DNA of 64,000 nt from Nitrososphaerota archaeon (GTDB taxonomy: Archaea; Thermoproteota; Nitrososphaeria_A; Caldarchaeales; Calditenuaceae). Every line of letters begins with the position of its first letter. Within the stretch, counting starts at the first letter, position 1. The translations under genes and the position numbers were made by a program. This document shows positions 1 through 64,000 of this stretch, piece after piece. The stretch covers positions 94,609 to 158,608 of the forward strand of contig JAWBQR010000002.1 of NCBI GenBank assembly GCA_038845265.1, read 5' to 3'. A model generated the notes under the pieces. It did not search any database. It was not told the origin of the DNA and saw nothing but the letters and a program-made list of their open reading frames with translations.

Positions 1-630
1 GTTCATATTGACATTTTTTCCAATCTCTGTATAAACGGTTGCGGCTTCACTCTTAGTATACCACCTAATTAGATCTGCAAGGTGGACAGTATGATCCATT
101 ACAGCGCCACCTCCAGAGAGTTTTTGGTCAGTAAACCATCGTCTTAATAGTGGTAGGCTAGAATTAAGCTTATTTGTACCGATTAATGCTACAACTTTTC
201 CAATTCTCCCTTCATCTATGAGGTTCTTTACCAGAATTGATGTCGAGTGGTATCTCATGACGAAACATGTCTGGAACTTTACTCCTCTTTTCTCAGCCTT
301 CTTAATCATGTCGTCAGCATCTTCCACAGTGGTTGCTATTGGCTTCTCGCAGAGTATGTGTTTTCCAGCCTCGGCGGCCTTTATAGAGAGATCGTGATGC
401 TTAACATTCTCGGCAGTAATGATGACTGCATCAATATCATCCCTCCTCAACAATTGATCTATATTCTTGTAGTAATCTATGTTAAATTTCTTAGAGAATT
501 CACTTCCTAAGGAATCATCCTCTTCATAAACAGCAATTATTTCGCCGTTTGGCAACTTTTTAATTGCATTGGCATAATTATCGGCGTGGAAATGCGCAAC
601 ACCCAAAAAACCAAATCTGACTTTTTTCAT
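1..630 (-). CDS. Gfo/Idh/MocA family oxidoreductase, runs off the left edge of the window
   Basis: Not in the ORF track; manual translation from ATG at 630 gives MKKVRFGFLGVAHFHA...GKHILCEKPIA...GGGAVMDHTVH, with the EKP motif. Confidence 0.85.
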   Translation of the reverse strand, partial: MKKVRFGFLGVAHFHADNYANAIKKLPNGEIIAVYEEDDSLGSEFSKKFNIDYYKNIDQLLRRDDIDAVIITAENVKHHDLSIKAAEAGKHILCEKPIATTVEDADDMIKKAEKRGVKFQTCFVMRYHSTSILVKNLIDEGRIGKVVALIGTNKLNSSLPLLRRWFTDQKLSGGGAVMDHTVHLADLIRWYTKSEAATVYTEIGKNVNMN

Positions 631-633
631 TTA

Positions 634-1668
634 TTACCCCTCCTTTATTGGAAGATAAATCGGCGTATTTAACTCGGACGATTTAAGAGCAGCAATACAG
701 ACCTCTAGGCTCCGACGAGCTACCACTCCATCAGTCATTGGAGTCCTATCTTCTTTAATGCATTCGACGAAGTGCTTCAACTCTCTGTAAAACGGATCGA
801 CTGGGAATGGATGGACAGCAGGTCTCCACGGAAGTGTCTCTGGAGAGAATCCACTAATCGACTCATTTGTTATAAGTTTGACAGGAACTGGTGATTGATT
901 ATCAAGTGTAATCATTCCTTTTGTACCATCAACCTCAAACTTCATTGTGAATGGGTGCATCTTCGGCAACGCCCAGTTAGCCTCTACTAATGCAGTACCG
1001 CCATCTTCAAATCTCAGATTAATTAGAGCAAAATCCTCTGCAGAAATGTCTTTGTGGACCAGCCTATTAATTATGGCGTAGACTCTTTCAACTCTTTTAT
1101 TAAAGACCCACATCAAATAATCAACATCATGTATAGCTAAGTCAATCGCTACTCCACCGCTTTGTGTCTTGTCTAAGAACCATGGACTCCACTCCGGTAT
1201 TGGTCCTCCCCTAAAAGTCCTAGCAATTACCGGCTCACCGATCATTCCCTGATCAATCAGTTCTTTCGCCTTCATGTATTCGGGGAAAAATCTTAACACA
1301 TGTCCAACCATCAATTTGACTTTATTTTTCTTAGCTGTCTCTATTATTGCATCTGCGTCTTTGAGAGATAGCGCTATTGGTTTTTCCAGAAATACGTGTT
1401 TACCAGCATTCATGGAAGTTATTGAGTAGTTAGCGTGTGTGTGGGTCGGTGTGCAAACATCTACTATATCTATGTCTTTTCGCCTGAGCACTTCCTCAGC
1501 GTCTTTGTATGCCTCTATACCAAACTTTTTCGCTACCTCTTTGGCTTTTTCTAAGTTTCTACCAACCACTGCTTTGACTTCGCAGTCATCAATGTATCTC
1601 CATGCCGAGATATGTGTAGTGCCCATGAATCCATAGCCTATTACAGCTACTCCAAGCTTATCACTCAT
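634..1668 (-). CDS. Gfo/Idh/MocA family oxidoreductase
   Basis: Rossmann VIGYGFMG, HVFLEKP, GG-x(3)-DLAIH motifs. Confidence 0.92.
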   Translation of the reverse strand: MSDKLGVAVIGYGFMGTTHISAWRYIDDCEVKAVVGRNLEKAKEVAKKFGIEAYKDAEEVLRRKDIDIVDVCTPTHTHANYSITSMNAGKHVFLEKPIALSLKDADAIIETAKKNKVKLMVGHVLRFFPEYMKAKELIDQGMIGEPVIARTFRGGPIPEWSPWFLDKTQSGGVAIDLAIHDVDYLMWVFNKRVERVYAIINRLVHKDISAEDFALINLRFEDGGTALVEANWALPKMHPFTMKFEVDGTKGMITLDNQSPVPVKLITNESISGFSPETLPWRPAVHPFPVDPFYRELKHFVECIKEDRTPMTDGVVARRSLEVCIAALKSSELNTPIYLPIKEG

Positions 1669-1685
1669 AGGTCATCCCACACTAT

Positions 1686-2741
1686 TTATTTAATTAGGGG
1701 GAGTTTCACTGGCCTATTCTCATTATAGGATATTATTGCAGCAAGTGCCGCTTCATGAGTATTTACTGCATCTTCAACATTACAGTGCGACTCCTTATCT
1801 TTCAAGATACAATCGACGAAATGATTTACTTCGTGTTCGAATGGATGGTGCCTCACATCGGCTGTATCTGGCAGGATAGTGGGGACTGTGACCCAATCGG
1901 TCTGTCCAGGAAACTTGCCCGGAGCCCAAATCCTATTGTTTACTATTGTTCCCTTGTCTCCGAAAATTGTTACTGGGAAGTAATATGGACTGGCGCAGTC
2001 AAAGTTGGAGTTAATTTTGCCTAGAGCCCCATTTTCAAATTTGGCCAGAAGAACTTCTAGACCATAGTACTCTATGTCTTTTCCATACCTGTGTCCCCCT
2101 GAGTATGCGAATACTTCTGTGATGTTATTAGCTTTATCGGCGGCTTTGCATGAAAGCCACCTAGCAGCATCAAGAGCATGAACTCCAGCTACTAGAAAAC
2201 TACTTACACCATATTCTTTTGTCTTGGCCCAATGCCAGCCTGTCCACCACTCAGCTATGTGAGAATTATATCCAGTCTCTACGTAGTATACGTCTCCTAA
2301 TGCTCCCTCGACTAGCAACGACTTAATTGTCTCGAACAGCGGATTCCATCTAAGCACAAATCCGACTACTGTCTTCACTCGTGATTTTCTAACAGAATCT
2401 CTAAGCATTTTTAATTGCTCTAAGCTAATTGCTATTGGTTTCTCAACAACCATATGTTTTTTCGCTTCTGCCGCCATCACTGCCTGCTCTACATGTAAAT
2501 GTTGAGGAGAACATATTGCAATGATATTTACGTTTGGGTCATCAACAAGTTTACTGTAATCTGTATAGAATTTAACATCTTTTAATCCACACTCCCTTGC
2601 CAAGTTTTCACAGCTGGCAATTCGCGGACTCATTAGTGCAACAACCTTAGTATATGGGTTTTTCTCGAAGGCAGGTACGTATTGGGTTGATACCCACCCG
2701 CAGCCAGCTATACCTACTCCAAATAACTTATTCCTAGACAT
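1686..2741 (-). CDS. Gfo/Idh/MocA family oxidoreductase
   Basis: GIAGCGW, HMVVEKP, VGFVLRW motifs. Confidence 0.92.
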   Translation of the reverse strand: MSRNKLFGVGIAGCGWVSTQYVPAFEKNPYTKVVALMSPRIASCENLARECGLKDVKFYTDYSKLVDDPNVNIIAICSPQHLHVEQAVMAAEAKKHMVVEKPIAISLEQLKMLRDSVRKSRVKTVVGFVLRWNPLFETIKSLLVEGALGDVYYVETGYNSHIAEWWTGWHWAKTKEYGVSSFLVAGVHALDAARWLSCKAADKANNITEVFAYSGGHRYGKDIEYYGLEVLLAKFENGALGKINSNFDCASPYYFPVTIFGDKGTIVNNRIWAPGKFPGQTDWVTVPTILPDTADVRHHPFEHEVNHFVDCILKDKESHCNVEDAVNTHEAALAAIISYNENRPVKLPLIK

Positions 2742-2893
2742 AAAATTGGACTATAAATGCTGGAAAATAAACTTTTCTGCAAAAATTTATGCAAGATTGG
2801 ATTTCATAAATATGTCTTATAGTTGTGAATAATTAACTATATGAAAAAAATTATTTATAGTAGTGTAAAAATCTAACATATGCGTGAAAATAA

Positions 2894-4441
2894 ATGAGTC
2901 AGGAAAAAGTTGTTTCTAGGAGAAAATTCTTAGGTGCTGTAGGTGGACTGGCCGCAGCAACAGTTGTTGGATGGGGGCTTGCCGGCTATTATGCAGCTCA
3001 ACCCCCAAGAGAAGTGGTCAGAACCGTTACACAGACGCAGACAGTCACACAGACGGTTACGCAGACGGTAGGTGTCACTACTACTCCGCCTGTAACTACT
3101 ACCACTCTGCCACCACTTAGCAAGTTTGTTGACATAGAATGGGGTATCTGGAGCTGGGGAGTCGAGCTCTGTAACGACAATGCGAGGATTTTCAATGAAA
3201 ATAATACAGATATGAAGCTCCACGTTACCGACTTAGGAGCTAACTATATGGCGAATCTCTTTGCGAGATACGCTGCTGGAGATCCTCCGGACATATATTA
3301 CGCTACTCCTGACATAGCTTATGTAGTTCAGTATAGAAAGTGGGCTGCAGATATTGAGGACTATTTCCCAGAGGCTAGGAGGTATCTAGATGATATATAT
3401 CCAGGAATGAGGGAGTTCTATATCAATCCATTTACTGGAAAGGTTCATGGACTCTGCTACTGGGCCGGTCCATACGTTTTCGCATATAATAAGAGACATC
3501 TAACCGAGGCAGGAATAGGTGCTCCGCCTAAAGACTACGATGAGGTAGCAGAACAAGCTAAGATAATTAAACAGAAGGGAATATGTGAGTATCCGATCGG
3601 AGCACTGTGGTCTTGGGGATTCCCGGCGCTCTGGTACATGATAATGCTAGGATACCATGAACCAAAACCAGGTACGCGTTTCCTCTTCGATGAAGACTTG
3701 AATCCAATATTTGATGATAAAGGTACGCCATTCTATGAAGCCGTTAAATGGCTATTAGAAAGAGTTGTGGTAGACAAAACAATATCGCCGGGAATTAGAG
3801 AATACGATGAGTCAGGAATAACGACGGCGATAGGTTCTGGCACTGTTACGTTCTGTCTTAACCTACCCGATTATGACATAGCTGGAGCCAATGTGCCAGA
3901 ACTAAAAGAGAGTGGAAATGTAACGATGTGTCTAAACCCAGGAACAGGCTACGCTGTGTATCATCCAACAAACTATAGCATATCTACCAGATGTATGGAG
4001 AGAGGTAAAGATAACCAAATTGCTGTGTGGCGCGTCATGCAATTCTTAGGAGGTAAGACTACAAATGCTCGGCCAGACTTTGAGAGAGGTGAATACTTTG
4101 TATGTAACAGGCTAATTAGACAGTACGGAGTTACGTCTGCTTACAGGCCAGTAATGGAAGACCCAACGAATAAAGAAGTTTTAAGGAAGCTAAAGATAGA
4201 CCCAGATCTCCTGCTGGCTCAATACGAGAAACTGACTACGATACTGTGGAGAGACCCCGTACTGACGCCATGGTGGGCAGACTGGTTCAGCTCTCCTAGC
4301 AGTGAGGCAGGTGGAAGAGTCAAGCCTAAATTTGAAGAATTCCTAACGGGTGTCAGATCATACAGCGACGCCGAGATTTTGAACTTCTTGAAAGAAATTG
4401 CGGAAGACTGGAAGAGGGCTAAGAAGGAGGCTGGAATGTAG
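2894..4441 (+). CDS. Carbohydrate ABC transporter substrate-binding protein with Tat signal and Thr/Val-rich linker
   Basis: SRRKFL twin-arginine motif plus hydrophobic helix, TVTQ repeats, GDPPDI motif; followed by two permeases. Confidence 0.88.
   Translation: MSQEKVVSRRKFLGAVGGLAAATVVGWGLAGYYAAQPPREVVRTVTQTQTVTQTVTQTVGVTTTPPVTTTTLPPLSKFVDIEWGIWSWGVELCNDNARIFNENNTDMKLHVTDLGANYMANLFARYAAGDPPDIYYATPDIAYVVQYRKWAADIEDYFPEARRYLDDIYPGMREFYINPFTGKVHGLCYWAGPYVFAYNKRHLTEAGIGAPPKDYDEVAEQAKIIKQKGICEYPIGALWSWGFPALWYMIMLGYHEPKPGTRFLFDEDLNPIFDDKGTPFYEAVKWLLERVVVDKTISPGIREYDESGITTAIGSGTVTFCLNLPDYDIAGANVPELKESGNVTMCLNPGTGYAVYHPTNYSISTRCMERGKDNQIAVWRVMQFLGGKTTNARPDFERGEYFVCNRLIRQYGVTSAYRPVMEDPTNKEVLRKLKIDPDLLLAQYEKLTTILWRDPVLTPWWADWFSSPSSEAGGRVKPKFEEFLTGVRSYSDAEILNFLKEIAEDWKRAKKEAGM
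3022..3070 (+). repeat. Degenerate 12-bp coding tandem repeat encoding the TVTQ linker
   Basis: accgttacacag acgcag acagtcacacag acggttacgcag acggta. Confidence 0.6.
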
Positions 4442-4443
4442 GA

Positions 4444-5328
4444 GTGGCTTCAAAGACAGTGACATTACTAATCTGCCTAATACCTGCCTTAACACCTCTT
4501 TTTTTGTTTGGTTTTTACCCACTTGCTTATGCATTTTATCTCAGCTTTACATTTTTTAATCTGAAATCACCGGTTGAGCCATACTTTTATGGACTGGGAA
4601 ATTACGCAGACCTAGGAAATGATCCTGTATTCATAAGGGCACTACAATCGACAGGACTATTTGCATTGATAACCGTACCACTTATTACATTAATATCGCT
4701 CGGACAGGCGCTTCTGCTGGCTAGTCAGTTTAGAGGAGTGAAAGTTTTTCAAGTTCTCGCGTTGCTTCCGTGGGGGATACCACTCGTCGTAAGCTCATCA
4801 GTTTATAGATTGTTCTTTGACTTTAACTTTGGTCTCTTTAACGACTTAATGGTCAAATTAGGAGCAATTAATCAATATGTATCTTGGTTATCGATGCCTT
4901 GGCCAGCCTTATTCATTGTTGCTCTGGCACATGTCTGGGTGAACACTCCATTACCTACGTTGCTTATCTTGGCAGGTATACAGTCAATTCCAAAGGAACT
5001 CTATGAGGCGGCATTAATAGACGGTGCAAAAACCTTCGCTCGATTCAGAATGGTTACGTGGAACTGGCTTAGGCCAATCATGTTGATAGTGCTGGTATAT
5101 TCCTCGCTAAGTGCTCTATGGTGTTTTGACCCAATATACGTCATTACAGCTGGTGGACCAGCTGACTTCACGAAACTAATAACCTTCTATACCTACGAAA
5201 AGATGTTCAGCTATCTTAATTTTGGGCAAGCAGGAGCCATCACAATCCTTGTCTTAGGGTTGACTGGCTTATTGATCTACGCCTACTTTAGAGCCCTGAG
5301 GCTCGGACGCGTAAGATTAAGGGTGTGA
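4444..5328 (+). CDS. Carbohydrate ABC transporter permease (MalF/UgpA-like)
   Basis: Multiple TM helices, EAA loop ELYEAALIDGA. Confidence 0.92.
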   Translation: MASKTVTLLICLIPALTPLFLFGFYPLAYAFYLSFTFFNLKSPVEPYFYGLGNYADLGNDPVFIRALQSTGLFALITVPLITLISLGQALLLASQFRGVKVFQVLALLPWGIPLVVSSSVYRLFFDFNFGLFNDLMVKLGAINQYVSWLSMPWPALFIVALAHVWVNTPLPTLLILAGIQSIPKELYEAALIDGAKTFARFRMVTWNWLRPIMLIVLVYSSLSALWCFDPIYVITAGGPADFTKLITFYTYEKMFSYLNFGQAGAITILVLGLTGLLIYAYFRALRLGRVRLRV

Positions 5329-6239
5329 GAACGATGGCGCAGAACGATAAGAAATCTAATAAATCTAACATAATTTTGTACGTCGCTGCACTTTTACTAG
5401 TGATATGGATTGCCTTTCCGATTTATTGGATGACGAATCTAAGCCTGCAGGCAGAGAAGGAGATATACAGCGTGCCTCCATACTATTTCCCGCCTAATCC
5501 AAACATAAACAATTACTGGTTCATCTTTGATATTGAAGCGGCTGTTAAGTATTTCCTAGAGCAAGGGATGTCTCTATTCCTATTCATTCCAGGCTCTATC
5601 AAGGAGTTTCCAAGGGCAATAATCAACAGTGTGATTATAGCTACCACAGTAATGGGCTATAACCTAATTGCAGGCATGCTTGGATCATTTGCCCTTACTA
5701 GGATTAGGTTCAAGGGCGCAATGCCGTTATTCTATCTTTCAATAATCGGTAGGCTACTGCCACCAGTCGTCATAGCTGTTCCATACTACGTAATAATTAG
5801 GAGTATAGGCCTACTAGATACATTAGTTTCAGTAATCATGGTCCACATAATGTTTACAATGCCCTTCACGATATGGATACTGAATACATATCTCTTAGGC
5901 ATCCCCACCGATATTGAGGATGCTGCAAGGGTGGATGGATACTCCTACTTTGAGATACTGAGAAAAGTTACATTCCCAATCATAAAACCCGCAATCGTCG
6001 CGATTGCCATAACATCCTTCATGATTTCATATGGTGAATTCTTCTTTGCACTACTATTAACTAAGACTGCAGCATCAAGAACGATCCCGGTGATTATTGG
6101 GTCAGCCATGTCTGAGCCGAGGGTCGTAAAGGGACTGATATGTGCGATGGGAGTGCTTGCTATGCTTCCCGCAATGGTCATAATAATTCTCTTCAGAAGA
6201 TATTTGATACGAGGACTAGTAGCCGGAGCAGTAAAGTAA
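5325..6239 (+). CDS. Carbohydrate ABC transporter permease (MalG/UgpE-like)
   Basis: EAA loop DIEDAARVDG, C-terminal RYLIRGLVAGAVK. Confidence 0.92.
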   Translation: MRTMAQNDKKSNKSNIILYVAALLLVIWIAFPIYWMTNLSLQAEKEIYSVPPYYFPPNPNINNYWFIFDIEAAVKYFLEQGMSLFLFIPGSIKEFPRAIINSVIIATTVMGYNLIAGMLGSFALTRIRFKGAMPLFYLSIIGRLLPPVVIAVPYYVIIRSIGLLDTLVSVIMVHIMFTMPFTIWILNTYLLGIPTDIEDAARVDGYSYFEILRKVTFPIIKPAIVAIAITSFMISYGEFFFALLLTKTAASRTIPVIIGSAMSEPRVVKGLICAMGVLAMLPAMVIIILFRRYLIRGLVAGAVK

Positions 6240-6290
6240 ACTTCCAAACTCAGACATAATTTATTTTTTTATTGATTATATATAATGTCT

Positions 6291-7337
6291 TTATTTATGC
6301 ATAGGTTCTTGTAGTGTAACACAGTGTATCCCACCAAGTCCATAGAATAGTTCACGACAATTAATAGGAATTATCTCTTTATCACTGACTAAGTCTTGTA
6401 TTATGTTTATTGCTTCTTCATCTTCTCTGACATCAAATACCGGGACTAAAATATGCCTATTGCTGATGTAAAAGTTAGCATACGTTGCCGGCACCTTCAC
6501 GCCTAGTACCTCTACTCCTAGTGGTAGTGGCAAGAAATACAGATCAATCTCTCGATTACTCTTCTTTATCCATGCTTCTATCTTTTCTTTATTTTCACTC
6601 ATTATTTCTTTATTTGGAACATTATGTCGTCCATCCCAGACTAGCAGTAATTTATTATTCGTTACGAATCTACAGAAAACATCGATGTGCCCATCGGTAT
6701 CGTCTCCAATTAGGCCTCTTTCTAGCCATAAAAACTCTTCAATGCCTAAATAATCTCTAAGAATAGATTCTGCTTTTTCTCTTGTAAGTCCGGGGTTTCT
6801 ATTATCGTTAAGCATTGATTCCTCAGTTATTATCGCTAGACCCCCTCCGTCAGTCTCTATTGCTCCCCCCTCAAAGACAGTATCTGATCTAAAAACCTCA
6901 GCCCCACTGAGGAGCAGCAATTTTATGCCTGCATTATTATCTTCGGCCAGGTCGGGGTATTTTCCTCCCCAAGCGTTGAAGATCCACTTAACGCCCCCAA
7001 GCTTCTTCTCTGGACTAATTATGAATGTTGGACCATAGTCTCTTACCCAGACATCCCTCGTCTTTATGTGATAGAATTCAACTCCTTTTGTTTCTACTCC
7101 ATGCATGTTGAGGATGTTTTCGACAATGCTATCCCAATCCTCGTTATCGACCATTATCTTGACTCTCTCGTCCTTCCTTAATGCTTCAACAATGTTACAG
7201 TATGTCTCCTCAACTTTGGGTAGTATTTTTTCAGGAAACGTATCTATATTCTTTGGCCAAGCTATCCACGTGGCCACGTGTGGCTCCCACTCGGCTGGTA
7301 GTCGATAATTAAGAAGCCTCGGAGTACGAGTTCTCAT
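6291..7337 (-). CDS. aguA: Agmatine deiminase (peptidylarginine deiminase-like family)
   Basis: PAEWEPH, WVRDYGP, FEGG, DTDGHID, GGIHCVT motifs; start placed at the ATG overlapping the aguB stop (the track starts it at 7391). Confidence 0.9.
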   Translation of the reverse strand: MRTRTPRLLNYRLPAEWEPHVATWIAWPKNIDTFPEKILPKVEETYCNIVEALRKDERVKIMVDNEDWDSIVENILNMHGVETKGVEFYHIKTRDVWVRDYGPTFIISPEKKLGGVKWIFNAWGGKYPDLAEDNNAGIKLLLLSGAEVFRSDTVFEGGAIETDGGGLAIITEESMLNDNRNPGLTREKAESILRDYLGIEEFLWLERGLIGDDTDGHIDVFCRFVTNNKLLLVWDGRHNVPNKEIMSENKEKIEAWIKKSNREIDLYFLPLPLGVEVLGVKVPATYANFYISNRHILVPVFDVREDEEAINIIQDLVSDKEIIPINCRELFYGLGGIHCVTLQEPMHK

Positions 7338-8176
7338 TTCTTCAAGAGCCTCTTGTAGGTACTTGGTCTCCTGTTCTCTAAGAAGCCCCATCCAGTCCTA
7401 ACTTTTCGATTATGCTCAAAATCAACTTCTGCTAAAAGTATTTCTTCATCTTCTTTAGCCATTGCGAGTATTTTGCCAAATGCATCACAGATGAATGAGC
7501 TTCCCCAGAAGTTTATCCGCCCCTCTTTACCAGTCCGATTGACTGCTGCCACGATAGTTGCATTTGCAATAGCGTGCCCTCTCTGGACATTAATCCACGC
7601 TTCTTTCCAATCACCCTCATCCTGCTCAATTCCATCTACTGTCCCTATCGCTGATGGATAGAAGATAATATCCGCGCCCATGAGTGCATTTATCCTAGCC
7701 ACCTCAGGAAACCACTGGTCATAGCATATTGAGACTCCGATATTGCCGATTCTGGTCTTAAAGACTCTATATCCAAGATTTCCTGGAGAAAAATAGTTCT
7801 TCTCGTAAAAACACTCGTCCTGTGGTAGATGCATCTTTCTATACTTACCGAGAAGTCTGCCATTTGAATCGAAGATGAGCGATGTATTATAGAACCGCTT
7901 ATCAACATACTCGCAGATCGACCCGGAAATCAATATCACTTCACTCTTCCTAGCCACCTCTGAAAGAGTCCTAGTAACCTCTCCAGGAATTCTTTCCCAA
8001 TGTGGTGGTTTTCCAGAATCAATCTGTGGAAAATATCGAGTCAAAAAGAGTTCTGGTAGGCATATGATATTCGCGCCTCTCTCAGCAGCTTCTCTTATCA
8101 TCGATACTGCCTTACGTAAATTATCACTCACACTCTCCGACATTGACATCTGTATCAAACCTATAATGTGCTTCAA
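7334..8176 (-). CDS. aguB: N-carbamoylputrescine amidase (nitrilase superfamily)
   Basis: LPELF, YRKMH, FYEKNYF, ICYDQWFPE triad motifs, QRGHAIAN; coupled to aguA. Confidence 0.88.
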   Translation of the reverse strand: MKHIIGLIQMSMSESVSDNLRKAVSMIREAAERGANIICLPELFLTRYFPQIDSGKPPHWERIPGEVTRTLSEVARKSEVILISGSICEYVDKRFYNTSLIFDSNGRLLGKYRKMHLPQDECFYEKNYFSPGNLGYRVFKTRIGNIGVSICYDQWFPEVARINALMGADIIFYPSAIGTVDGIEQDEGDWKEAWINVQRGHAIANATIVAAVNRTGKEGRINFWGSSFICDAFGKILAMAKEDEEILLAEVDFEHNRKVRTGWGFLENRRPSTYKRLLKK

Positions 8177-8301
8177 TTCTCTGTTATATGAAAGTAAAAG
8201 TCATCAAGTTTTAACCTTATCTATCCACTTAACATCAAAGATAGTAGTCAAAAATTTTTATAAGAATCTCTTGTAGATGTTTTCCTAGTGGGTGTACTTA
8301 T

Positions 8302-9483
8302 TTGAGTATTACTGAAAAATCGAATATATCTAGAAAATTGTTAATGATTCCGGGTCCGAGTGAGTGTTTTCAGGAAGTCTTATCAAGCATGTCTGAGCCG
8401 CCTCCCGCACATTATATGGACGATTTTGTAGCAATCTACGACGAGGTCATCACACTTCTTAAACAAGTCTTTGGAACTAGAGGCGACGTATTTTTAATTA
8501 CTGGCTCTGGCTCGGCTGGGCTTGAAGCATCTATAACCAGTTTAATTGAACCAGGAGAGAAAGTTATTTCGGATGAATACTACTTAAAATTCCTACAAGC
8601 AATAGGTGCTAAACCAATTATGCTCCAGAGAGGACGTGGAGAAGCAATTACGGCAGATATGATTGAGAAGATTTTACGGAGGGAACAGGACATATGTGCT
8701 ATTGCAGTAGCCCATAACGATACTGCTCAGGGATTAACTAACCCAATAGATGAAATAAGTGAGGTCGCTAAGAAATATAGCGTTTTATTAATTATTGACG
8801 CTGTCTCATCGTTTGGTGGAATACCAATAAAATTCGATGACTGGGGCATCGATATATGTTCATCTGCCTCGCAGAAGGCATTATCTATTCCTCCTGGATT
8901 AGTGCCTATTGCTGTGAGCAGATATGCATGGGAAAAAATAATGAATAGAAAGAATCCAATACCAAGTAGGTACCTAAACCTGCTGACTTATCGTGAAGCC
9001 CATGAGCAATACGGAAGCTGGCATCCAACGCCTTTTACCACTTCTCCGACTTTAGTAAAGGCACTACTGGTATCGCTTAGAAAACTTATGGCTGAAGGAT
9101 TAAACAATGTTTATGAGAGGCATGCTAAGACAGCGATGGCTGTTAGGGAAGCCGTAAAATCGGCAGGTTTCAAATTACTAGTCATGGACGAGAAATATTC
9201 ATCTAATACTGTGACAGCTGTTAGATGGCCTGATGGCTATGATTATAGAAAGTTTTGGAATCTATTATATAGGAAGTATAATGTTATGATTGGGAATCCG
9301 CCAGCCCAGTGGGAGGCCTGGCCCATTTTTAAGGACAGCTTTAGGATTGGTCACATGGGGAGAACAGCCATGCGGGATTATGTCCTATCTACCATATCAG
9401 CTATTGAGAAGGCATTGATTGATATTAATTATCCAATCAAAAAGGGAGTCATGACTGAGATGGTAGAGGCAATTTTGACATAG
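8302..9483 (+). CDS. Class V PLP aminotransferase (alanine-glyoxylate/serine-pyruvate type)
   Basis: LMIPGP, DAVSS, SQKAL (PLP lysine), FRIGHMG. Confidence 0.9.
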   Translation: MSITEKSNISRKLLMIPGPSECFQEVLSSMSEPPPAHYMDDFVAIYDEVITLLKQVFGTRGDVFLITGSGSAGLEASITSLIEPGEKVISDEYYLKFLQAIGAKPIMLQRGRGEAITADMIEKILRREQDICAIAVAHNDTAQGLTNPIDEISEVAKKYSVLLIIDAVSSFGGIPIKFDDWGIDICSSASQKALSIPPGLVPIAVSRYAWEKIMNRKNPIPSRYLNLLTYREAHEQYGSWHPTPFTTSPTLVKALLVSLRKLMAEGLNNVYERHAKTAMAVREAVKSAGFKLLVMDEKYSSNTVTAVRWPDGYDYRKFWNLLYRKYNVMIGNPPAQWEAWPIFKDSFRIGHMGRTAMRDYVLSTISAIEKALIDINYPIKKGVMTEMVEAILT

Positions 9484-9538
9484 AACTATATGTTATCTCT
9501 ATAAGTAAGTATTTGATTTGCTAGTAAGGTGAAAACTC

Positions 9539-10606
9539 GTGAACATATTTGAGCAATACTTCTTAGCCATTTTAGTACTGCTTGTCTCACTAGTAATTGG
9601 GCTTGCTATTCGTCAAACGTTGAGATACTTATTGAAGAAATGGGCGGAACGTACTGAGACAAAGTTAGATGATGTTATTATTAATGCAGTTAAGAACCCA
9701 ATAATAATTTGGTTTTTATTAGCTGGGATCTACAGTGCTCTTAATTTCGTTATGATTCCAGAAAGTGTTTTACAATACATCGAGAAGGGGATTCTCGCAT
9801 TAATTATCTTTTCAATAACTTTCACATTGGCGAGCATTACAAGTGGCATCATTAAGTACTATGGAGTAAAGCTCGGTATTACGCTTCAGGTCACGGGATT
9901 AGGACAGTTTCTCGCAAAGGCTGCTATAATATCGATAGGCATAATTATCATTCTCGCAGAGCTTGGAATAGAGATTACTCCACTTATCGCATCGCTAGGT
10001 ATTGGCGCCTTGGCAGTAGCACTTGCATTGCAGGACACATTATCCAATGTCTTTGCGGGCTTTTATGTCTTGGCTGACAAGCCAATCAGGATAGGTGATT
10101 ATATTATGGTTGAGGGTGCTGGTGAGGGATACGTAATAGATATTGGATGGAGATCAACGAAGATCAGGACGCTTCAAAACAACGTGATAGTAATTCCTAA
10201 CAAGAAGCTCGCTGATTCTGTCATAACTAATTACTACATGCCTGACAAGCCCGTCTCTGTACCCATAAGCATAGCTGTCAGTTATAATGAAGATCCGGAA
10301 CGAGTAGAGAAAATTCTGCTCGATGAGGCCTTGAAGGCCTCCAAGGAGATTCCTGGAATGCTTGACGACCCCGCACCATTTGTAAGATTCTTACCAGGAC
10401 CCGGAGAATACTCTCTGAACTTCACCATAATATGTAGAGCTCGAGAATATACAGATCAATTCCTAATTAGACATGAGATGTATAAGAGGATTTTTAGAAG
10501 ATTACGTGAAGAGGGGATCGAGATTCCTTTCCCGATCCGCACAGTGTATCTTAAGCAAGGGGGCGAAAGAAGAAAACAGAGATCTCGTAAAGCTGGAACC
10601 ACTTAG
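9539..10606 (+). CDS. mscS: Small-conductance mechanosensitive channel
   Basis: ALQDTLSNVFAG, GDYI, IGWRSTKI, IEIPFP. Confidence 0.93.
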   Translation: MNIFEQYFLAILVLLVSLVIGLAIRQTLRYLLKKWAERTETKLDDVIINAVKNPIIIWFLLAGIYSALNFVMIPESVLQYIEKGILALIIFSITFTLASITSGIIKYYGVKLGITLQVTGLGQFLAKAAIISIGIIIILAELGIEITPLIASLGIGALAVALALQDTLSNVFAGFYVLADKPIRIGDYIMVEGAGEGYVIDIGWRSTKIRTLQNNVIVIPNKKLADSVITNYYMPDKPVSVPISIAVSYNEDPERVEKILLDEALKASKEIPGMLDDPAPFVRFLPGPGEYSLNFTIICRAREYTDQFLIRHEMYKRIFRRLREEGIEIPFPIRTVYLKQGGERRKQRSRKAGTT

Positions 10607-10612
10607 CGACTT

Positions 10613-10969
10613 TTAACCGTGCTTATTCTTCTGTTGTGTAGTTGATTCAATTATCCATTTTAGGTATGAGGCATTTACATTATTTGCTTGCAGCTCTATG
10701 AATTCAGGTACTTCGTATGGATGTTCTTTCATAATTACTTCCTTAAGCAGTTCAACTACCTCTCTTCTAGTTTTAAAGATTAATAATACTTCTTGTGATT
10801 CTTCTATTGTCTCTTTCCATCTATAAATAGAGTTGACATTAATTATATTTACACATGCTGCTAGATTTCTTTCAATTATGCTTCTGCACCATGCTCGATA
10901 ATTAGCGTCTGCGGGATACGTGACTAATATAAGAGATAGGGTTTGTCCAGAAGAATTTTTCATAGACAT
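10613..10969 (-). CDS. cutA: Divalent-cation tolerance protein CutA
   Basis: LAACVN, SIYRW, HPYEVPE, YLKW. Confidence 0.93.
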   Translation of the reverse strand: MSMKNSSGQTLSLILVTYPADANYRAWCRSIIERNLAACVNIINVNSIYRWKETIEESQEVLLIFKTRREVVELLKEVIMKEHPYEVPEFIELQANNVNASYLKWIIESTTQQKNKHG

Positions 10970-11626
10970 TTACTTCGCCTCTTTCCAGACTCTCTCGAAC
11001 TCTTTTCTGTAAAGCTGGGCTACTTCTTCGTCTCTTAACACGACGAGATTTTCATCATTTTTATCCTCAGCGGCTGCCGACCAGTTATAGCTACCAGTAA
11101 TCACGACCTCATCATCAATAACGGCGAATTTGTGATGCATCAAGTCAGGATTTCCATCAATCCTAATATCTACTCCTGCATTTTTTAGTCTCTCATATTC
11201 GGATCCCCTAACATTAGCCTGCTGCTCCTCTAATACCACTTTTACATCTACTCCACGATTTTTTAGCTCTATCAAGACGTCTGCTAACGGGTCGCTCGTA
11301 AAAGAGTAAACAGCCACATAGACGTATCGTTTAGCCTCATCTAAAATATCAATAATTATTGTGTCGCACTTCTCAGGCCTGGAAAAGCAGACAAAAGAGA
11401 CAGCTCTAGAAGTCTCTTCCTGAGGGGTAGTAATTGTTGATGTCTCTCGCAGAGTGGTCGTTACTGTTGTTTGAATAGTGAAGGTTTTGCTGGTTATCTC
11501 GTGGATAGTAGTTGTTCTATACTCAGTCAGGATAGTAGTCCTAGGCGTTATGCCTGAGGCAAGGCTTCCAAAGATTAAGCCAGTAACAAATACAATAATT
11601 ACTATAATAGCGGTAGTCGCTTTCAT
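10970..11626 (-). CDS. Membrane-anchored or secreted single-HKD phospholipase D/Nuc-family protein
   Basis: N-terminal hydrophobic helix, Thr-rich stalk, HHKFAVID...GSYN...NDEN. Confidence 0.85.
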   Translation of the reverse strand: MKATTAIIVIIVFVTGLIFGSLASGITPRTTILTEYRTTTIHEITSKTFTIQTTVTTTLRETSTITTPQEETSRAVSFVCFSRPEKCDTIIIDILDEAKRYVYVAVYSFTSDPLADVLIELKNRGVDVKVVLEEQQANVRGSEYERLKNAGVDIRIDGNPDLMHHKFAVIDDEVVITGSYNWSAAAEDKNDENLVVLRDEEVAQLYRKEFERVWKEAK

Positions 11627-11659
11627 GAATAGAGTTTTCTTAGGCGGAGTTTTTATAAT

Positions 11660-12385
11660 TTATGGAAGCGTAACTATGGATTTTATTTGGCATGTCATTC
11701 CCAATTCTTCTCTGAGTTTTTCAGCCATGCCCTCGATCATTGCTATTGAGAAGACGCCCACGATATTTCCTCCTGCTCTCTCAGTTAGTCTTGCAAGAGT
11801 GATTACAGTCTTACCACTCCTTATCAAGTCGTCGACTATTAATACGTTTTCACCCCTCTTGATTGCTCTTCTAGGGATGTATAGATATTCGATAATCGGT
11901 GGAGTGCGTATTATTTTTTCCTCTAGGCAGTCCCTGACGCTTAGGTCTTTACGTTGCTTCGCTATTATTAGATCTACATTAAATTCGTTTGCGACTTCTA
12001 CGGCTATTGGTATGCCATCCGCAGCGACGGTGAGGAGCTTATTTACTGGCACGTAGCTAAACTCGTTAAAGGCGACTTTCCCAATTAATTTTTGTAGCCT
12101 TATATCCTTCACTACTTCATATAGGTCGTAGAACCCCTCTTCTGTTCTTGTGATTTTGGCCTTTATCATCTCTGTCAGCATCTTCTCGCTGAATAGGGAT
12201 ATTATTCGTTCTGACCTGCTCTTATTAGGCAATACTCTGCCCTTTACGTATCTACAAAGTATTGATGGTGGAAGCTCAAGCATCTCTGAGAGTAACTTAT
12301 AATCATATTTCTTCTTAAGTAGCCCTAAAAGCTCGATAGCATTTAGCCTAAGCTTAAGCATGTCTATGCGTGATTTACTATCCAA
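11660..12385 (-). CDS. HTH-phosphoribosyltransferase fusion (archaeal PurR/Apt-like)
   Basis: N-terminal HTH (LSEMLELPPSILCRYVKG) plus PRPP loop VLIVDDLIRSGKT. Confidence 0.85.
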   Translation of the reverse strand: MDSKSRIDMLKLRLNAIELLGLLKKKYDYKLLSEMLELPPSILCRYVKGRVLPNKSRSERIISLFSEKMLTEMIKAKITRTEEGFYDLYEVVKDIRLQKLIGKVAFNEFSYVPVNKLLTVAADGIPIAVEVANEFNVDLIIAKQRKDLSVRDCLEEKIIRTPPIIEYLYIPRRAIKRGENVLIVDDLIRSGKTVITLARLTERAGGNIVGVFSIAMIEGMAEKLREELGMTCQIKSIVTLP

Positions 12386-12531
12386 TCTTTATACACCACT
12401 TTGATAACTACTTCATGTTATTCCTCCATGAATTTATACATTTATGGAATGGTGGACTTTAGTGTACCGGTTTATATCATAGATGGTCTTCCAAGAAACG
12501 TAGACCATGCATAACAATTCAAAATGAGAAA

Positions 12532-13359
12532 ATGGTGTTGAGTTTGGATTGGCTTCTACTCGCGTTTGAGCTGGTCGGTCTCGGAGTAGCAGTCGGAGCG
12601 GCGGGAACACTAGTCGGCATCGGCGGTGGATTCATCGTCGTCCCAATACTTCTAACGGTATTTCACTTCGAGCCAGGAATGGCTGCAGGCACAAGCATGG
12701 TAATGATCTTCTTTAACTCTCTTTCGGGGTCAATAGCATACTTGAGGCAGAGAAGAGTTGACCTACTGGTCGGCATATCTATGGCCTTATCGACCATTCC
12801 AGGAACAATCATCGGAGGAATCGCTGTGGGACTCTTTGACACCTCGAGTTTCAGATTGGCATTTGCAATATTGCTACTCTCCGCCTCGCTATACATGATG
12901 TTTAGGCCTGCGAAATTTGAAGGTGGATCAGGGATAAAAAAATGGAGCACTCTGAGAAGAATAGTTGATAATTCGGGGCATGAATATTCGTATGTGTTTA
13001 ATATACCTATTGGAGCGGTAATTAGCTTCTTTGTCGGAATATTGGCGAATATGTTTGGCATTGGTGGCGGAATAATTCATGTCCCAACAATGATTCTTCT
13101 CTTTGGCGTTCCTACACATGTAGCGACTGCGACTTCTCACTTTATATTGATGGTTACGTCGTTTTCTGGATTGGGTGTTCATTTACAGCTCGGCAATATA
13201 GATTTATCCACTGCTATTCCGCTTGGGCTAGGAGCAGTAATAGGCGCTCAGCTGGGTGCTAGAATCTCTCAGCGGGTCAGGGGTAGGACCCTCGAGCGTA
13301 TTTTCTCAGTCTTTCTTATGGCCCTAGTGGTCAGGCTAATACTCCAAAATGTTATATAG
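12532..13359 (+). CDS. TauE/SafE sulfite-exporter family membrane protein
   Basis: Duplicated GIGGG motifs, about 8 TM helices. Confidence 0.88.
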   Translation: MVLSLDWLLLAFELVGLGVAVGAAGTLVGIGGGFIVVPILLTVFHFEPGMAAGTSMVMIFFNSLSGSIAYLRQRRVDLLVGISMALSTIPGTIIGGIAVGLFDTSSFRLAFAILLLSASLYMMFRPAKFEGGSGIKKWSTLRRIVDNSGHEYSYVFNIPIGAVISFFVGILANMFGIGGGIIHVPTMILLFGVPTHVATATSHFILMVTSFSGLGVHLQLGNIDLSTAIPLGLGAVIGAQLGARISQRVRGRTLERIFSVFLMALVVRLILQNVI

Positions 13360-13400
13360 GTCTAGGCGTTTTTTGGTGAAAAGGACACGCCATATATGGG

Positions 13401-14360
13401 GTGAAAGAATCTGTGGTCGAGGTTGTATGCATTGGAGAACCAATAGTACAGTTTAACGCAGTAACGCCTGGGCCACTGAGGTATGTAAATCTATTTGAGA
13501 AACATGTTGGGGGCCCAGAGACCACGGTCGCTGTGTGTGTTAGAAGGCTTGAGCATGCGTCAGGCCTAATCGGAAGGGTTGGTGATGACGAGTTAGGCCA
13601 TTTTATCACGAGTTGGTTGAGGGGGGTCGACGTTGATACTTCTTACGTCAAGGTTGACTCTTCAGGCCCTACTGCCATATGTCTCGTACAGAGAGGCTAC
13701 CCAATACCCGGGAGAAGCAAAGTACAATATTACAGAAAGGGCTCTGCAGGTAGCCGGCTTGCACCTGAGGATATTGATAAGGAATTTATCTCTGGAGCGA
13801 GGGTTGTCCATCTATCTGGGGTAACGCCTGCTATTAGTCAATCAGCGACGGATGCATGCCTGAAGGCCATAGTGACGGCTGGAGAGAACGGCGTCCTAGT
13901 CTCACTTGATACTCAGATTAGGCCTCAGCTGTGGGAGTCCCTCGATGACGCTGCATCAGTAATCATGAAGTTCGTCGAGTTTGCAAATATACTCTTCACA
14001 GATCTGGGAGACGCTGAAATATTGATAGGTGAGAGCAATCCAGAGAGGGTTATCCAAGTATTCAAGAGTATAGGAGTAGATGTTGTCGTGTTAAGACTCG
14101 GTGAACGTGGAGCTATTGCGTCTCGTGGGTCTGAACTGGCCGAGGCTGAGCCCTTACCAATTAGTATAGAGGACCCATTGGGTGCTGGTGAGGCGTTGGC
14201 TGGCACCTTTTTATCATGCCTTATTGAGGGACGAAGCCTCTTTGAATCTCTTCGAAAATCAATGATATCTTGGTCTCTTGTTGCATCTATTAGGGGTGAG
14301 CAGACAAATCTGCCGACTAGCCGTGATCTTGACGGTGCATTTCGCGCACTTTACCCATGA
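13401..14360 (+). CDS. PfkB/KdgK-like sugar kinase with atypical active site
   Basis: GRVGDDELG, YYRKGSA, HLSGVT; DPLGAGE in place of DxxGAGD. Confidence 0.8.
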   Translation: MKESVVEVVCIGEPIVQFNAVTPGPLRYVNLFEKHVGGPETTVAVCVRRLEHASGLIGRVGDDELGHFITSWLRGVDVDTSYVKVDSSGPTAICLVQRGYPIPGRSKVQYYRKGSAGSRLAPEDIDKEFISGARVVHLSGVTPAISQSATDACLKAIVTAGENGVLVSLDTQIRPQLWESLDDAASVIMKFVEFANILFTDLGDAEILIGESNPERVIQVFKSIGVDVVVLRLGERGAIASRGSELAEAEPLPISIEDPLGAGEALAGTFLSCLIEGRSLFESLRKSMISWSLVASIRGEQTNLPTSRDLDGAFRALYP

Positions 14361-15198
14361 GTAATACTGAGTAAAGAATTATCGATATAGTTATCCAAGA
14401 AGTGTAGGCTATCGGTCCTAGCCCAGCAATCTCTCTGGGTAACTCAGTGGTTATAATTGTCAAGCCCCATACTGCATTTATCGAGCCGTGAAGCGACGCC
14501 GCTGGTAAGACACTTGAGGATATTCTTCTCACTAATACATGTGGTAGTGTGGCTGAAATTGTATATATTGTAAAGAGAAGTACTCCTGCCAACCTATTGT
14601 CGGGATAATTATGTCCTAGAAGAATTATTGCTGATGCATGCCAAATGCCCCAGATGGCACCCACTAAAATCGATGCCTTGACGAGACTCATACCGGTAGA
14701 TTGAAACTTATCCAGTAAGTATCCCCTCCATCCGATTTCTTCTCCTAAGGCAAAAATAGCGTTAAGGGTCAAAGATATGATATATGCATTAAAAAACGTA
14801 AGTGCCATAAATGCAGGAAAATCAATTGATGAAACGGCTAAAAGGCTCGTTATTTGGCTCAGCGTAAAGTTTCCCGTAACGATGAGGATGGCCAAATATA
14901 TGGATAGTGCTGCGAATGTTATAAATGGAGCAGCAAGATATGTAATGGCAACTCTGCCATTTATTCGTAAATATTTTTTTAGGCTGGATGGACCGCATAA
15001 AACTAGTACGGCCACAGTCGGTGAATACATCCTTAAAAATCCCCAAGCTAGGATGCTTGTCTGGCTCTGGAGGTTGCCAATGAAATAGAATACGTAATCG
15101 ACAATAAGAGCAAGCAAAGTAGCTATCAATGAATAAACAAGTATATCTCTCAAATCCTTTGCAATCAAAATACGCTCACATAATTCAACGCTGAACAA
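14317..15198 (-). CDS. CPBP family intramembrane glutamic endopeptidase
   Basis: GEEIGWRG, WGIWH, HGSIN motifs; start codon uncertain. Confidence 0.88.
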   Translation of the reverse strand: MFSVELCERILIAKDLRDILVYSLIATLLALIVDYVFYFIGNLQSQTSILAWGFLRMYSPTVAVLVLCGPSSLKKYLRINGRVAITYLAAPFITFAALSIYLAILIVTGNFTLSQITSLLAVSSIDFPAFMALTFFNAYIISLTLNAIFALGEEIGWRGYLLDKFQSTGMSLVKASILVGAIWGIWHASAIILLGHNYPDNRLAGVLLFTIYTISATLPHVLVRRISSSVLPAASLHGSINAVWGLTIITTELPREIAGLGPIAYTSWITISIILYSVLLMGKVREMHRQDHG

Positions 15199-15261
15199 AT
15201 ATTTAAAAACATCATTGAACGGCGTTCAGGATAAAAGTAAGTATGCTGGGATTTTAGTTAG

Positions 15262-16674
15262 ATGTCGGTCGTCGAGGAAGTATTAGAGAAGGTTGCTGTT
15301 CTAGTTGAGCCGAACGAGGAGGAGAGAAAAAGGCTTAATGAAATTGCTTCACTGCTTCTTGAGGAGTGTAGGTCAAGGTTTAACACGGTTGAGGGATTTG
15401 TATCTGCATCGATTGAGGGCTCAGCAGCAAAGGATACATGGCTGAAGAGCAAGCCCGAGTTAGATATATTCATTCATTTCTTGCCCGGGGTTAGCCGCGA
15501 AGCGATGGAAGAGGCAGTCATCAAGATTGGCGGAGAGGTTATGAGAAGGATCGGTGGGCAAAGCAGGCTTAGATATGCCGAGCACCCCTACGTTGAAGGA
15601 TTCATTGACAATATCACTGTAAATATCGTTGGTTGCTACGAAGTGTCCATTGGGAAGTGGATAAGCGCCGTAGATAGGACTCCCTACCACACCCAATACG
15701 TAAACTCCCGGCTTACTCCGACACTTAGAAGAGACGTCAGAATTCTGAAGAGCTTCTTGACCAGCGCTGAGATTTACGGCGCAGAGATCAAGGTAGGTGG
15801 ATTCAGTGGATATCTATCAGAACTCTTAATAATTCATTATGGGGGGTTTTTAGAACTGTTAAAATCCGCCTCTCGTTGGAGACCACCAGTAATAATAGAC
15901 ATAGAAGGAAAAGTGAATAAGAAAGAAGCCTTGACCCTCTTCTCCAAATCGCCCTTAATAGTGATTGACCCAGTAGATAAGAATAGAAATGTAGCCTCTG
16001 CCGTCACCCTAACAAAGCTCTCAGAATTCATACTTGCATCTAAGATTTTTCTCAAAAATCCATCAACAAGCTATTTCATGGATAAACCAATGCTGGTACC
16101 AGATAAGCTTGAATCTCTCGCTGAGGGTAGGGAGCTCTTCGCAATAGTGTTCAACCTAGAGGAATACATTCCTCCAGATGTTATCTGGGGCGAGCTACGA
16201 AGATCGGCAGAGGGAATAAAAAAGAGATTCGAGATGGCGGGTTTTGATGTTTATAGCTATGGCATAAACGAGCACGAGGGCTCAGTCGCAATCATATTTG
16301 AACTTGATAAGCTTAGTCTTCCAGCTCGATTCGTGCATAGAGGGCCACCGGTCTGGATGGATGATGCATTAAGATTCGTTAAGAAACATCTATCAAGCCC
16401 AGATACAGTGGCCGGTCCATGGATAGAGGATGATAGAGTCTACGTTCTAAAGAAGCGTGAAGAAACAATGGTGGACATGCTTCTGAAAAAATGGTTAGCT
16501 CAGGCTGAAGTCTCAATATCTAAGCAGCTCTACAAGGCCTTCAGCTCCTCAAGAATGATAGTCGGTTGGAAGGAAGTTCTAAAAATACTTGGAACTGGAA
16601 TACATGCACCATTCCTTAACAAGTTCTTGACATCTAGACCAGTCTTCATGGATCATATTCTTAGGAAGGACTGA
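15262..16674 (+). CDS. cca: Archaeal (class I) CCA-adding enzyme
   Basis: GSAAKDTWL...ELDIF, YAEHPY, VDRTPYH, GFSGYL, DPVDKNRNVA. Confidence 0.95.
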   Translation: MSVVEEVLEKVAVLVEPNEEERKRLNEIASLLLEECRSRFNTVEGFVSASIEGSAAKDTWLKSKPELDIFIHFLPGVSREAMEEAVIKIGGEVMRRIGGQSRLRYAEHPYVEGFIDNITVNIVGCYEVSIGKWISAVDRTPYHTQYVNSRLTPTLRRDVRILKSFLTSAEIYGAEIKVGGFSGYLSELLIIHYGGFLELLKSASRWRPPVIIDIEGKVNKKEALTLFSKSPLIVIDPVDKNRNVASAVTLTKLSEFILASKIFLKNPSTSYFMDKPMLVPDKLESLAEGRELFAIVFNLEEYIPPDVIWGELRRSAEGIKKRFEMAGFDVYSYGINEHEGSVAIIFELDKLSLPARFVHRGPPVWMDDALRFVKKHLSSPDTVAGPWIEDDRVYVLKKREETMVDMLLKKWLAQAEVSISKQLYKAFSSSRMIVGWKEVLKILGTGIHAPFLNKFLTSRPVFMDHILRKD

Positions 16675-16676
16675 AT

Positions 16677-17444
16677 TTGGTCGTGAATAAGATAAATTTA
16701 GATGCCTCTGCCCTTATCTCCTTGGATGAGCTTGGCCGAGATAAGTCAAAACTAATACGTCTCTCATATCCAGTGCCGGACCAGAATTATGCATCGACAA
16801 TACTACAGTCACTATGTGAACTTGGTGTCGATGCAATATGTTTAGAACCATTCATGGGAAAAGGATTCAGGAATGTTGTATTGGCTGGCATTTGGAGAGG
16901 AGAATTAGTCGCCACCAAGATTAGGCGAATTGACTCCGTCGTCAAGGATACTATTAGAGAGGCTACTATCCATAGGATGGCTAATGAGGTCGGGGTCGGG
17001 CCAAGACTGCTAGGGAATTGCGGGCCTGTAATATTGATGGAATTAATCGAGGGAGAAGATCTATCCTCATGGCTCCTAAAGATTACCGACGAGGAGGTTG
17101 AGGAGGCGAGAGAAGTAATTTCTGACCTGCTTAGCCAGTGCTTCAGTCTAGATAGGGCTGGGATAGATCATGACGAGTTGAGCGATGCAAGTAAACACGT
17201 GTTGAGAAGGGGTAGGAATGTCGTGATACTTGACTTTGGGTCTGCTAAGATAACGTTAAAGCCATCAAACCTGACATCGATAATTAGCTATCTATTCTAT
17301 GGCCCTGTTCGTCGTGTTGTTGTGGATATATTAGATATGGAAAAACCATCTATAGAGGATTTAAGACAATACAAATCAAACATCACGTTGGAAAGATTTG
17401 AGGAAATCTACCATCATATTATTGGGCGGCGATTAGTCGGTTAG
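16677..17444 (+). CDS. Archaeal Ser/Thr protein kinase-like protein (cca-associated)
   Basis: GKG, KIRR, ANEVGVGP, HDEL, LDFG. Confidence 0.8.
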   Translation: MVVNKINLDASALISLDELGRDKSKLIRLSYPVPDQNYASTILQSLCELGVDAICLEPFMGKGFRNVVLAGIWRGELVATKIRRIDSVVKDTIREATIHRMANEVGVGPRLLGNCGPVILMELIEGEDLSSWLLKITDEEVEEAREVISDLLSQCFSLDRAGIDHDELSDASKHVLRRGRNVVILDFGSAKITLKPSNLTSIISYLFYGPVRRVVVDILDMEKPSIEDLRQYKSNITLERFEEIYHHIIGRRLVG

Positions 17445-17474
17445 GCTAAATCTATATCTTTAAATAATAATTGA

Positions 17475-18461
17475 GTGATTTTAACATATCGGTGTTATAT
17501 CAAGGTGCGTAAGAAAAAAACCGCTCAAATGCTTAAAACAGGGAAAAAGCCGAGTCCTAAAGGAAGACTAGGATATAACGTTTTGTCTGCCATAGGAAAC
17601 ACCCCGCTTATAGATCTGACAGAAGTCATAAGGGCTCAAGGCGGTGTAAAGGTGTTTGGAAAAGCCGAGTACATGAATCCCGGAGGCTCCGTCAAGGATA
17701 GACCCGCACTTTACATAGTGAGGGACGCGCTTAAAAGAGGTCTGCTCGGTCCAGGTAAGACAATACTAGACGCTACGTCAGGCAATATGGGGATAGGCCT
17801 AGCACTGGTCGCCGCTGCATATGGTATATCCTGCAAACTTGTAGTGCCTGGAAACATAAGTGCAGAAAAGCAGAAAATCCTAAAACTATTAGGAGCGGAG
17901 CTCATAATTAGTGATCCACTAACAGGGATAGATGGCGCAATCAAGGAGGCACGAGAAATTTACTCAGATAATCCCGACCAGTATTTCTATGCAAATCAAT
18001 ACGATAACCCAGCCAATGTTAGGGCTCACTACGAAACCACCGGCCCAGAGATATGGAACCAGACTAATGGCAGAATAACGCACTTCGTAGCAGGAGTAGG
18101 CACCTCAGGAACACTAATGGGTGTCGGTAAAAGATTGAGGAAAAATAATCCAGAAATAGTGTTAATAGAGGTTCAGCCAGATGAACCGCTTCACGGCATA
18201 GAAGGACTAAAATATATGGAAAAAGCGATCAGACCCGCGATCTATAAGCCAGGCTTTGCTGACGATTTAGTCAGAATAAAGACTGAGGAGGCCATAAAGT
18301 ATAGCAGGCTTCTAGCCAGTTCTGGAGTGCTTGCAGGACTCTCATCAGGAGCTAACGTTGCTGCAGCTGTTAGAGTTGCGAGCAGTCTAAAGACGGGTGT
18401 GGTCGTAACGATGCTACCTGACGGTGCTAGCAGGTACATAGATTTGCTCATGGCTGAGTAA
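17475..18461 (+). CDS. cysM: PLP-dependent cysteine synthase, CysM-like
   Basis: NPGGSVKDR, DATSGN, GVGTSGT, HGIEGLK; true start probably downstream of 17475. Confidence 0.85.
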   Translation: MILTYRCYIKVRKKKTAQMLKTGKKPSPKGRLGYNVLSAIGNTPLIDLTEVIRAQGGVKVFGKAEYMNPGGSVKDRPALYIVRDALKRGLLGPGKTILDATSGNMGIGLALVAAAYGISCKLVVPGNISAEKQKILKLLGAELIISDPLTGIDGAIKEAREIYSDNPDQYFYANQYDNPANVRAHYETTGPEIWNQTNGRITHFVAGVGTSGTLMGVGKRLRKNNPEIVLIEVQPDEPLHGIEGLKYMEKAIRPAIYKPGFADDLVRIKTEEAIKYSRLLASSGVLAGLSSGANVAAAVRVASSLKTGVVVTMLPDGASRYIDLLMAE

Positions 18462-18496
18462 AACATAATTTTTGGTTCACGGGGAGGGGATATAGA

Positions 18497-18919
18497 GTGG
18501 TCATAAAGATTCCAAGAAAGATAATGGACGAGATGTCGAGACACGCTTTAAGGGCTTATCCCGAGGAAGGATGTGGCTTACTGATCGGCGTCATAAATTC
18601 CGGGATAAGAGAGATAGTTAAATGCATACCGATGTCAAACGTCTATGAAGGTTCAAGAAGAAACAGATACTCAATAGATCCATTAGAATACATGAAAATA
18701 GAGGATGAAGCATATAGAAATGGTCTCATGGTACTTGGTGTATTCCATAGCCATCCAGATGCTCCCGCGGCTCCAAGCAGGTATGACCAAGAATACGCAG
18801 CCCCAACGTTCATCTATATTATATTATCGGTGAGAAATGGTGGTGTAGCTGAGATAGCTGCATGGAGAATTAATGAATTGACTTGGACTTTTGAAGAGGA
18901 GCCATTTGAGATAATTTAA
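18497..18919 (+). CDS. JAMM/MPN+ metalloprotease (Mec/desampylase-like)
   Basis: YPEEGCG and HSHPD-x(3)-PS-x(2)-D JAMM motif. Confidence 0.9.
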   Translation: MVIKIPRKIMDEMSRHALRAYPEEGCGLLIGVINSGIREIVKCIPMSNVYEGSRRNRYSIDPLEYMKIEDEAYRNGLMVLGVFHSHPDAPAAPSRYDQEYAAPTFIYIILSVRNGGVAEIAAWRINELTWTFEEEPFEII

Positions 18920-20119
18920 CTATACGCGTTGGCGATAAACATGCAGTTCTTCAAACGTTGAAGATAGAATCACCCCTCCTATCGCGAGTCTCTTTATCGT
19001 ATCGTTGTATGGCGTGTATATTCTCGCGATTTGCTTCTTAGGGTCTATTCCCATGAATAATGCGATGCTCGAGACTGTGTCGTTTTCGCTCAATACGTAT
19101 GAGATTAGGCCTATTCCAATATCTGATAAGTCATAACCTTCATGCCCGATGATCTTTTTAGAAGCAGCACATCCACACTTCTCGATGTCCAATACGACAT
19201 CATTCAGATAATCTGTAATGCTTGGATAATTCTCCCCTTCTTGCTCTAGGATTTTGAAACTAATCCAGCTGAGAGGAATGGTTTTCAGCGAGGCTCCACG
19301 GAGAAACCTTGCGTAATTCATCTCCCTTATAAGTCGTCTAGCTTCATGATTGCGTGGAGAAACCATCTTAGGGACGTCAAGCTTTATGACCTCGGCTCCT
19401 GACTTAGCAATCGCATCATTTAGCAATGGTCCAGACTCCGCTCCTAAAAGTACAACGTGGCTTGGTATCGCTGAATCTACGAGGCTAGCCTTGTACCAAT
19501 CAGCAGCACCCTCGCCGACCCACCCATCCGTATTTATCAATACGCATCTCTTTTCCCCCTCTTTTAGGAGGAGCCTAGCCTTGTCCAGTGCCTCCTTAGG
19601 ATTATATGACGGAGAAGTATATCCAACTGGATATATCTTGTCAGGCCTAATCAAATGGAGGGAAGGAACGGTCTTAAAATATAGCCCAGAATTGGCTATA
19701 GTGGTTGGTGGACAGATATCTGACTGTCCGATATCAAGATCAAAGATAATTGTCGGAATGCCTTTCTTAACGGCCTGGTTGTGAAGAAATGTCACAAGTG
19801 ACGTCTTGCCAGAATCTACTCCCCCAATTACCATAACTCTGCTATATATTCCAATCCTCTCAGAGAGACTACGCCAAGAATCAGGTATCGTGTCTTCCTC
19901 CACGATTCTTAGTGAGTGACCGGCGCCGAGAGAAAGCTCGAGGACGGTGTCGGTCAATGCGTGTATTGGTAATACTCTCCAAGGCCTGGAAATTAGTGTT
20001 TCTCCTTTTTTAGGCCTGTGTCCGAAGACCTCGACTTCTCCATCTACTACTCTGGCAGAAGCAGGGCCGCCGAGCAGCAAGGTATTTTCACGTTTTAAGA
20101 ACTGTCTATTTTCAGCCAT
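18920..20119 (-). CDS. Clp1/Grc3-family polynucleotide 5'-hydroxyl kinase
   Basis: GGVDSGKT, DLDIGQ, NTDGW, RRLIRE clasp motif. Confidence 0.88.
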   Translation of the reverse strand: MAENRQFLKRENTLLLGGPASARVVDGEVEVFGHRPKKGETLISRPWRVLPIHALTDTVLELSLGAGHSLRIVEEDTIPDSWRSLSERIGIYSRVMVIGGVDSGKTSLVTFLHNQAVKKGIPTIIFDLDIGQSDICPPTTIANSGLYFKTVPSLHLIRPDKIYPVGYTSPSYNPKEALDKARLLLKEGEKRCVLINTDGWVGEGAADWYKASLVDSAIPSHVVLLGAESGPLLNDAIAKSGAEVIKLDVPKMVSPRNHEARRLIREMNYARFLRGASLKTIPLSWISFKILEQEGENYPSITDYLNDVVLDIEKCGCAASKKIIGHEGYDLSDIGIGLISYVLSENDTVSSIALFMGIDPKKQIARIYTPYNDTIKRLAIGGVILSSTFEELHVYRQRV

Positions 20120-20145
20120 ATTCCATACACCACTGAAAATTGTCC

Positions 20146-20919
20146 TTATTTGTATTTTTTATGCCCCAGCCTGAATACCCAGCTATTCTCTTCTTTTTCG
20201 CTTCCTATATTGATGACCTTTATACTGACGAGTCCTTCCCTAGTAATGTCTATTACATTAAAGCTGTTTCCTAGTCTTCCCCTAGTCCTCACTGACGAGA
20301 CAGTGCCAGCATTAACGAAAATCGTATCGTTAACCTGCATTGCGTTTCTAACATGTCTATGTCCCATCAATACAAGATCTACCTTAGCATCAAGAATTGC
20401 CTTTAAAACATCTCCAGCATCCTCAAGAATATCCTTCTCTCTACCAGCAAACGGAACAGGAATGATGTGGTGATGAAGCACAAGTATCTTCAGCACACCC
20501 TCAGGAAGTGTGCCAAACTTGCTAGTAATGAGTCCCTGCCTATGTCTTCCGAGCCTACCATTATCAGAATCTGGGACGGCACTGTCGAGCAAAAGAAAGA
20601 CGGCCTTCCCAATACTTGTCTCAAAGTCGACTGGACCAATTATCTCCTTAAAGAGCGAATCGCCATTATTTCTCTCGTCATGGTTTCCCGGGGCAAATAA
20701 TATTTCGTAGGGCATTGCTTTAAGCTTCTCAGCGGCTAACTCATAGTCATCTAGCACTCCATTATCGGTGATGTCTCCTGAATGGACAATTACGTCAGGC
20801 CGAGGATCGAGCTCTGTTATTAACGAGATACATCTATCAAGCATCTCCGAGAGATGCATACCATACCTAGTGATGTGTGTATCAGAGATGTGTGCTATTC
20901 TTAGCTTGATGTCATTCAT
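20146..20919 (-). CDS. Calcineurin-like metallophosphoesterase (Icc/CpdA-like)
   Basis: SDTH, GD-x(2)-D, GNHD, HH, GHRH. Confidence 0.92.
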   Translation of the reverse strand: MNDIKLRIAHISDTHITRYGMHLSEMLDRCISLITELDPRPDVIVHSGDITDNGVLDDYELAAEKLKAMPYEILFAPGNHDERNNGDSLFKEIIGPVDFETSIGKAVFLLLDSAVPDSDNGRLGRHRQGLITSKFGTLPEGVLKILVLHHHIIPVPFAGREKDILEDAGDVLKAILDAKVDLVLMGHRHVRNAMQVNDTIFVNAGTVSSVRTRGRLGNSFNVIDITREGLVSIKVINIGSEKEENSWVFRLGHKKYK

Positions 20920-20954
20920 TTACAAGCTTATTATAGGGAAAATTATATATGTAT

Positions 20955-21929
20955 TTATCCTATCAATAGGCGTAGCGGGATCTTAAGTGCACTGATAATA
21001 TTCTCGATCTTAATATTGTTTAGAACTGACTCTATCATTCTTAATTCATCCTCTGATAGACTAAAATCAGCTGCACCGGCATTCTCCTCGGCTTGAGATT
21101 GTCTTTTAACTCCGGGAATGGCGACGACTTCCTTTTTCCTTATCAGCCAGTTGAGTGCAACTTGTGCTGGTGTCTTCCCCCTTCTTGACGCAATCTCTCT
21201 AAGTATGCTGATTAGTGGCTGTAGTCTTTTTAGATTCTCTTTATCAAATAGTATGTTGATTTTTCTTATGTTGTCTTGAGGCCTATTCTCGGGGCCGTAC
21301 TTTCCAGTCAGAAGTCCCTGCGCAAGAGGGCTATAGGCAATGATGGTAATCTTGTTTTTCTCCGCGAAGGGAAGAAGCTCTTTCTCTGCATCTCTTTCAA
21401 TCATGTTATACTTTACTTGGTTCGAGACTATCTCATTGTTTCTGAGTGCTTCTTGGGCTTGGATAAGCTTTTTCAGTGAGAAGTTGCTGACGCCTATGTA
21501 TCTGATCTTTCCTTCCTTTACGAGTTTCTCCATCGCCCTCATTGTTTGACTCAGGGGTATGAGTGGATTAGGCCAATGAATCTGGTAAAGATCAATTATG
21601 TCTACTCCTAGTCTTTGAATGCTCCTTTCACATGCCTTTAAGACGCCGTCATAGGTCAGGTGGGTTGGCCAGACCTTTGTCGCGATTACTACATTATCCC
21701 TCATGTTCTTGATCGCTTTTCCGATTATTCTTTCTGATTCTCCGTCGCCATACATCTCGGCGGTGTCTATGAAGTTTATTCCCAGCTCTATTGCTCTCCT
21801 TATCGCATCGATTGTTTCTTGCTCACTGTATTCCCTTCCCCATCCCCAGTACTTGCTGCCTATTTGCCATGAGCCTATTCCTATCTGTGAGATTTTTAAT
21901 CCGGTTCTTCCGAGCTCTGTGAAGATCAT
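20955..21929 (-). CDS. Aldo/keto reductase
   Basis: IDTAEMYG, IATKV, YQIHWP, GVSNF, AYSPLAQG. Confidence 0.95.
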   Translation of the reverse strand: MIFTELGRTGLKISQIGIGSWQIGSKYWGWGREYSEQETIDAIRRAIELGINFIDTAEMYGDGESERIIGKAIKNMRDNVVIATKVWPTHLTYDGVLKACERSIQRLGVDIIDLYQIHWPNPLIPLSQTMRAMEKLVKEGKIRYIGVSNFSLKKLIQAQEALRNNEIVSNQVKYNMIERDAEKELLPFAEKNKITIIAYSPLAQGLLTGKYGPENRPQDNIRKINILFDKENLKRLQPLISILREIASRRGKTPAQVALNWLIRKKEVVAIPGVKRQSQAEENAGAADFSLSEDELRMIESVLNNIKIENIISALKIPLRLLIG

Positions 21930-21972
21930 GTTGGTAATTTTTTAGTTTGTTTCTTTGATAAGTGTTTCTGGG

Positions 21973-22731
21973 TTACTTAAGGGAGCCTACTGGCATTACG
22001 TAGATTGGTATTTCTCCGCTTGGTAGGTCTAGGATCTTCTCGATCTCTGACTCGTAGAAGGCTCCTATTACTACGCATCCAAGTCCAAGGGTCTCTGCTT
22101 GGAGATATACGTTTTGTGCAGCATGTCCTGATTCTTGTAGGATGTATTGCCATCCTCTCTCGCCATATCTTCTCTTCGTCCTCTCCACGACTGCGGTGAA
22201 GACTAGATTTATGGCTGCGTCTCTTACCCATTCTTGCTCGACGCATGCGGTCATGAGTTGTTCGCTGAAGTCTCCTTTGATTAATAGTTCTAATTCGTGT
22301 TCTCTGGGCTTGTAGTGGTATATTCCTGGCTCTAGTTCTTGGACGCCGCCTTTCTTTACTGCGACGTATATTTCGAGTGGGTATAGGCCGCCTGCTGATG
22401 GTGCGCTTCTGAGCCCTATCCAGACCCTTGGCTCTGTTATTCCCTGGGCAGCCCATAGTAGTTGTGAGACTTGGGTTAGTTGGAGGGGTGTGTCTGTGTA
22501 TTCTCTTCTTGATCTTCTTCTTAGTATTGCTTGTTCGAGGGAGATTGGGCCGTCTGTTCTTGGTGGTGGTAGTTTTATTGTGTTTGTTGTGGTTCTTGTT
22601 TGTCTCTCTTTCATGTTGTTATTTTTTGGTGTTTGGGTTAATATTCCTAGCGTGGCTGTGATGGCTCCTGTGATTATTATTGGTATGAGTAGTTTGGTTT
22701 TTAGTAGGTTTCTCCTCGTGGTTTTTTTCAA
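21973..22731 (-). CDS. SagB/ThcOx-like nitroreductase with N-terminal Tat-like signal or anchor
   Basis: RRS-x-R, PSAGGLYP, ESGHAAQN, IGAF; TRRNLL plus hydrophobic helix. Confidence 0.85.
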   Translation of the reverse strand: MKKTTRRNLLKTKLLIPIIITGAITATLGILTQTPKNNNMKERQTRTTTNTIKLPPPRTDGPISLEQAILRRRSRREYTDTPLQLTQVSQLLWAAQGITEPRVWIGLRSAPSAGGLYPLEIYVAVKKGGVQELEPGIYHYKPREHELELLIKGDFSEQLMTACVEQEWVRDAAINLVFTAVVERTKRRYGERGWQYILQESGHAAQNVYLQAETLGLGCVVIGAFYESEIEKILDLPSGEIPIYVMPVGSLK

Positions 22732-22781
22732 GGGTTTTTCTGGTTTTCTTTTTGGCTTGGGGGTTGATTAATTTTTGGGGT

Positions 22782-23822
22782 TTATATTCGTTTTATGGTG
22801 TTTAGGGGTCTGATTTTTTTGACTTCTGGGTTTACTAGGTGTGGTGGTTCTTCGCCTCTTAGGACTGAGATTAGGTTTGTTGCGGCGAGCTCGGACATCT
22901 TGGTTCTTGAGCTTATCGAGGCGCTTCCTATGTGTGGTACCAGGACAACGTTGCTGAACTGTATGAGTGGGTTGTCTGGATTTATGGGTTCTCGCTCGAA
23001 GACGTCGAGGGCGGCTCCTGCTATCCATTTTTCTCTAAGGGCCTTGACTAGCGCTGCCTCATCAACTACTGGCCCCCTGCTGGTGTTTATCAAGTAGGCG
23101 GTGGGCTTCATCATTCTTAGTTCTTTCTCGCCGATCATGTGTCTTGTCTCTTTGGTGAGTGCTACGTGTATTGAGACGAAGTCAGAGTTCTTGAGGAGTT
23201 CTTCAAGCGGGACGAACTGGGCTCCGAGCTCGGATTCTTTTTCAGGAGGCGCCCTGACTACGTCGTAGTATAGAATCTTCATATCGAATCCTTTTGCTCT
23301 TTTAGCGACTGCCTGGCCTATTCTTCCGAACCCGATTATTCCTATAGTCTTTCCATATACATCTGCGCCAATGAAGAATGTCGGGGTCCAAACTATCTTC
23401 CATTTTCCCGCCCTGAGGTAGTTATCCGCCTCGACTATCCTTCGGGCAACTGCGAGGAGAAGGGCCCACGTCAGGTCGGCCGTGGCTTCCGTCAAGACTC
23501 CGGGAGTATTGGTGACGTATATTCCCCTCCTAGTAGCCTCCTCTACGTCTATGTGGTCGAATCCGACTGAGTTTGTACTTATGACTACTAGGTTTGGCGA
23601 GAGGTCCATGACTTCGGCGTCGATTTTATCTCCCACCATGCAAATTATTCCGTCCTTGTTTCGCGCCCTCTCTAGCAGTAATGACCGTGGAGGAGGTCCT
23701 CCAGCATCATAGACATCCACGTCGCAGTACTGTCTTAGAAGCTCCATGTGCTGGGGAAATAATGGCTGCGTCACGAAGATTTTCGGACGACTAATACTTG
23801 TTGTGGTGGATTTATTACTCAT
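22782..23822 (-). CDS. gyaR: Glyoxylate reductase / D-2-hydroxyacid dehydrogenase
   Basis: VGFDHID, TNTPGVL, GFGRIG, INTSRG, LDVFEREP, PHIGSA; start set at MSNKS (the track extension to 24392 is spurious). Confidence 0.9.
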   Translation of the reverse strand: MSNKSTTTSISRPKIFVTQPLFPQHMELLRQYCDVDVYDAGGPPPRSLLLERARNKDGIICMVGDKIDAEVMDLSPNLVVISTNSVGFDHIDVEEATRRGIYVTNTPGVLTEATADLTWALLLAVARRIVEADNYLRAGKWKIVWTPTFFIGADVYGKTIGIIGFGRIGQAVAKRAKGFDMKILYYDVVRAPPEKESELGAQFVPLEELLKNSDFVSIHVALTKETRHMIGEKELRMMKPTAYLINTSRGPVVDEAALVKALREKWIAGAALDVFEREPINPDNPLIQFSNVVLVPHIGSASISSRTKMSELAATNLISVLRGEEPPHLVNPEVKKIRPLNTIKRI

Positions 23823-23873
23823 CACTTCAGGATTTTGTTTCCTGATATTTATATTATTATAGCTGGTCAGGTG

Positions 23874-25022
23874 ATGGTTAGTTTGGGTTTGGAGTTCTTC
23901 GCCACGACTATCTACGGTCTTGAGGACGTTGCTGCCGCGGAGGTCCGTGAACTGACTGGTAGGGATGCTCTGAGTGATATTGCAAAGGTAATCTTCAGAG
24001 GTGATGTAATGGATGCGGCATTGCTGAACTATGCCTCGAGGTGCTGTAATAGGATATTCGTGATGCTCGCGAGAAGAGAAGTTGAGAGTCTCGCAGAGAT
24101 TGAGAGGACGGCGAGAGAGGTCGATTACTCGGAGATAATAGATGAGAATCAGTCTTTTGCCGTTAGGTCCGAGAGGCATGGTTCTCATCCATTTACAAGC
24201 ATGGATATGAGTGCCGCCGTCGGTCGTGGCGTCATAGAGTCGTATAAGGGGTCGAGGGGTGTGAGGCTCAGGGTTGACCTCGATAATCCTGACGTGGAGC
24301 TTTTCGCGCTGCTTAGGGATTCTGAATTCATCTTGGGTTTGAACACGACTGGGCGCTCCCTTCACAACAGGTATTATCGAGTCTTTCATCATAGGGCTGG
24401 GCTCTCCGCGACCATTGCCGCCTCGATGCTTAGGCTTAGTGGTTGGCGGTCATCCGAGTCTCTGTTAGATCCATTCTGTGGTAGTGGGACGATTCCAATC
24501 GAGGCTGGGCTTATGGGTCTCAAGATAGCTCCCGGACTTATGGCTAGCGATATGGCGATGTATCGACTAAGAATATTCAGCGAGGACTTGCTGAGAAGTG
24601 TGAGGGAGAAACTCGTGTCCTCTGAAGAGCGCTGGAGGGAGCTGAGAATTCTGGGTTCTGATGCCTCTCCTAGATACATTGATGGAGCATTGATGAATGC
24701 TAGGGCTGCGGGGCTGGAGGGCAAATTAAGGATTGTCCAAGGAGATGTGAGAAAGATTGATGAATGGCTATTCATGCCCATAGATAGAGTAGTGACTAAT
24801 CCTCCGTTCGGCGTGAGGATGGGTCTTCGAAGAGCCGAGGAGTTCTATACCTCCGCCTTTAAAGCTCTCTCGAAGGTCGCTCCTGGTGCACTCGTTACTT
24901 TTCTCACGAACAAGCCGGTTATTGTTGGTAGGTCGATGAATAATGCTGGCTGGTCTCTCATCGATAAGAGAAGGATAATTTATGGCACGCTTGAGGTCAG
25001 CATCATAATGGCCAAGACATGA
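23874..25022 (+). CDS. trm14: THUMP-domain tRNA m2G methyltransferase (Trm14-like)
   Basis: THUMP region, LDPFCGSGTI, TNPPFG; start chosen at ATG 23874. Confidence 0.8.
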   Translation: MVSLGLEFFATTIYGLEDVAAAEVRELTGRDALSDIAKVIFRGDVMDAALLNYASRCCNRIFVMLARREVESLAEIERTAREVDYSEIIDENQSFAVRSERHGSHPFTSMDMSAAVGRGVIESYKGSRGVRLRVDLDNPDVELFALLRDSEFILGLNTTGRSLHNRYYRVFHHRAGLSATIAASMLRLSGWRSSESLLDPFCGSGTIPIEAGLMGLKIAPGLMASDMAMYRLRIFSEDLLRSVREKLVSSEERWRELRILGSDASPRYIDGALMNARAAGLEGKLRIVQGDVRKIDEWLFMPIDRVVTNPPFGVRMGLRRAEEFYTSAFKALSKVAPGALVTFLTNKPVIVGRSMNNAGWSLIDKRRIIYGTLEVSIIMAKT

Positions 25023-25099
25023 CTTATGAGTATTGGTCACGCCCGGGGCGATGCTTGGCTTAGTGATGGATGCTCCATCTTCAGATCGATGAGGCTTAA

Positions 25100-25108
25100 T
25101 TTTATAAG
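25100..25108 (+). promoter_or_regulatory. TATA box upstream of PCNA
   Basis: TTTTATAAG about 35 nt upstream of the start codon. Confidence 0.5.
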
Positions 25109-25143
25109 CGGCCTCTCTGCAATTTGATGCAGGAGAGTGTAAG

Positions 25144-25905
25144 TTGTCGTTCGTTATGAGGCTGCCAAATGCGGAATACCTAACCGACCTGATGAGAGCT
25201 ATCTCGGCAGTAGTGGATGAAGCGACCTTTAAGATCGATAGTGAGGGTCTGAAGCTCGTCTCGATGGACCCAGCACATATAAGCCTCGTCGATTTCCTCC
25301 TCAGCAAAGAGGCCGCTGAGGAATATTCAGTAGCTAAGGAGTTGGAGCTTACGGTCAACATGCAGGACCTCCTCAAGTTTCTTAAGAGGGCGAAGAAGGG
25401 CGAGTCGCTCACACTTTCCTACGATGCCGAGAAGAAGAAGCTTATGATGACTCTTAGCGACTCTGCATATTCTAGGGAGAGGAGTTTTCAGCTCAGTACG
25501 CTTGAGCCCGCCGGCATGGCCGCGATGTCGAGTCCAAAGCTGAGCTTCGAGGCAAAGGCGAGGCTGAGTACTGACGCGCTCTGGGAGGCCATCGAGGATG
25601 CGGGAATAATTGCCGACGCGATGAAGATTACTATTCAGCCCGAAATGATAATACTCACAGCTAGGGGCGAGACAAGTACTGTCCAGAATAAGCTCTCGAA
25701 GCAAGGCGCCCTCGTCTTTGAGATTCAGACCGATAAAGAGGTATCTGCGAGTTTTAGTTTGACCTATCTTGAGAAGATAGTTAAGCCATGCAGGGACATA
25801 TCGGAAGAGGTTACTATGATGCTCAGTACAAATAAGCCAATTAAGCTTCATTTTCCCTTCCCAGCCGGGAGGCTTGAGTACCTCATAGCTCCGAGACTGG
25901 AGTAG
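25144..25905 (+). CDS. pcn: DNA sliding clamp PCNA
   Basis: SMDPAHISLVDF, FSLTYL, C-terminal YLIAPR; 253 aa. Confidence 0.96.
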   Translation: MSFVMRLPNAEYLTDLMRAISAVVDEATFKIDSEGLKLVSMDPAHISLVDFLLSKEAAEEYSVAKELELTVNMQDLLKFLKRAKKGESLTLSYDAEKKKLMMTLSDSAYSRERSFQLSTLEPAGMAAMSSPKLSFEAKARLSTDALWEAIEDAGIIADAMKITIQPEMIILTARGETSTVQNKLSKQGALVFEIQTDKEVSASFSLTYLEKIVKPCRDISEEVTMMLSTNKPIKLHFPFPAGRLEYLIAPRLE

Positions 25906-26084
25906 TCATAACTGTCTTTATTCATTGGTTGAGTGTTAAGTGTTAGGATTTTTTCTCAAAATTGCTTAACACCCCCTCCTCCTCACGGAGGTATCTTTCA
26001 GTAGTAGCCATCTGCATTTCACTACCACGTAGTATAATATTGCTGATGATGCAAAAATAGATTTGTGAATAAATAATTATTTAT

Positions 26085-28016
26085 TTAGATTAGTCTTCCG
26101 ACCCTGTCGCCGTCGTGGATTGCTTCTTTAATACGTCCCGGGCTTCTTGAGTCTCCGATTACGTATGACTCGGCGCAGGCAGCCTTGAAGCTATCTACTA
26201 ATTGCTGGTCAGTCCTTAGGCCGATTGAGAGTATTACTGTATCTGCGCTTATCTCGATTGGCTTGCTCTCTCCTATCCTAATTACTAGTGATGAGGGCTT
26301 GGCCTCGAGGACCTCTGATTTGCATATGGCCCTGACGCCCGCCTTCTTCAGCATATCCCAGAGAACAGTCGTGGTATACTTGTATCCAACCTCGTCAAAC
26401 GGCATCAGCTCGATCATCTTCTCAATAACCGTCACGTTCTTTCCATGATTAGCGAGGTAGACCGCGGTCTCACAGCCAGTCGTCCCTCCACCAATTATTA
26501 CCGGCTCATTTCCAACCCTCCCCGGATTCAGAAGCGCCTCCGCCGCCGTCATTGTCTTTATCTTGTCAAGCCCCTTGATCTCTGGACGAACAGGCTTCGC
26601 ACCAATCGCGACGACCAGAGCGTCAGGACTAATATTTCTAACCATGTTGGGCGTGACTTCTACTCCGAGCTTCACCTCGGCTCCACTCTCAGCCAGCTCT
26701 GCCTTTAGATACTCGAGAAACTCGCGTACATCTGACTTAAAGGGTGGCCTGCATCCAGGCACCATTAGTCCGCCGAGCTCCTTCTCCTTCTCGTACAGGG
26801 TCACCTCGTGTCCCCTCCTTGCAGCAACCATAGCGGCCATCATTCCCGCAGGGCCTCCACCAACGACCACGACTCGCTTACGCCTAGCCGCTGGCTTCAG
26901 CGGCTCCTCACTCTCCCTGAATAGATACGGATTCACCGTACATGCAAGGATACGTACCCACGCAACTGCCTCATAGTGACAGACATTGCATCTAAGGCAG
27001 GGGCGAATTCGTCTTCCCTCTTTAGCCTTGTTGACCCACTCTGGGTCGGCTAGAAGCTGCCTCCCAAGACAGACAATGTCCGCCTTGCCCGCCGCCAGTA
27101 TCGACTCCGCGAACTCCGGGTCCTTTATTCCCCCGAAAGCCATGACGGGCACAGCATCACCAACATGACGCTTAATGTACTCAGCCACTGGAATCGATAT
27201 ATCTCTCGGATGATACAGAATCGGGACACCTGGGTACTTCATCAAGCCGAGCGCAGCAATACCAGTAGACATAGTGGCAGGCTGAAGATATACCACTCCC
27301 TCATCAATCATAATCTTCGCAATCTTCACAGCAGTCTCTAGGTCGTTTCCATCAGGCACCTCCTCATACGCATTAAACTTAAACCCGACGGGAAAATCAG
27401 AACCACACTCGCGGTGAATACCCCTAACAATCTCCACAGGCACGCGCATCCTTCCCTCAAGATCTCCCCCGTACTCGTCCCTCCTCCTATTACTGAACGC
27501 AGAGATGAACTCAGCGATTAGATATCCATATGCGCCGTGGAGCTCGACTCCGTCGAAGCCAGCCTTCTTCGCCCTAACAGCAGCTTGGACAAACTCCTCA
27601 ATAACCCTCTCAACCTGCTCCTTCGTCAGCTCCTTCGGCAGCACAGAATACCACGGAATATCTATCGCAGACGGAGCGTATGAGCCCAGCGGATCAGCGC
27701 CACCCATCGTGGCTATCTGAAGAAAGACCTTAGCGCCATACCTATGGGCAGCATCGGCATACCTCTTCAGGCTTGGGATCAGTCGGTCATCATTCGCAGC
27801 CATCAATGGGAAGCGCTGAAACTTAGTCGCCGCTGTGAACTGGCTAATTATTAATCCAACGCCTCCCTTCGCCCTCGCCTCTACATATGGAATCGCCTCG
27901 TCCAAGACTGTGCCATCCGGATTGTAGTAGCCAGTACCCATAGGCGCCAATGCAACCCTATTCCTGACCTCGACTTTGCCAAGCCTTATCGGAGAGAAAA
28001 GAATCTTACTGGACAT
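26085..28016 (-). CDS. Old yellow enzyme-like NADH:flavin oxidoreductase with 4Fe-4S and FAD domains (FadH/BaiCD-like)
   Basis: RAKGGVG, GFDGVELHGA, CLRCNVC...C, VVGGGPAG. Confidence 0.9.
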   Translation of the reverse strand: MSSKILFSPIRLGKVEVRNRVALAPMGTGYYNPDGTVLDEAIPYVEARAKGGVGLIISQFTAATKFQRFPLMAANDDRLIPSLKRYADAAHRYGAKVFLQIATMGGADPLGSYAPSAIDIPWYSVLPKELTKEQVERVIEEFVQAAVRAKKAGFDGVELHGAYGYLIAEFISAFSNRRRDEYGGDLEGRMRVPVEIVRGIHRECGSDFPVGFKFNAYEEVPDGNDLETAVKIAKIMIDEGVVYLQPATMSTGIAALGLMKYPGVPILYHPRDISIPVAEYIKRHVGDAVPVMAFGGIKDPEFAESILAAGKADIVCLGRQLLADPEWVNKAKEGRRIRPCLRCNVCHYEAVAWVRILACTVNPYLFRESEEPLKPAARRKRVVVVGGGPAGMMAAMVAARRGHEVTLYEKEKELGGLMVPGCRPPFKSDVREFLEYLKAELAESGAEVKLGVEVTPNMVRNISPDALVVAIGAKPVRPEIKGLDKIKTMTAAEALLNPGRVGNEPVIIGGGTTGCETAVYLANHGKNVTVIEKMIELMPFDEVGYKYTTTVLWDMLKKAGVRAICKSEVLEAKPSSLVIRIGESKPIEISADTVILSIGLRTDQQLVDSFKAACAESYVIGDSRSPGRIKEAIHDGDRVGRLI

Positions 28017-28244
28017 GAATAATCAGCAAAAATATCTAATTTTCATCGATATATATCCTTATCTTAATTTTTTCTGCTCATCTGTCTTGTAAATCTGGGA
28101 ATTGGAGTGACTAGTGTGTACTTTGGAATGGTTAATCTTGAGAGCGAGCAGTGAAGCTCCTCGTGATATGCTTGGATAAAGAATTTAGAGAAAACTCGAA
28201 AATTGGTTGACGGAAATTGAAACTAGAAGTATCATGAAAGTATT

Positions 28245-29390
28245 ATGTATGTTTTATTCCTTGTTTTTGGCGTGATGATGGAGATGCTGAACAGGAGGAA
28301 TGAGAAACCGGCAATGTGTATTATCTTTGCGGTACTCATGTTTTCTTCGTTGCTCCTTGCATCGGTTGTACAGGCACAGGAAGAACAACCAGTGACCGTA
28401 ACCAGCGATAAAGAAGTCTATAAGCATGGAGATACCGTGGCATTCACGTTTTCTGGATTAGGGCCCAATCAGACATATCAATTAGAAATCTCAAGAAAAG
28501 GCATAGCTGTACATACAGTAGAGATTATAACAAATAGTGATGGAAATCCCACAGAGGATGTTGTATGGAGTACGGGTGACGCAGAGCCAGGGACTTATAA
28601 CTACGTCATTAAAAATAACAGCGGCGAAGAGCTAGGAAGAGGCACGCTAGGAATAGTTGGGATAAATAAGGAAAGGTTCTCGGCGGACGAGGAGATACTT
28701 ATCAGTGGTGGAGGAGCTGTAGCAGGTGAGGAAGTGACAGCGGAGCTAAGGAATGACTCAACGGTGCTTGCCACTGCGAGTGTATCTTCTGATAGTGATG
28801 GGGAGTTCTCACTGAGCATAAAGATTCCTTATGACGCGGCAAATGGTACGTATGCCGTCGTTGTAAATGTCTCTGGAAATGTGATTACCTTCAGTATAGA
28901 GATTGAGACGACTTCATCCCAACTCCTCGAGAACACTGAACTAATCTTCGATGACTTATTAGGAAATGTTTCTGGAATCAATGCATCAATTGTTGATAGT
29001 TTGGTCGCTAAGCTGAGGAATGCGAAGATGAAGGTTGAGTCCGCTGAAGAATTGTTGGCTGAGGGAAAGATGCATGTTGCTAGAAACATGCTTAGAGCTG
29101 CGCGAAACATGCTTACAGCATTTATCCACGAGGTGAGGGCGCAGCGTGGAAAGCACCTTGACGAGGCTACTGCAGATAGCCTGATAAGTGCAGCCCAGGG
29201 ACTAATAATGCGGATAGAGTATCTCATGACGCAGCTAGACAATCAAAATGTGAATGAGACAACTTCGATTTTGAATAAAAACGGCAATGGAGGAGACAGA
29301 GACAAAGGTGAGAATAGAGGCGATAAGGGGAAGGATAACGAGAATCATGGAAAAAGCGATAATGGAAACCATAAAGGAAAGAAGAAGTAG
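28245..29390 (+). CDS. Secreted protein: two Ig-like beta regions, helical bundle and charged low-complexity tail
   Basis: Signal peptide ending VQA-QEE, beta-rich repeats, AFIHEVRAQRGK helical segment, G/D/K/N-rich tail. Confidence 0.65.
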   Translation: MYVLFLVFGVMMEMLNRRNEKPAMCIIFAVLMFSSLLLASVVQAQEEQPVTVTSDKEVYKHGDTVAFTFSGLGPNQTYQLEISRKGIAVHTVEIITNSDGNPTEDVVWSTGDAEPGTYNYVIKNNSGEELGRGTLGIVGINKERFSADEEILISGGGAVAGEEVTAELRNDSTVLATASVSSDSDGEFSLSIKIPYDAANGTYAVVVNVSGNVITFSIEIETTSSQLLENTELIFDDLLGNVSGINASIVDSLVAKLRNAKMKVESAEELLAEGKMHVARNMLRAARNMLTAFIHEVRAQRGKHLDEATADSLISAAQGLIMRIEYLMTQLDNQNVNETTSILNKNGNGGDRDKGENRGDKGKDNENHGKSDNGNHKGKKK

Positions 29391-29400
29391 GCGCCTGTTC

Positions 29401-30369
29401 TTAGGGTGGCTCGACTCCGAATGTCCTTACAATATTTCTGTTCGTCAAGTCATCGATTAATTTTTCTGGAAAACCATTTTCTACGAGCCAGGAGATTAGT
29501 TGTGAGTATTTCTCGAGGCTCCTTATTCCAGAGAGGTATGGCGGGTTGAGTTTTTCCTGAAGCGTGTGGGGCGCGTGGTCAGTCTCTATGAAATCAATCT
29601 CGCCCCTTCTCAGCGCCTCGAGTAGTCCATGAGTATCTTCAGGCTCCCTGAGCGGTGGATTGACCTTCAAGAGAAGCCCATTAGGCCCCTCCATATCGCG
29701 TGTGCTCATCATCAAGTGGTGTGGAGTCACTCCGCAGACGACTCTTACTCCACTCTGCCTCGCCCTAGAGATGAGCTCTATTGTCCCTGGAGTGGATACA
29801 TGGACAATGTGGAGCGTTCCTCTAAACCCCGAGCTTCTGGCTGCGTTGATCTGGTCCCTGACTGCCTCTACCTCTGACTCGGGTGGACGTGCGAGGTTCC
29901 AGCTCGACGGTGTATTTGGACTCCATTTCTCCGTCTTGAATAGGCTTGTCTTCTCGCAGTGGACAGCGATGACGCCCTTATAGCCCATATCGGCCAATGC
30001 CCTGTATACCCGGAGCTGGTCTTCGGGGTTCTCAACCTCGATTCCCTTCATCTGGGCAGTATACATCTTTAGTCCAACCACCCTCGGCTCCTCTTCAACG
30101 GTCCTGACCGCCTCCTCAAGCTGGTCCAGCCTCCTGGTCGCTGCGACGTAGAGATAGTAGCCCTTCTTGACGCCCTGCTCTGCGGCTGTTCTTAATCTCC
30201 TCTCAACTAACTCGCGGTTCGTTATTGGTGGCTCGGTGTTAGGCATATCGAAGATAATTGATACTCCCTGACTCCTCGCTAGGCTGAATACCTCTCTTAT
30301 CGTGGATTTATAGCTCTCCCCCCAGTCCCTGCAGTGGACATGCGGGTCGATTCTTCCCTCCTCACTCAT
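29401..30369 (-). CDS. pyrC: Dihydroorotase
   Basis: IDPHVHCR, DMPNT, HVST, TPHHL, KVNPPLR, TDHAPH; in operon with pyrBI. Confidence 0.92.
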   Translation of the reverse strand: MSEEGRIDPHVHCRDWGESYKSTIREVFSLARSQGVSIIFDMPNTEPPITNRELVERRLRTAAEQGVKKGYYLYVAATRRLDQLEEAVRTVEEEPRVVGLKMYTAQMKGIEVENPEDQLRVYRALADMGYKGVIAVHCEKTSLFKTEKWSPNTPSSWNLARPPESEVEAVRDQINAARSSGFRGTLHIVHVSTPGTIELISRARQSGVRVVCGVTPHHLMMSTRDMEGPNGLLLKVNPPLREPEDTHGLLEALRRGEIDFIETDHAPHTLQEKLNPPYLSGIRSLEKYSQLISWLVENGFPEKLIDDLTNRNIVRTFGVEPP

Positions 30370-30372
30370 CTA

Positions 30373-30849
30373 CTAGCCGACCACGTATTCAGGAATCTTC
30401 GAGAACTCTAGCAGCGAGTCACAGTAATCGCACTGAATCACGCCGTAGCTCTTCAGGACAGTAAACTTAGGCATAACTGGCTCCCTCTTCATGTTCGTTA
30501 TGCATGAAACCTCTGGACACCTAATCCTGCCGACTATCTTATCCGGAATCTGCGGCTTCACTTTCTCTACTTTCCAGTCCCTGATATAATTGATCGTCGA
30601 TGTTGGGAACGTGAGTGAGAGGATATTACATTCATTCTGGCTTATATAGTAGTGATAAATCTTCACGATGTCTTTCTTTCCATACTTCCTGCTCGGAACA
30701 TTGTTGAGGATGATGACTGAAACGTCTGGGTTATTCCTCAGACTATCTAGTCCCAGGAGCCTGATTACTTGCCCCGCGCGCCATGCAGGTATATGGTCAA
30801 TCACCGTTCCCCAATCAATCTTTCGGACCAGTAAAGACTCCTCACCCAT
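30373..30849 (-). CDS. pyrI: Aspartate carbamoyltransferase regulatory chain
   Basis: GTVIDHI, KKDIVK, C-x4-C...C-x2-C zinc site; start placed at MGEE just after the pyrB stop. Confidence 0.93.
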   Translation of the reverse strand: MGEESLLVRKIDWGTVIDHIPAWRAGQVIRLLGLDSLRNNPDVSVIILNNVPSRKYGKKDIVKIYHYYISQNECNILSLTFPTSTINYIRDWKVEKVKPQIPDKIVGRIRCPEVSCITNMKREPVMPKFTVLKSYGVIQCDYCDSLLEFSKIPEYVVG

Positions 30850-30850
30850 T

Positions 30851-31801
30851 TCACTCCTCACCTCCAAGAATCATGTATAGAAGCGCCATCCTGAGTGGAA
30901 GCCCATACTTCGCCTGCTCGAAGTACCATGCATTTGGCAGTGAGTCTATCTCGGGTGAGAGTTCATCGACCCTGGGTAATGGATGCATCACTCCCACATC
31001 AATCTTGGCATAGCTGAGCAACTCCCTATTCACGACATATGAGCCTCTTAGCTTCTCGTATTCTGACGGGTCTGGGAACCTCTCTTTCTGGAGCCTAGTC
31101 ACGTATAGCACGTCAACTTCTCTGAGATGCTTCCTTATCTCGTATGTGTCCTCAACCTTCATGTACTTCACGTTCTTCTCCTTTAGGTAAAGCTCGACCT
31201 CAGGCCTGACCTGCAGAACCGTTGGAGCCATAAAGTAGAGCTTAACGTCGTTGAACAGTGAGGCGAGATAGCTCAGCGAGGGTATCGTCCTGGAGAATCT
31301 AAGGTCGCCGATCATGCCTATGCTGACACCGTCGATGCTGCCCCTACGCCTCAGAATTGTGTATAAGTCAAGCATGCTCTGCGTCGGATGTTCTTGACTC
31401 CCGCTTCCGGCATTTATTATAGGTACCTCAGCGACCTCCGCGGCGAACCTCGCCGCGCCCCTACTTGGATGTCTAAGAATTATGCAGTCCGCGCCATATC
31501 CCTCAAGCATCTTAATAGTGTCGTGGAGCGACTCGCCCTTGGCCATGGCGCTCATTGATGGGTCGCTCATCGGCATGACTTCGCCTCCCAGCGCCCTAAC
31601 GGCGGCTAAGAAGCTTTGAAAAGTCCTAGTCGAAGGCTCGACGAAGACTAGGGCCACCTTTCTCTTCCTGAGCGATTCCCGATAATTCTCACCGTGCTTC
31701 TCCATCTCTGTCGCGAGGGCGAAGAGCTGCTCGATCTCAGTCCTCGTGAAGTCCTTAGAACTCACGACGTCTCTTCCACGAAGAACAGCGGAATTAGGCA
31801 T
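30851..31801 (-). CDS. pyrB: Aspartate carbamoyltransferase catalytic chain
   Basis: EPSTRT, HPTQ, RLQKER, MHPLPR. Confidence 0.97.
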   Translation of the reverse strand: MPNSAVLRGRDVVSSKDFTRTEIEQLFALATEMEKHGENYRESLRKRKVALVFVEPSTRTFQSFLAAVRALGGEVMPMSDPSMSAMAKGESLHDTIKMLEGYGADCIILRHPSRGAARFAAEVAEVPIINAGSGSQEHPTQSMLDLYTILRRRGSIDGVSIGMIGDLRFSRTIPSLSYLASLFNDVKLYFMAPTVLQVRPEVELYLKEKNVKYMKVEDTYEIRKHLREVDVLYVTRLQKERFPDPSEYEKLRGSYVVNRELLSYAKIDVGVMHPLPRVDELSPEIDSLPNAWYFEQAKYGLPLRMALLYMILGGEE

Positions 31802-31895
31802 AATCTCTCCCCGGCAGGTAAATTATTTGATACATGCCAAGTAGCATATTCTCTGGATGGATTTAAACATACATCGCCTAAAAAATTGGAAAAAC

Positions 31896-31954
31896 GGGGC
31901 TCAGATACCCCAGGGTGCCTCACATATTCAGCTAGTCCCCTACATCAACGCCCC
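31896..31954 (-). ncRNA. Candidate box C/D sRNA
   Basis: Minus strand GGGGC-g-TTGATGT-aggggactag-CTGA-atat-GTGAGGC-accctggggtat-CTGA-GCCCC; 5-bp terminal stem, two CTGA boxes at guide spacing, degenerate C boxes. Confidence 0.6.
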
Positions 31955-32073
31955 AAGAAAAATCTATCAGTAGTCATTGATTTAGCTTATCGCCAGTAAT
32001 AACATTTATCTTCGTAAAACGGTGCCCAGGCAGTCGCCAAGGATTAAATAATTCATGAGGCATCAATTTCACC

Positions 32074-33063
32074 GTGAGACTCTCAATTCTAGGTCTAGGA
32101 GATATAGGGAGACTAATAGCGAAGTGTGCATTGCTGAGAGGCTACAGGGTCGTAGGAGGAGTCGACATAGATCCGGCAAAGATAGGCATGGATATCGGTG
32201 AGCTGGCAGGAGTAGGCAGGATCGGAAAGAAAGTATACAGCTCGGTTGAGGAGCTGCTGAAAAAGGAGGAGACAGACGTTCTGATACAGTCCACGACCAG
32301 TTATCTGGATAAGGCCTACGATCAGTTCAGGCCAGCAGTCGAGAACGGGGTGAGCGTGGTCTCTACTTGTGAGACGCTCGTGTATCCCTACTATAGATAC
32401 CCAGGGCTCGCGGCGGAGATAGATAGGTTGGCGAGGCACAGCGGAGCGACGGTCCTTGGAGCGGGAATAAACCCAGGCTACCTTCTCGATATCCTCCCAG
32501 TCTTCCTGACGGCGCCATGCCTGACTATAGAGTCAATAACGGCTGTTAGGCAGCTCGACGCGGCTAAGAGGAGGCCACCCTTCAGAAAGAAGGTCGGGCT
32601 CGGAATGAAGCTCGAGGAATACAGAGAGAAGCTTAGCAGAGGTGAATATACTGGACACGTAGGCATGGCTGAATCGGCGCTGCTCATTGCAAAGTCACTG
32701 AGGATAAAGATTGATAGAATAGAGGAGTCCCAGGTACCCGTCGCCGCTGATAGAACAATCGAGAGCGCCGGAATAACGGTTAGGCCAGGCGAGGTGAGGG
32801 GAGTGGAGTCGAGATGCATCATCCTCTCAGGAAATAGAGAGGCGGTTAGGCTTGAGTTCAGGGCACTGGCAGGCGCGGAGGAGTATGAGGAAGTAGCAAT
32901 AAAAGGCGAACCATCAATTACTTGGAGAAGCTCAGGGACGCCGGGAGATCTTGGGACTGCTTCAGTCATCGTGAACGTGGCTCCGAGGGTCCTTAGGGCG
33001 AGGCCTGGACTGATAACCATGGATGAGCTGCCCCTGATACATTCAATAGTCAAGACAGCCTAG
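32074..33063 (+). CDS. DapB-like dehydrogenase (2,4-diaminopentanoate dehydrogenase/Ord-like)
   Basis: GLGDIG, VVSTCE, GINPG, GHVG, GDLGT motifs. Confidence 0.75.
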   Translation: MRLSILGLGDIGRLIAKCALLRGYRVVGGVDIDPAKIGMDIGELAGVGRIGKKVYSSVEELLKKEETDVLIQSTTSYLDKAYDQFRPAVENGVSVVSTCETLVYPYYRYPGLAAEIDRLARHSGATVLGAGINPGYLLDILPVFLTAPCLTIESITAVRQLDAAKRRPPFRKKVGLGMKLEEYREKLSRGEYTGHVGMAESALLIAKSLRIKIDRIEESQVPVAADRTIESAGITVRPGEVRGVESRCIILSGNREAVRLEFRALAGAEEYEEVAIKGEPSITWRSSGTPGDLGTASVIVNVAPRVLRARPGLITMDELPLIHSIVKTA

Positions 33064-33083
33064 CTACTAGGGCGTGAGACGTA

Positions 33084-34421
33084 TTGTCGCTGAGGGATAA
33101 ATGGGCCTCGAGGTATCTTGAGTTGACGAGGAGGTCTGAGGCGCTTTTTAGGAGGGCGTCCCAATCGATTCCAGGCGGCGTAAATTATCCGCTGAGGTAT
33201 CTCGCGCCACATCCGCTCTACGCCTCTAGGGCGGAGGGATGCTACGTATGGGACATCGACGGGAATAGATATGTTGACTACTGGATGGGGCACTTCGCCC
33301 TAATCATGGGACATGCCTATAGAAAGGTTATAGACGCAGCGAAGGAGCAGCTCGAGGTAGGCGCCCATTTCGGGCTCGAGCATGAATGGGAAGTGATGCT
33401 TGCGGAGCAGATCAAGAAGATGGTTAGAAGCGTCGAGCTCGTCAGGTTCGCGAACAGTGGAACCGAGGCAAACATGTATGCGGTCAGGGCGGTGAGGACA
33501 TATACTGGCAGGAAGGAAATAGGCAAGCTTGAGGGCTGCTGGCATGGAGGATATGACGGGCTCCACAAGGCGGTTAGCTATCCATTCGACGCGGCGTCAT
33601 CAGCTGGCCTGCCAGAAGAGGTTACTGGATTGACGGTTGTGCTTCCGTTTAACGACATAGAGGGCGCCACCAAGATAATCAGGTCTAGAAGGCTTGCAGC
33701 TGTCTTTGTCGAGCTGGTCCCCTCGCAGGGAGCCTTTAACCCAGCCGATACTGAATATGTAAAGGCGCTTCGAGAGGCGTGTGATGAGACGGGCACACTG
33801 CTGGTATTCGACGAGGTGATTACGGGATTTAGGCTCAGCCCAGGAGGAGCACAGGAAATATATCGAATATATCCGGACCTGACGGTGTTTGGAAAAATAC
33901 TTGGTGGAGGCTTCATGCCGATGGGCGCGTTCGGAGGCAGGTCCGAGGTGATGGAGCGGCTCGACCAGACCAAGTTTACTAAGCCGTCAGAGAGGTCTTT
34001 CCACGGCGGCACGTATGCAGGCAATCCTCTGGCGGCGCGCTGCGGCTACACGCTCCTAAAAGAGCTAGAGAGTGGGGAGGTTCAGGAGAGGCTCAACGGG
34101 CTGGGAGAATACGCGAGGAGGAGGCTCAGAGAAGCTGTAGAGCGCTCTGGTCTCCAGGCATATGTGACTGGTATAGGCTCACTCATCGGTCTTCAGTTCA
34201 TGTCTACGCCTCCTAGGTCGCCTAGAGACACGCTGAGCAAGATGGACAGGGAGCTCGCAGAGGCGCTATACTACTACATGCTTATCAACGGTGTGTACTA
34301 CATCTCGCCCCACGTGCCACACTTTGGGCTGAGCGCACCCCATAGGGAGGAGCACATCGATAATCTAGCCACGCTCCTAGAGGAATTCGGAGACGAAGTA
34401 AGAAGAGAGAAGAGGCACTAG
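33084..34421 (+). CDS. Class III PLP aminotransferase (glutamate-1-semialdehyde aminomutase-like)
   Basis: PGGVN, NSGTEA, WHG, FDEVITGFR, GKILGGG, HGGTYAGNP. Confidence 0.88.
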   Translation: MSLRDKWASRYLELTRRSEALFRRASQSIPGGVNYPLRYLAPHPLYASRAEGCYVWDIDGNRYVDYWMGHFALIMGHAYRKVIDAAKEQLEVGAHFGLEHEWEVMLAEQIKKMVRSVELVRFANSGTEANMYAVRAVRTYTGRKEIGKLEGCWHGGYDGLHKAVSYPFDAASSAGLPEEVTGLTVVLPFNDIEGATKIIRSRRLAAVFVELVPSQGAFNPADTEYVKALREACDETGTLLVFDEVITGFRLSPGGAQEIYRIYPDLTVFGKILGGGFMPMGAFGGRSEVMERLDQTKFTKPSERSFHGGTYAGNPLAARCGYTLLKELESGEVQERLNGLGEYARRRLREAVERSGLQAYVTGIGSLIGLQFMSTPPRSPRDTLSKMDRELAEALYYYMLINGVYYISPHVPHFGLSAPHREEHIDNLATLLEEFGDEVRREKRH

Positions 34422-34428
34422 TGAGATT

Positions 34429-34464
34429 TGTCCCACATGGGAGACACGTCACCCACGTCTTACA
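34429..34464. repeat. Array 1 of contiguous 9-bp repeats
   Basis: tgtcccaca|tgggagaca|cgtcaccca|cgtcttaca; mixed orientation of TGGGWGAYR-like units. Confidence 0.7.
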
Positions 34465-34657
34465 CGGCTTAACACTGATCGAAACAAACACCAAAAGTTT
34501 TCTGAACTTCTGCTTTATGGCCAATGATTGATTATTAGCCATTATTTATTACCCAGGTATTTTCGAGGGATATTTGAGAGTATTACGCATAGGCTGGACT
34601 CGGTTTACCTCTGGGTCAAGAATTAAATCTAAAGATCAAGTATGGCCGCTAACGATC

Positions 34658-35059
34658 TTGCCGGCTAAGCGGAGAATAAGGCTGGAGATGATGGACGAGG
34701 ATGGTGATAAGGTTACCCTAATATTTGAGGGCAGGGTGACGAGGGAGAAGCTTATCCAGCTTGCCGACTTCATCGAGCTCTACGGCGGTGGAGAAGACCC
34801 GGAAAAGCTCTACTCGGCCGAGAATAAACTGACTAAACTGGCGAGGGTGATAGAAAAATATTTCCCAATGTCTTCCTTCACCTCTAAGGATGCGTTGGAG
34901 AGCTACGTGGCTGAGTATAAAGAGCCCATAACTCTCAGCACAGTCTCGACTTATCTCTCGAGGCTGGCCGAGAGGGGCTTCCTAGAAAGAATCTCCGGCT
35001 CGCAGGTCATTAAGTACAGAATAATGAGGGAGAAAGCCGTACAGACAAACGGTGAGTAG
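34658..35059 (+). CDS. Conserved hypothetical protein with C-terminal winged HTH
   Basis: LSTVSTYLSRLAERGFL recognition helix and wing; likely TTG start (MPAKRRIRLE) about 30 nt after AATTAAAT; the track starts it at 34574. Confidence 0.75.
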   Translation: MPAKRRIRLEMMDEDGDKVTLIFEGRVTREKLIQLADFIELYGGGEDPEKLYSAENKLTKLARVIEKYFPMSSFTSKDALESYVAEYKEPITLSTVSTYLSRLAERGFLERISGSQVIKYRIMREKAVQTNGE

Positions 35060-35061
35060 AT

Positions 35062-35463
35062 TCACTTTTTGGTCATGCTTTTCAGCCGTGTCTGCATCTC
35101 CTCCAGTAGGAGTATTGCCTCGTCTATTCTTCCATCCCTGACCGCTTCTCCCAGCTCGATGAACCACTTCTGCTTCTCGTCCTGGAGCAGACCTACATAG
35201 CTAAGAAGAATGACGGTGAACAGGGCTTGAGAGATGTTTCCGAGGGCTTGTGATAGGATTCTCGCGTAGCTTCCCTTAGTAATACCCATCAGGCCTGCCT
35301 TCTCCGATAATTTCAGCTCACTCGTCTCCTCGGATGCCTCAATCAGCAGCGCCTCGAGCTGCCTCTCGGTCAGTGAGCACCGCTCTGCGAGCATTCTTAA
35401 AAACGGGTCTTCCCGCCATTTCTGCCTTATTTCCTCGAGTATGACAAGCTGGGAACTCTCCAC
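35062..35463 (-). CDS. Hypothetical HTH protein downstream of parA
   Basis: LTERQLEAL...LSEKAGLMGITKGSYARIL resembles a sigma4/LuxR-like HTH. Confidence 0.7.
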   Translation of the reverse strand: MESSQLVILEEIRQKWREDPFLRMLAERCSLTERQLEALLIEASEETSELKLSEKAGLMGITKGSYARILSQALGNISQALFTVILLSYVGLLQDEKQKWFIELGEAVRDGRIDEAILLLEEMQTRLKSMTKK

Positions 35464-35508
35464 TCCTCCGTCTCCTCCCTGCTAGACAAATTTGTAAACC
35501 ATGCCTAC

Positions 35509-36360
35509 CTAAAAAGTAATTCTATCCATTTCTTCGCTCTTCCGCATCGTGGTAATACTCGGAGAACTCGCGGGGCTCGTAAGCCTACTGATGACCTCTA
35601 AGGCCAGCTCTAGGTACGCATTCGCCACCGGCGTGTCAGGAGCATATGTCACGACCGGGCTGCGGTAGAAGTGCCCCTCCTCAACCCTGACGCTGCTCGG
35701 TATCTCGGAGCGAAGCAGCCCGTCGCCGAGTCTCGCCCTCAAGTCTTCCCTCACCTCATGCGTAATCTTGTACCTGTTATCGACCATTGTTAGGAAGTGT
35801 CCGAGTATCTCTATTCTTCTTCCAAGCCTCGTCCTCATGAGCTCGATTATCTTATAGAGCCTCCTGAGCCCCTCGATGCTGTATAGCCTCGGCTGAATAG
35901 GCACCAGTAAGTAGTCTGCGGCATATATGGCGTTGAAGGTGAGGACTCCTAGGCTCGGGGGCGTATCGATGAGAACAGCGTCATAGCCAGAGACTTCTCC
36001 GTCCAGCGCTGCCCTGAGTACTGCCTCTCTGCCCGGCTGCCTGGCGAGATGCTCCTCCACGGCCGCCAGGTCCTCATTGCTAGGGACAATCCTAAGACCA
36101 CCGATGGAGGTCTCATGAATTACCTCGGATAACTTCCTTACACCCATCAATGGCGCAGCTATTGTCTCGGAGGTGCTGAGAGGCTTGACTCCCAGCGAGA
36201 GCCCTAGATGTCCCTGAGGATCCATATCTATCAATAATACCTTGAAGCCGTGCCTCGATGCCAAGGCGGCTGAGAGATTAATCACGCTCGTAGTCTTGCC
36301 GACTCCTCCCTTCTGATTGGTTACTGCTATCACCCACGTCATACTTGTGGCACCTGTCAC
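35509..36360 (-). CDS. parA: ParA/Soj-family Walker-type partition ATPase
   Basis: Deviant Walker A NQKGGVGKTT, IDMDPQG, Walker B IDTPPSLG; alternative ATG start at 36342. Confidence 0.93.
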   Translation of the reverse strand: MTGATSMTWVIAVTNQKGGVGKTTSVINLSAALASRHGFKVLLIDMDPQGHLGLSLGVKPLSTSETIAAPLMGVRKLSEVIHETSIGGLRIVPSNEDLAAVEEHLARQPGREAVLRAALDGEVSGYDAVLIDTPPSLGVLTFNAIYAADYLLVPIQPRLYSIEGLRRLYKIIELMRTRLGRRIEILGHFLTMVDNRYKITHEVREDLRARLGDGLLRSEIPSSVRVEEGHFYRSPVVTYAPDTPVANAYLELALEVISRLTSPASSPSITTMRKSEEMDRITF

Positions 36361-36372
36361 CCATGGGTGATT
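36328..36372. repeat. Array 2 of contiguous 9-bp repeats at the RHH/parA junction
   Basis: tatcaccca|cgtcatact|tgtggcacc|tgtcaccca|tgggtgatt; contains the perfect 14-bp palindrome TCACCCATGGGTGA. Confidence 0.7.
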
Positions 36373-36650
36373 TTCTCCTCGAGCTCTTTTAGCCCGAGCC
36401 TCACGGCGGCCCTTAGAACCTTCGATGTTATTCCTCTCCTATCGGCGATTACTCCCTGCTCCTCAGCTATCTTCTCCACGATTCTGAGAAGCCTCTCGTG
36501 ATCCTCATGATCTATGTAGAAGTGTACTTTCTTCATCTTCGGCTTCGCGCTGACTCTTGCCTCTTCATGTCTCTTGCCGCTCTCACCTATCATCTCTTCG
36601 ACGCTGGGTAGAAGAGACTCGAGATAACCCGTGGGCAGTCTCCTACTCAT
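36357..36650 (-). CDS. Putative ribbon-helix-helix centromere-binding protein (ParG/omega/SegB-like architecture)
   Basis: Flexible N-terminal tail, beta-strand KKVHFYI, helix DHEDHERLLRIV, second helix TSKVLRAAVRLGL; overlaps the parA start. Confidence 0.7.
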   Translation of the reverse strand: MSRRLPTGYLESLLPSVEEMIGESGKRHEEARVSAKPKMKKVHFYIDHEDHERLLRIVEKIAEEQGVIADRRGITSKVLRAAVRLGLKELEEKITHG

Positions 36651-36671
36651 GATAAGGAGTAGCCGCTCTCA

Positions 36672-36681
36672 GTTATAAAAA
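36672..36681 (-). promoter_or_regulatory. TATA box of the RHH-parA operon
   Basis: TTTTTATAAC on the minus strand, 22-31 nt upstream of ATG 36650 and abutting repeat array 3. Confidence 0.65.
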
Positions 36682-36753
36682 TAGGAGATATGGGTGACGT
36701 GGATGATATGTCTCATATGCTACCCATAGCATACATGGGTGATACCTCATCTA
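36682..36753. repeat. Array 3: eight contiguous 9-bp repeats upstream of the RHH-parA promoter
   Basis: taggagata|tgggtgacg|tggatgata|tgtctcata|tgctaccca|tagcataca|tgggtgata|cctcatcta. Confidence 0.8.
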
Positions 36754-36771
36754 CGCCTTGCCTAATAAACT

Positions 36772-37329
36772 TCAAAAACTGTCCGCTAGCTTCACGTATT
36801 TTTCATGCACCCCGTGTCCCACCTCAGCAGACTCGACACGTTCATAGCACGTGTTAGTAGATGTCTTATCCTCCATGCTTGTCACGCTCTCCCCCATCGG
36901 AAACAACACTTCGTTCTCCTTTGCGATGTGCTGCTTAAGCAGCTCAACATACGACTCACATAGCTCAGTGATTTCGAGGTGTTTAGCTTCCTCCTCGCCC
37001 AAATCCTTGAGAGCCCGCTCTATCTGCTTTACTATCTGTCTTCCCTGCTCATGTTCTTGCAGCATCACGCCTATTGGACCATGCTCTCTCGGTATGCCTC
37101 TCCGCTCTAGACATGGGAAAAGACATCGCTCCTCCTTGCCATGATGACACTTATCGATGAATGTCTTAGCAAACTCAAGAAATGTAGTTAGGGATTCATA
37201 TTCTATGCTCTTAGATGATTTCCAGTACCCAAGCTTCGCCTCCAATCTTTCAAGCATCTTTAATATGACTTCGTGGTCCTTGATTAGTGAAGATGTCAGG
37301 TCGAGACCCCGCTCGTGAATATGATGCAT
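36772..37329 (-). CDS. Hemerythrin/HHE cation-binding domain protein
   Basis: DH, HHGKEE, EHEQGR, HIAKENEVLF. Confidence 0.9.
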   Translation of the reverse strand: MHHIHERGLDLTSSLIKDHEVILKMLERLEAKLGYWKSSKSIEYESLTTFLEFAKTFIDKCHHGKEERCLFPCLERRGIPREHGPIGVMLQEHEQGRQIVKQIERALKDLGEEEAKHLEITELCESYVELLKQHIAKENEVLFPMGESVTSMEDKTSTNTCYERVESAEVGHGVHEKYVKLADSF

Positions 37330-37390
37330 TAACTCATGAATTCATCCACTACAATTAAATATTTTTCGGACCAACTACTTTTAGAGTATC

Positions 37391-38008
37391 CTATCTCCTT
37401 GATATTGCCTTTTTAATGAGTAGTTCGTGGAAGACCGTACTTCCCGAGAGCTCTGGATGGAACGTCGTGCCGATTATGTTTTCCTGAACTACTGCGACTG
37501 GTCTATCGCCTAGCCTCGCTATTACTTCTACTCCTGGTCCAGTATCGATGATTGTTGGGGCCCGGATAAAGACTGCCCTAAAACCAGTGACTCCAAGCGC
37601 TGGCAGATCAATCATCGTCTCGAAGGACTCTCTCTGTCTCCCATAGCTATTTCTCTCCACAGTCACGTCTAGAACCCCCACTAGTTGCTGTCTTGTCTCA
37701 CCTACAACTCTGTCATAGACCCTCTTAGCCAAGACTATGAGTCCGGCACAAGTACCCATGACTGGCAGCCCATCAATTATCCTCTGCCTAAGGAGCTGGA
37801 GGGACTTAGTGAAGGCCGCAAGCCTACCCATCACCGTGCTCTCCCCGCCTGGAATAATCAATGCATCCACCTTCTCTATCTCTTCAGGCGTCTTTACGAA
37901 GAATACATCACCATCTATTCCAAGCCTCCCCAAAGCCATCCGGGAGGCCAATACATGCTCCTCTACGTCTCCTTGGAAGGACGTTACGCCTATCCTTATC
38001 CTGCTCAA
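37391..38008 (-). CDS. pdxT: PLP synthase glutaminase subunit
   Basis: QGDV, PGGEST, GTCAG, FIRAP, FHPE. Confidence 0.97.
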
Positions 38009-38970
38009 CCCGTGCCTCTCTCCTGCATCCTCAGGTCTAGACTCTTTACGTCTAGGCCAAGCATGGACTTAGACTCATCAATCATCTTCTGAGCCTCAGC
38101 GACGATATCAGGCCTGTCCCAGTAAGTAGTCGCGAGGACAATTGCTGATGCCCTGAGCTCGGGGTCGCTTGACTTGAATATTCCAGACCCGACGAAGATT
38201 CCGTCGCATCCGAGGCTCATCATCATCGCGGCGTCGGCAGGCGTCGCGATTCCACCCGCAGCAAAATTCACGACCGGCAGCCTTCCAAGCCTAGCGGTCT
38301 CAACAGCGATTTCATATGAGACCCGTAGCTCACGTGCAAACTTCATCACCTCCTGCTCATCGCCCTGCTGGTAGAGAATAGTCAGCCTCCTAAGCTCATT
38401 GTTAAGTATCCTCATGTGCCTGATCGCCTCTGCGACGTTGCCGGTACCAGGCTCACCCTTTGTTCTAATCATGGCTGCACCCTCCTCGATTCTCCTCAGA
38501 GCCTCACCTAGGTCTCTTGCACCGCAGACAAAGGGCGTCGTGAAGTCCCACTTCCAGATGTGACGCTCCTCATCAGCAGGCGTCAGGACCTCTGACTCGT
38601 CAATCATATCTACCCCAATCTCCTCGAGAACTCTCGCCTCCCACGTATGTCCAATCCTACACTTAGCCATGACCGGAATCGTTATGTGATCCATGATCTC
38701 CTCTATTACTCTGAGGCTCGCTGTCCTCGCGACTCCTCCGGCCTTCCTCACGTCGTATGGCAGCTTGTCTAGGACCATGACTGCTACTGCTCCGGCGTCC
38801 TCGGCAATCTGTGCCTGCTCGACGCTTGTAACATCCATCACGACTCCATGTTTAAGCATGTGGGCGAAGCCTCTCTTAAGGAGCGTTGTGCCTCTTTTGC
38901 TCTCGACGCCATAGCTCCTTTCTAGCCTTATTCCGGGCAGCTCTCTCTGACTGCCAACGAGCGATATCAT
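38005..38970 (-). CDS. pdxS: PLP synthase lyase subunit
   Basis: [37 protein letters not shown]. Confidence 0.97.
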
Positions 38971-39039
38971 ACCAAGTAATTATATCAGCCGCCACTATTA
39001 AAGAATACGTTTAGTAATTGAATATATAGCCCTCAATTT

Positions 39040-39330
39040 TTATACATCGATTCCGAATGCTTTTGCGAGCTTCTCGAATCTCTTAAATTCGTTCAGCAGC
39101 TGGGCGCCCTTATCGGTCAGCGAGTAGAGGCCGTGGGTCTGGTTAATAGTTATGAGTTCCCTGCTAGCCAGGAATTCCAGATACTTGATGAGCCTGTCAT
39201 ATGAGAGGTTCGCCTCCCTCATTAGGTATGACTGCTGAGCCCAGCCAACCCTCGAGATAGACTCAAGAATATCAATGCATATCCTAAGCTTCGATCTATA
39301 CTCCTTCTTCAGTGCTTGTCCATCACTCAA
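39040..39330 (-). CDS. Small archaeal winged-helix transcription regulator
   Basis: YRSKLRI-x2-DIL, ANLSY, YSLTDKG. Confidence 0.85.
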   Translation of the reverse strand: MSDGQALKKEYRSKLRICIDILESISRVGWAQQSYLMREANLSYDRLIKYLEFLASRELITINQTHGLYSLTDKGAQLLNEFKRFEKLAKAFGIDV

Positions 39331-39959
39331 GGCTTCCTCGCCCTCAGTGTAGCTATTATCATTGAGCAGAGGGCAAGCAGTTGGATTAGGTGGGCCGAGA
39401 GATAAAATACAAAGCCCAGGGGCGTGAAGATAAATAGGATATGACTCACTAGGAGCAAGGTAAATCCAGTCAGGATCAGTCCAGACTCGGTCGTCCTACA
39501 TAAAGTATAGTTGATACCAGTCCAGGCAACTACGAAGGCTAGAAGGAGCGCCGAGACCGCTTCAAAAAATGGATTATAAATCAATACCTGTATTGGCAGG
39601 ATGGCCATCGTCGCTGTAAGTCGCCTCGTCAATGCATATCCATACGTAGCAGCAAAGATAGCATACGAAGCAACTCTCAGTCCTGAATAGGTAAGTTCTG
39701 CTGACTGAATCATTCTTCCATAAACTCCGGGGGGCCAATTGGTGAATGATAATAGCCAGAGGAGGTAGCTGACGGATATGACGCGTGATAGCATGCCGAT
39801 GCCCATTAGGAGAAATCCGAGTCCAAGGTAGAGGAAGGGCCTTAAGTCTGTGACTCTGTAGGCCCTGAAGGCAAGCAGAGCGACAATGAATGCAAGTATA
39901 AGTGCAATGCTCTCCATGAGCAGGTCAAATCGGATAATCCCAAGAACCCCCAGCGGCAT
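39327..39959 (-). CDS. Polytopic membrane protein, translationally coupled to the wHTH gene
   Basis: About 6-7 hydrophobic segments; ATGA overlap with the downstream regulator. Confidence 0.75.
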   Translation of the reverse strand: MPLGVLGIIRFDLLMESIALILAFIVALLAFRAYRVTDLRPFLYLGLGFLLMGIGMLSRVISVSYLLWLLSFTNWPPGVYGRMIQSAELTYSGLRVASYAIFAATYGYALTRRLTATMAILPIQVLIYNPFFEAVSALLLAFVVAWTGINYTLCRTTESGLILTGFTLLLVSHILFIFTPLGFVFYLSAHLIQLLALCSMIIATLRARKP

Positions 39960-40152
39960 ATCAATTTATTGGCTCATCGTCAAAGATAATAACATTATGT
40001 TGGTGCAGACTACTCAAGCATATAGATTTGTGTTGAGTTTTTTCTAGATGTTAATAAAAGTCAATTTCTTATTTTTAAACAGAAACTCTCCTCTTATTAA
40101 ATCTTCGTCGTAGACGATTCATGCATCATCCTTTAATAAGCCTGACGCATAA

Positions 40153-40749
40153 ATGACTTTCAGAATGAGCACGAAAAAGATCTGGATAACTGGAATAATC
40201 AGCGCGGTCCTTGTCGGAGTCTTGGTCATGGTCTTGGCTACGCAGTACGCAAGCGCCGCATTCATAAGTACTCAGCAGCCTACGTCCCAGGCCAGAAATT
40301 GGCAGGGGGCTCTTCAGTGGAACAGAGGCACCTACAGGCCTTTTTACGACGCCAACACGTCGATGCTGATGGATAGGTTAAGGATACGTCAGTGCCTCGA
40401 GAACGCTACATTCAAGGTTGAAGATGTCTCGATTACAGGGAAATTTACTGACGCTGAATATGGCTTTATCGTTATGAGTGTTGATGGGTCAAGCCTCGTC
40501 TTCAGGGCGCCCAACCGCTGGGTCATAAATGGTGAGGTCAAATCATTCATCCATCTATTTGTTGACGACATAATCGTTAAGGGGCACGAAGTCAGGGTCG
40601 ATGCTTTAAGGGTTACAGTGACGCTGCAGGACGGAAGAACAATTACGCACTACGTCGCTAAAACTGTCACTGACCTCAATACAGGCGCGTCTGCCCAAGC
40701 ATTAATGCCCACTACTCTCGGCGGCTCTCCATATAGCTCCCTAGGATAA
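40153..40749 (+). CDS. Secreted or membrane-anchored hypothetical protein
   Basis: N-terminal signal-like helix and beta-rich C-terminal domain. Confidence 0.7.
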   Translation: MTFRMSTKKIWITGIISAVLVGVLVMVLATQYASAAFISTQQPTSQARNWQGALQWNRGTYRPFYDANTSMLMDRLRIRQCLENATFKVEDVSITGKFTDAEYGFIVMSVDGSSLVFRAPNRWVINGEVKSFIHLFVDDIIVKGHEVRVDALRVTVTLQDGRTITHYVAKTVTDLNTGASAQALMPTTLGGSPYSSLG

Positions 40750-42079
40750 GCAGCCTAAACTCGCTTGACTCAAAAAGCTTAGGGTCAATAATCCTCCTAG
40801 CGTCAATGATTATTTTTCCCTTCATTTTTTCTCTAAGCTTTTCAGGCGTGAGTGACCTAAAGACTGGCCAGGGAGTAGCTATGACGGCTGCATCTGCGTT
40901 CTCGAGGCATTCATCAATTGATTTGGCGATGTCTACCTTACCATCTAGGACTTTCGAGACATTTATTGTGGCCGCGGGGTCGAAGATCGAGATGGATGCT
41001 CCACTATTCAGGAGTCTATTTGCCAGCCTGATTGCCTGGGACTCCCTGACATCATCAGTGAATTCCTTGAAGGCAGCTCCTAGTATAGCTATGCGTTTTC
41101 CCGAGAGTGTTGATAGTTCTCGCTCAAGGAGCCTGCAGACCCACTCTACTTGCCCGTCATTAATCTCGATCGTGGCGTCTATGAGATGTGGCTTCAAACC
41201 GGCTTCGAGGAATATTCTCCGAAGAGCCCTTAGGTCCTTTGGAAAGCAGGAGCCTCCCCATCCCAGTCCGGCCTTGAGGAAATACGGTCCTATCCTCTTA
41301 TCGGCTCCGATTCCAGCCGCGACTTCATCCACGTTGCCTCCCGGCAACTTTTCACAGAGCCTCGAGATCATGTTTATGAAGCTTATCTTCATGGCGAGGA
41401 ATGCGTTGTTTGCATATTTTATTAGCTCAGCACTTGTAGGCGTGGTCATGATGACTGGTGGGAGTTGTTCTTGATGGAGAGCTCTGTAGAGACTTAGTAA
41501 TTCTTCACCCGACTTTTGGTCTATGCATCCAATGACTATCCTATCAGGATTGAGTGTATCCTCGACTGCGCTACCCTCCCTGAGGAACTCTGGATTAAAG
41601 CAGAGTCCAAAATCTAATCCACACTTCTTGCCTGAAAATGACTCAAGAATATTCATGAATGGCCCAATCGTTGTTCCAGGAGGAACAGTGCTTCTGAGGA
41701 CTACTACGTGTCGTTGATTAAGACTTCTGAGACACTTACCAATTGTCTCGGCGGCGCTGAATACTTGTGATAGGTCAGCGGACCCGTCGCTTAGCGAGGG
41801 CGTTCCGACTGTAATGATTGTATAGCTGCTTCTAGAGATGCCTTCCGCCGGGTCCTCAACCACCCTGAGCCTACCATTCATCACTGCATTTCTCAGCAGA
41901 TCTTCTAGGCCCGGCTCATATATCGGAGAGACGCCATTCCTAATTGCTGAGAGCTTCTCTGGATTGATGTCGTGGCAATAGACGAGGATTCCCCTACTTG
42001 AGAGGCAGGCGGCAGTAACGATTCCCACGTATCCGAGACCAATAACTGTGACAGACATTGTGTCCTGCATCTTCATCAC
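40712..42079 (-). CDS. ugd: UDP-glucose/GDP-mannose 6-dehydrogenase
   Basis: IGLGYVG, RSTVPPGT, NPEFLREG, GGSCFPKD, DDVRES. Confidence 0.93.
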   Translation of the reverse strand: MMKMQDTMSVTVIGLGYVGIVTAACLSSRGILVYCHDINPEKLSAIRNGVSPIYEPGLEDLLRNAVMNGRLRVVEDPAEGISRSSYTIITVGTPSLSDGSADLSQVFSAAETIGKCLRSLNQRHVVVLRSTVPPGTTIGPFMNILESFSGKKCGLDFGLCFNPEFLREGSAVEDTLNPDRIVIGCIDQKSGEELLSLYRALHQEQLPPVIMTTPTSAELIKYANNAFLAMKISFINMISRLCEKLPGGNVDEVAAGIGADKRIGPYFLKAGLGWGGSCFPKDLRALRRIFLEAGLKPHLIDATIEINDGQVEWVCRLLERELSTLSGKRIAILGAAFKEFTDDVRESQAIRLANRLLNSGASISIFDPAATINVSKVLDGKVDIAKSIDECLENADAAVIATPWPVFRSLTPEKLREKMKGKIIIDARRIIDPKLFESSEFRLLILGSYMESRRE

Positions 42080-42630
42080 TTAGAATTGGGTAGACGTTTA
42101 GCGTATCCTCCCCTCTCGAGGAGCTCGGCAGAGTCGGGAGGAATGATGGCGATGTCGCCCTCCCTGAACGGTCCGTGAACATGTCCCTTCTTGTCAACGA
42201 TTGCTGAAGTATCCTTAAGCATCACGACTAGCTCCTTTTCATCTATCTTTATCTTTGGGGATAGGTTCAGCATCTCAGATACCTCGTTGACTATGCCGAG
42301 ATAGGCCCGGCCCAGTTTTTGGAAAGCTCTGTACATCTCTTCTTCAAACTCAAGCATATTCTCTAATGTCTCGCCCCTCAGCGCAGCATCAATAACCTTC
42401 CTCATCCTTAGCATGAATATTTTCCTGACGAGAGATGAGAGGATTCTCAATTCTTCTTCCCTAAGGATTGTATTGATTGACTTTTTATCGACTGCGAGCT
42501 TAATCTCCATTCTGAGCCTGGAGGCATGGCTTCTCAGGTTCTCGGCCCATTCCTGAGGAATCGGGGCGAGTCTTTCAGAAGAGTTCTCAGCCCTCCATAT
42601 ATCCACGGACTGTGAATATACTTCCGACAT
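42076..42630 (-). CDS. GINS complex subunit (A-then-B domain order, Gins51/Gins15 type)
   Basis: Helical A domain with RMRK and EEEMY, C-terminal B domain GPFREGDIAIIP...LLERG; downstream of priS. Confidence 0.8.
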   Translation of the reverse strand: MSEVYSQSVDIWRAENSSERLAPIPQEWAENLRSHASRLRMEIKLAVDKKSINTILREEELRILSSLVRKIFMLRMRKVIDAALRGETLENMLEFEEEMYRAFQKLGRAYLGIVNEVSEMLNLSPKIKIDEKELVVMLKDTSAIVDKKGHVHGPFREGDIAIIPPDSAELLERGGYAKRLPNSK

Positions 42631-42667
42631 CTCTTACACTAATTGAGACATAGCTTGTAATAGAGCT

Positions 42668-43903
42668 TTAGACCCTAATGGGGTCAGCCAGGCCCCTCAG
42701 GACAAGGTAAACAGCTGCATGGAGGGGCAATTCAGCCTCCCTCGGCTCCGGCACCTCGTCAAAGAGGTCACCACCAAGCTGGAATGCCGGTGCATAGACG
42801 ATCCTAACCCTCACTTTATAGTTGCTTTTCAGGACTGCTGCATCCCTCAGAGGCTCTGCACCCTCGAGCCCATCGACTGGTATCGACGCTGCCAGTAGTC
42901 CTGTCTTACCGTTCAGTGTTCCGCTCATCCTCATTAATCTATGAATATCAGTCGTGACCACCGGGTCTATCTTGACAGACTCTGTCATTATAGCTTCCGA
43001 CGAGATCTTTGCCCAGAAGCTTGGAGGACCGACACTCCAAGTCGGCTCAACGCTCCACGTCTCCCTTATCTTCTTGATTAAGTCCGGCCTCACGCCCTGG
43101 ATCGCTATGTTCTCGGCATGCCCGGTGGTGAGGAGGGCGTATATCCTCTTGATGACTCGCCCCCTCCACCCCCAGGAGTTTAGCTCCGGCTCGGGATAGT
43201 CCCTAAGGTTCTTTCTTCCCCGTCTACCAGGCTCCAGTGCGGGTATTCCGTGAAGTCTAGGCTGAAACCCCTCACCTACCAGATAGTTCACGATCTCCCT
43301 CCTTGCCGACGAGTCAAGGGGCTTGAAGTCTTCAGAATAAACTACAACGTGGAAGCCTCTGTTTCCAGAGAAGCCTACCTCTAACTCATTCTCTGGGACT
43401 CCGAAGTCATCCATGAGGACGTTGACTAGCTTAACTGTCTCGGCCCTGGCCGAGTTGATGCAGTTTTCGCAGACCCAGTCAATCTCCATCAGTGTAGAGC
43501 CGCACTCAGCGCATTTGCCATCTACTCCTTGAGATAAGCCATGTACTGGGCATACCCTGTAGCTATGTTTAGCGATGCATGATAGTCCAAGATGGTCTGC
43601 ATCGATGTCGAATACCAGGTCTGCGCCTAGCCAAGACTTCTCCTCCATAGGTGCCTTTGGATACATGTAGTAGGCCGCGGAGCGATAGACGTGGAGCGGC
43701 CCCACGCGCCTAACCTCGTCCCTAACCTCCTCCGCGGACTGGAAGGAGAGATGCCTAACCATGACGCTCTGACCGAATGGGAAATATCCATACTCCCTTC
43801 TCTCCGGCTGTCTCGGTACATTGATGAGTGAGTAGTTCTCAGCATAGAACTTCCTGAAGACTCTCCTCGCGAACTCTTGGCCACGCTGAGATATGAATGA
43901 CAC
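42668..43903 (-). CDS. priS: DNA primase small (catalytic) subunit
   Basis: REYG, DLVFDIDAD, FSGNRGFH, IDPVVTTDIHRLMR. Confidence 0.96.
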   Translation of the reverse strand: MSFISQRGQEFARRVFRKFYAENYSLINVPRQPERREYGYFPFGQSVMVRHLSFQSAEEVRDEVRRVGPLHVYRSAAYYMYPKAPMEEKSWLGADLVFDIDADHLGLSCIAKHSYRVCPVHGLSQGVDGKCAECGSTLMEIDWVCENCINSARAETVKLVNVLMDDFGVPENELEVGFSGNRGFHVVVYSEDFKPLDSSARREIVNYLVGEGFQPRLHGIPALEPGRRGRKNLRDYPEPELNSWGWRGRVIKRIYALLTTGHAENIAIQGVRPDLIKKIRETWSVEPTWSVGPPSFWAKISSEAIMTESVKIDPVVTTDIHRLMRMSGTLNGKTGLLAASIPVDGLEGAEPLRDAAVLKSNYKVRVRIVYAPAFQLGGDLFDEVPEPREAELPLHAAVYLVLRGLADPIRV

Positions 43904-43961
43904 GGGCTATAAACAAAAAATCTGCATTCACTAAATAAGGATTTCTAAACAGAGACGGGGA

Positions 43962-44873
43962 TTGCAACATTTATTTGGATATGGCGTCATGGATATGCCC
44001 GTGGACGGTGCGAGGAAATACAAGGTCGTACTGCCGGTAGCTGGTCTCGGGACGCGTCTCCTACCAGCAACAAAGGAGCAGCCAAAAGAGATGCTTCCAA
44101 TATTTGCACCAGACGGCAGGGGTGGAAGATGCCTCAAGCCACTTCTTCAGCTCGTCTTTGAGCAGCTCTACAACTATGGATTCAGAGAGTTCATATTTGT
44201 CGTTGGGCGTGGAAAGAGGGCGGTTGAGGATCACTTCACTCCCGACGCCCAGTTCGTCGAAGAACTGGAGAGAAGGGGCAAGACTGAATACTCCCGCATA
44301 GTCGGCGATTTCTACAGAATGCTCAGCGACAGTGTCTTGACGTGGGTGAATCAGCCGTCGCCCCTTGGCTTTGGACACGCAGTACTCATAACGAGACACG
44401 TCGTCGGTAGTGGGCCATTAATTGTACAGGCCGGCGATACATACATACATTCTGACGGAAACAGGCACATATCAAGAGTGATTGAGGTCTTCGAGTCACG
44501 GAATGCCGATGCAGTCATCCTGCTAAAAAGAGTGGCCGACCCAAGAATCTACGGCGTCGTCGAGGGTAAGAGTATCGGCGAGAGAATCGTAGAGATTACA
44601 GGGGTCGAGGAGAAGCCAGAGCGTCCAAGATCAAACCTAGCAATAATGCCTCTCTATGTCTTCAAGGGCCTGATCTTCAAGGCGCTTGAGACAGTCAAGC
44701 CTGATAGCCGCGGAGAGATTCAGCTCACTGATGGTATTCAGAGATGCATAGAGTGGGGCGGCAGGGTCTACGGCGTCGAGATAGGTGAGGGATACGTCAT
44801 GGACATAGGAAACCCAGCATCATACTGGGAAGCCCTACAAACATCCTATGCATTAGCATCAATGAACAAATAA
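43962..44873 (+). CDS. galU: UTP-glucose-1-phosphate uridylyltransferase
   Basis: PVAGLGTRLLPATK-x2-PKEMLP, VEEKP, GEIQLTD; start possibly a little downstream. Confidence 0.88.
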   Translation: MQHLFGYGVMDMPVDGARKYKVVLPVAGLGTRLLPATKEQPKEMLPIFAPDGRGGRCLKPLLQLVFEQLYNYGFREFIFVVGRGKRAVEDHFTPDAQFVEELERRGKTEYSRIVGDFYRMLSDSVLTWVNQPSPLGFGHAVLITRHVVGSGPLIVQAGDTYIHSDGNRHISRVIEVFESRNADAVILLKRVADPRIYGVVEGKSIGERIVEITGVEEKPERPRSNLAIMPLYVFKGLIFKALETVKPDSRGEIQLTDGIQRCIEWGGRVYGVEIGEGYVMDIGNPASYWEALQTSYALASMNK

Positions 44874-44927
44874 TGCGGGTATTCGGATTAGATTTAAAAG
44901 TCAGAGAAAATCGTAGTTTGGTGAGGT

Positions 44928-46100
44928 GTGTTTAACCTCAATTCAGGACTAATCAGTGGGGATAGATTAATAGAGCTCGGACAGGTCGAGATCCGTCGAT
45001 ATGGTCGTCAAATAATAATCCCAGATGTCGGACTAATTGGTCAGAGGAAGCTTAAGTCCGCGAAGGTGCTCGTTGTAGGCGTTGGAGGTTTAGGCTCAGC
45101 TGCATCTCTCTACCTCGCAGCTGCAGGCGTTGGGACAATAGGGCTCATTGACCATGATGTCGTCGAAGAGACAAATCTCCAAAGACAAGTCATCTATACG
45201 ACTGATGACGTTGGGAGGAAGAAGATAGAGGCCGCGAAGGAGAGGCTCTCTCGCCTCAATCCATACATAGAGATTGAGACTTACGGCGAGACAATCAGCT
45301 CCGCCAACGCTCTAGACATCATATCAAAGTACGACCTCGTCATCGATGCTACTGATAACTTCCCAGCGAGATATCTCCTGAATGATGCCTGCGTGATTCT
45401 TGGAAAGCCACTGATCTATGGGAGCATATTTAGGTTTGATGGTCAGGTATCTGTCTTCTATCCTAGAAGGGGCCCGTGCTATCGTTGTTTATACCCGGAG
45501 CCACCTTCGCCTCATCTGGTCCCCTCATGTGCTGAGGGAGGAGTGCTAGGAGTGCTGCCGGGAATTGTGGGCACGATACAGGCAAACGAGGCCATCAAGC
45601 TAATCATAGGCATAGGAGAACCGCTGATAGGAAGGCTACTAATGATCGATGCGCTTGTCCCCTCATTCAGAGAACTCAGGATAGAGAGGGACAGGAACTG
45701 CCCTGTATGTGGAGAGAATCCATCCATAAGGGAGCTCATAGACTACGAGGAGTTCTGCGGACTTAGTAGAGGAGAGGCAAGAGAAGAACTCGAGGTATCG
45801 CCAGAGGAGTTGAAGCAGATGCTTGAGAGAGGCGAAGTCCAGCTGATAGACGTGAGGGAGCCATTCGAGTGGGAGATATGCCATATAGAGGGCGCAAAGC
45901 TGATACCGCTCGGTCAGCTACCATCTAGGATACATGAGCTCGACCCAGCCAAGACCATCGTAGTCTATTGTCATTCAGGATACAGGTCGGCGCAGGCCGT
46001 GAAGCTTCTAAGAGAACTCGGTCTCAGGAAGACCTATAACCTGGCGGGAGGAATAGACGCATACGCAGAACGAGTAGACCCATCACTAACAAGATACTAG
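44928..46100 (+). CDS. moeB: MoeB/ThiF E1-like adenylyltransferase fused to rhodanese (MoeZ type)
   Basis: RYGRQI, GVGGLG, TNLQRQ, CYRC, SCAEGG, CPVC; rhodanese DVRE and CHSGYRS. Confidence 0.93.
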   Translation: MFNLNSGLISGDRLIELGQVEIRRYGRQIIIPDVGLIGQRKLKSAKVLVVGVGGLGSAASLYLAAAGVGTIGLIDHDVVEETNLQRQVIYTTDDVGRKKIEAAKERLSRLNPYIEIETYGETISSANALDIISKYDLVIDATDNFPARYLLNDACVILGKPLIYGSIFRFDGQVSVFYPRRGPCYRCLYPEPPSPHLVPSCAEGGVLGVLPGIVGTIQANEAIKLIIGIGEPLIGRLLMIDALVPSFRELRIERDRNCPVCGENPSIRELIDYEEFCGLSRGEAREELEVSPEELKQMLERGEVQLIDVREPFEWEICHIEGAKLIPLGQLPSRIHELDPAKTIVVYCHSGYRSAQAVKLLRELGLRKTYNLAGGIDAYAERVDPSLTRY

Positions 46101-46155
46101 AAGACCTAAACCTCATCTTAAATTAATATTTACGCATCGCCAAGACATAACTATG

Positions 46156-46216
46156 GGTGGATGAAGACTCATTCACCCGTCTGAAGAAATGATGATAAAG
46201 GGGGTCAACTGACACC
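46156..46216 (+). ncRNA. Candidate box C/D sRNA
   Basis: GGTG-g-ATGAAGA(C)-13 nt-CTGA(D')-agaa-ATGATGA(C')-13 nt-CTGA(D)-CACC; terminal stem; AT-rich TATA-like tract about 30 nt upstream. Confidence 0.8.
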
Positions 46217-46275
46217 TACCAATCATAGAAAAGTCTTGATAAAAAAGCAATTCTATTTTTTAGGTGATAATAAAA

Positions 46276-46308
46276 TTGGACGTGGAGCGCCTTAGCATAG
46301 GTTGCGCC
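46276..46308 (-). other. 3' arm of the 23S pre-rRNA bulge-helix-bulge processing stem
   Basis: Sense GGCGCAACCUA-UGCU-aag-GCGCUCCACGUCCAA pairs with 50148-50180. Confidence 0.9.
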
Positions 46309-46645
46309 CGGCATGGCTAAGCGGCTCAGGCGATTGGGAGTGGCAGGCTGAGGGCGTCCGGCCGAAGCCTCCGCCCGTACACCTCCACCCCATCAACCCC
46401 CTCTTCTAGGGGAGCCCTCGTCGAGACCCAAGGCCCGTTGCCAGGCCCTATAGGTCTCGATTGGCCGCCTATTTTTGGGAGCGGCTTCGAGCTTAGATGC
46501 TTTCAGCTCTTATCCGCAGGGGCGCGGCTGCCCGGCGTTGCCCTGTAGGACAACCGGTACGCCGTTGGCCCCGGCCCTCCGTTCCTCTCGTACTAGGAGG
46601 GCCTTCCCCTCAGGCGGCCCGCACCCCCAGTAGGTAGAAACCGAT

Positions 46646-46685
<40 letters not shown>

Positions 46686-47325
46686 GATAGGCGAGCAGCC
46701 TCACCCTTGGCCCCTGCTGCGAGGCCAGGATGGGAAGAGCCGACATCGAGGTACCAAGCCGCGGGGTCGATGGGGACTCTCGCCCGCGACGAGCCTGTTA
46801 TCCCTGGGGTAACTTTTCTGTCACCACCGGCCCCCACTGGTAGGAGCCGATGGATCGCTAGGCCCGGGTTTCCCCTCAGGACCCCTTGCGTTCGAGGGTC
46901 CTGTCAGGCCGGCTTTTGCCCTTGCACTCCACGGCGGGTTTCTGTCCCGCCTGAGCCGACCTTTGGGCTCCTCCGATATCTTTTCGGAGGAGTGCCGCCC
47001 CAGCCAAACTGCCCACCAGCCGTTGTCCCAGGGCGCAGGCCCCGGTTAGCGGGGTAGTTCAGGACGGCCGGTGTTACATTGGCGCCTCCCCAGGCCCCCG
47101 GAGAGGCCTGGATCGATGGCTCCCGGCTACGCTATGCGTCCCAAACCACTCCGCAGCAACTGGCTGCAGTAAAGCTCCACAGGGTCTTCTCTCCCCACTG
47201 GGGGTTCGTGGACTGTTCGTCCACGTTAAGTGGGTTCACGGGGCTCCGGACCGGGACAGTGGGGCCCTCGTTGATCCATTCATGCACGTCGGAACTCACC
47301 CGACAAGGCATTTGGCTACCTTAAG

Positions 47326-48090
47326 CAACCCAGAACAATGGGTTGGACCATATCTTCGCCCTCGAGTTCATCTTCAAGTCGCTCTAAGGCGCCCGGCGTA
47401 TGGTCTCTGAGGCGCCCACCCGCCTCTCAATCTCAGAGACTATATCACTCAGGCTGTACTTTCTATCAGATGATAATTGATACGCCTTTTCAAGAAGTCT
47501 CCTGAATCCCTCGGCGCTTTTATGCTCTTTCCTCTCTAATCCTTCCACTATCTCTGCGAATCGTTCGAACTCGCTCCACTTAATTATTGGTTTATGCTTT
47601 CTGAAGAATGGGATTATCTTCTCAACGAGGCTTTTTCGCGCATCGACGATGTATTGAAGCGTTGTATCTTCCTGTCCCGGCTTAGGTATGATTCTTCCAC
47701 AGCTAAATGTTCTCTTCAGGATCTCAAGCACTATTCTCTTCTCAGCGCTCTGTGTCACATGGAATACAGGGTCGATAACCCATCCAAACCGCGCGCTGTC
47801 TTGTTTTTTAATGGATATTGAGAAGCATCCTTCACCGTCTACAAGGCCAACTATATAGTAGTTTAGGTATTTCCTTCTGCTTGGCAGACGTCTAGGGTCA
47901 ATCAAGTCTCTGAACTCATTAAGCAATTTTTGCTACACCACATAGTATCCTTCGTAGTGTTTCTTTAATAATTTGAGGCGAGTGGTTCCCTGCGGGTCGG
48001 GGTCATCTGGTCAACCTATGTTCCCTGCTCGGGAGGCTGACCAGTCCATCCTTCCCCGCATATAGCCGGGTTTAACGACTCCCTAACTCG
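47326..48090 (-). mobile_element. Group I intron (765 nt) at about LSU position 1923 (E. coli numbering, inferred)
   Basis: Splits GACTCT^CTTAAGGTAGCC; P1 GACUCU/GGAGUC with U-G at the splice site; P3 CCCGGC/GCCGGG; P4 UGCGGG/CCCGCA; P7 GACCA/UGGUC; S element AAGAUAUGGUCC; terminal G. Confidence 0.93.
47384..47926 (-). CDS. Intron-encoded single-motif LAGLIDADG homing endonuclease
   Basis: YIVGLVDGEGCF, FHVTQ, FSCG, IIPFF. Confidence 0.93.
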   Translation of the reverse strand: MLNEFRDLIDPRRLPSRRKYLNYYIVGLVDGEGCFSISIKKQDSARFGWVIDPVFHVTQSAEKRIVLEILKRTFSCGRIIPKPGQEDTTLQYIVDARKSLVEKIIPFFRKHKPIIKWSEFERFAEIVEGLERKEHKSAEGFRRLLEKAYQLSSDRKYSLSDIVSEIERRVGASETIRRAP

Positions 48091-48695
48091 AGAGTCAGAG
48101 TTACTCCCGGCGCTAGCCGGCCCTTATCCCGGTTGGACCCGGGGTTCAGGTACCGGTGCTGGCCAGGATTGAGAAGCCGTTCAAAGCCTTTCGGCCTTGC
48201 GGCTTCCTATGTTTTTATTAAACAGTCAGGACCCCCTTGTCACTGCGACCTGCCTTCCCAGCCTCTTCGGCAAGGAGGGCAGGCACCCCTTATCCCGAGG
48301 TTACGGGGCCAATTTGCCGAGTTCCCTGGCCCGGAGTCACCCCAGACGCCTTGGCCTTCTCAGCCAGGGGCACCAGTGTCGGATCTAGGCACGGTCTCTC
48401 GGGATCGTTCCAGGCTCCCTTTTCACTGGCTCCAGGGATCAGCCGAAGCCGCCATACGGCGGCCCCATCACTCCTTCACCTGGTTCTCGCCGTTACGGCT
48501 CTCCCCAGGCTTCAGAGCTTGGACAGAGCTACGGCCCTGCTCGGCCTACCCCGAAGCGTCAGGAGCCTGGCTTGCGTTGCCGCACCTACCCGAGAGGCAC
48601 CGGAATCTTAACCGGTTTCCCCTTCGGCCTACCCGGTTAAGGTCGGCCTTAGGACCGGCTTACTCCCGGCTGACGACGCATTGCCGGGAGACCCG

Positions 48696-48733
<38 letters not shown>

Positions 48734-50147
48734 GTCTACTACCACCGGGATCTACATTGGCGGCCGGTCCACGGGACCTCACGGCCCCGCTTCTGCCCAG
48801 CCGCCACGCCCCCCTACCCCCACCCATGCAATGCATGGGTGAGCCCGGGTTTCGGCGGCCCGCTTAGACCCGTCAATTTTCGGGGCCCCCAGCCTCGGCG
48901 GGTAAGCTGTTACGCACTTCTTAGCCGATGGCTGCTTCTAAGCCTACGGCCCCGCTGTTTTAGGCTGGAGACGCCCTTTGGTTTGTCACTTAGCGGGCAC
49001 TTAGGGGCCTTAACCCGCGGTCTGGGTTGTTCCCCTCTCGGTCCAGGAGCTTACCCCCAGTACCCCACTCCCGGGATCTACGGCGCCCGTGGATTCGGAG
49101 TTCGAAAGGAGAGTGGAGCCTCATCGGCCCCTTGCTCCCCCATCGGTGCTCTACCCCACGGGCAACCTCCCCCGAGGCTGTCCTGCGAGACACTTCGGGG
49201 GGAACTAGCTATCACCGGGCTAGATTGGCTTTTAACCCCTAGCCCCAGGTCAGGGGACCGATTTGCACATCAAGACCCCTATTCGGGCCTCGACCGGGGT
49301 TTCCCCCGGCTTCGCCCTGCCCAGGGCTAGATCGCCCGGTTTCTAGCCTCACGGGCGTGACTACAGGCCCTTTCGGACCCCGCCCCTCGCCGGAGCCTAC
49401 TCCGGCTGCGGGCTAGTCGGTTTCCCCACGCCTACGGGCTTTCAACCCTTAGGCTCGCCACACCCGTGAACTCCCCGGCCCGTGTTTCAAGACGGAGTGC
49501 ACGACCCTGGGATTGTCCCCACTCGCTCCTCGTCGGAGCTTCGCGGGGATTTCCCTTTCAGGCCGTGCTCGTCTGTTACCAGCCGGTTTCAGGCGCTTTT
49601 CACCCCCCTCCCGGGGTACTTTTCACCTTTCGCTCACGCTACTGGTCCGCTATCGGTCTTGGGACGTATTTAGCCTTGGAGGCCAGTGGCCCCCAACTTC
49701 CCGCACCATATCCGAGGTGCGGTACTCTGGGACACGGGGCATCGTCCCTCCGGCCTACGCCTACGGGGCTATCACCCTCTATGGCGCCCCATTCCAGGGG
49801 ACTTCGGCTCAGCCATCAGGACGGACCCCCGGCCCATAACCCCACACTCCCCCATGGTTACCCATGAGGGTTCGGTTTGGGCTCCTCCCCGTTCACTCGC
49901 CGTTACTAGGGGAATCCCGTTTTGGTTTCTTTTCCTCCCCCTACTTGGATGCTTCCGTTCGGGGGGTTCCCGATCCCAGGCTTATGGCCCGGGAACGCGG
50001 TGGTTGCCCACCGCGGGAGGTCCCATTAGGAGATCCCCGGATCGAAGCCCGCCTGCGGCTACCCGGGGCTTATCGCAGCTTGCCACGTCCTTCTTCAGCG
50101 CCCAAGCCGAGGCATCCACCGGCTGGCGTGCCCCCGCTTAGTGCCAA

Positions 50148-50180
50148 GGCGCAACCTATTTTGCTGCGCTCCACGTCCAA
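50148..50180 (-). other. 5' arm of the 23S pre-rRNA bulge-helix-bulge processing stem
   Basis: Sense UUGGACGUGGAGCGC-AGCA-aaa-UAGGUUGCGCC. Confidence 0.9.
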
Positions 50181-50283
50181 TGAGCGCGCTCATTGTAAAT
50201 TGACTTACTCGCGCATCCTGCCTATCAGGAAGTTTTTCTCTGATAGGCATTCATGAGCCAAATTAATCATTATCAAGCGCTTG

Positions 50284-50291
50284 CTTATAAA
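50284..50291 (-). promoter_or_regulatory. Probable TATA box of the stand-alone 23S rRNA gene
   Basis: TTTATAAG on the minus strand, about 105 nt upstream of the 5' processing arm. Confidence 0.55.
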
Positions 50292-50423
50292 TGTGTCTAT
50301 CGAATTCTTCGAAGGAATGCCGTAAATTCGGTATTTAGGTCAAGTTTACCCCTAAGAAATGTAATGTCTCTGCATTGGCCAATAAATCAATAGTGATCTT
50401 ATCCAAACTTAATGATAGTAGAA

Positions 50424-52220
50424 CTATTCGAAATCCATTGCTTCATAGATTTCTCTTGGAAGAGCAGGACACTGAATGTTCAGATGATGCTTGCTCAGTT
50501 CTACTTGGATTTTTAGAAGTCTTCTCGCTTCATCGAATTCATGATAAGTGAATGGGTTAAGCTCTCTCAGCCTCTCCCCAGAGAGTCCGGGGACATCCAC
50601 AGGTACTAGGACTTTCTCTCCCCATATTGGATGGGGATTGTATTTGACTGCTCCTCTGACTGCCTGCAGAATGAAGAGCTCTGTCTCCTCGATCGTCGGC
50701 GAAGTCCCACCGATGATTCTTCTATCCCCATACTCATCAATTTCATAGAGCGGCTCAGGTATCTCTATTTCTCTATTATTGATCGTCGTCTTTACCCATC
50801 TGTACTTCGCTACGATTCTTCCAGTCGTGTTTATCTGGTAGATCTCCGGCATGTCTCCCATTTCGTATCGCTTCTTCAAGAATTCATAGAATCTCACCAC
50901 GTGTGCGGTGGAGCTGACGCCCATGGTGAAGGGTAGGCAGTACCTAGTCTCGAAGAGCATACCGAAGGCCTCGCGAGACTGTGCTGGATGGCCCACAGAC
51001 CTGCCGTCAGCCAAAACCTTCGCCGCAAATGCCGGGTCAGTTATCTTGACCCATGCATAATCAATGAAGTATCCAGGGGATAGAAATATGGCGACATTCA
51101 TAGGCCCACTCGATTCAGGGTCCCCATCATAATATCCAGTATCTGCCAAGTGGAGGACAGATCTTGAATTCCTGTTGGGTGCTCCGTAGTAAGTAAAGAG
51201 TTTTCCTTCGAAGCATGGATTGCCATTCACGTCGAACTCTGTGTTTTCATGAAGTGCCTTGGGCGAGGTTGCAGCATTCCATATTGCGACCTGCTTAGAA
51301 TCGACATCCTCCGTCTTCGTCCATGTACCGCATTCAGAACCAATAACTTTGTCCTCAAAAATTGCCACTACGTCGTCGTTTTTTATAACTTGGTCATAAA
51401 CATAGTCCAGTGGATTGATTCCAAATTTCTCGATGTATATCTTCGCATTAGTGTGGTTGAATACATACATGCCGTGTGTAGACTTGCCTGAACCCGTCAA
51501 GCCCCATATACACATGACCACCCTCCTCAAGTCTCCTCTAATGGTTTTGACCGTGAACTCTCTCAGCGCAGCATGTTCACCTATCCCTCCAACCTTGTAT
51601 ACATGATATATCCAATGCGTTAGGAACCCCTTCTTGACCTCGCCCTGATAGGAGCTACAAGTAACAATTGTATAGTTATGGTTCGGGAAGCGAAGGACAC
51701 GCAGCATCTGGCCTGTGCTGCTCATATATGGATTCCCAAGATAGTGAGGTATGCAGAATAGCTCTACATCAGGCTCCTTCGAGGGTTCTCCAGGAAAGCA
51801 TAGCTGCTTCCACCTATACGCAATGTCGGGGAACTGTGGGTCACAGTATAGTCTACACCTCATCTCAACCCTTGTGCCTGGCTTTCCCAGGATAGCATCG
51901 ACCTGTATAAGTGGCCCCTGTGCAAGTATATGTTCAAGCACTCTCTGCATAAGAAACTTATGCTCATATTTCAGGTCTTCATCCCTCTCTATTACTACCG
52001 AACCGGTAGCCGACCTATGCCAGATGTTCGATGCCCAGCCCCACGCCCCGTTTCTGTACTGCGTACCGTACATCTTTGCCCTCTCGAACAGGTCTGGCGG
52101 ATTATTCAGGATAGCCCTTATCCCGCTTCTCTCCTTAACCTCTATGATTCTTCGAAAGCTCTCCCTGAACCCCTCAATAGTAATATCGTCCAGTGGGGGT
52201 ATTATCCTGCTATGCTGCAT
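50424..52220 (-). CDS. pckA: Phosphoenolpyruvate carboxykinase-like protein (probably ATP-dependent family)
   Basis: YQGEVKKG, EHA, GLTGSGKST, NDD, ENT, NSR, INT motifs. Confidence 0.8.
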   Translation of the reverse strand: MQHSRIIPPLDDITIEGFRESFRRIIEVKERSGIRAILNNPPDLFERAKMYGTQYRNGAWGWASNIWHRSATGSVVIERDEDLKYEHKFLMQRVLEHILAQGPLIQVDAILGKPGTRVEMRCRLYCDPQFPDIAYRWKQLCFPGEPSKEPDVELFCIPHYLGNPYMSSTGQMLRVLRFPNHNYTIVTCSSYQGEVKKGFLTHWIYHVYKVGGIGEHAALREFTVKTIRGDLRRVVMCIWGLTGSGKSTHGMYVFNHTNAKIYIEKFGINPLDYVYDQVIKNDDVVAIFEDKVIGSECGTWTKTEDVDSKQVAIWNAATSPKALHENTEFDVNGNPCFEGKLFTYYGAPNRNSRSVLHLADTGYYDGDPESSGPMNVAIFLSPGYFIDYAWVKITDPAFAAKVLADGRSVGHPAQSREAFGMLFETRYCLPFTMGVSSTAHVVRFYEFLKKRYEMGDMPEIYQINTTGRIVAKYRWVKTTINNREIEIPEPLYEIDEYGDRRIIGGTSPTIEETELFILQAVRGAVKYNPHPIWGEKVLVPVDVPGLSGERLRELNPFTYHEFDEARRLLKIQVELSKHHLNIQCPALPREIYEAMDFE

Positions 52221-52374
52221 TTATTCCAAAATTGTTTATTAAACCAGAATTTCAACATTTCCATACGGACTGAACAAAAACCCTCAAAAAATCGCTAATT
52301 TCCATTAAATTTTTAATTTTGAATCATTTAATCCTGTATTTTCATTTGGGAGACGTCTGTAGCCTTCCTCTCGG

Positions 52375-53817
52375 CTAGTCTGTGATGAGGATGTTTATGC
52401 GCTCGAAATCTTGGGGGAATAGCCGACGCATCCTCTCAACGAGGTTGTCTCCACCCACTTTGATCCTTCCAGTCACAACTAAGTCCATATCTCCATAAAC
52501 CTCATCGACTGAGTCTACGTCATCCCAGCTCAGGATCTCGCGCACTATGCTTGGAGTGTCGGCCTGTGGACGCACCTTGACGAGCACGTAGACTCTCTCC
52601 TCTCCGAAGAGGCTCCTGACACTACTCTCATTTACGCTGAATCCTAAAGACTCGGTTAGTAGCTCGACGATTTCTTTAACGCTTACCTGCCCCTCATGCT
52701 CGGCATAGTGCTGCGCAATTTTTTCAGCCGCAGCCCTTGCTTTTTCTGGACCTATCTCATGCCCGCTCCTCCTAGCTATCTCTGCGATGACTTTATGGCT
52801 AAGATGCGGTGTAGCGGCGTACTTAATCGTCTCGAAGTCAAACTTGATCTTGAGTGGAGGCACATAGCCCTCCGGCTTCCTAACAGTCATGGACTGATGG
52901 ACACCTGCCCTTATCGTTCTGGCTTCCTCAGATAATGGATGACGCCAAGGCATCTTTATCCCTGTCAGCTTGCTGAACTCTCTATAAGTGCTGTTCAAAA
53001 ATTCCCTCTTAATTCCAAGGTCTAATCCATGAATATCATGCATCACTGACGCGACTTCGTATAGGTCGGCGATTCCATTTCTGTCGCCTATGCCATAGAT
53101 GCTTACATGCGCCTCGGCGGCGCCCTCTAGGAGGGCCTCCACTGTATTGGCTGAAGCATAGCCGTAATCATTATGGAAGTGACATGCTAGGGGGAGACTA
53201 GTCTTCTCTAATGCGTATCTGAAGAATTTTCTAGTTATGCTCGGCGTCATTAATCCAGCTGTGTCGGGAACACTAACCAGCGTGGCTCCGGACTCTCTAA
53301 GATCCTTCGTGGATTCGAGAAGCCTGTCAAGCTCTGAGAACTTTCCATCCATGTAGAGTCTCGTCACGTCCTCAAGCGTGGCCCTTATGTATCGATACCC
53401 ACTTCTTGATGCTGCCTCGATTGCCTCCCTCATTCTCTCGATTGCGTCGTCGATCTGGATACCGCCTAGCTTATAGCTCAAGTGTAGCTGTGAGACGGCG
53501 ATATAGACGGCGACTCCATAGACATCGTAGGCGCTCATTGCCTCGATATCTCTCATATAGGCTCTCCCATGCATGATTACCTCGACTCCATTATCATTTA
53601 GCAGCTTGACGATTGGCTCGACTTCATCTCTATATGTCCTCGGTGGATAATCAACCGTCACCTCTACGCGTCTAACTCCGACCTTGGCTAGGAGCTCAGC
53701 AATCCTCAGCTTAATCCTCAGGGGAAAGGCCCTGAATAACTCTCCCTCCCTTAACGTCGAGTCAAGCAAAACACCAACAGAGCCCATTTGACTGTCTGTA
53801 AGAATATTATCCTCCAT
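52375..53817 (-). CDS. Homocitrate synthase/IPMS-family enzyme with C-terminal RAM (Lrp/AsnC-type) domain
   Basis: DSTLREGE, PDTAG, HFHND, GIGDRNG, RAGVH; C-terminal VDEVYGDMDL. Confidence 0.82.
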   Translation of the reverse strand: MEDNILTDSQMGSVGVLLDSTLREGELFRAFPLRIKLRIAELLAKVGVRRVEVTVDYPPRTYRDEVEPIVKLLNDNGVEVIMHGRAYMRDIEAMSAYDVYGVAVYIAVSQLHLSYKLGGIQIDDAIERMREAIEAASRSGYRYIRATLEDVTRLYMDGKFSELDRLLESTKDLRESGATLVSVPDTAGLMTPSITRKFFRYALEKTSLPLACHFHNDYGYASANTVEALLEGAAEAHVSIYGIGDRNGIADLYEVASVMHDIHGLDLGIKREFLNSTYREFSKLTGIKMPWRHPLSEEARTIRAGVHQSMTVRKPEGYVPPLKIKFDFETIKYAATPHLSHKVIAEIARRSGHEIGPEKARAAAEKIAQHYAEHEGQVSVKEIVELLTESLGFSVNESSVRSLFGEERVYVLVKVRPQADTPSIVREILSWDDVDSVDEVYGDMDLVVTGRIKVGGDNLVERMRRLFPQDFERINILITD

Positions 53818-53910
53818 ATATAACTTAGTTTAGCTCCACGTATCTCGTAGGAAGATTCTCACCGCTGTTCAGAAGATAGAAGTGATTGCCGGAGTGTAAA
53901 GATGTATGCG

Positions 53911-55698
53911 TCACCAGAGCTTTAAGACCCTGCCTCGAGACGAGTAATACTTCCTATAAGTGTTCAGCGCCATTATTATTGCAATCACTATGGTCGAAGC
54001 CGTCGTCGCAAGCAGGGCGGTGCGTGAATCGAACAGAGCCCCAAGAATCCTAGATATTACTGCTCTTATCTCGACGATGTATTCGGAGAAATGCGGGAAA
54101 TAGATCATGATTTGATAACCAGAAGCGGTCTTTATCAATACATATGCAGGTTCATCGACCTCATCTGACAGCAGCTGATACACGCTGTCAGCCAGCTTGG
54201 CCTCAGCGCCATTCACCAAAACTACTAGGTCTCCGTTTTCAACGGCGCTAAGTGCCTCGGTGCTCAGCTGAATAACTATTATTCTCGCACCGAGTCCATC
54301 GGGCCCAGAAACTCTCAGTCTCAGCCTATCCTCATCGCGGTGGAGAGCATCGACCTGTACTGAAACATCAATCTTAGTTATGTTTATCTCTCTCTTTTTT
54401 ACTTCGAGTATAGATGCAGTTGTCGACTCGTTTAGCTCCTCAGAAGATTCTTGCTCAATAACCACTTCTCCATTCTTTTCAAGTATTCGTACCTGCTCTA
54501 TCAGTGTCTTGTTGCCGATAACAATAATTTTTTCCTTAATGATCTCTATCTGCAGTGTCCCGTTCTCGAGTCTTCTCTCAACTCGCTTCTCCATATACAT
54601 GGTTACGATGCCATTTGTGAATTGGAGCTTATTCTCCACCCTATACATGTTCCCATGGAAGGATATGTTTCCAAGTACTGATAGGTTGAGCTCAGGGCCT
54701 GCTCTCAGCTCAACTTGGCTCTTTAATTGTTCCTCGATTCTTTCAGAGACCCGGTTAGCTATTCTCAGCGCGATATCTGCATGTGCCCTGGCAGCCTCTG
54801 GATTAATAGATAACTTCTCCCTCGCCTTCTCCAACATCTCTCGAGCCTGCCCCAGCATCTCAGTCAGCGTTCTGAGAGTATTTTCATCTAGGTCTGCGCC
54901 CTGTAATTTTGACTCAGCATTCATGATTGCTATTTGGGCCTGATCCATCAATTCCTCAGCTTCCCTTATTCTAACTCTGAGCTGGAGCATAGTCCTAGTT
55001 TCTTCCCTTACTCTCTCAGAGATTCTGAGGGCCTTTTCAGCGATTATTCTTGCCTGCGTAGCTAGCCTGACTGCCTCTCCTACATCCTTGTCAAGCTCTG
55101 CCTCGGCGTTTCTAAGAAGGTTCTCCGCCTGCTGCAGTAATTGTATTGCCTCAGAAACATTGCCGCCAATCCTTATCGCCTCCTCTATTGCCTCCCTAGC
55201 CCTAACAATTATGCCTCTCGCTTCCTCAATTATTTCTAGATAATTCTTAATTTGTTCCTCTCTTGTCTCTTTTATTTTTCGAGATGCCTGCTCTACTAAG
55301 TTGATCGCAAGCCTGGCCATGTTCTCTGCTCTCTTTGCGAGGCTGGCTGCTCTCTGGGGGTCTTTCTCCAGTATGCTTTTCGCCTCATCTAGGAGCGACT
55401 TTCCCTCACTTATCGCGTCCTTCGCATCTGGAATAGATAGCCCAGCGTTCTCTGCGTCCCTTATCTTATTCTCAGCCTCGCTGATTGCATCGTCTGCATT
55501 CGCTATAGCTTTTCTCGCCTTCTCTATTTCCTGTGTATCTTTTACGTTCTTGTCTCCATCTTTCTCAGGTTTTGTTTTTGTATTTGTTTTGTCCTTTGTT
55601 TTCTCGGCAGCATCTACTGCCTGAATTATCGTTGTAGTCAATAGTAGTATGCATATGAACATTATTGCAGCGATTGTCAAGGCCCTGGATCTACTCAT
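53911..55698 (-). CDS. Cell-surface protein with helical repeats, beta domain and C-terminal membrane anchor
   Basis: Signal peptide, three roughly 90-aa Ala/Glu-rich helical repeats, YFPHFS motif before the C-terminal TM helix and basic tail. Confidence 0.75.
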   Translation of the reverse strand: MSRSRALTIAAIMFICILLLTTTIIQAVDAAEKTKDKTNTKTKPEKDGDKNVKDTQEIEKARKAIANADDAISEAENKIRDAENAGLSIPDAKDAISEGKSLLDEAKSILEKDPQRAASLAKRAENMARLAINLVEQASRKIKETREEQIKNYLEIIEEARGIIVRAREAIEEAIRIGGNVSEAIQLLQQAENLLRNAEAELDKDVGEAVRLATQARIIAEKALRISERVREETRTMLQLRVRIREAEELMDQAQIAIMNAESKLQGADLDENTLRTLTEMLGQAREMLEKAREKLSINPEAARAHADIALRIANRVSERIEEQLKSQVELRAGPELNLSVLGNISFHGNMYRVENKLQFTNGIVTMYMEKRVERRLENGTLQIEIIKEKIIVIGNKTLIEQVRILEKNGEVVIEQESSEELNESTTASILEVKKREINITKIDVSVQVDALHRDEDRLRLRVSGPDGLGARIIVIQLSTEALSAVENGDLVVLVNGAEAKLADSVYQLLSDEVDEPAYVLIKTASGYQIMIYFPHFSEYIVEIRAVISRILGALFDSRTALLATTASTIVIAIIMALNTYRKYYSSRGRVLKLW

Positions 55699-55886
55699 GG
55701 TCCTTGACTATACTACTTCTCAGCCAAATTAAACCTATCTATCTCGAAAAACCTCGAGTAGCAGTATCAAAATATGCATAATGGAATGCTGCAGTATATA
55801 TTACCATAATCATGCATCGGTATTTCTATAAGCATAGTTATTAGGCTCGAAGACGAGGGTTATTCCTGCTCTGAGGGCTTCGCGGC

Positions 55887-56678
55887 ATGGCGAGTGAAGG
55901 CGAGGGATCGGCCGACGAATTCGCCGTCTTGAAAAACCCAATTAGAAGAAGAATACTGCTTAGTCTGCATTCAAGAGGCGAACTAACTGCATCTGAGCTG
56001 AAATCAATCACGAGTGTCAGTTACGGTACTCTCTACTACCACTTAGAAATGATGAAGCCCTATATCGAGTCCGTTGGCAGGGGCAGGTTCAGGCTTAACG
56101 ACAATGGTAAGATGCTGTTGAGGAGGATGATGGACGAGCGTGTAGTTGTCGAGGAGCCTAAAGCAGCCGAGTGGTGGGAGATGCTGACGCTTGGCTATCT
56201 CCTCTCGCTGGACAGTAGGAGACTCAGTGGAATAGCAGCGATGGGTGCGGCTTTGCTCGCAATCGCGATCTATGTCTCTTTTAAAATCGATGTCTATCCA
56301 ATACTTCTACATTTTAGGAATGGGCGGCCGCCGATTATTTCTTGGCCTATAAGTTTATCTGCATTATTCGGCTACTTATTGGCTATTTTTTATCTCTTGA
56401 GGAGGGATAATGGCTCTCCTGGAATACTTCTTCTCTCTGCCTCCATCTCGTATCTTCCAGTAGCTGCTTATCTCTCATCCATCTACATAGTCACAGTTCT
56501 GTTAAAGCTTCAACTAGATACGCTCTCGGCCCAAATTGGATTCATGATTTCACATATATGGCAACTAGTTATCCTCGCATCGATCTTGACACACTCATCT
56601 GGCTCAGGATACTCAAAGACGCTTCCAGCAATGCTCTTCTTCTCATACATAAGCCTCATAACATTTCTATACCTATAG
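55887..56678 (+). CDS. ArsR-like wHTH fused to a multi-pass membrane domain
   Basis: LKNPIRRRIL, GTLYYHL, FRLNDNG followed by about 5 TM helices. Confidence 0.82.
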   Translation: MASEGEGSADEFAVLKNPIRRRILLSLHSRGELTASELKSITSVSYGTLYYHLEMMKPYIESVGRGRFRLNDNGKMLLRRMMDERVVVEEPKAAEWWEMLTLGYLLSLDSRRLSGIAAMGAALLAIAIYVSFKIDVYPILLHFRNGRPPIISWPISLSALFGYLLAIFYLLRRDNGSPGILLLSASISYLPVAAYLSSIYIVTVLLKLQLDTLSAQIGFMISHIWQLVILASILTHSSGSGYSKTLPAMLFFSYISLITFLYL

Positions 56679-56774
56679 AACATTAGCCCAAGCATTACTC
56701 AGCTCCATCTCGGGTCAGTAAAAATTACAGAATCTAGGGGAGAGTTGATAAGCAAGGCTAAAAATATCAATATT

Positions 56775-57066
56775 GGGCGAGCGGCTGGGCGGGTCTCGGG
56801 GAGCTCCCGGGGAAGTTCCTCCCTCCGTCAGCGCACCTGGCGCCGCGAGGCGCGTGGGGAGACCCACGGCAACGCCACAGAAACGAGACCCCTCCACGCG
56901 ACATGAAGATGACGCGGCAACAAGCCGTCGATGACGCGTGGAGAATGGATGAAACGGGCGTCCCGGGTGGAGAAAGGCTGGAGCCCATGAGCAGCGCTGG
57001 CAAGGCTCCAGAACCGAGAAGACCGATCCCGCCTAAAACAGAAGGAGGGCTATGGGCCGCACGCCC
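56775..57066 (+). ncRNA. rnpB: RNase P RNA
   Basis: GGAAGTTCCTCCC (CR-I), ACAGAAACG, GATGAAACG, AAAACAGAAGGAGGGCTA (CR-V); P1 gggcg-gcggc pairs with gccgc-cgccc. Confidence 0.93.
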
Positions 57067-57150
57067 CCAAGATGGTTAGAATAAATCAGGTCCAAGGCAT
57101 CAAGCCATACTGCCCAAATTTTATCCACTACTCAGAGAATACACACAAGT

Positions 57151-58146
57151 CTATAGAGGTGGTTGGCGCCTTATACTTACCATGTCCCTTAATAGTAGAT
57201 TGCTTATGAATGTGGATATTTTGCTCCGCATCGAGGGTATGTTTTTTACTGATAGTATGTTGATTCCTTGGCTCTCGGCCAGCTTCTTGTTCTCTCTGCT
57301 AATCTTTGAGGCAGTTATAACTATAGAATTCTCGGCACCAATATCTTTTACCTTGAGGATGAATGACAGTAAGTATTGTTCATCGACCTTGCAGCCCTGC
57401 GGCGCTATCTCTACTGCTAGCCTAATCTTCTTGCATTGAGGGTCCATAGCTATTGCTGAGAACCTATGCATTACTCCTGATAATCCCCTAACTTCTTCAT
57501 TGATTCTTAGAATGAATCCCAAACTGGTGAGCTCTGCTGAAATAATAGGCATTATCCACTCGCTTATCGATTCATACGCATTATGGTCCTCTAGGCCGTA
57601 GGAATAGAGTTCAAGTATTTCTGATTCTTCCTGGCTGAAAAGTAGCCCGCATGACCTGCACATGGCGCGCCATACCGGCTCGACTGGTATGGAGCCGCAA
57701 TTAAGACATGCATAGAACGTGCCTATCATGACATATCTAGGCCTCTCAACTCCACATCTCAAGCACCTCTTTCTCTCCTCCCCACGAATCTCCTCGGCAA
57801 GGAAATGGGTCTGACAATTGATACATTGATAAATCGTTCCACGCTTCACTTTTTGAGACCCGCATTCACTACATGTCAAGACTAGTTGGAGGTCAATGGA
57901 TCCGCATGATGGACAGACAGCCAAGCTGCGAGACAGTCTCCTACAGAGTTCCCCAGATTCTGCGAGCTCTTCTAACAGTTGTCTGACAATCTCTGAGTTC
58001 AGAGATGTTAATCTCTCGGCATCAACATACCTATAACCCCTCTTCATCTTTACTGGCGCATACTCATCAACCAATTTATTCCTAAGAGCCATGAGTAGCT
58101 TCTTTTTAGCCTCGCTGTGATCATTTACTCGCCTAGGCTGCCGCAT
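57151..58146 (-). CDS. Multi-zinc-ribbon (TackOD1-like) protein with C-terminal Mrr-like restriction-endonuclease fold
   Basis: Six CxxC pairs; GLSGVMHRF...AVEI...KVKDI...LAESQGI. Confidence 0.72.
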   Translation of the reverse strand: MRQPRRVNDHSEAKKKLLMALRNKLVDEYAPVKMKRGYRYVDAERLTSLNSEIVRQLLEELAESGELCRRLSRSLAVCPSCGSIDLQLVLTCSECGSQKVKRGTIYQCINCQTHFLAEEIRGEERKRCLRCGVERPRYVMIGTFYACLNCGSIPVEPVWRAMCRSCGLLFSQEESEILELYSYGLEDHNAYESISEWIMPIISAELTSLGFILRINEEVRGLSGVMHRFSAIAMDPQCKKIRLAVEIAPQGCKVDEQYLLSFILKVKDIGAENSIVITASKISRENKKLAESQGINILSVKNIPSMRSKISTFISNLLLRDMVSIRRQPPL

Positions 58147-58298
58147 TACTTATCTACGCAAGATTTTCAATAGTCTATAAGTCTAGCCATAGAAACCTGC
58201 GAGTGGACCGCCGTCTTCACAACAATTATCCATAAAAATCGTATATCCGGAAATAATTTAGGAAGGATTTAATGCCCACCACGGAGGATATATTTTAG

Positions 58299-58847
58299 GT
58301 GAAAACCGACGAGATGAATAAACTCGCAGAGAGAGCGATGGACACGATAACGAGAATAATTAGTCTCATGATTGAATGGATAAGAAAGCATCCATCACTT
58401 GCACTCATAATCCTCGGTGTCATGTTGGTCGCTGCTGTTCCAGGGCAGGGCACCTCTGTCCTAATTCCAGCATTCATCTTCATCCTCGTCGGAGTGGCGT
58501 TATTCATCACTTCACGCGTCTTCTATCAACGAGTAGAGAGTTCTGAAACCTTATTCTCGAAGGGACCGGGGGAGCGGAGTGAACTCGCATTCCTGCTATC
58601 AAAGCTGTTGACCGAGGAAGAGGCGAGGATAGTCGAGGTTCTAGTTGAGTCTAACGGCACAGTTCTTCAGCGAGAGATACCATACAAGACTGGGTTAAGT
58701 AAGCTGAAGGTTCATAGAATCATAACGAGGCTTGCAAGCAGGGGACTACTGGAGAGAAGAAAGGAGAATGGAAAAGTCATAGTTACAATGGATGAGAAAT
58801 TATTGAGATTCTTAAAAGGAGCTGGCCAACCCTCTAGGGAGAAGTGA
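58299..58847 (+). CDS. Two-TM protein with C-terminal wHTH (membrane-tethered regulator)
   Basis: TM hairpin then LTEEEARIV...QREI...GLSKLKVHRII-x-RL. Confidence 0.8.
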   Translation: MKTDEMNKLAERAMDTITRIISLMIEWIRKHPSLALIILGVMLVAAVPGQGTSVLIPAFIFILVGVALFITSRVFYQRVESSETLFSKGPGERSELAFLLSKLLTEEEARIVEVLVESNGTVLQREIPYKTGLSKLKVHRIITRLASRGLLERRKENGKVIVTMDEKLLRFLKGAGQPSREK

Positions 58848-59000
58848 GTAATCATTGACAGAATCTGAAATAGCCCAGTGCTGGGTAGTCATTCCTCAGT
58901 CTAGGGTTCTCGAGTTTTCTTGAGTATCAGTCTCAAAAAATGAGACTCACAATTTCTGGAAATTATTATTTACAATCAGGCAGAGGTAAAAATCAGATGC

Positions 59001-59438
59001 GTGATGACTGAGAGGCTCTGGTTGCAGGAAGGGTTAAACTCGAGAAGAATCACTCTTGAGTGGAACAAGGCTATGTCGTCTCTCAGCAGTAAGATAAGAG
59101 AAGAGATAGAGAGGAAAGTGGCTGGGCTCGGCGACGTCATAAAATTCTCTAGGGCGTTCTTCGCATGGACGAATATTAACTATGGCTTTATAGACATAGT
59201 GATCGGTATTGGCAGGCTAGATGGACGTGATGGTAGCTTCCACTTGATTATTCCATCGATGCCATCTGAGTCTGCCTGGGTCGAGTTTAGGATTGATGAT
59301 GCATGCATCGGAGGCACCGTCGTCCAGGAGACATTGGCCGAAGTGGTTGAGCGCGAAGATGAGCTCCTCAATACCAATAGAAATCATTATTATGGAGAAG
59401 ACACGGATGTATTAGAAGATAATAGTGAAGAGGATTAA
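59001..59438 (+). CDS. Hypothetical protein with acidic tail
   Basis: 145-aa ORF after an AT-rich promoter-like tract; no motif recognised. Confidence 0.55.
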   Translation: MMTERLWLQEGLNSRRITLEWNKAMSSLSSKIREEIERKVAGLGDVIKFSRAFFAWTNINYGFIDIVIGIGRLDGRDGSFHLIIPSMPSESAWVEFRIDDACIGGTVVQETLAEVVEREDELLNTNRNHYYGEDTDVLEDNSEED

Positions 59439-59455
59439 GGGGAGGGAGAAACCTA

Positions 59456-59671
59456 GTGAAGTTAAGTAAAAATAAATCATCTAATCAAGTCAGGATTACC
59501 GTCAGTGTTCCGAAATCCTACGTGGAGCTCATGGATCTGCTCGTTGACCAGAAGCTCTACCATAGCAGGGGCGAGATCGTGCAGACAGCGCTTCGAGACC
59601 TATTAATAAGGGAGGCCGGGCTGAACGGAGAAGGAATAATTCGACTAAAGAAAAGTATTACGTCTCATTAA
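59456..59671 (+). CDS. CopG/Arc/MetJ ribbon-helix-helix protein
   Basis: ITVSVP...MDLLV...YHSRGEIVQTALRDLL. Confidence 0.85.
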   Translation: MKLSKNKSSNQVRITVSVPKSYVELMDLLVDQKLYHSRGEIVQTALRDLLIREAGLNGEGIIRLKKSITSH

Positions 59672-59708
59672 TCTAAAGTTTTTATTATATATTTAACATG
59701 AATTAGAC

Positions 59709-60632
59709 TTGAAATTGGAACTGAATAGACTGAGAAATTCTCTCAGGGGTCTCATCGCCGTAAGCGTAACACCATTTAAGAGAGATTTATCACTCGATGA
59801 GGAGGGTGTAAGAAGCGTTGCTAGATTCCTGCTTGAGAGTGGGCTTGATGCAATCGTTCCATGTGGGTCCATGGGTGAGTGGAACTCTCTCACGGATGAG
59901 GAAGTGAAGAGAATAATCGAGATAACAGTCGATGAGGTTAATGGAAAGATCCCAGTAATCGCCGGAGTTTCCAGCACCTCGAGCATCGCTGCTGCTAGGA
60001 GGGCAAAGATGGCCGAGGACTTAGGGGCGGACGGCCTGCTTGTCCTGCCAGCATTTTACTCTAAATACAATTTTCTGGGTGTGCTCCGTCATTACGAAAT
60101 CGTGGCATCCTCGTCCAATCTAGGAATAATTATTTACAACTTTCCAGACGCTTTGGGATACGAGATTCCCGCGCATGACCTCGATGTGATGATTGAGAAA
60201 ATACCCAGTATCGTCGGCATTAAGGACTCGACGACTGATATGGCTGAGTTCTTCTCTAGGCTTAATCTGCTCGGTGATAGGGTTGCTGTTCTCTTGGGAA
60301 ATGAGCCTTACTGCTTTTATGGACTTATGGCTGGGTCCCCAGGAGTATTCACGAGCATGGCCAACTTTAATCCATACATCATGAGGAGACTCTACAACGC
60401 CGTCTTTGATGGAAAAATAGATGAGGCCAGAAATATTTATCGAGTGATGAGTAGATACTTTGAGGTTAGGCGAAGACTCAGGAGGCCGGCGGCACTGGTA
60501 AAGCAGGCCATGATCTTCAGCGGGCATAGGATAGAGCCTACCGTGAGGCCACCACTAACGGAGCTCGAGGAAAAAGACAAAGAACTAGTCAAGGAAATCG
60601 TCGCCGAGCTGAGAGAATTCACCCACATATAG
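59709..60632 (+). CDS. DHDPS/N-acetylneuraminate lyase family aldolase
   Basis: VTPF, GSMGE, IYNFP, GIKDS (Schiff-base Lys), VRPPL. Confidence 0.9.
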   Translation: MKLELNRLRNSLRGLIAVSVTPFKRDLSLDEEGVRSVARFLLESGLDAIVPCGSMGEWNSLTDEEVKRIIEITVDEVNGKIPVIAGVSSTSSIAAARRAKMAEDLGADGLLVLPAFYSKYNFLGVLRHYEIVASSSNLGIIIYNFPDALGYEIPAHDLDVMIEKIPSIVGIKDSTTDMAEFFSRLNLLGDRVAVLLGNEPYCFYGLMAGSPGVFTSMANFNPYIMRRLYNAVFDGKIDEARNIYRVMSRYFEVRRRLRRPAALVKQAMIFSGHRIEPTVRPPLTELEEKDKELVKEIVAELREFTHI

Positions 60633-60705
60633 AGTGCATATCGGACATTTCTTAATATATATCCCGGAAAAATAGGATGAGTAGAATAAGCAGGTGCAAT
60701 AATGA

Positions 60706-61251
60706 ATGAAGCCACTAAACATACTCATATATGGATCACTAGTCATAGCAATAATCTTCACGGGCACATGGATTTACATTCTATACTCAATATCCGAGAT
60801 TAAGACTCTGGAGACCGCTGCGCCCCTCAGGGCAGAGGCTCAGCCAACGATAGACAACCAAATCTTATTGATGAATGCTTCCTCTTACATTGCGACAGTC
60901 GCGTGGGGAGCACTAGCAGCCGCGCTAGCCTATAAGGGAATAGTCCGATCAGTATGGTCAAAAAGCATGTTCGACTACTCAGTCTTTAAGCTACTCGTAA
61001 AGATGCGGGGCTCAACTACTAGGATGCGCATACTCCAAACACTGGAAAAACCAATGAATAGACAGCAACTAGCAAATGAACTTGGGCTCGACTGGAAAGC
61101 AGTCGACCGACACATCGAGCTCTTATTATCATACGGTCTCATAAAGGAGGCAGATGGAGAGAATGGACGAGTAAAACATTACGTACTGACTGATGATGGA
61201 AAACACGTATTAGAACTTTTAGAAAAACTAAGCCAGCTAAGCACGCCATAA
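60706..61251 (+). CDS. Two-TM protein with C-terminal ArsR-like wHTH
   Basis: Two TM helices; MRGSTTRMRIL...QLANELGLDWKAVDRH...YVLTDDG. Confidence 0.82.
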   Translation: MKPLNILIYGSLVIAIIFTGTWIYILYSISEIKTLETAAPLRAEAQPTIDNQILLMNASSYIATVAWGALAAALAYKGIVRSVWSKSMFDYSVFKLLVKMRGSTTRMRILQTLEKPMNRQQLANELGLDWKAVDRHIELLLSYGLIKEADGENGRVKHYVLTDDGKHVLELLEKLSQLSTP

Positions 61252-61266
61252 AACTATTGATTAGAA

Positions 61267-62847
61267 TTATCTTTGAGGTAAAAATAGCTTGATAATTGTT
61301 GTGAGCCCGACTGTCCTTATGACGTTTATTATGAATACTGAAAATCCCGCGGCCATCATTAATGCGCCCAGCATCGCGACATTCATGTATGGTTCATAAA
61401 CGCCTAGTCCCATTGGGTAAAGCATTCTTCTCAGCATGCCCAGAGTGCCCGCCATCCCCATGGATAGCCCCATCACACCTCCGCCAATAGCCATCAATAA
61501 TAAATGCATATCCGCCATCTTCTCATTAAGCATTTTTCCTGTCAAGAGCGGGAATAATGCATATATCGCCGCGAATATTGTCAATGAAAGCCCCACGAGA
61601 AGCTGAATATGGCCATGTATACCTATCACCCACTGAGTATTATGGAAGAATCTATTCGAGGCATAGTTTGCCTGAATTATGCCGGCTAAACCACCAACGG
61701 CGTAGCCGGCTATCGATGCTAAGACAAACTTGAGAGGAGCTGAATATTTGACTGGCCGAGCCCCCCAAATAGTCGCAAGAACAGCGAATATCGTGAGGCC
61801 CATCGTTAATAACTCTCCCCAAGTGAAGATCTGTCCCTGTATCTGAAGAACAAATGGCTGAGGCGTGTCTGCAAGCATGTGATGGTTCCAGACAAATAAT
61901 GAGACAACAAGGTCTGCTAAGATAACAGTCCGGACAACCTGCTCACCATATAGCCTCCTGTTTAAGAGCAGCGGAACGATTAGATACCAAGTCCCGGCGG
62001 TAAATATCAAGACATTTCCATCAGCAATGAGGTCAAGCCCCCACCAGAAGAAGTTCTTATAAATCAATGGATCAATTAAGGAGATGTTCTGAACTGCCCC
62101 TGGAAGTAGATAATATGCGCCCATAAATGCCAGAACTAGCCCTACACCGCCAATCACAAATGCATTAAGAGTAGTGTCCACACACCCTCTGAATACAGCG
62201 ACGACAAATACCGGATAATTAAATGCCTTCGCGGAATAATGTGGAATCCTCCTTATCTTGGCTAGGAGCCTATCTAGATTGAAGGCTGTGATGACCAATT
62301 CCTTAAAGATGTAACCCGCACCACCCTGACCATCGCTTTTTACGACTCTTGACGGCAGAAAAATTGTGGCGAACATATTGAAGAAAAATACGAGCACACC
62401 GGCAAGTACTAAGGTAACTCCCACCCCGAAAGACATAATGGACAAAGGCGACCAACCCACAAGATCAGCAGCCACGGGAATGGGCCAGTAAAGCGTATAG
62501 AGAGGAGCATAATGAGTAACGAACGTCGTCGTCCAGATAACTGCAATTCCAAGAATCATCAGCCAAAAACTAGTATATGCAGCCCGTTTACTGTAAATGT
62601 CCTTCTTAAGGACATAGGGAACTAGGAAATAGAATGCACCCATAACTGCCATATAGGCCCAGCCATAGATCCCCACGAATGGATGCGCAGTCATCATGGA
62701 GTAGAAATGTCTTTCATCAAAAACATCCGTAAGAAGATTCATTATCCTTAGCCGCATCAGTAGACCCTCGATACCTGCCAGTGCAAGAAATACCAAAGCA
62801 ACAATCACAAACCTCAACGAGAGTATCTTTCTCTCCTCCTCATTCAT
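61267..62847 (-). CDS. Heme-copper oxidoreductase subunit I, atypical (gNOR-like)
   Basis: 12+ TM helices; MTAH, WNHH, HGH retained; helix VI reads WWGLDLIAD instead of WxxxHPxVY. Confidence 0.85.
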   Translation of the reverse strand: MNEEERKILSLRFVIVALVFLALAGIEGLLMRLRIMNLLTDVFDERHFYSMMTAHPFVGIYGWAYMAVMGAFYFLVPYVLKKDIYSKRAAYTSFWLMILGIAVIWTTTFVTHYAPLYTLYWPIPVAADLVGWSPLSIMSFGVGVTLVLAGVLVFFFNMFATIFLPSRVVKSDGQGGAGYIFKELVITAFNLDRLLAKIRRIPHYSAKAFNYPVFVVAVFRGCVDTTLNAFVIGGVGLVLAFMGAYYLLPGAVQNISLIDPLIYKNFFWWGLDLIADGNVLIFTAGTWYLIVPLLLNRRLYGEQVVRTVILADLVVSLFVWNHHMLADTPQPFVLQIQGQIFTWGELLTMGLTIFAVLATIWGARPVKYSAPLKFVLASIAGYAVGGLAGIIQANYASNRFFHNTQWVIGIHGHIQLLVGLSLTIFAAIYALFPLLTGKMLNEKMADMHLLLMAIGGGVMGLSMGMAGTLGMLRRMLYPMGLGVYEPYMNVAMLGALMMAAGFSVFIINVIRTVGLTTIIKLFLPQR

Positions 62848-63443
62848 TGCTGCTCACCAACAATTAGTATCGCGTCAGGCACATACATCCATGGATGCAT
62901 GGGGCCACTATACTCAGTAGACCTAATGTCATATGTTCCAGGCTCTTCGAAGACCCAGACTATCCTATTGATATATGGCTTAGGAACGACTTGCATCTGA
63001 AAGACTAACGTGCCATCCTTCCTAAAAACGCCGAACCCGTAGACCAGATCTTCAGAAATGACCACGAATTCCACCGGGACATTCGCAGGAATCCTAATCG
63101 GCTTCTCGGGCAGAATGAATTTATAATTCCTCATCTCGATCACTACAGTCATTGCTACGTCTCTCTCATAGAGAGTATACCGCATCGAGGGGAGAAGGGG
63201 CGATAGGAATAGAAGATTACCAATAATCGTAACGGAGAATAGAAAAATCAGCCATCTCTTCTCACCCCTTCCCATCTCTCCTTCCCTGTCATGTCCAGCA
63301 TGCCCAGACTCCACACTCCCTCTCCGCCTACTAGTCAAGAAATAAAACACAGCTAAGAAAACAACTACAATCGAGATAATCACGAAGTAAATCATCTCGA
63401 TAATGAACTGGGGATACATTCCTATCAGTATAAGAAAAGGCAA
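62844..63443 (-). CDS. Heme-copper oxidoreductase subunit II lacking CuA ligands
   Basis: Two TM helices plus cupredoxin fold; DLVYGF and STEYSGPMHPWM. Confidence 0.85.
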   Translation of the reverse strand: MPFLILIGMYPQFIIEMIYFVIISIVVVFLAVFYFLTSRRRGSVESGHAGHDREGEMGRGEKRWLIFLFSVTIIGNLLFLSPLLPSMRYTLYERDVAMTVVIEMRNYKFILPEKPIRIPANVPVEFVVISEDLVYGFGVFRKDGTLVFQMQVVPKPYINRIVWVFEEPGTYDIRSTEYSGPMHPWMYVPDAILIVGEQQ

Positions 63444-63505
63444 ATATTAAAAAATTATGAAGACATAAAGAAAATGAAATAATACAAAAATTTGAGTAGT
63501 AAAAT

Positions 63506-64000
63506 TTAGCCCTTTACAGCTCCGAATGTGAGTCCTCTAACGATGTATCTCCTAAGTAGTAGGAAGATGATTAGTGGCGGCAAAATGTTGATGAACGAAC
63601 AAGTAGCAATGTAGTTCCAGGTCGCCCCAGTCACGGTGAAGTATTCAAATGTCGCTAAGCTGAGCGTCCTCGTCGGTCCCTCAGCTAGAATGATTGGGAA
63701 GATTAGGTTGTTCCAGCAGAATACGAACGTGAAGGCCATGCTCACAGCTGCTCCAGGAGCGCATATTGGCAAAATAATCCTTAACAAGATCGTTTTTGAG
63801 TCTGCCCCATCGATTAATGCAGCTTCCTCCACCTCTATTGGAATGGCATCGATAAAGCTCTTGAGGAGCCAGATTGTAAGGGGTATGGCGAAGGTCTGAT
63901 AAACAATAACGAGTCCTACGTATGTTCCCCTGAGTCCTATGTTTGACATCAGGATATAATAAGGAATAGTGAAAACTATGGGTGGCGTTAGTAGCAGGCT
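63506..64000 (-). CDS. Carbohydrate ABC transporter permease, 5' end outside the window
   Basis: EVEEAALIDGA, RYIVRGLTFGAVKG; frame appears to continue past the track start at 63949. Confidence 0.9.
   Translation of the reverse strand, partial: SLLLTPPIVFTIPYYILMSNIGLRGTYVGLVIVYQTFAIPLTIWLLKSFIDAIPIEVEEAALIDGADSKTILLRIILPICAPGAAVSMAFTFVFCWNNLIFPIILAEGPTRTLSLATFEYFTVTGATWNYIATCSFINILPPLIIFLLLRRYIVRGLTFGAVKG

Follow-up and report, generated by a model that had tools for sequence, protein, structure and literature searches.

To our knowledge, the systems described for chromosome segregation in the archaea are limited to SegAB, HpaAB and one plasmid system. Bacterial parS sites are 16-bp palindromes. 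The locus described here, by contrast, carries arrays of 9-bp units beside the genes for a ParA and a small partner protein; it lies in a window of 64,000 nucleotides, the whole stretch of DNA that was analysed.

With the δ/ω system of pSM19035 (Streptococcus pyogenes) the locus shares a Walker-type ParA, an RHH-type (ribbon-helix-helix) partner, here a probable one, with an N-terminal tail, and several contiguous arrays of mixed orientation with at least four units that overlap the promoter, where one dimer per unit may be inferred (PMC9499535). In pSM19035 activation of the ATPase needs a minimum of four contiguous units (PMC9499535). A δ/ω-like architecture had been suggested by the sequence-only reading of this DNA, and is supported by the contiguous mixed-orientation arrays over the promoter. 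The locus differs from δ/ω in being chromosomal and archaeal, in having pseudo-palindromic 9-bp units rather than the 7-bp WATCACW, in placing the partner gene first and overlapping parA, and in having one array within coding sequence (PMC9499535). Its ParA matches δ with E 3e-11, compared with 1e-51 for Soj-type ParA, and ω gave no match to the small protein at E ≤10. As in type Ib systems (δ/ω, ParF/ParG) the deviant-Walker ParA is short, and there are iterated contiguous sites with at least one set over the par promoter. Type Ib systems are located on a plasmid or prophage, however, whereas this one is on a chromosomal contig.

SegAB, too, is a chromosomal operon of two overlapping genes with sites at the promoter; they encode a ParA and a small protein of the RHH type (here a probable one), and SegB has a conserved N-terminal peptide, a variable linker and a C-terminal DNA-binding domain, as the small protein appears to have (PMC12139799, PMC12284271). 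Yet segA lies upstream of segB, while here the small gene lies upstream of parA, and the SegAB sites form ~39 peaks round the chromosome where ours are clustered at one locus (PMC12139799, PMC12284271). HpaAB/hpaS3 of Haloferax volcanii pHV3 also has a ParA and a predicted RHH partner in an overlapping operon; HpaB has an N-terminal ParA-binding helix where our protein has a conserved N-terminal peptide (PMC13722703). It is set apart by its description, with parA first, a secondary chromosome, six dispersed AT-rich sites and a MipZ-like ATPase (PMC13722703). Bacterial ParABS (Soj/Spo0J, M. xanthus) shares the Soj-type ATPase with basic DNA-binding residues, the ParB-like closing pattern of the partner peptide and, in several relatives, a position near the origin (PMC12462528). 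Here, however, parA is not paired with a CTPase clamp of the ParB kind, the partner's peptide lacks the central Arg, and ParA lacks its Tyr81/Glu82/Glu117 binding site (PMC12462528).

We consider it fairly likely that this is a chromosomal, type Ib-like and δ/ω-like partition locus of one Aigarchaeota family, in which the arrays would act as both operator and centromere. The operator role has good support, and we infer a role in segregation.

The operon and its setting

The features of the locus are collected in Table 1. The 97-aa open reading frame had been reported to overlap an intact ParA, and it does so by 4 bp with the parA frame intact. parA starts at a GTG that overlaps the upstream stop, with an alternative ATG at 36342. 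The reported contact between an array and the TATA box was also found, since TTTTTATAA abuts array 1. The small-gene transcript may be leaderless. Three raw-read RNA runs yielded 0 reads at the locus, and the 5 short pieces obtained from a contig-level run have no bearing on expression or the start site.

Table 1. Positions of the features in the window
Feature	Position	Strand	Basis or remarks
Array 3, four strong units and one weak	34420..34464	.	Candidate parS, no evident operator role
Winged-helix-like core gene, conserved	34574..35059	+	Present in most genomes of the class
HTH-like gene, 133 aa, conserved	35062..35463	-	Downstream of parA
parA, Soj-type ATPase	35509..36360	-	Pfam AAA_31, PDB hits, invariant residues
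Array 2, five abutting units	36328..36372	.	Candidate parS or auxiliary operator
Small gene, 97-aa putative centromere-binding protein and autorepressor	36357..36650	-	Alignment A1, structure model, weak RHH family hits
TATA-like box TTTTTATAA	36673..36681	-	23-31 bp before small-gene ATG; adjoins array 1
Array 1, eight abutting 9-bp units, mixed orientation	36682..36753	.	Operator and candidate parS
LAGLIDADG endonuclease gene	47384-47926		Within insertion in highly conserved rRNA-like region

A chromosomal module among housekeeping genes had been proposed. The 158-kb contig indeed carries core genes (PCNA, primase, GINS, CCA-adding enzyme and pyrimidine genes), and the neighbourhood consists of the same genes across three genera. 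The reversed gene order also held, with the small gene first in 20/20 loci that have both genes. The claim that integrases and other mobility genes are missing held in part: no integrase occurs among the 49 + 12 window ORFs scanned, but there is one LAGLIDADG endonuclease. This one mobile gene has no relation to the module.

Contiguous arrays of 9-bp units

All three arrays of abutting 9-mers in mixed orientation were found where they had been reported, in 9-bp register. The unit consensus is TGGGTGACR, or YRKSWSMYR in its symmetric, pseudo-palindromic form. The arrays span ~2.3 kb and each has at least four contiguous units. Array 1 lies within the 121 bp that separate the hemerythrin stop from the small gene, and covers the DNA immediately before the TATA box. 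Neither array 2 nor array 3 is located at a promoter: array 2 overwrites the last small-gene codons and the 5′ end of parA, and array 3 starts at an aminotransferase stop, with the likely winged-helix promoter ~160 bp further downstream. The strong units of array 3 cover 34429-34464, with a weaker fifth unit in phase at 34420-34428.

No such arrays had been noticed elsewhere in the window, and a genome-wide scan with a unit matrix shows that phased arrays are not common. With the matrix of all 17 units, and with every leave-one-array-out matrix, the three rank 1-3 across the 1.37-Mb assembly. They also rank 1-3 with an independent matrix built from 98 units at seven loci of other genera only, with five-unit scores of 46.7, 43.8 and 42.9 and the next site at 16.1. 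With the independent matrix, spacings of 10, 11 or 12 bp gave a best five-unit score of ≤19.2 in this genome, and 40 column-shuffled control matrices gave a best score of 31.9 (mean 21.2). The assembly (34 contigs) is 93% complete, so further arrays could be present in unassembled DNA. The sole other array candidate, at position 8976 of contig C18, is a two-copy 18-bp tandem repeat close to the contig end.

Other origins for the arrays were considered and rejected. Since nine base pairs equal three codons, a repeated protein motif might have left such arrays in the DNA; but little of arrays 1 and 3 is coding, and array 2 is kept although its encoded residues and orientation vary between genera. 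Nor are the arrays a replication origin: boxes matching what we take to be the ORB motif lie upstream of cdc6 on another contig (C7), with none in the window.

ParA and its small partner protein

The ParA matches Pfam AAA_31 (ParA) with E 2e-51, and its top PDB matches are 8ray and 1wcv. It is a short deviant-Walker protein (277-283 aa among relatives) without an N-terminal HTH. KGGVGKT at 17-23 is invariant, as are K17, K22, D45, D47 and R196, with a basic residue at 225, so that catalytic and DNA-binding residues are retained. Judged by its sequence it is of the Soj type and neither δ- nor SegA-like. It falls outside the Sulfolobales SegA clade and is closer to the Thermococcales ParA; its nearest named relatives (44-47%) come from the group of Thermococcus species for which a SegB is on record (PMC12139799). 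Genome G028 has the same ParA lineage with a different downstream ORF, for which comparison with A1 gave no homology (probability 0.3%).

Alignment A1 of the small protein (14 sequences) has 25 invariant columns. A conserved N-terminal peptide (residues 3-18) is followed by a variable linker and a domain at ~40-92. The latter is probably a ribbon-helix-helix, as suggested by its matches to families of that fold, all of them sub-threshold: Tra_M in 4/14 A1 members (best E 0.03), RHH_7 in 2/14 (E 0.047), ORF56 (E 0.19) and an Arc-like PHROG (E 0.16). The atlas gave weak matches to CopG, MetJ and CB_ParB_C clusters (0.85-0.91). The structure prediction that had been called for gave a three-helix model, and fold searches with it found no significant RHH match. 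The monomer model (pLDDT 73.5) has helices at 48-65, 71-85 and 87-95 and no strand. Foldseek found nothing at E ≤0.001, with the TraM DNA-binding domain 16th (E 9.2), and VIA-align gave helical proteins (best Z 5.0) with no RHH among the 50 matches listed. A PDB profile search with A1 gave six hits at E ≤10, none relevant, and the A1 profile, run against 1.84 billion representatives, matched only three clusters, each of them closely related. The small protein is the putative reader of the 9-mers.

That the system is distinct from SegAB had been proposed, and both the reversed gene order and the partner bear this out. The C-terminal signature of SegB, K/R-D/N-P-K/R-I-G/T-V/L-WS-Y/P-P/E (PMC12139799), is carried by the SegB proteins fetched for comparison and absent from 14/14 A1 sequences, which have KKVHFYID or RKVHFYxD in the corresponding strand. 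HHalign of A1 against nine SegB sequences gave a 17-column alignment at helix 2 (probability 11.9%, E 0.0025), which may be generic RHH likeness. No full SegB homologue was found in this assembly. According to PMC12139799, SegB adjoins ParA in Thermococcus and is absent from Thermoproteota outside Sulfolobaceae. The SegAB site, a 13-bp palindrome TCTAGA-S-TCTAGA near the operon (PMC12284271), is not at the locus; the window has one two-mismatch match, at 38036 inside a gene, and the genome one match with ≤1 mismatch.

The N-terminal peptide is strongly conserved and resembles the tails of the ParB proteins fetched, with the same closing hydrophobic pattern. It is without the central Arg of ParB, and carries a fixed tyrosine and an upstream Arg-Arg pair. 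In M. xanthus ParA, Tyr81, Glu82 and Glu117 mediate ParB-driven activation (PMC12462528). Our ParA has no equivalents of these residues, and activation by the peptide is therefore not assured. The predicted complex of ParA with the small protein scored 0.45 (best control 0.00), which is weak support. The mark used was passed by 116/157 solved complexes and 2/215 mismatches, but at ≤0.60 by just 18/157 solved complexes and both mismatches; complexes of ParA with a peptide are, besides, textbook cases and may pass through likeness. The partner pLDDT was at least 63, and at least 46% of contacts agreed between runs.

Distribution and the possible role of the locus

The small gene and a ParA orthologue co-occur in 11/76 genomes of the class, all from one Aigarchaeota family. 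Genus g2 of that family (0/7 genomes) and the other three families (0/57) gave no match to the module, which is therefore dispensable for the order. A check of synteny and motif in relatives had been proposed; promoter and junction arrays recur, and array 3 is not fixed outside the genus. An array in the position of array 1 scores ≥20 in 20/21 loci with the small gene, and the junction array is present in 20/20 loci that cover the gene junction, so that the arrays are not missing from orthologous loci. Unit orientation and encoded residues of array 2 differ among genera, and the ParA N-terminal residues vary while the underlying 9-mers are kept. In genus g4 the TATA-like box occupies one 9-bp slot within the array. 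Array 3 is at the same place in four other loci of this synteny (L001, L002, L138, L139), and elsewhere or absent in other genera. Matrix scores were 31-43 in 7/7 loci with a ParA orthologue, against ≤18.1 in 81 loci without one, which total 444 kb and have HTH-pair and SegAB loci among them. L148 and L149, 27-residue hits with no arrays, were left out of the set of loci with the small gene. A four-unit IUPAC pattern placed 28/31 matches at the module locus in the 11 genomes with the module, but it is noisy, matching 15/65 genomes without the module, with a reversed control that matched 26/76, and it missed G001, where the matrix gives the arrays a score of 36.5.

The neighbouring genes have a wider range. 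The 133-aa HTH gene follows parA in every orthologous locus long enough to show it, but is also present in loci lacking parA, and is therefore probably outside the partition system. The winged-helix gene, whose true start is probably TTG at 34659, occurs in 72/76 class and 131/201 phylum genomes. In many other Thermoproteota it is divergent from cdc6 with an ORB-bearing gap between, and cdc6 lies beside it in 11/20 hand-picked regions; both HTH genes are core genes flanking cdc6/oriC there. Four relatives have cdc6 at 16-20 kb from the module; the distance is 114 kb in G004 and at least ~67 kb here, where the ORB-bearing cdc6 is on another contig. It is very improbable that the 9-mers are read by a neighbouring HTH or ParB-fold protein, the small gene being incidental. 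The constant place of the 133-aa gene would fit this, as would a ParB_N-domain gene 2-3 kb from the module in G005 (where the protein starts right at the domain) and G009. Yet loci with the HTH genes and no ParA orthologue have no arrays, which also led us to reject the arrays as sites of the HTH pair; ParB_N (PF02195) has no match in this assembly, and the arrays track the small gene.

The arrays might instead be only operators of an RHH autorepressor, main and auxiliary and perhaps looping, with ParA positioning a protein complex or the division site. We regard this as unlikely. In its favor, the best-kept arrays abut or surround the TATA box and the second start of the operon, and G005 and G011 have KaiC-like ATPase and secretion-ATPase genes at a distance of a few kb (Pfam assignments for the G005 genes only), in an archaellum-like order. 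SegA, too, contacts the division protein CdvA (PMC12858884). But a plain repressor has no need of a strongly conserved ParB-like N-terminal peptide, array 3 sits 2 kb off with no evident promoter, and the secretion-ATPase surroundings are absent from the other listed loci and this window.

Capture of the cassette from a plasmid or provirus by the family ancestor, as a passenger or with a minor role rather than as the chromosome's segregation system, seems to us quite improbable. The architecture is plasmid-like and the range narrow, and the same ParA lineage has other partners (in G028, and SegB in Thermococcus; PMC12139799), as if modules moved between replicons. However, the module is intact at one chromosomal site in three genera with ParA 55-85% identical, the small protein has no relatives in viral contigs or 72,556 plasmid records, and the window ORFs scanned hold no integrase. 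In any case, a cassette that came from a mobile element could still serve the chromosome today.

In the partition locus that we favor, RHH dimers would each bind one 9-bp unit in either orientation, packing against one another along runs of 4-8 units. The promoter array would repress the operon, and the two to three arrays within ~2.3 kb would form one clustered centromere. N-terminal peptides displayed on the arrays would bind nucleoid-associated ParA-ATP dimers and trigger hydrolysis, moving sister loci or keeping them apart, usually near the replication origin. The system could further be a third, independently assembled archaeal segregation system, a broader proposal that we hold only tentatively, with a Soj-type ParA, a new RHH protein and a single clustered centromere of 9-bp units. 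The centromere would then lie partly inside the coding sequence of its own genes, within the ancestral oriC-flanking cluster, and the ATPase would be activated by its own route, because ParA lacks the Tyr/Glu site and the peptide the Arg.

The Aigarchaeota family gains a candidate system with all three parts identified, down to the exact candidate binding sites. Since both proteins are small and their source lineages live in hot springs, assays of binding, ATPase activity and plasmid stability should be feasible without culture of the host. If the proposal is true, an ω-style contiguous-array centromere can serve a chromosome, and the locus would be a clear case of DNA sites shaping the N-terminal sequence of a protein and a test of ParA activation without the conserved Arg-Tyr contact. 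Together with SegB in Thermococcales and the G028 partner, it would mean that one archaeal ParA lineage swaps centromere-binding modules.

The 9-bp arrays

The sequence-only reading placed three arrays of abutting 9-bp units around a small gene and the overlapping parA (together, the module), and their positions, listed in the table, are confirmed. With a matrix of all 17 units, and in every leave-one-array-out test, the arrays took ranks 1-3 in a scan of the genome. A stricter matrix of 98 units, from seven loci in other genera only, gave five-unit scores of 46.7 (34420), 43.8 (36682) and 42.9 (36328), with the next site in the genome at 16.1; as controls, no spacing of 10-12 bp scored above 19.2 and none of 40 column-shuffled matrices above 31.9. 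The top remaining score, near an end of contig C18, possibly marks a weak fourth site, or chance. The consensus across loci is T-G-G/T-G-T-G-A-C/T-A/G (294 units, near-duplicate loci included). This is close to a 4-1-4 palindrome, so a two-fold symmetric dimer could sit on the unit in either orientation.

Coordinates of the features discussed (G000 is the assembly of the window)
Feature	Location	Coordinates	Strand	Remark
Small gene, 97-aa protein	window	36357-36650	minus	
parA, Soj-type	window	35509-36360	minus	
Array 1	window	36682-36753		promoter
Array 2	window	36328-36372		gene junction
Array 3	window	34420-34464		beyond HTH pair; a weak fifth unit precedes the four at 34429-34464
133-aa HTH-like gene	window	35062-35463	minus	HTH pair
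Winged-helix-like gene	window	34574-35059	plus	HTH pair
Insertion	window	47326-48089		~760 bp
LAGLIDADG endonuclease ORF	window	47384-47926	minus	inside insertion
Possible fourth site	G000:C18	8976-9011		18-bp unit x2, one good 9-mer in each
Extra DNA between parA and 133-aa gene, and six-unit array	L041 (G011)	7717-9133 and 7934-7987	gene orientation	~1.4 kb of extra DNA
ParA cassette	L046 (G028:C35)	8925-10141		different Soj-like ParA, then 132-aa ORF
ParB_N + HTH gene	L037 (G005)	5718-6548		2-3 kb from module, g4 genome
ParB_N + HTH gene	L038 (G009)	9062-9754		2-3 kb from module, g4 genome
cdc6-winged-helix divergent pairs	L110, L111, L114-L117, L122-L124, L127, L129			ORB-bearing gap in many

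The arrays are conserved in relatives. We examined 23 loci, leaving out L040, L044, L048 and L049; two were spurious short matches. The small gene is present in 21, several of them near-duplicates; 20 of these have a promoter array scoring at least 20, the exception being the weak array of L041, and a junction array is present in all 20 loci that span the small gene/parA junction. In the five loci sharing the window's synteny, the third array is on the far side of the HTH pair, and in L003 it directly follows the 133-aa gene. At L041, where extra DNA follows parA, a six-unit array lies about 750 bp upstream, past a DUF6512 gene; no third array was found in the remaining surveyed loci. A four-unit pattern gave 28 of 31 matches at the locus in the 11 module genomes; it also matched 15 of 65 non-module genomes, about as often as a reversed control (26/76). 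Matrix scores were 31-43 in all seven loci with a ParA orthologue and at most 18.1 in 81 loci lacking it.

The promoter array abuts a TATA-like box in the window, and in g4, another genus of the same Aigarchaeota family, such a box occupies one 9-bp slot within the array, ~30 bp before the ATG. This placement marks the promoter array as an operator, and from sequence the operator role is near certain. The junction array covers coding sequence, the encoded residues being TGATSMTWVI in the window, VTCVTWVI in g4 and, with the last units in reversed orientation, DVTYLPRHPLRIS in L003. Its 9-mers remain in phase despite the residue changes between genera, indicating that selection acts on the DNA. 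Array 3 begins at the aminotransferase stop, ~160 bp from where the winged-helix gene probably has its promoter; it is retained in 4/4 aligned sequences, the adjoining spacer being variable. Array sites away from promoters are consistent with a centromere; auxiliary operators are possible. It is rather unlikely that the arrays serve solely as operators while ParA positions another cargo. According to PMC9499535, omega dimers of pSM19035 bind 7-10 contiguous mixed-orientation heptads over promoters, and ATPase activation takes four or more gap-free units; each array of the window has at least four. The module is probably a delta/omega-like partition system on the chromosome, whose arrays would double as operator and clustered centromere.

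The small protein and ParA

An N-terminal peptide opens the small protein; after a linker that varies in length come a strand-like segment, KVHFY, and two long helices. In an alignment of 14 sequences, R3, R4, P6, Y9, L10, P15 and E18 of the peptide are invariant. None of the families searched passes its cut-off, and fold searches with a monomer model gave no significant ribbon-helix-helix (RHH) match; the RHH strand arises only in the dimer. Weak matches were to Tra_M, RHH_7, ORF56, an Arc-like PHROG and CopG/MetJ/CB_ParB_C clusters, all RHH families. The protein is very probably RHH, and it is highly improbable that the 9-mers are read by another protein. The end of the peptide, L-E/D-x-L-L-P, resembles I-D-A-L-L-P of three Chloroflexota ParB tails and also the L-D-F-L-L start of SegB. 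The SegB signature given in PMC12139799 is absent from the aligned proteins, and the profile matches SegB over just 17 columns (probability 11.9%), so the small protein is not SegB.

The ParA orthologues share an unchanged Walker A, motif 2 and R196, and each has a basic residue at position 225. Among solved structures, 8ray (E 1e-51) and Soj 1wcv (1e-44) are the closest, with 7dut, which we take to be SegA (8e-14), and delta 2oze (3e-11) far behind. Thermococcus ParAs (44-47%) are the next database relatives. In a quick midpoint-rooted FastTree of 97 sequences, a sample biased toward close matches, the ten orthologues form one clade (support 1.0). In no resolved branching order, this clade sits within a group (0.89) that also takes in P0040 and two ParAs from G028 alongside the Thermococcus ParAs; 15 Sulfolobales-type SegAs fall away from the orthologues.

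In M. xanthus, the central arginine of ParB binds Tyr81, Glu82, Asp110 and Glu117 of ParA (PMC12462528). Counted along the alignment with 8ray, which we infer from residue numbering to be M. xanthus ParA, these are residues 68, 69, 97 and 104 here. Tyr or Phe occupies residue 68 in 67/67 other Soj-like sequences tabulated but in 0/10 orthologues; at residue 104 the orthologues likewise have no acid, and the small-protein peptide has no arginine where ParB has its central one. These sequence differences would fit either co-evolution or a loss of activation. A predicted ParA-small protein complex scored 0.45 (best control 0.00) and weakly supports such an interaction; the mark was met by 116/157 solved complexes and 2/215 mismatches, 18/157 and both mismatches scoring 0.60 or less, and as ParA-peptide complexes are of a textbook type the prediction may pass by likeness.

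Distribution and origin neighbourhood

The small protein occurs in 11/76 class genomes (this genus 3/3, g3 1/1, g4 7/8) and was not found in the family's genus g2 (0/7) or three other families (0/57). The ParA orthologue (at least 57% identity) is in the same 11 genomes (11/61 searched) and, among 401 phylum genomes, is confined to this family. In G007, the sole g4 genome without the small protein, the 133-aa gene lies at a contig start, and the absence may be an assembly gap. Among 1.84 billion representatives, a profile recovered three clusters, all close kin, and nothing further; no relative turned up in the viral contigs and plasmids searched. Since the 11 genomes are non-independent kin, one gain followed by vertical descent is indicated, rather than 11 events. 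G017 has the module twice, on C22 and C40; the C40 copy nearly matches the one in G018 and may be bin contamination.

The contig of the window is 158.6 kb, in a 1.37 Mb assembly that is 93% complete. The module was said to be set among housekeeping genes, and this is borne out: its neighbours include PCNA, primase, GINS, CCA-adding enzyme, and pyrimidine and pyridoxal-phosphate genes. The LAGLIDADG-containing insertion is probably an rRNA intron carrying a homing endonuclease; the surrounding DNA is 89-95% identical to G004 and G005, where it is uninterrupted. G+C rises to about 0.50 in C2 (120-150 kb), C7 (40-70 kb) and C5 of G000, from 0.37-0.42 elsewhere, and the module and the cdc6 origin are each inside such a zone or at its edge.

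The winged-helix gene belongs to the core genes (72/76 class and 131/201 phylum genomes). Of 20 hand-picked regions, 11 have it beside cdc6, the two genes diverging across a gap; two others stop at a contig end and seven have no cdc6. Called with what we take to be the origin recognition box (ORB) motif, ORB-like matches occur in 6/7 gaps examined, and the seventh, mis-cut into the gene, also had one. The 133-aa gene is often near this pair. Neither protein passes a Pfam or NCBIfam cut-off, and both are candidate origin-associated factors. From these associations, the module would have been inserted into an ancestral origin-flanking cluster. In its family cdc6 has moved off, to 16-20 kb from the module (G005, G011, G013, G018) or 114 kb (G004), with ORB-like boxes upstream in G005, G011, G013 and G004; in the remaining six module genomes it is on another contig, in G000 at least ~67 kb away.

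In G028, a member of another family, the same HTH pair has an unrelated ParA cassette, with its partner gene downstream, ~2 kb away, a hint that the site attracts partition modules. The partner has an N-terminal Arg-Arg-Leu start and, by eye, an RHH-like pattern; the locus has no 9-bp arrays of the module's type, and a long upstream gap without clear genes. The ParB_N + HTH gene near the module in two g4 genomes lies ~25 kb from it in G011, and none was found in the G000 assembly. That the module is a captured mobile cassette without a main role is unlikely.

The literature searched, on Caldarchaeales/Aigarchaeota ParA and chromosome segregation and mostly outside subscription papers, showed no description of the locus. 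The module likely has a role in segregation; it is real and conserved and, as a variant of RHH/ParA partition, apparently not previously described.

What the first reader, a model, noticed from the sequence alone, without database searches (positions are those of the whole stretch)
61267..63443. gNOR-like heme-copper enzyme in an archaeon: Asp replaces the CuB His and the Tyr, and CuA is lost
Seen: subunit I keeps the heme ligands (MTAH, HGH) and the HH pair, but helix VI reads WWGLDLIAD where O2 reductases have WxxxHPxVY. Subunit II has Y for the first CuA His and S for both Cys (STEYSGPMH versus CxExCGxxH). Known: the His-Tyr cross-link is needed for O2 reduction, and as I recall this residue pattern matches the gNOR family proposed to be quinol-dependent NO reductases, described mostly from bacteria. 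Inference: this will be auto-annotated as cytochrome c oxidase but is more likely an NO reductase or has another chemistry.
Basis: partly seen in the sequence, partly recalled or inferred. Interest (0 to 1): 0.72.

Follow-up and report, generated by a model that had tools for sequence, protein, structure and literature searches.

The report
Archaeal gNOR-type nitric oxide reductase
This two-gene operon encodes a member of the already described but never purified gNOR branch of the respiratory oxidase superfamily; it lacks the residues needed to reduce oxygen and probably reduces nitric oxide, so its routine label "cytochrome c oxidase" is misleading.

Summary
Subunit I (61267-62847, minus strand, 526 aa) keeps the heme ligands H55, H411 and H413 and the H322-H323 pair. 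Helix VI reads W268-W269-G-L-D272-L-I-A-D276-G. Asp sits where 53 of 53 other heme-copper sequences have the CuB His, and where 46 of 54 have the cross-link Tyr. Subunit II (62844-63443) has no Cys; Y135, S175 and S179 replace three CuA ligands.

These are the published defining features of gNOR (PMC11214002, PMC8756737). That paper's tables already list gNOR in Caldarchaeales and Geothermarchaeales genomes whose only Asp-type enzyme is 62-81% identical to this one. In my tree the 22 Asp/Asp sequences form one clade (SH-aLRT 100).

In this 93%-complete genome it is the only heme-copper enzyme. I found no nirK, nirS, nosZ, narG, cytochrome c or blue-copper gene; cytochrome bd is present.

The most likely function is a quinol-fed NO-to-N2O reductase used against external NO. 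NO reduction itself remains untested for the whole family.

Side observation: a small nested subclade keeps a full CuA ligand set.

The parts
61267..62847 (-). gNOR subunit I (catalytic heme-copper-superfamily subunit), 526 aa
   Evidence: ORF; PF00115 at E 2.6e-64; 75-86% identical to Caldarchaeales/Nitrososphaerota homologues; inside the Asp/Asp clade.
62844..63443 (-). gNOR subunit II: two predicted TM helices plus a cupredoxin-like domain without CuA. The likely real start is ATG at 63419 (M9).
   Evidence: ORF; weak CoxB/CyoA/SoxA hits; alignment with CuA-bearing subunits II of another archaeon; homologues begin at MYPQF.
62017..62046 (-). Helix VI motif W268-W-G-L-D272-L-I-A-D276-G277. 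D272 is at the CuB-His position and D276 at the cross-link-Tyr position.
   Evidence: Coordinates; invariant in 20/20 and 22/22; columns hold His in 53/53 and Tyr 46 / Asn 6 / Glu 2 in other families; bridging sequence P0152. hhalign gives another pairing.
61879..61884 (-). H322-H323, the two remaining ligands of the non-heme metal (helix VII)
   Evidence: Invariant in 22/22; aligned with the HH pair of other families.
62683..62685 (-). H55, low-spin heme ligand (helix II)
   Evidence: aligned with the heme-ligand His of aa3-600.
61609..61617 (-). H411-G-H413, axial ligands of the high-spin and low-spin hemes (helix X)
   Evidence: Invariant in 22/22; aligned with the HxH motif of solved oxidases.
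62767..62769 (-). E27 in helix I, invariant; candidate quinol-site carboxylate
   Evidence: Invariant in 20/20. Aligns without gaps to D74 of the B. subtilis aa3-600 menaquinol oxidase chain in both phmmer and profile alignments. That D74 is a quinol-site residue is recalled, not from a call.
62886..62921 (-). Degenerate CuA loop S175-T-E177-Y-S179-G-P-M-H183-P-W-M186 in subunit II (both Cys replaced by Ser; Glu, His and Met kept)
63039..63041 (-). Y135 of subunit II, at the position of the first CuA His
   Evidence: Alignment with CuA-type subunits II (DVFHNMG, DTMHGVG).
63420..63505 (-). AT-rich intergenic region upstream of subunit II with a TATA-like TTTTAATAT about 20-30 nt before ATG 63419; presumed promoter (inferred only)
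   Evidence: Sequence read; no transcript data.
60706..61251 (+). Convergent neighbour: membrane-anchored winged-helix (ArsR/HTH_20-like) regulator. Linked to the operon only within this genus; no role shown.
   Evidence: Pfam HTH_20 at 1.1e-7; tblastn finds it next to the operon only in L001 and L002 (77-81% identity) among all stored loci.

Best explanation
This is a two-subunit heme-copper-superfamily enzyme of the published gNOR family, in a hot-spring Caldarchaeales (Aigarchaeota) archaeon.

Shown: subunit I binds a low-spin heme (H55/H413) and a high-spin heme (H411). Its non-heme metal site is built from H322, H323 and the carboxylate D272, with a second carboxylate, D276, where O2 reductases carry the cross-linked Tyr. 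Subunit II is a membrane-anchored cupredoxin that cannot bind CuA.

Inferred: the 2-His/carboxylate site holds iron rather than copper. The enzyme reduces 2 NO + 2 e- + 2 H+ to N2O + H2O and cannot carry out four-electron O2 reduction. Electrons come directly from membrane quinol, at a helix I/II site that includes the invariant E27, and not from cytochrome c or a blue copper protein.

I found no NO-forming nitrite reductase in the genome. The enzyme therefore most likely consumes NO made by neighbouring organisms or abiotically in the spring, for detoxification and possibly as an electron sink.
For: Family membership:
- All four published sequence features are met (checked against PMC11214002 and PMC8756737).
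- The protein is 62% identical to the only PF00115 hit in the genome holding locus L024 (isolate JdFR-13). The paper's table lists that genome with GNOR=1 and no other NOR.
- It is 81% identical to the single Asp-type enzyme of Archaeon HR02. That genome's four heme-copper genes are one GHPEVY type, one WWGLDLIAD type and two WAHNLME types, which fits the tabulated GNOR 1 and NNOR 2.
- It is 64% identical to a Methylomirabilota protein (P0051); Methylomirabilis is a published gNOR host.
- The 22 Asp/Asp rows form one clade (SH-aLRT 100, stem length 0.97) apart from 25 His/Tyr rows. In the 50%-identity representative library, identity drops from 47-52% (two full-length representatives) to 29% or less for the next full-length proteins.

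Not an O2 reductase: there is no Tyr or His at the catalytic helix VI positions.

Electron donor:
- Subunit II has no Cys.
- The own genome gave no match to the cytochrome c domain PF13442 or the blue-copper family PF00127; positive controls matched in both searches.
- Cytochrome bd, a quinol oxidase, is present, so a quinol pool is expected.
- E27 aligns with D74 of the aa3-600 menaquinol oxidase.

NO chemistry: the paper argues from an engineered 2-His-1-Glu non-heme iron myoglobin that reduces NO (reference 42 of PMC11214002, seen in the reference list).

Selection: the active-site and degenerate-CuA motifs are near-invariant across archaea and bacteria.
Against: - No gNOR has been purified or assayed. 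The function is a literature proposal.
- In this genome I found no nirK, nirS, nosZ or narG. In one search the positive controls also failed to match, so that search is void.
- Only 4 of the 17 gNOR-positive Caldarchaeales genomes have a NirK-like hit. There is therefore no genomic link to denitrification here.
- The genome is 93% complete, so absences are provisional.
- The gene neighbourhood is not conserved across genera and holds no nitrogen-cycle gene.
- The D272=His and D276=Tyr mapping rests on MAFFT, helix periodicity and one bridging sequence. hhalign disagrees, and I could not obtain a 3D model.
- My tree does not resolve which O2-reductase family gNOR came from (deep nodes have support 39). 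By sequence, A-family chains score above ba3.
- The metal identity and the quinol site are inferences.
Confidence: 0.6

Rival explanations
1. It is a gNOR-family enzyme, but the heme/2-His-carboxylate site does a different reaction from NO-to-N2O reduction. Candidates are NO dismutation, N2O or nitroxyl chemistry, peroxide or partial O2 reduction, or a sulfide-tolerant scavenging reaction.
For: No biochemical data exist for the family. Here it is the only N-oxide-type gene found, with no nitrite reductase. 13 of 17 gNOR-positive genomes in the order lack a NirK-like hit. The two-carboxylate site is unlike any characterised NOR. A relative of qNOR has been proposed to do different chemistry, as a NO dismutase.
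Against: Every characterised Tyr-less member of the superfamily named in the paper's passages (cNOR, qNOR, bNOR, eNOR) reduces NO. A 2-His-1-carboxylate heme/non-heme model reduces NO (reference seen). Stand-alone NORs without a nitrite reductase are common in the published table.
Confidence: 0.2
2. It is an unusual terminal O2 reductase (a quinol oxidase) that works without the His-Tyr cofactor, as the automatic name 'cytochrome c oxidase' implies.
For: It is the only heme-copper enzyme in the genome. The closest solved structures by sequence are quinol and cytochrome c oxidases, and no NOR chain is among the 54 and 59 PDB matches. The heme ligands, the HH pair and the R473-R474 pair are kept.
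Against: No Tyr or His is available at the catalytic helix VI positions. The paper states that O2 reduction in this superfamily requires the redox-active Tyr and found no migrated Tyr in these families. The genome already has cytochrome bd for O2.
Confidence: 0.07
3. It is a decaying, non-catalytic remnant of an oxidase operon.
For: Canonical ligands have been lost in both subunits.
Against: Both reading frames are intact. The replacement residues themselves are invariant across archaea and bacteria down to 44-50% identity. The operon is kept in all 3 genomes of the genus. Near-identical DNA occurs in hot-spring metagenomes of several studies.
Confidence: 0.03

Closest known systems
gNOR family of the heme-copper oxidoreductase superfamily (Hemp & Gennis 2008 and Sievert 2008 as cited in PMC8756737; Murali et al. 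2024, PMC11214002)
   Same: Asp in place of the helix VI metal-ligand His. Asp at the Tyr position. HH pair and heme ligands kept. Two-gene operon whose cupredoxin subunit II lacks CuA ligands. Relatives in Methylomirabilota, Anaerolineae, Bacteroidota, Bathyarchaeia, Caldarchaeales and Geothermarchaeales.
   Different: Nothing that defines the family differs. Local details: it is the sole heme-copper enzyme and the sole N-oxide gene found in this genome, and it comes from a hot spring, whereas the paper stresses sulfidic habitats (7 of 201 gNOR counts are from thermal springs in its environment table). A preprint's remark that gNOR has a His-to-Glu heme-ligand change (10.1101/592808) is not seen here.
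Quinol oxidases of the A family (E. coli cytochrome bo3; B. subtilis aa3-600, PDB 6KOB/6KOC)
   Same: Subunit II is a cupredoxin without CuA. aa3-600 is among the best-scoring solved relatives (phmmer E 1.6e-19, rank 1; profile E 3.5e-27, rank 2). The helix I carboxylate E27 aligns with D74 of aa3-600, and the HNT motif after helix IX is shared.
   Different: Those enzymes keep GHPEVY (His and Tyr) and CuB, and they reduce O2. The other quinol-site positions are not conserved here (L23 at R70, S50 at E97; H47 at H94 is not invariant). The identity of the aa3-600 site residues is recalled.
cNOR and qNOR (NorB-type NO reductases)
   Same: Proposed reaction; heme b3/non-heme metal site with carboxylate(s); no Tyr. 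qNOR also takes electrons from quinol.
   Different: NorB has three His plus Glu at FeB and is related to the C family. No NorB chain appears among the PDB sequence matches. There is no cytochrome c subunit and no fused N-terminal domain here.
nNOR, sNOR/bNOR and eNOR (other Tyr-less families described with gNOR)
   Same: Tyr-less heme-copper relatives with cupredoxin-type second subunits.
   Different: They keep the helix VI His and carry Glu (nNOR, which also has a Met heme ligand), Asn (sNOR/bNOR) or Gln (eNOR) at the Tyr position. In the nNOR operons of Archaeon HR02, subunit II keeps CuA ligands.
Engineered 2-His-1-Glu non-heme-iron myoglobin (Lin et al. 2010; reference 42 of PMC11214002)
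   Same: A heme next to a 2-His/carboxylate metal site; it reduces NO.
   Different: It is an artificial soluble protein. I saw only its title in the reference list.

Membership tests
gNOR | Heme-copper-superfamily subunit I with both heme ligation sites and the helix VII His-His pair | tested here: met
   PF00115 at 2.6e-64; H55, H322, H323, H411 and H413 invariant in 22/22 and aligned with the ligands of other families.
gNOR | Aspartate in place of the helix VI active-site histidine (PMC11214002) | tested here: met
   The D272 column holds Asp in 22/22 family rows and His in 53/53 other rows with a residue there. The D272-to-H322 spacing of 50 equals the His-to-HH spacing of the bridging sequence P0152 (WWGLH...). 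Caveat: hhalign pairs the helix differently, and no 3D model was obtained.
gNOR | Asp ('D') at the position of the cross-linked Tyr; no active-site Tyr (PMC8756737 appendix table; PMC11214002 Dataset S5) | tested here: met
   The D276 column holds Asp in 22/22 family rows, against Tyr 46, Asn 6 and Glu 2 elsewhere. The only Tyr residues within positions 256-310 are Y263, Y288 and Y300.
gNOR | Second subunit with a cupredoxin fold lacking the CuA ligands | tested here: met
   Y135 at the first His, S175 and S179 at the two Cys, and no Cys in the protein. The cupredoxin fold is inferred only from weak CoxB/CyoA/SoxA matches and the alignment, not from a model.
gNOR | Branches with published gNOR members | tested here: met
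   It is 62-81% identical to the only Asp-type heme-copper gene of genomes tabulated as GNOR=1. The Asp/Asp clade has SH-aLRT 100. The labelled reference CBE68178.1 itself was not fetched, and matching of genomes to the table is by isolate name.
gNOR | NO reductase activity with quinol as donor (proposed, never shown for the family) | not testable with these tools
   Indirect only: no cytochrome c or blue-copper gene found, and cytochrome bd present.
A/B-family O2 reductase (cytochrome c or quinol oxidase) | CuB ligated by three His, and the His-Tyr cross-link in helix VI | tested here: not met
A/B-family cytochrome c oxidase | CuA site H...CxExCGxxHxxM in subunit II | tested here: not met
C-family (cbb3) oxidase, the name given by NCBI | CcoN-type subunit I with cytochrome c subunits CcoO/CcoP | tested here: not met
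   The TIGR00780 ccoN match is 65.8 bits against a cut-off of 583 and covers only residues 11-163. No PF13442 cytochrome c domain was found in the genome. The partner gene is a cupredoxin-type subunit II.
cNOR/qNOR | NorB with a three-His-plus-Glu FeB site | tested here: not met
   Asp replaces the helix VI His. No NorB chain is among the 54 and 59 PDB sequence matches.
nNOR | Helix VI His kept, Glu at the Tyr position, His/Met low-spin heme | tested here: not met
   The nNOR genes of Archaeon HR02 read WAHNLME and have Met at the H413 column; the window protein does not.

The most novel reading that the evidence does not exclude
In this genus the gNOR is the only heme-copper enzyme and the only nitrogen-oxide enzyme found in a ~1.4-Mb genome. 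It could therefore be a stand-alone, energy-conserving quinol:NO oxidoreductase. The organism would respire NO supplied by neighbouring organisms or by abiotic chemistry in the spring. Protons would enter through a route that includes the conserved Glu in TM1 of subunit II. This would differ from a detoxifying enzyme or a step of the cell's own denitrification. A second unexcluded point is that a small nested subclade (L042, P0275) has a complete CuA ligand set. The family would then have switched electron donor at least once more after losing CuA.
Probability: 0.12. Interest if true: 0.6.

Novelty: already known. Interest (0 to 1): 0.28.

Why it matters
The family's active site is unique in the superfamily: it is the only case in which a metal-ligand His is replaced. 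No member has been purified. A compact operon from a thermophile is a reasonable source of protein for the first assay or structure.

The practical consequence concerns annotation. These genes are labelled cytochrome c oxidase. That label leads to calls of aerobic respiration and of a "missing" NO reductase. For example, PMC10547907 reports cox genes and no NOR in a Pelearchaeum MAG (passages read). A contig of that isolate carries a 74%-identical homologue (L018).

In the window's genome the correct reading removes the only apparent heme-copper oxidase. Cytochrome bd is then the sole recognisable O2 reductase.

None of this changes what is already published about gNOR.

Tried and rejected
- **Structure prediction.** I submitted alignment A1 several times. 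I have no model, so no fold search and no geometric check of D272 and D276.
- **PDB sequence alignments.** The helix VI alignments from phmmer and the profile search against PDB chains are unreliable. They open a gap inside WW and put Leu on the His, so I did not use them for residue mapping.
- **hhalign.** The A1-versus-A2 comparison gave a competing alignment. I report it but consider it less likely, because it needs two compensating gaps inside one transmembrane helix.
- **Murali et al. 2022 (BBA).** This paper names the gNOR quinol-site residues but is not held. A search for the aa3-600 site residues found nothing useful.
- **nosZ search with PF18764.** The search is void because the positive controls did not match either. 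The TIGR04246 search found nothing.
- **Gene neighbourhood.** It is not conserved in the 8 loci examined.
- **Expression.** No RNA holder is listed. Two runs labelled metatranscriptomic, but flagged as probably DNA, gave short low-depth contigs scattered over all genes of 56000-64000. This says nothing about expression.
- **Earlier findings.** The scan's earlier findings held nothing near this place.
- **Supplements.** The paper's SI appendix PDF, Dataset S2 and Dataset S3 (its alignment and tree) could not be read. The authors' own residue mapping and figure for gNOR were therefore not seen.
Full report
**What is there.** The upstream one is 62844..63443 (199 aa from a TTG start). The downstream one is 61267..62847 (526 aa). 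The stop of the first overlaps the start of the second by 4 nt.

The 526-aa protein matches PF00115 (COX1) over its whole length at E 2.6e-64. It matches every curated NCBIfam oxidase model only far below cut-off; for example CtaD scores 135 bits against 670, and ccoN 66 bits against 583.

The 199-aa protein has only weak CoxB/CyoA/SoxA similarity, with TIGR02866 at 4e-8. Homologues begin at the internal MYPQF, and an AT-rich stretch with a TATA-like element lies just upstream. The true start is therefore probably ATG 63419 (inference).

Subunit I carries H55 (MTAH), H322-H323 (NHHM) and H411/H413 (HGH). Helix VI reads W268-W-G-L-D272-L-I-A-D276-G277. The protein has ten His in all and none between residues 203 and 322. 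Within positions 256-310 the only Tyr residues are Y263, Y288 and Y300.

Subunit II has no Cys. It reads LVY135GFGV and S175-T-E177-Y-S179-G-P-M-H183-P-W-M186. I aligned it with three CuA-type subunits II taken from the A-family and nNOR operons of Archaeon HR02. Y135 falls on the first CuA His and S175/S179 fall on the two Cys. The Glu, the second His and the Met are kept.

**It is not chance.**
- In an alignment of 20 homologues reaching 50% identity, W268, W269, G270, L271, D272, A275, D276, G277, H55, H322, H323, H411 and H413 are invariant.
- Among ORFs found just upstream of subunit I in 102 related loci there are 89 unique sequences. Of these, 84 carry a recognisable loop motif, and 83 of the 84 have Ser/Ser.
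- Of 120 database homologues of subunit II, 118 have Ser/Ser.

**Which residues replace His and Tyr.** I aligned 78 sequences with MAFFT. They comprised 22 family members, 53 other superfamily proteins from the representative search, and 3 from HR02.
- The D272 column holds Asp in 22/22 family rows and His in 53/53 other rows that have a residue there.
- The D276 column holds Asp in 22/22 family rows, against Tyr 46, Asn 6 and Glu 2 elsewhere.
- G277 is a one-residue insertion.

Three further points agree with this mapping.
- W268, D272 and D276 repeat the i, i+4, i+8 spacing of the canonical W...H...Y.
- D272 to H322 is 50 residues, compared with 49 in the canonical forms.
- A bridging sequence, P0152, reads WWGLHSYVN. 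It has the same WWGL prefix, has His where gNOR has D272, and has the same spacing of 50 to its HH pair.

Against it, hhalign of the family profile versus a profile of ten His/Tyr sequences opens a 6-column gap and a 5-column gap. It pairs GNVLIF with GHPVVY. I consider two compensating gaps inside one transmembrane helix less likely. Under either alignment the catalytic His and Tyr are absent.

**What it is.** The pattern is the published definition of gNOR.
- PMC11214002 (abstract and passages read) describes gNOR as the first superfamily member to replace an active-site His, with Asp. It describes the family as lacking the active-site Tyr. Its cupredoxin subunit II is said to miss the CuA residues, as in E. 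coli bo3, and it is proposed to oxidise quinol.
- PMC8756737 (appendix table) gives 'D' as the gNOR residue at the Tyr position.

I tied this protein to the published classification through genomes.
- The paper's Dataset S8 (searched; part 1 read) lists GNOR=1 for a JdFR-13 genome and no other NOR. The genome holding locus L024 (isolate JdFR-13) has a single PF00115 match. It reads WWGLDLIAD and is 62% identical to the window protein.
- The table lists GNOR 1 and NNOR 2 for HRBIN02. The HR02 genome has four heme-copper genes: one GHPEVY type, one WWGLDLIAD type (81% identical to the window protein) and two WAHNLME types with Met at the H413 column.
- The window protein is also 64% identical to a Methylomirabilota protein. 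Methylomirabilis oxyfera is a reference gNOR host.

I matched genomes to table rows by isolate name only, and I did not fetch the labelled reference sequence itself.

**Phylogeny.** I built a quick IQ-TREE tree (LG+C20 PMSF, SH-aLRT) from 55 of the 78 aligned rows. I left out 11 fragments and thinned 12 long fused A-type forms.
- The 22 Asp/Asp rows form one clade with support 100 on a stem of 0.97.
- The window protein sits with archaeal sequences (P0011, P0013, P0021, P0024).
- That archaeal group is sister to a bacterial Terriglobales/Methylomirabilota group.
- The 25 His/Tyr rows lie elsewhere.
- Deep nodes are unresolved (support 39). The published statement that gNOR derives from the B family is therefore not tested here. 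By sequence, A-family chains score above ba3.

In the 50%-identity representative library only two full-length representatives fall in the family (52% and 47% identity). The next full-length proteins have 29% identity or less. The family is sharply bounded.

**Distribution.**
- A pattern-plus-tblastn scan of species-representative genomes returned at least 594 confirmed stretches. One of the two patterns may also hit other families, so this is not a count of gNORs.
- The best 80 include many Anaerolineae and Bathyarchaeia.
- Within the window's own order, 17 of 76 genomes have a homologue at E<=1e-80. Among high-quality genomes it is 12 of 43, and by genus 5 of 15. All 3 genomes of the window's genus have it.
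- Near-identical DNA is held by hot-spring metagenome runs of nine studies, two of which may be the source.

**Genomic setting.** The genome is 1.37 Mb in 34 contigs and 93% complete.
- This is its only PF00115 gene.
- I found no NirK, NirS, NosZ or NarG. The PF18764 nosZ search is void because its positive controls did not match.
- I found no cytochrome c domain PF13442 and no blue-copper protein PF00127.
- Two adjacent cytochrome bd matches are present.

Across the order, NirK-like hits (E<=1e-20, none above the curated cut-off) occur in 20 of 76 genomes. They occur in only 4 of the 17 gNOR-positive genomes. The published table shows the same orphan pattern for several Caldarchaeales entries, which have GNOR=1 and zeros in every other column.

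The neighbours of the operon differ between genera.
- An HTH_10 regulator is adjacent in 3 of the 8 loci examined.
- The convergent membrane-anchored HTH gene at 60706..61251 is linked to the operon only within the genus.

**Mechanism.**
- *Shown:* the ligand set, the lack of CuA, the lack of Tyr, the conservation and the family placement.
- *Inferred:* a heme/non-heme-iron site with H322, H323 and D272, plus D276 nearby. It would reduce NO to N2O and could not perform four-electron O2 reduction. The paper's supporting argument is an engineered 2-His-1-Glu myoglobin with NOR activity (title seen in the reference list).
- *Quinol as donor (inferred):* this follows from the missing CuA, from no cytochrome c or cupredoxin carrier being found, and from the presence of a quinol-using bd oxidase. 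In addition, the invariant E27 aligns without gaps to D74 of the aa3-600 menaquinol oxidase. That D74 belongs to the quinol site is my recollection.
- *Subunit interface (inferred):* E177 of subunit II is retained, and H402-N-T of subunit I aligns with the HDT/HNT motif of solved oxidases. In A-type oxidases these positions hold the Mg/Mn site between the subunits (recalled). That may explain why the degenerate loop stays invariant.
- *Physiological role (inferred):* with no nitrite reductase of its own, the organism most likely uses the enzyme on external NO.

**Verdict.** However, the family, its residue pattern, its proposed function and its presence in these archaea are already in print. 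What remains open is the biochemistry of the whole family. I rate the finding as already known, with modest interest as a candidate for the first characterisation of a gNOR and as a clear annotation error.

**Side results.**
- Two subunit II homologues (L042/P0271 and P0275) keep the full CuA ligand set. The subunit I of L042 is an Asp/Asp type. It pairs with P0057 (SH-aLRT 92) inside a well-supported 16-row archaeal gNOR clade (99) that also contains P0056, which is probably the JdFR-13 enzyme whose subunit II lacks CuA.
- I paired P0275 with P0057 only because both report the same longest-contig length, so that pairing is unverified.

Noticed in passing
L042:1713-3827 (Thermofilaceae archaeon MAG contig); proteins P0271, P0275, P0057, P0071: Two gNOR-type operons keep a complete CuA ligand set in subunit II (DVTHGFGV ... 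RCTEYCG..H..M) while subunit I is the Asp/Asp type. That is 1 of 84 motif-bearing upstream ORFs and 2 of 120 database homologues. Their subunits I pair up (SH-aLRT 92) inside a well-supported 16-row archaeal gNOR clade (99) that also contains P0056, probably the JdFR-13 enzyme whose subunit II lacks CuA. This suggests CuA was regained, or lost repeatedly. The P0275-P0057 pairing is assumed from equal contig length only.
   Followed up: partly
window 46315-50143 (-), ORF 47384-47926 (-): The archaeal 23S rRNA gene spans 3829 nt against a 2987-position model (full-length match). It contains, on the same strand, a 180-aa ORF that matches LAGLIDADG_1 (2.8e-15). This is probably an rRNA intron with a homing endonuclease.
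   Followed up: partly
window 50144-53817 and the whole window: No SSU rRNA and no tRNA were detected anywhere in the 64-kb window. The gene upstream of the 23S rRNA is PEPCK-like. The 23S rRNA therefore appears unlinked from the 16S rRNA.
   Followed up: no
window 56777-57064 (+): Archaeal RNase P RNA, 173.6 bits, full-length. The short ORFs listed over it are presumably spurious.
   Followed up: no
window 63393-63407 (-), subunit II TM1: A Glu in the first TM helix of subunit II (QFIIEMIYF) is kept in the archaeal members aligned. Dataset S1 of PMC11214002 lists a subunit II Glu (E-(II)15) as the K-channel entrance in T. thermophilus ba3. This could mark a proton path.
   Followed up: no
L018 (Pelearchaeum maunauluense MAG contig), 6001-7596: PMC10547907 reports coxA/coxB and 'no nitric oxide reductase' for this MAG and infers aerobic respiration. 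The contig carries a 74%-identical gNOR homologue with an STEYSG-type subunit II.
   Followed up: partly
L018:7601-8269, L024:7508-8194, L008:4734-5336: An HTH_10 (Bat-type) regulator gene lies directly beside the gNOR operon in 3 of the 8 loci examined, in three different genera. The window has a different, membrane-anchored HTH gene instead.
   Followed up: partly
subunit I H55, H411, H413: A preprint (10.1101/592808) states that gNOR has a His-to-Glu heme-ligand substitution. All three heme-ligand His are invariant in the 22 family rows examined here.
   Followed up: yes
window 1-64000: G+C rises from about 0.40-0.44 in the first 24 kb to 0.49-0.55 between 24 and 52 kb. There is also a strong AT skew (-0.28) at 20-24 kb. 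Only part of this is explained by the rRNA gene.
   Followed up: no
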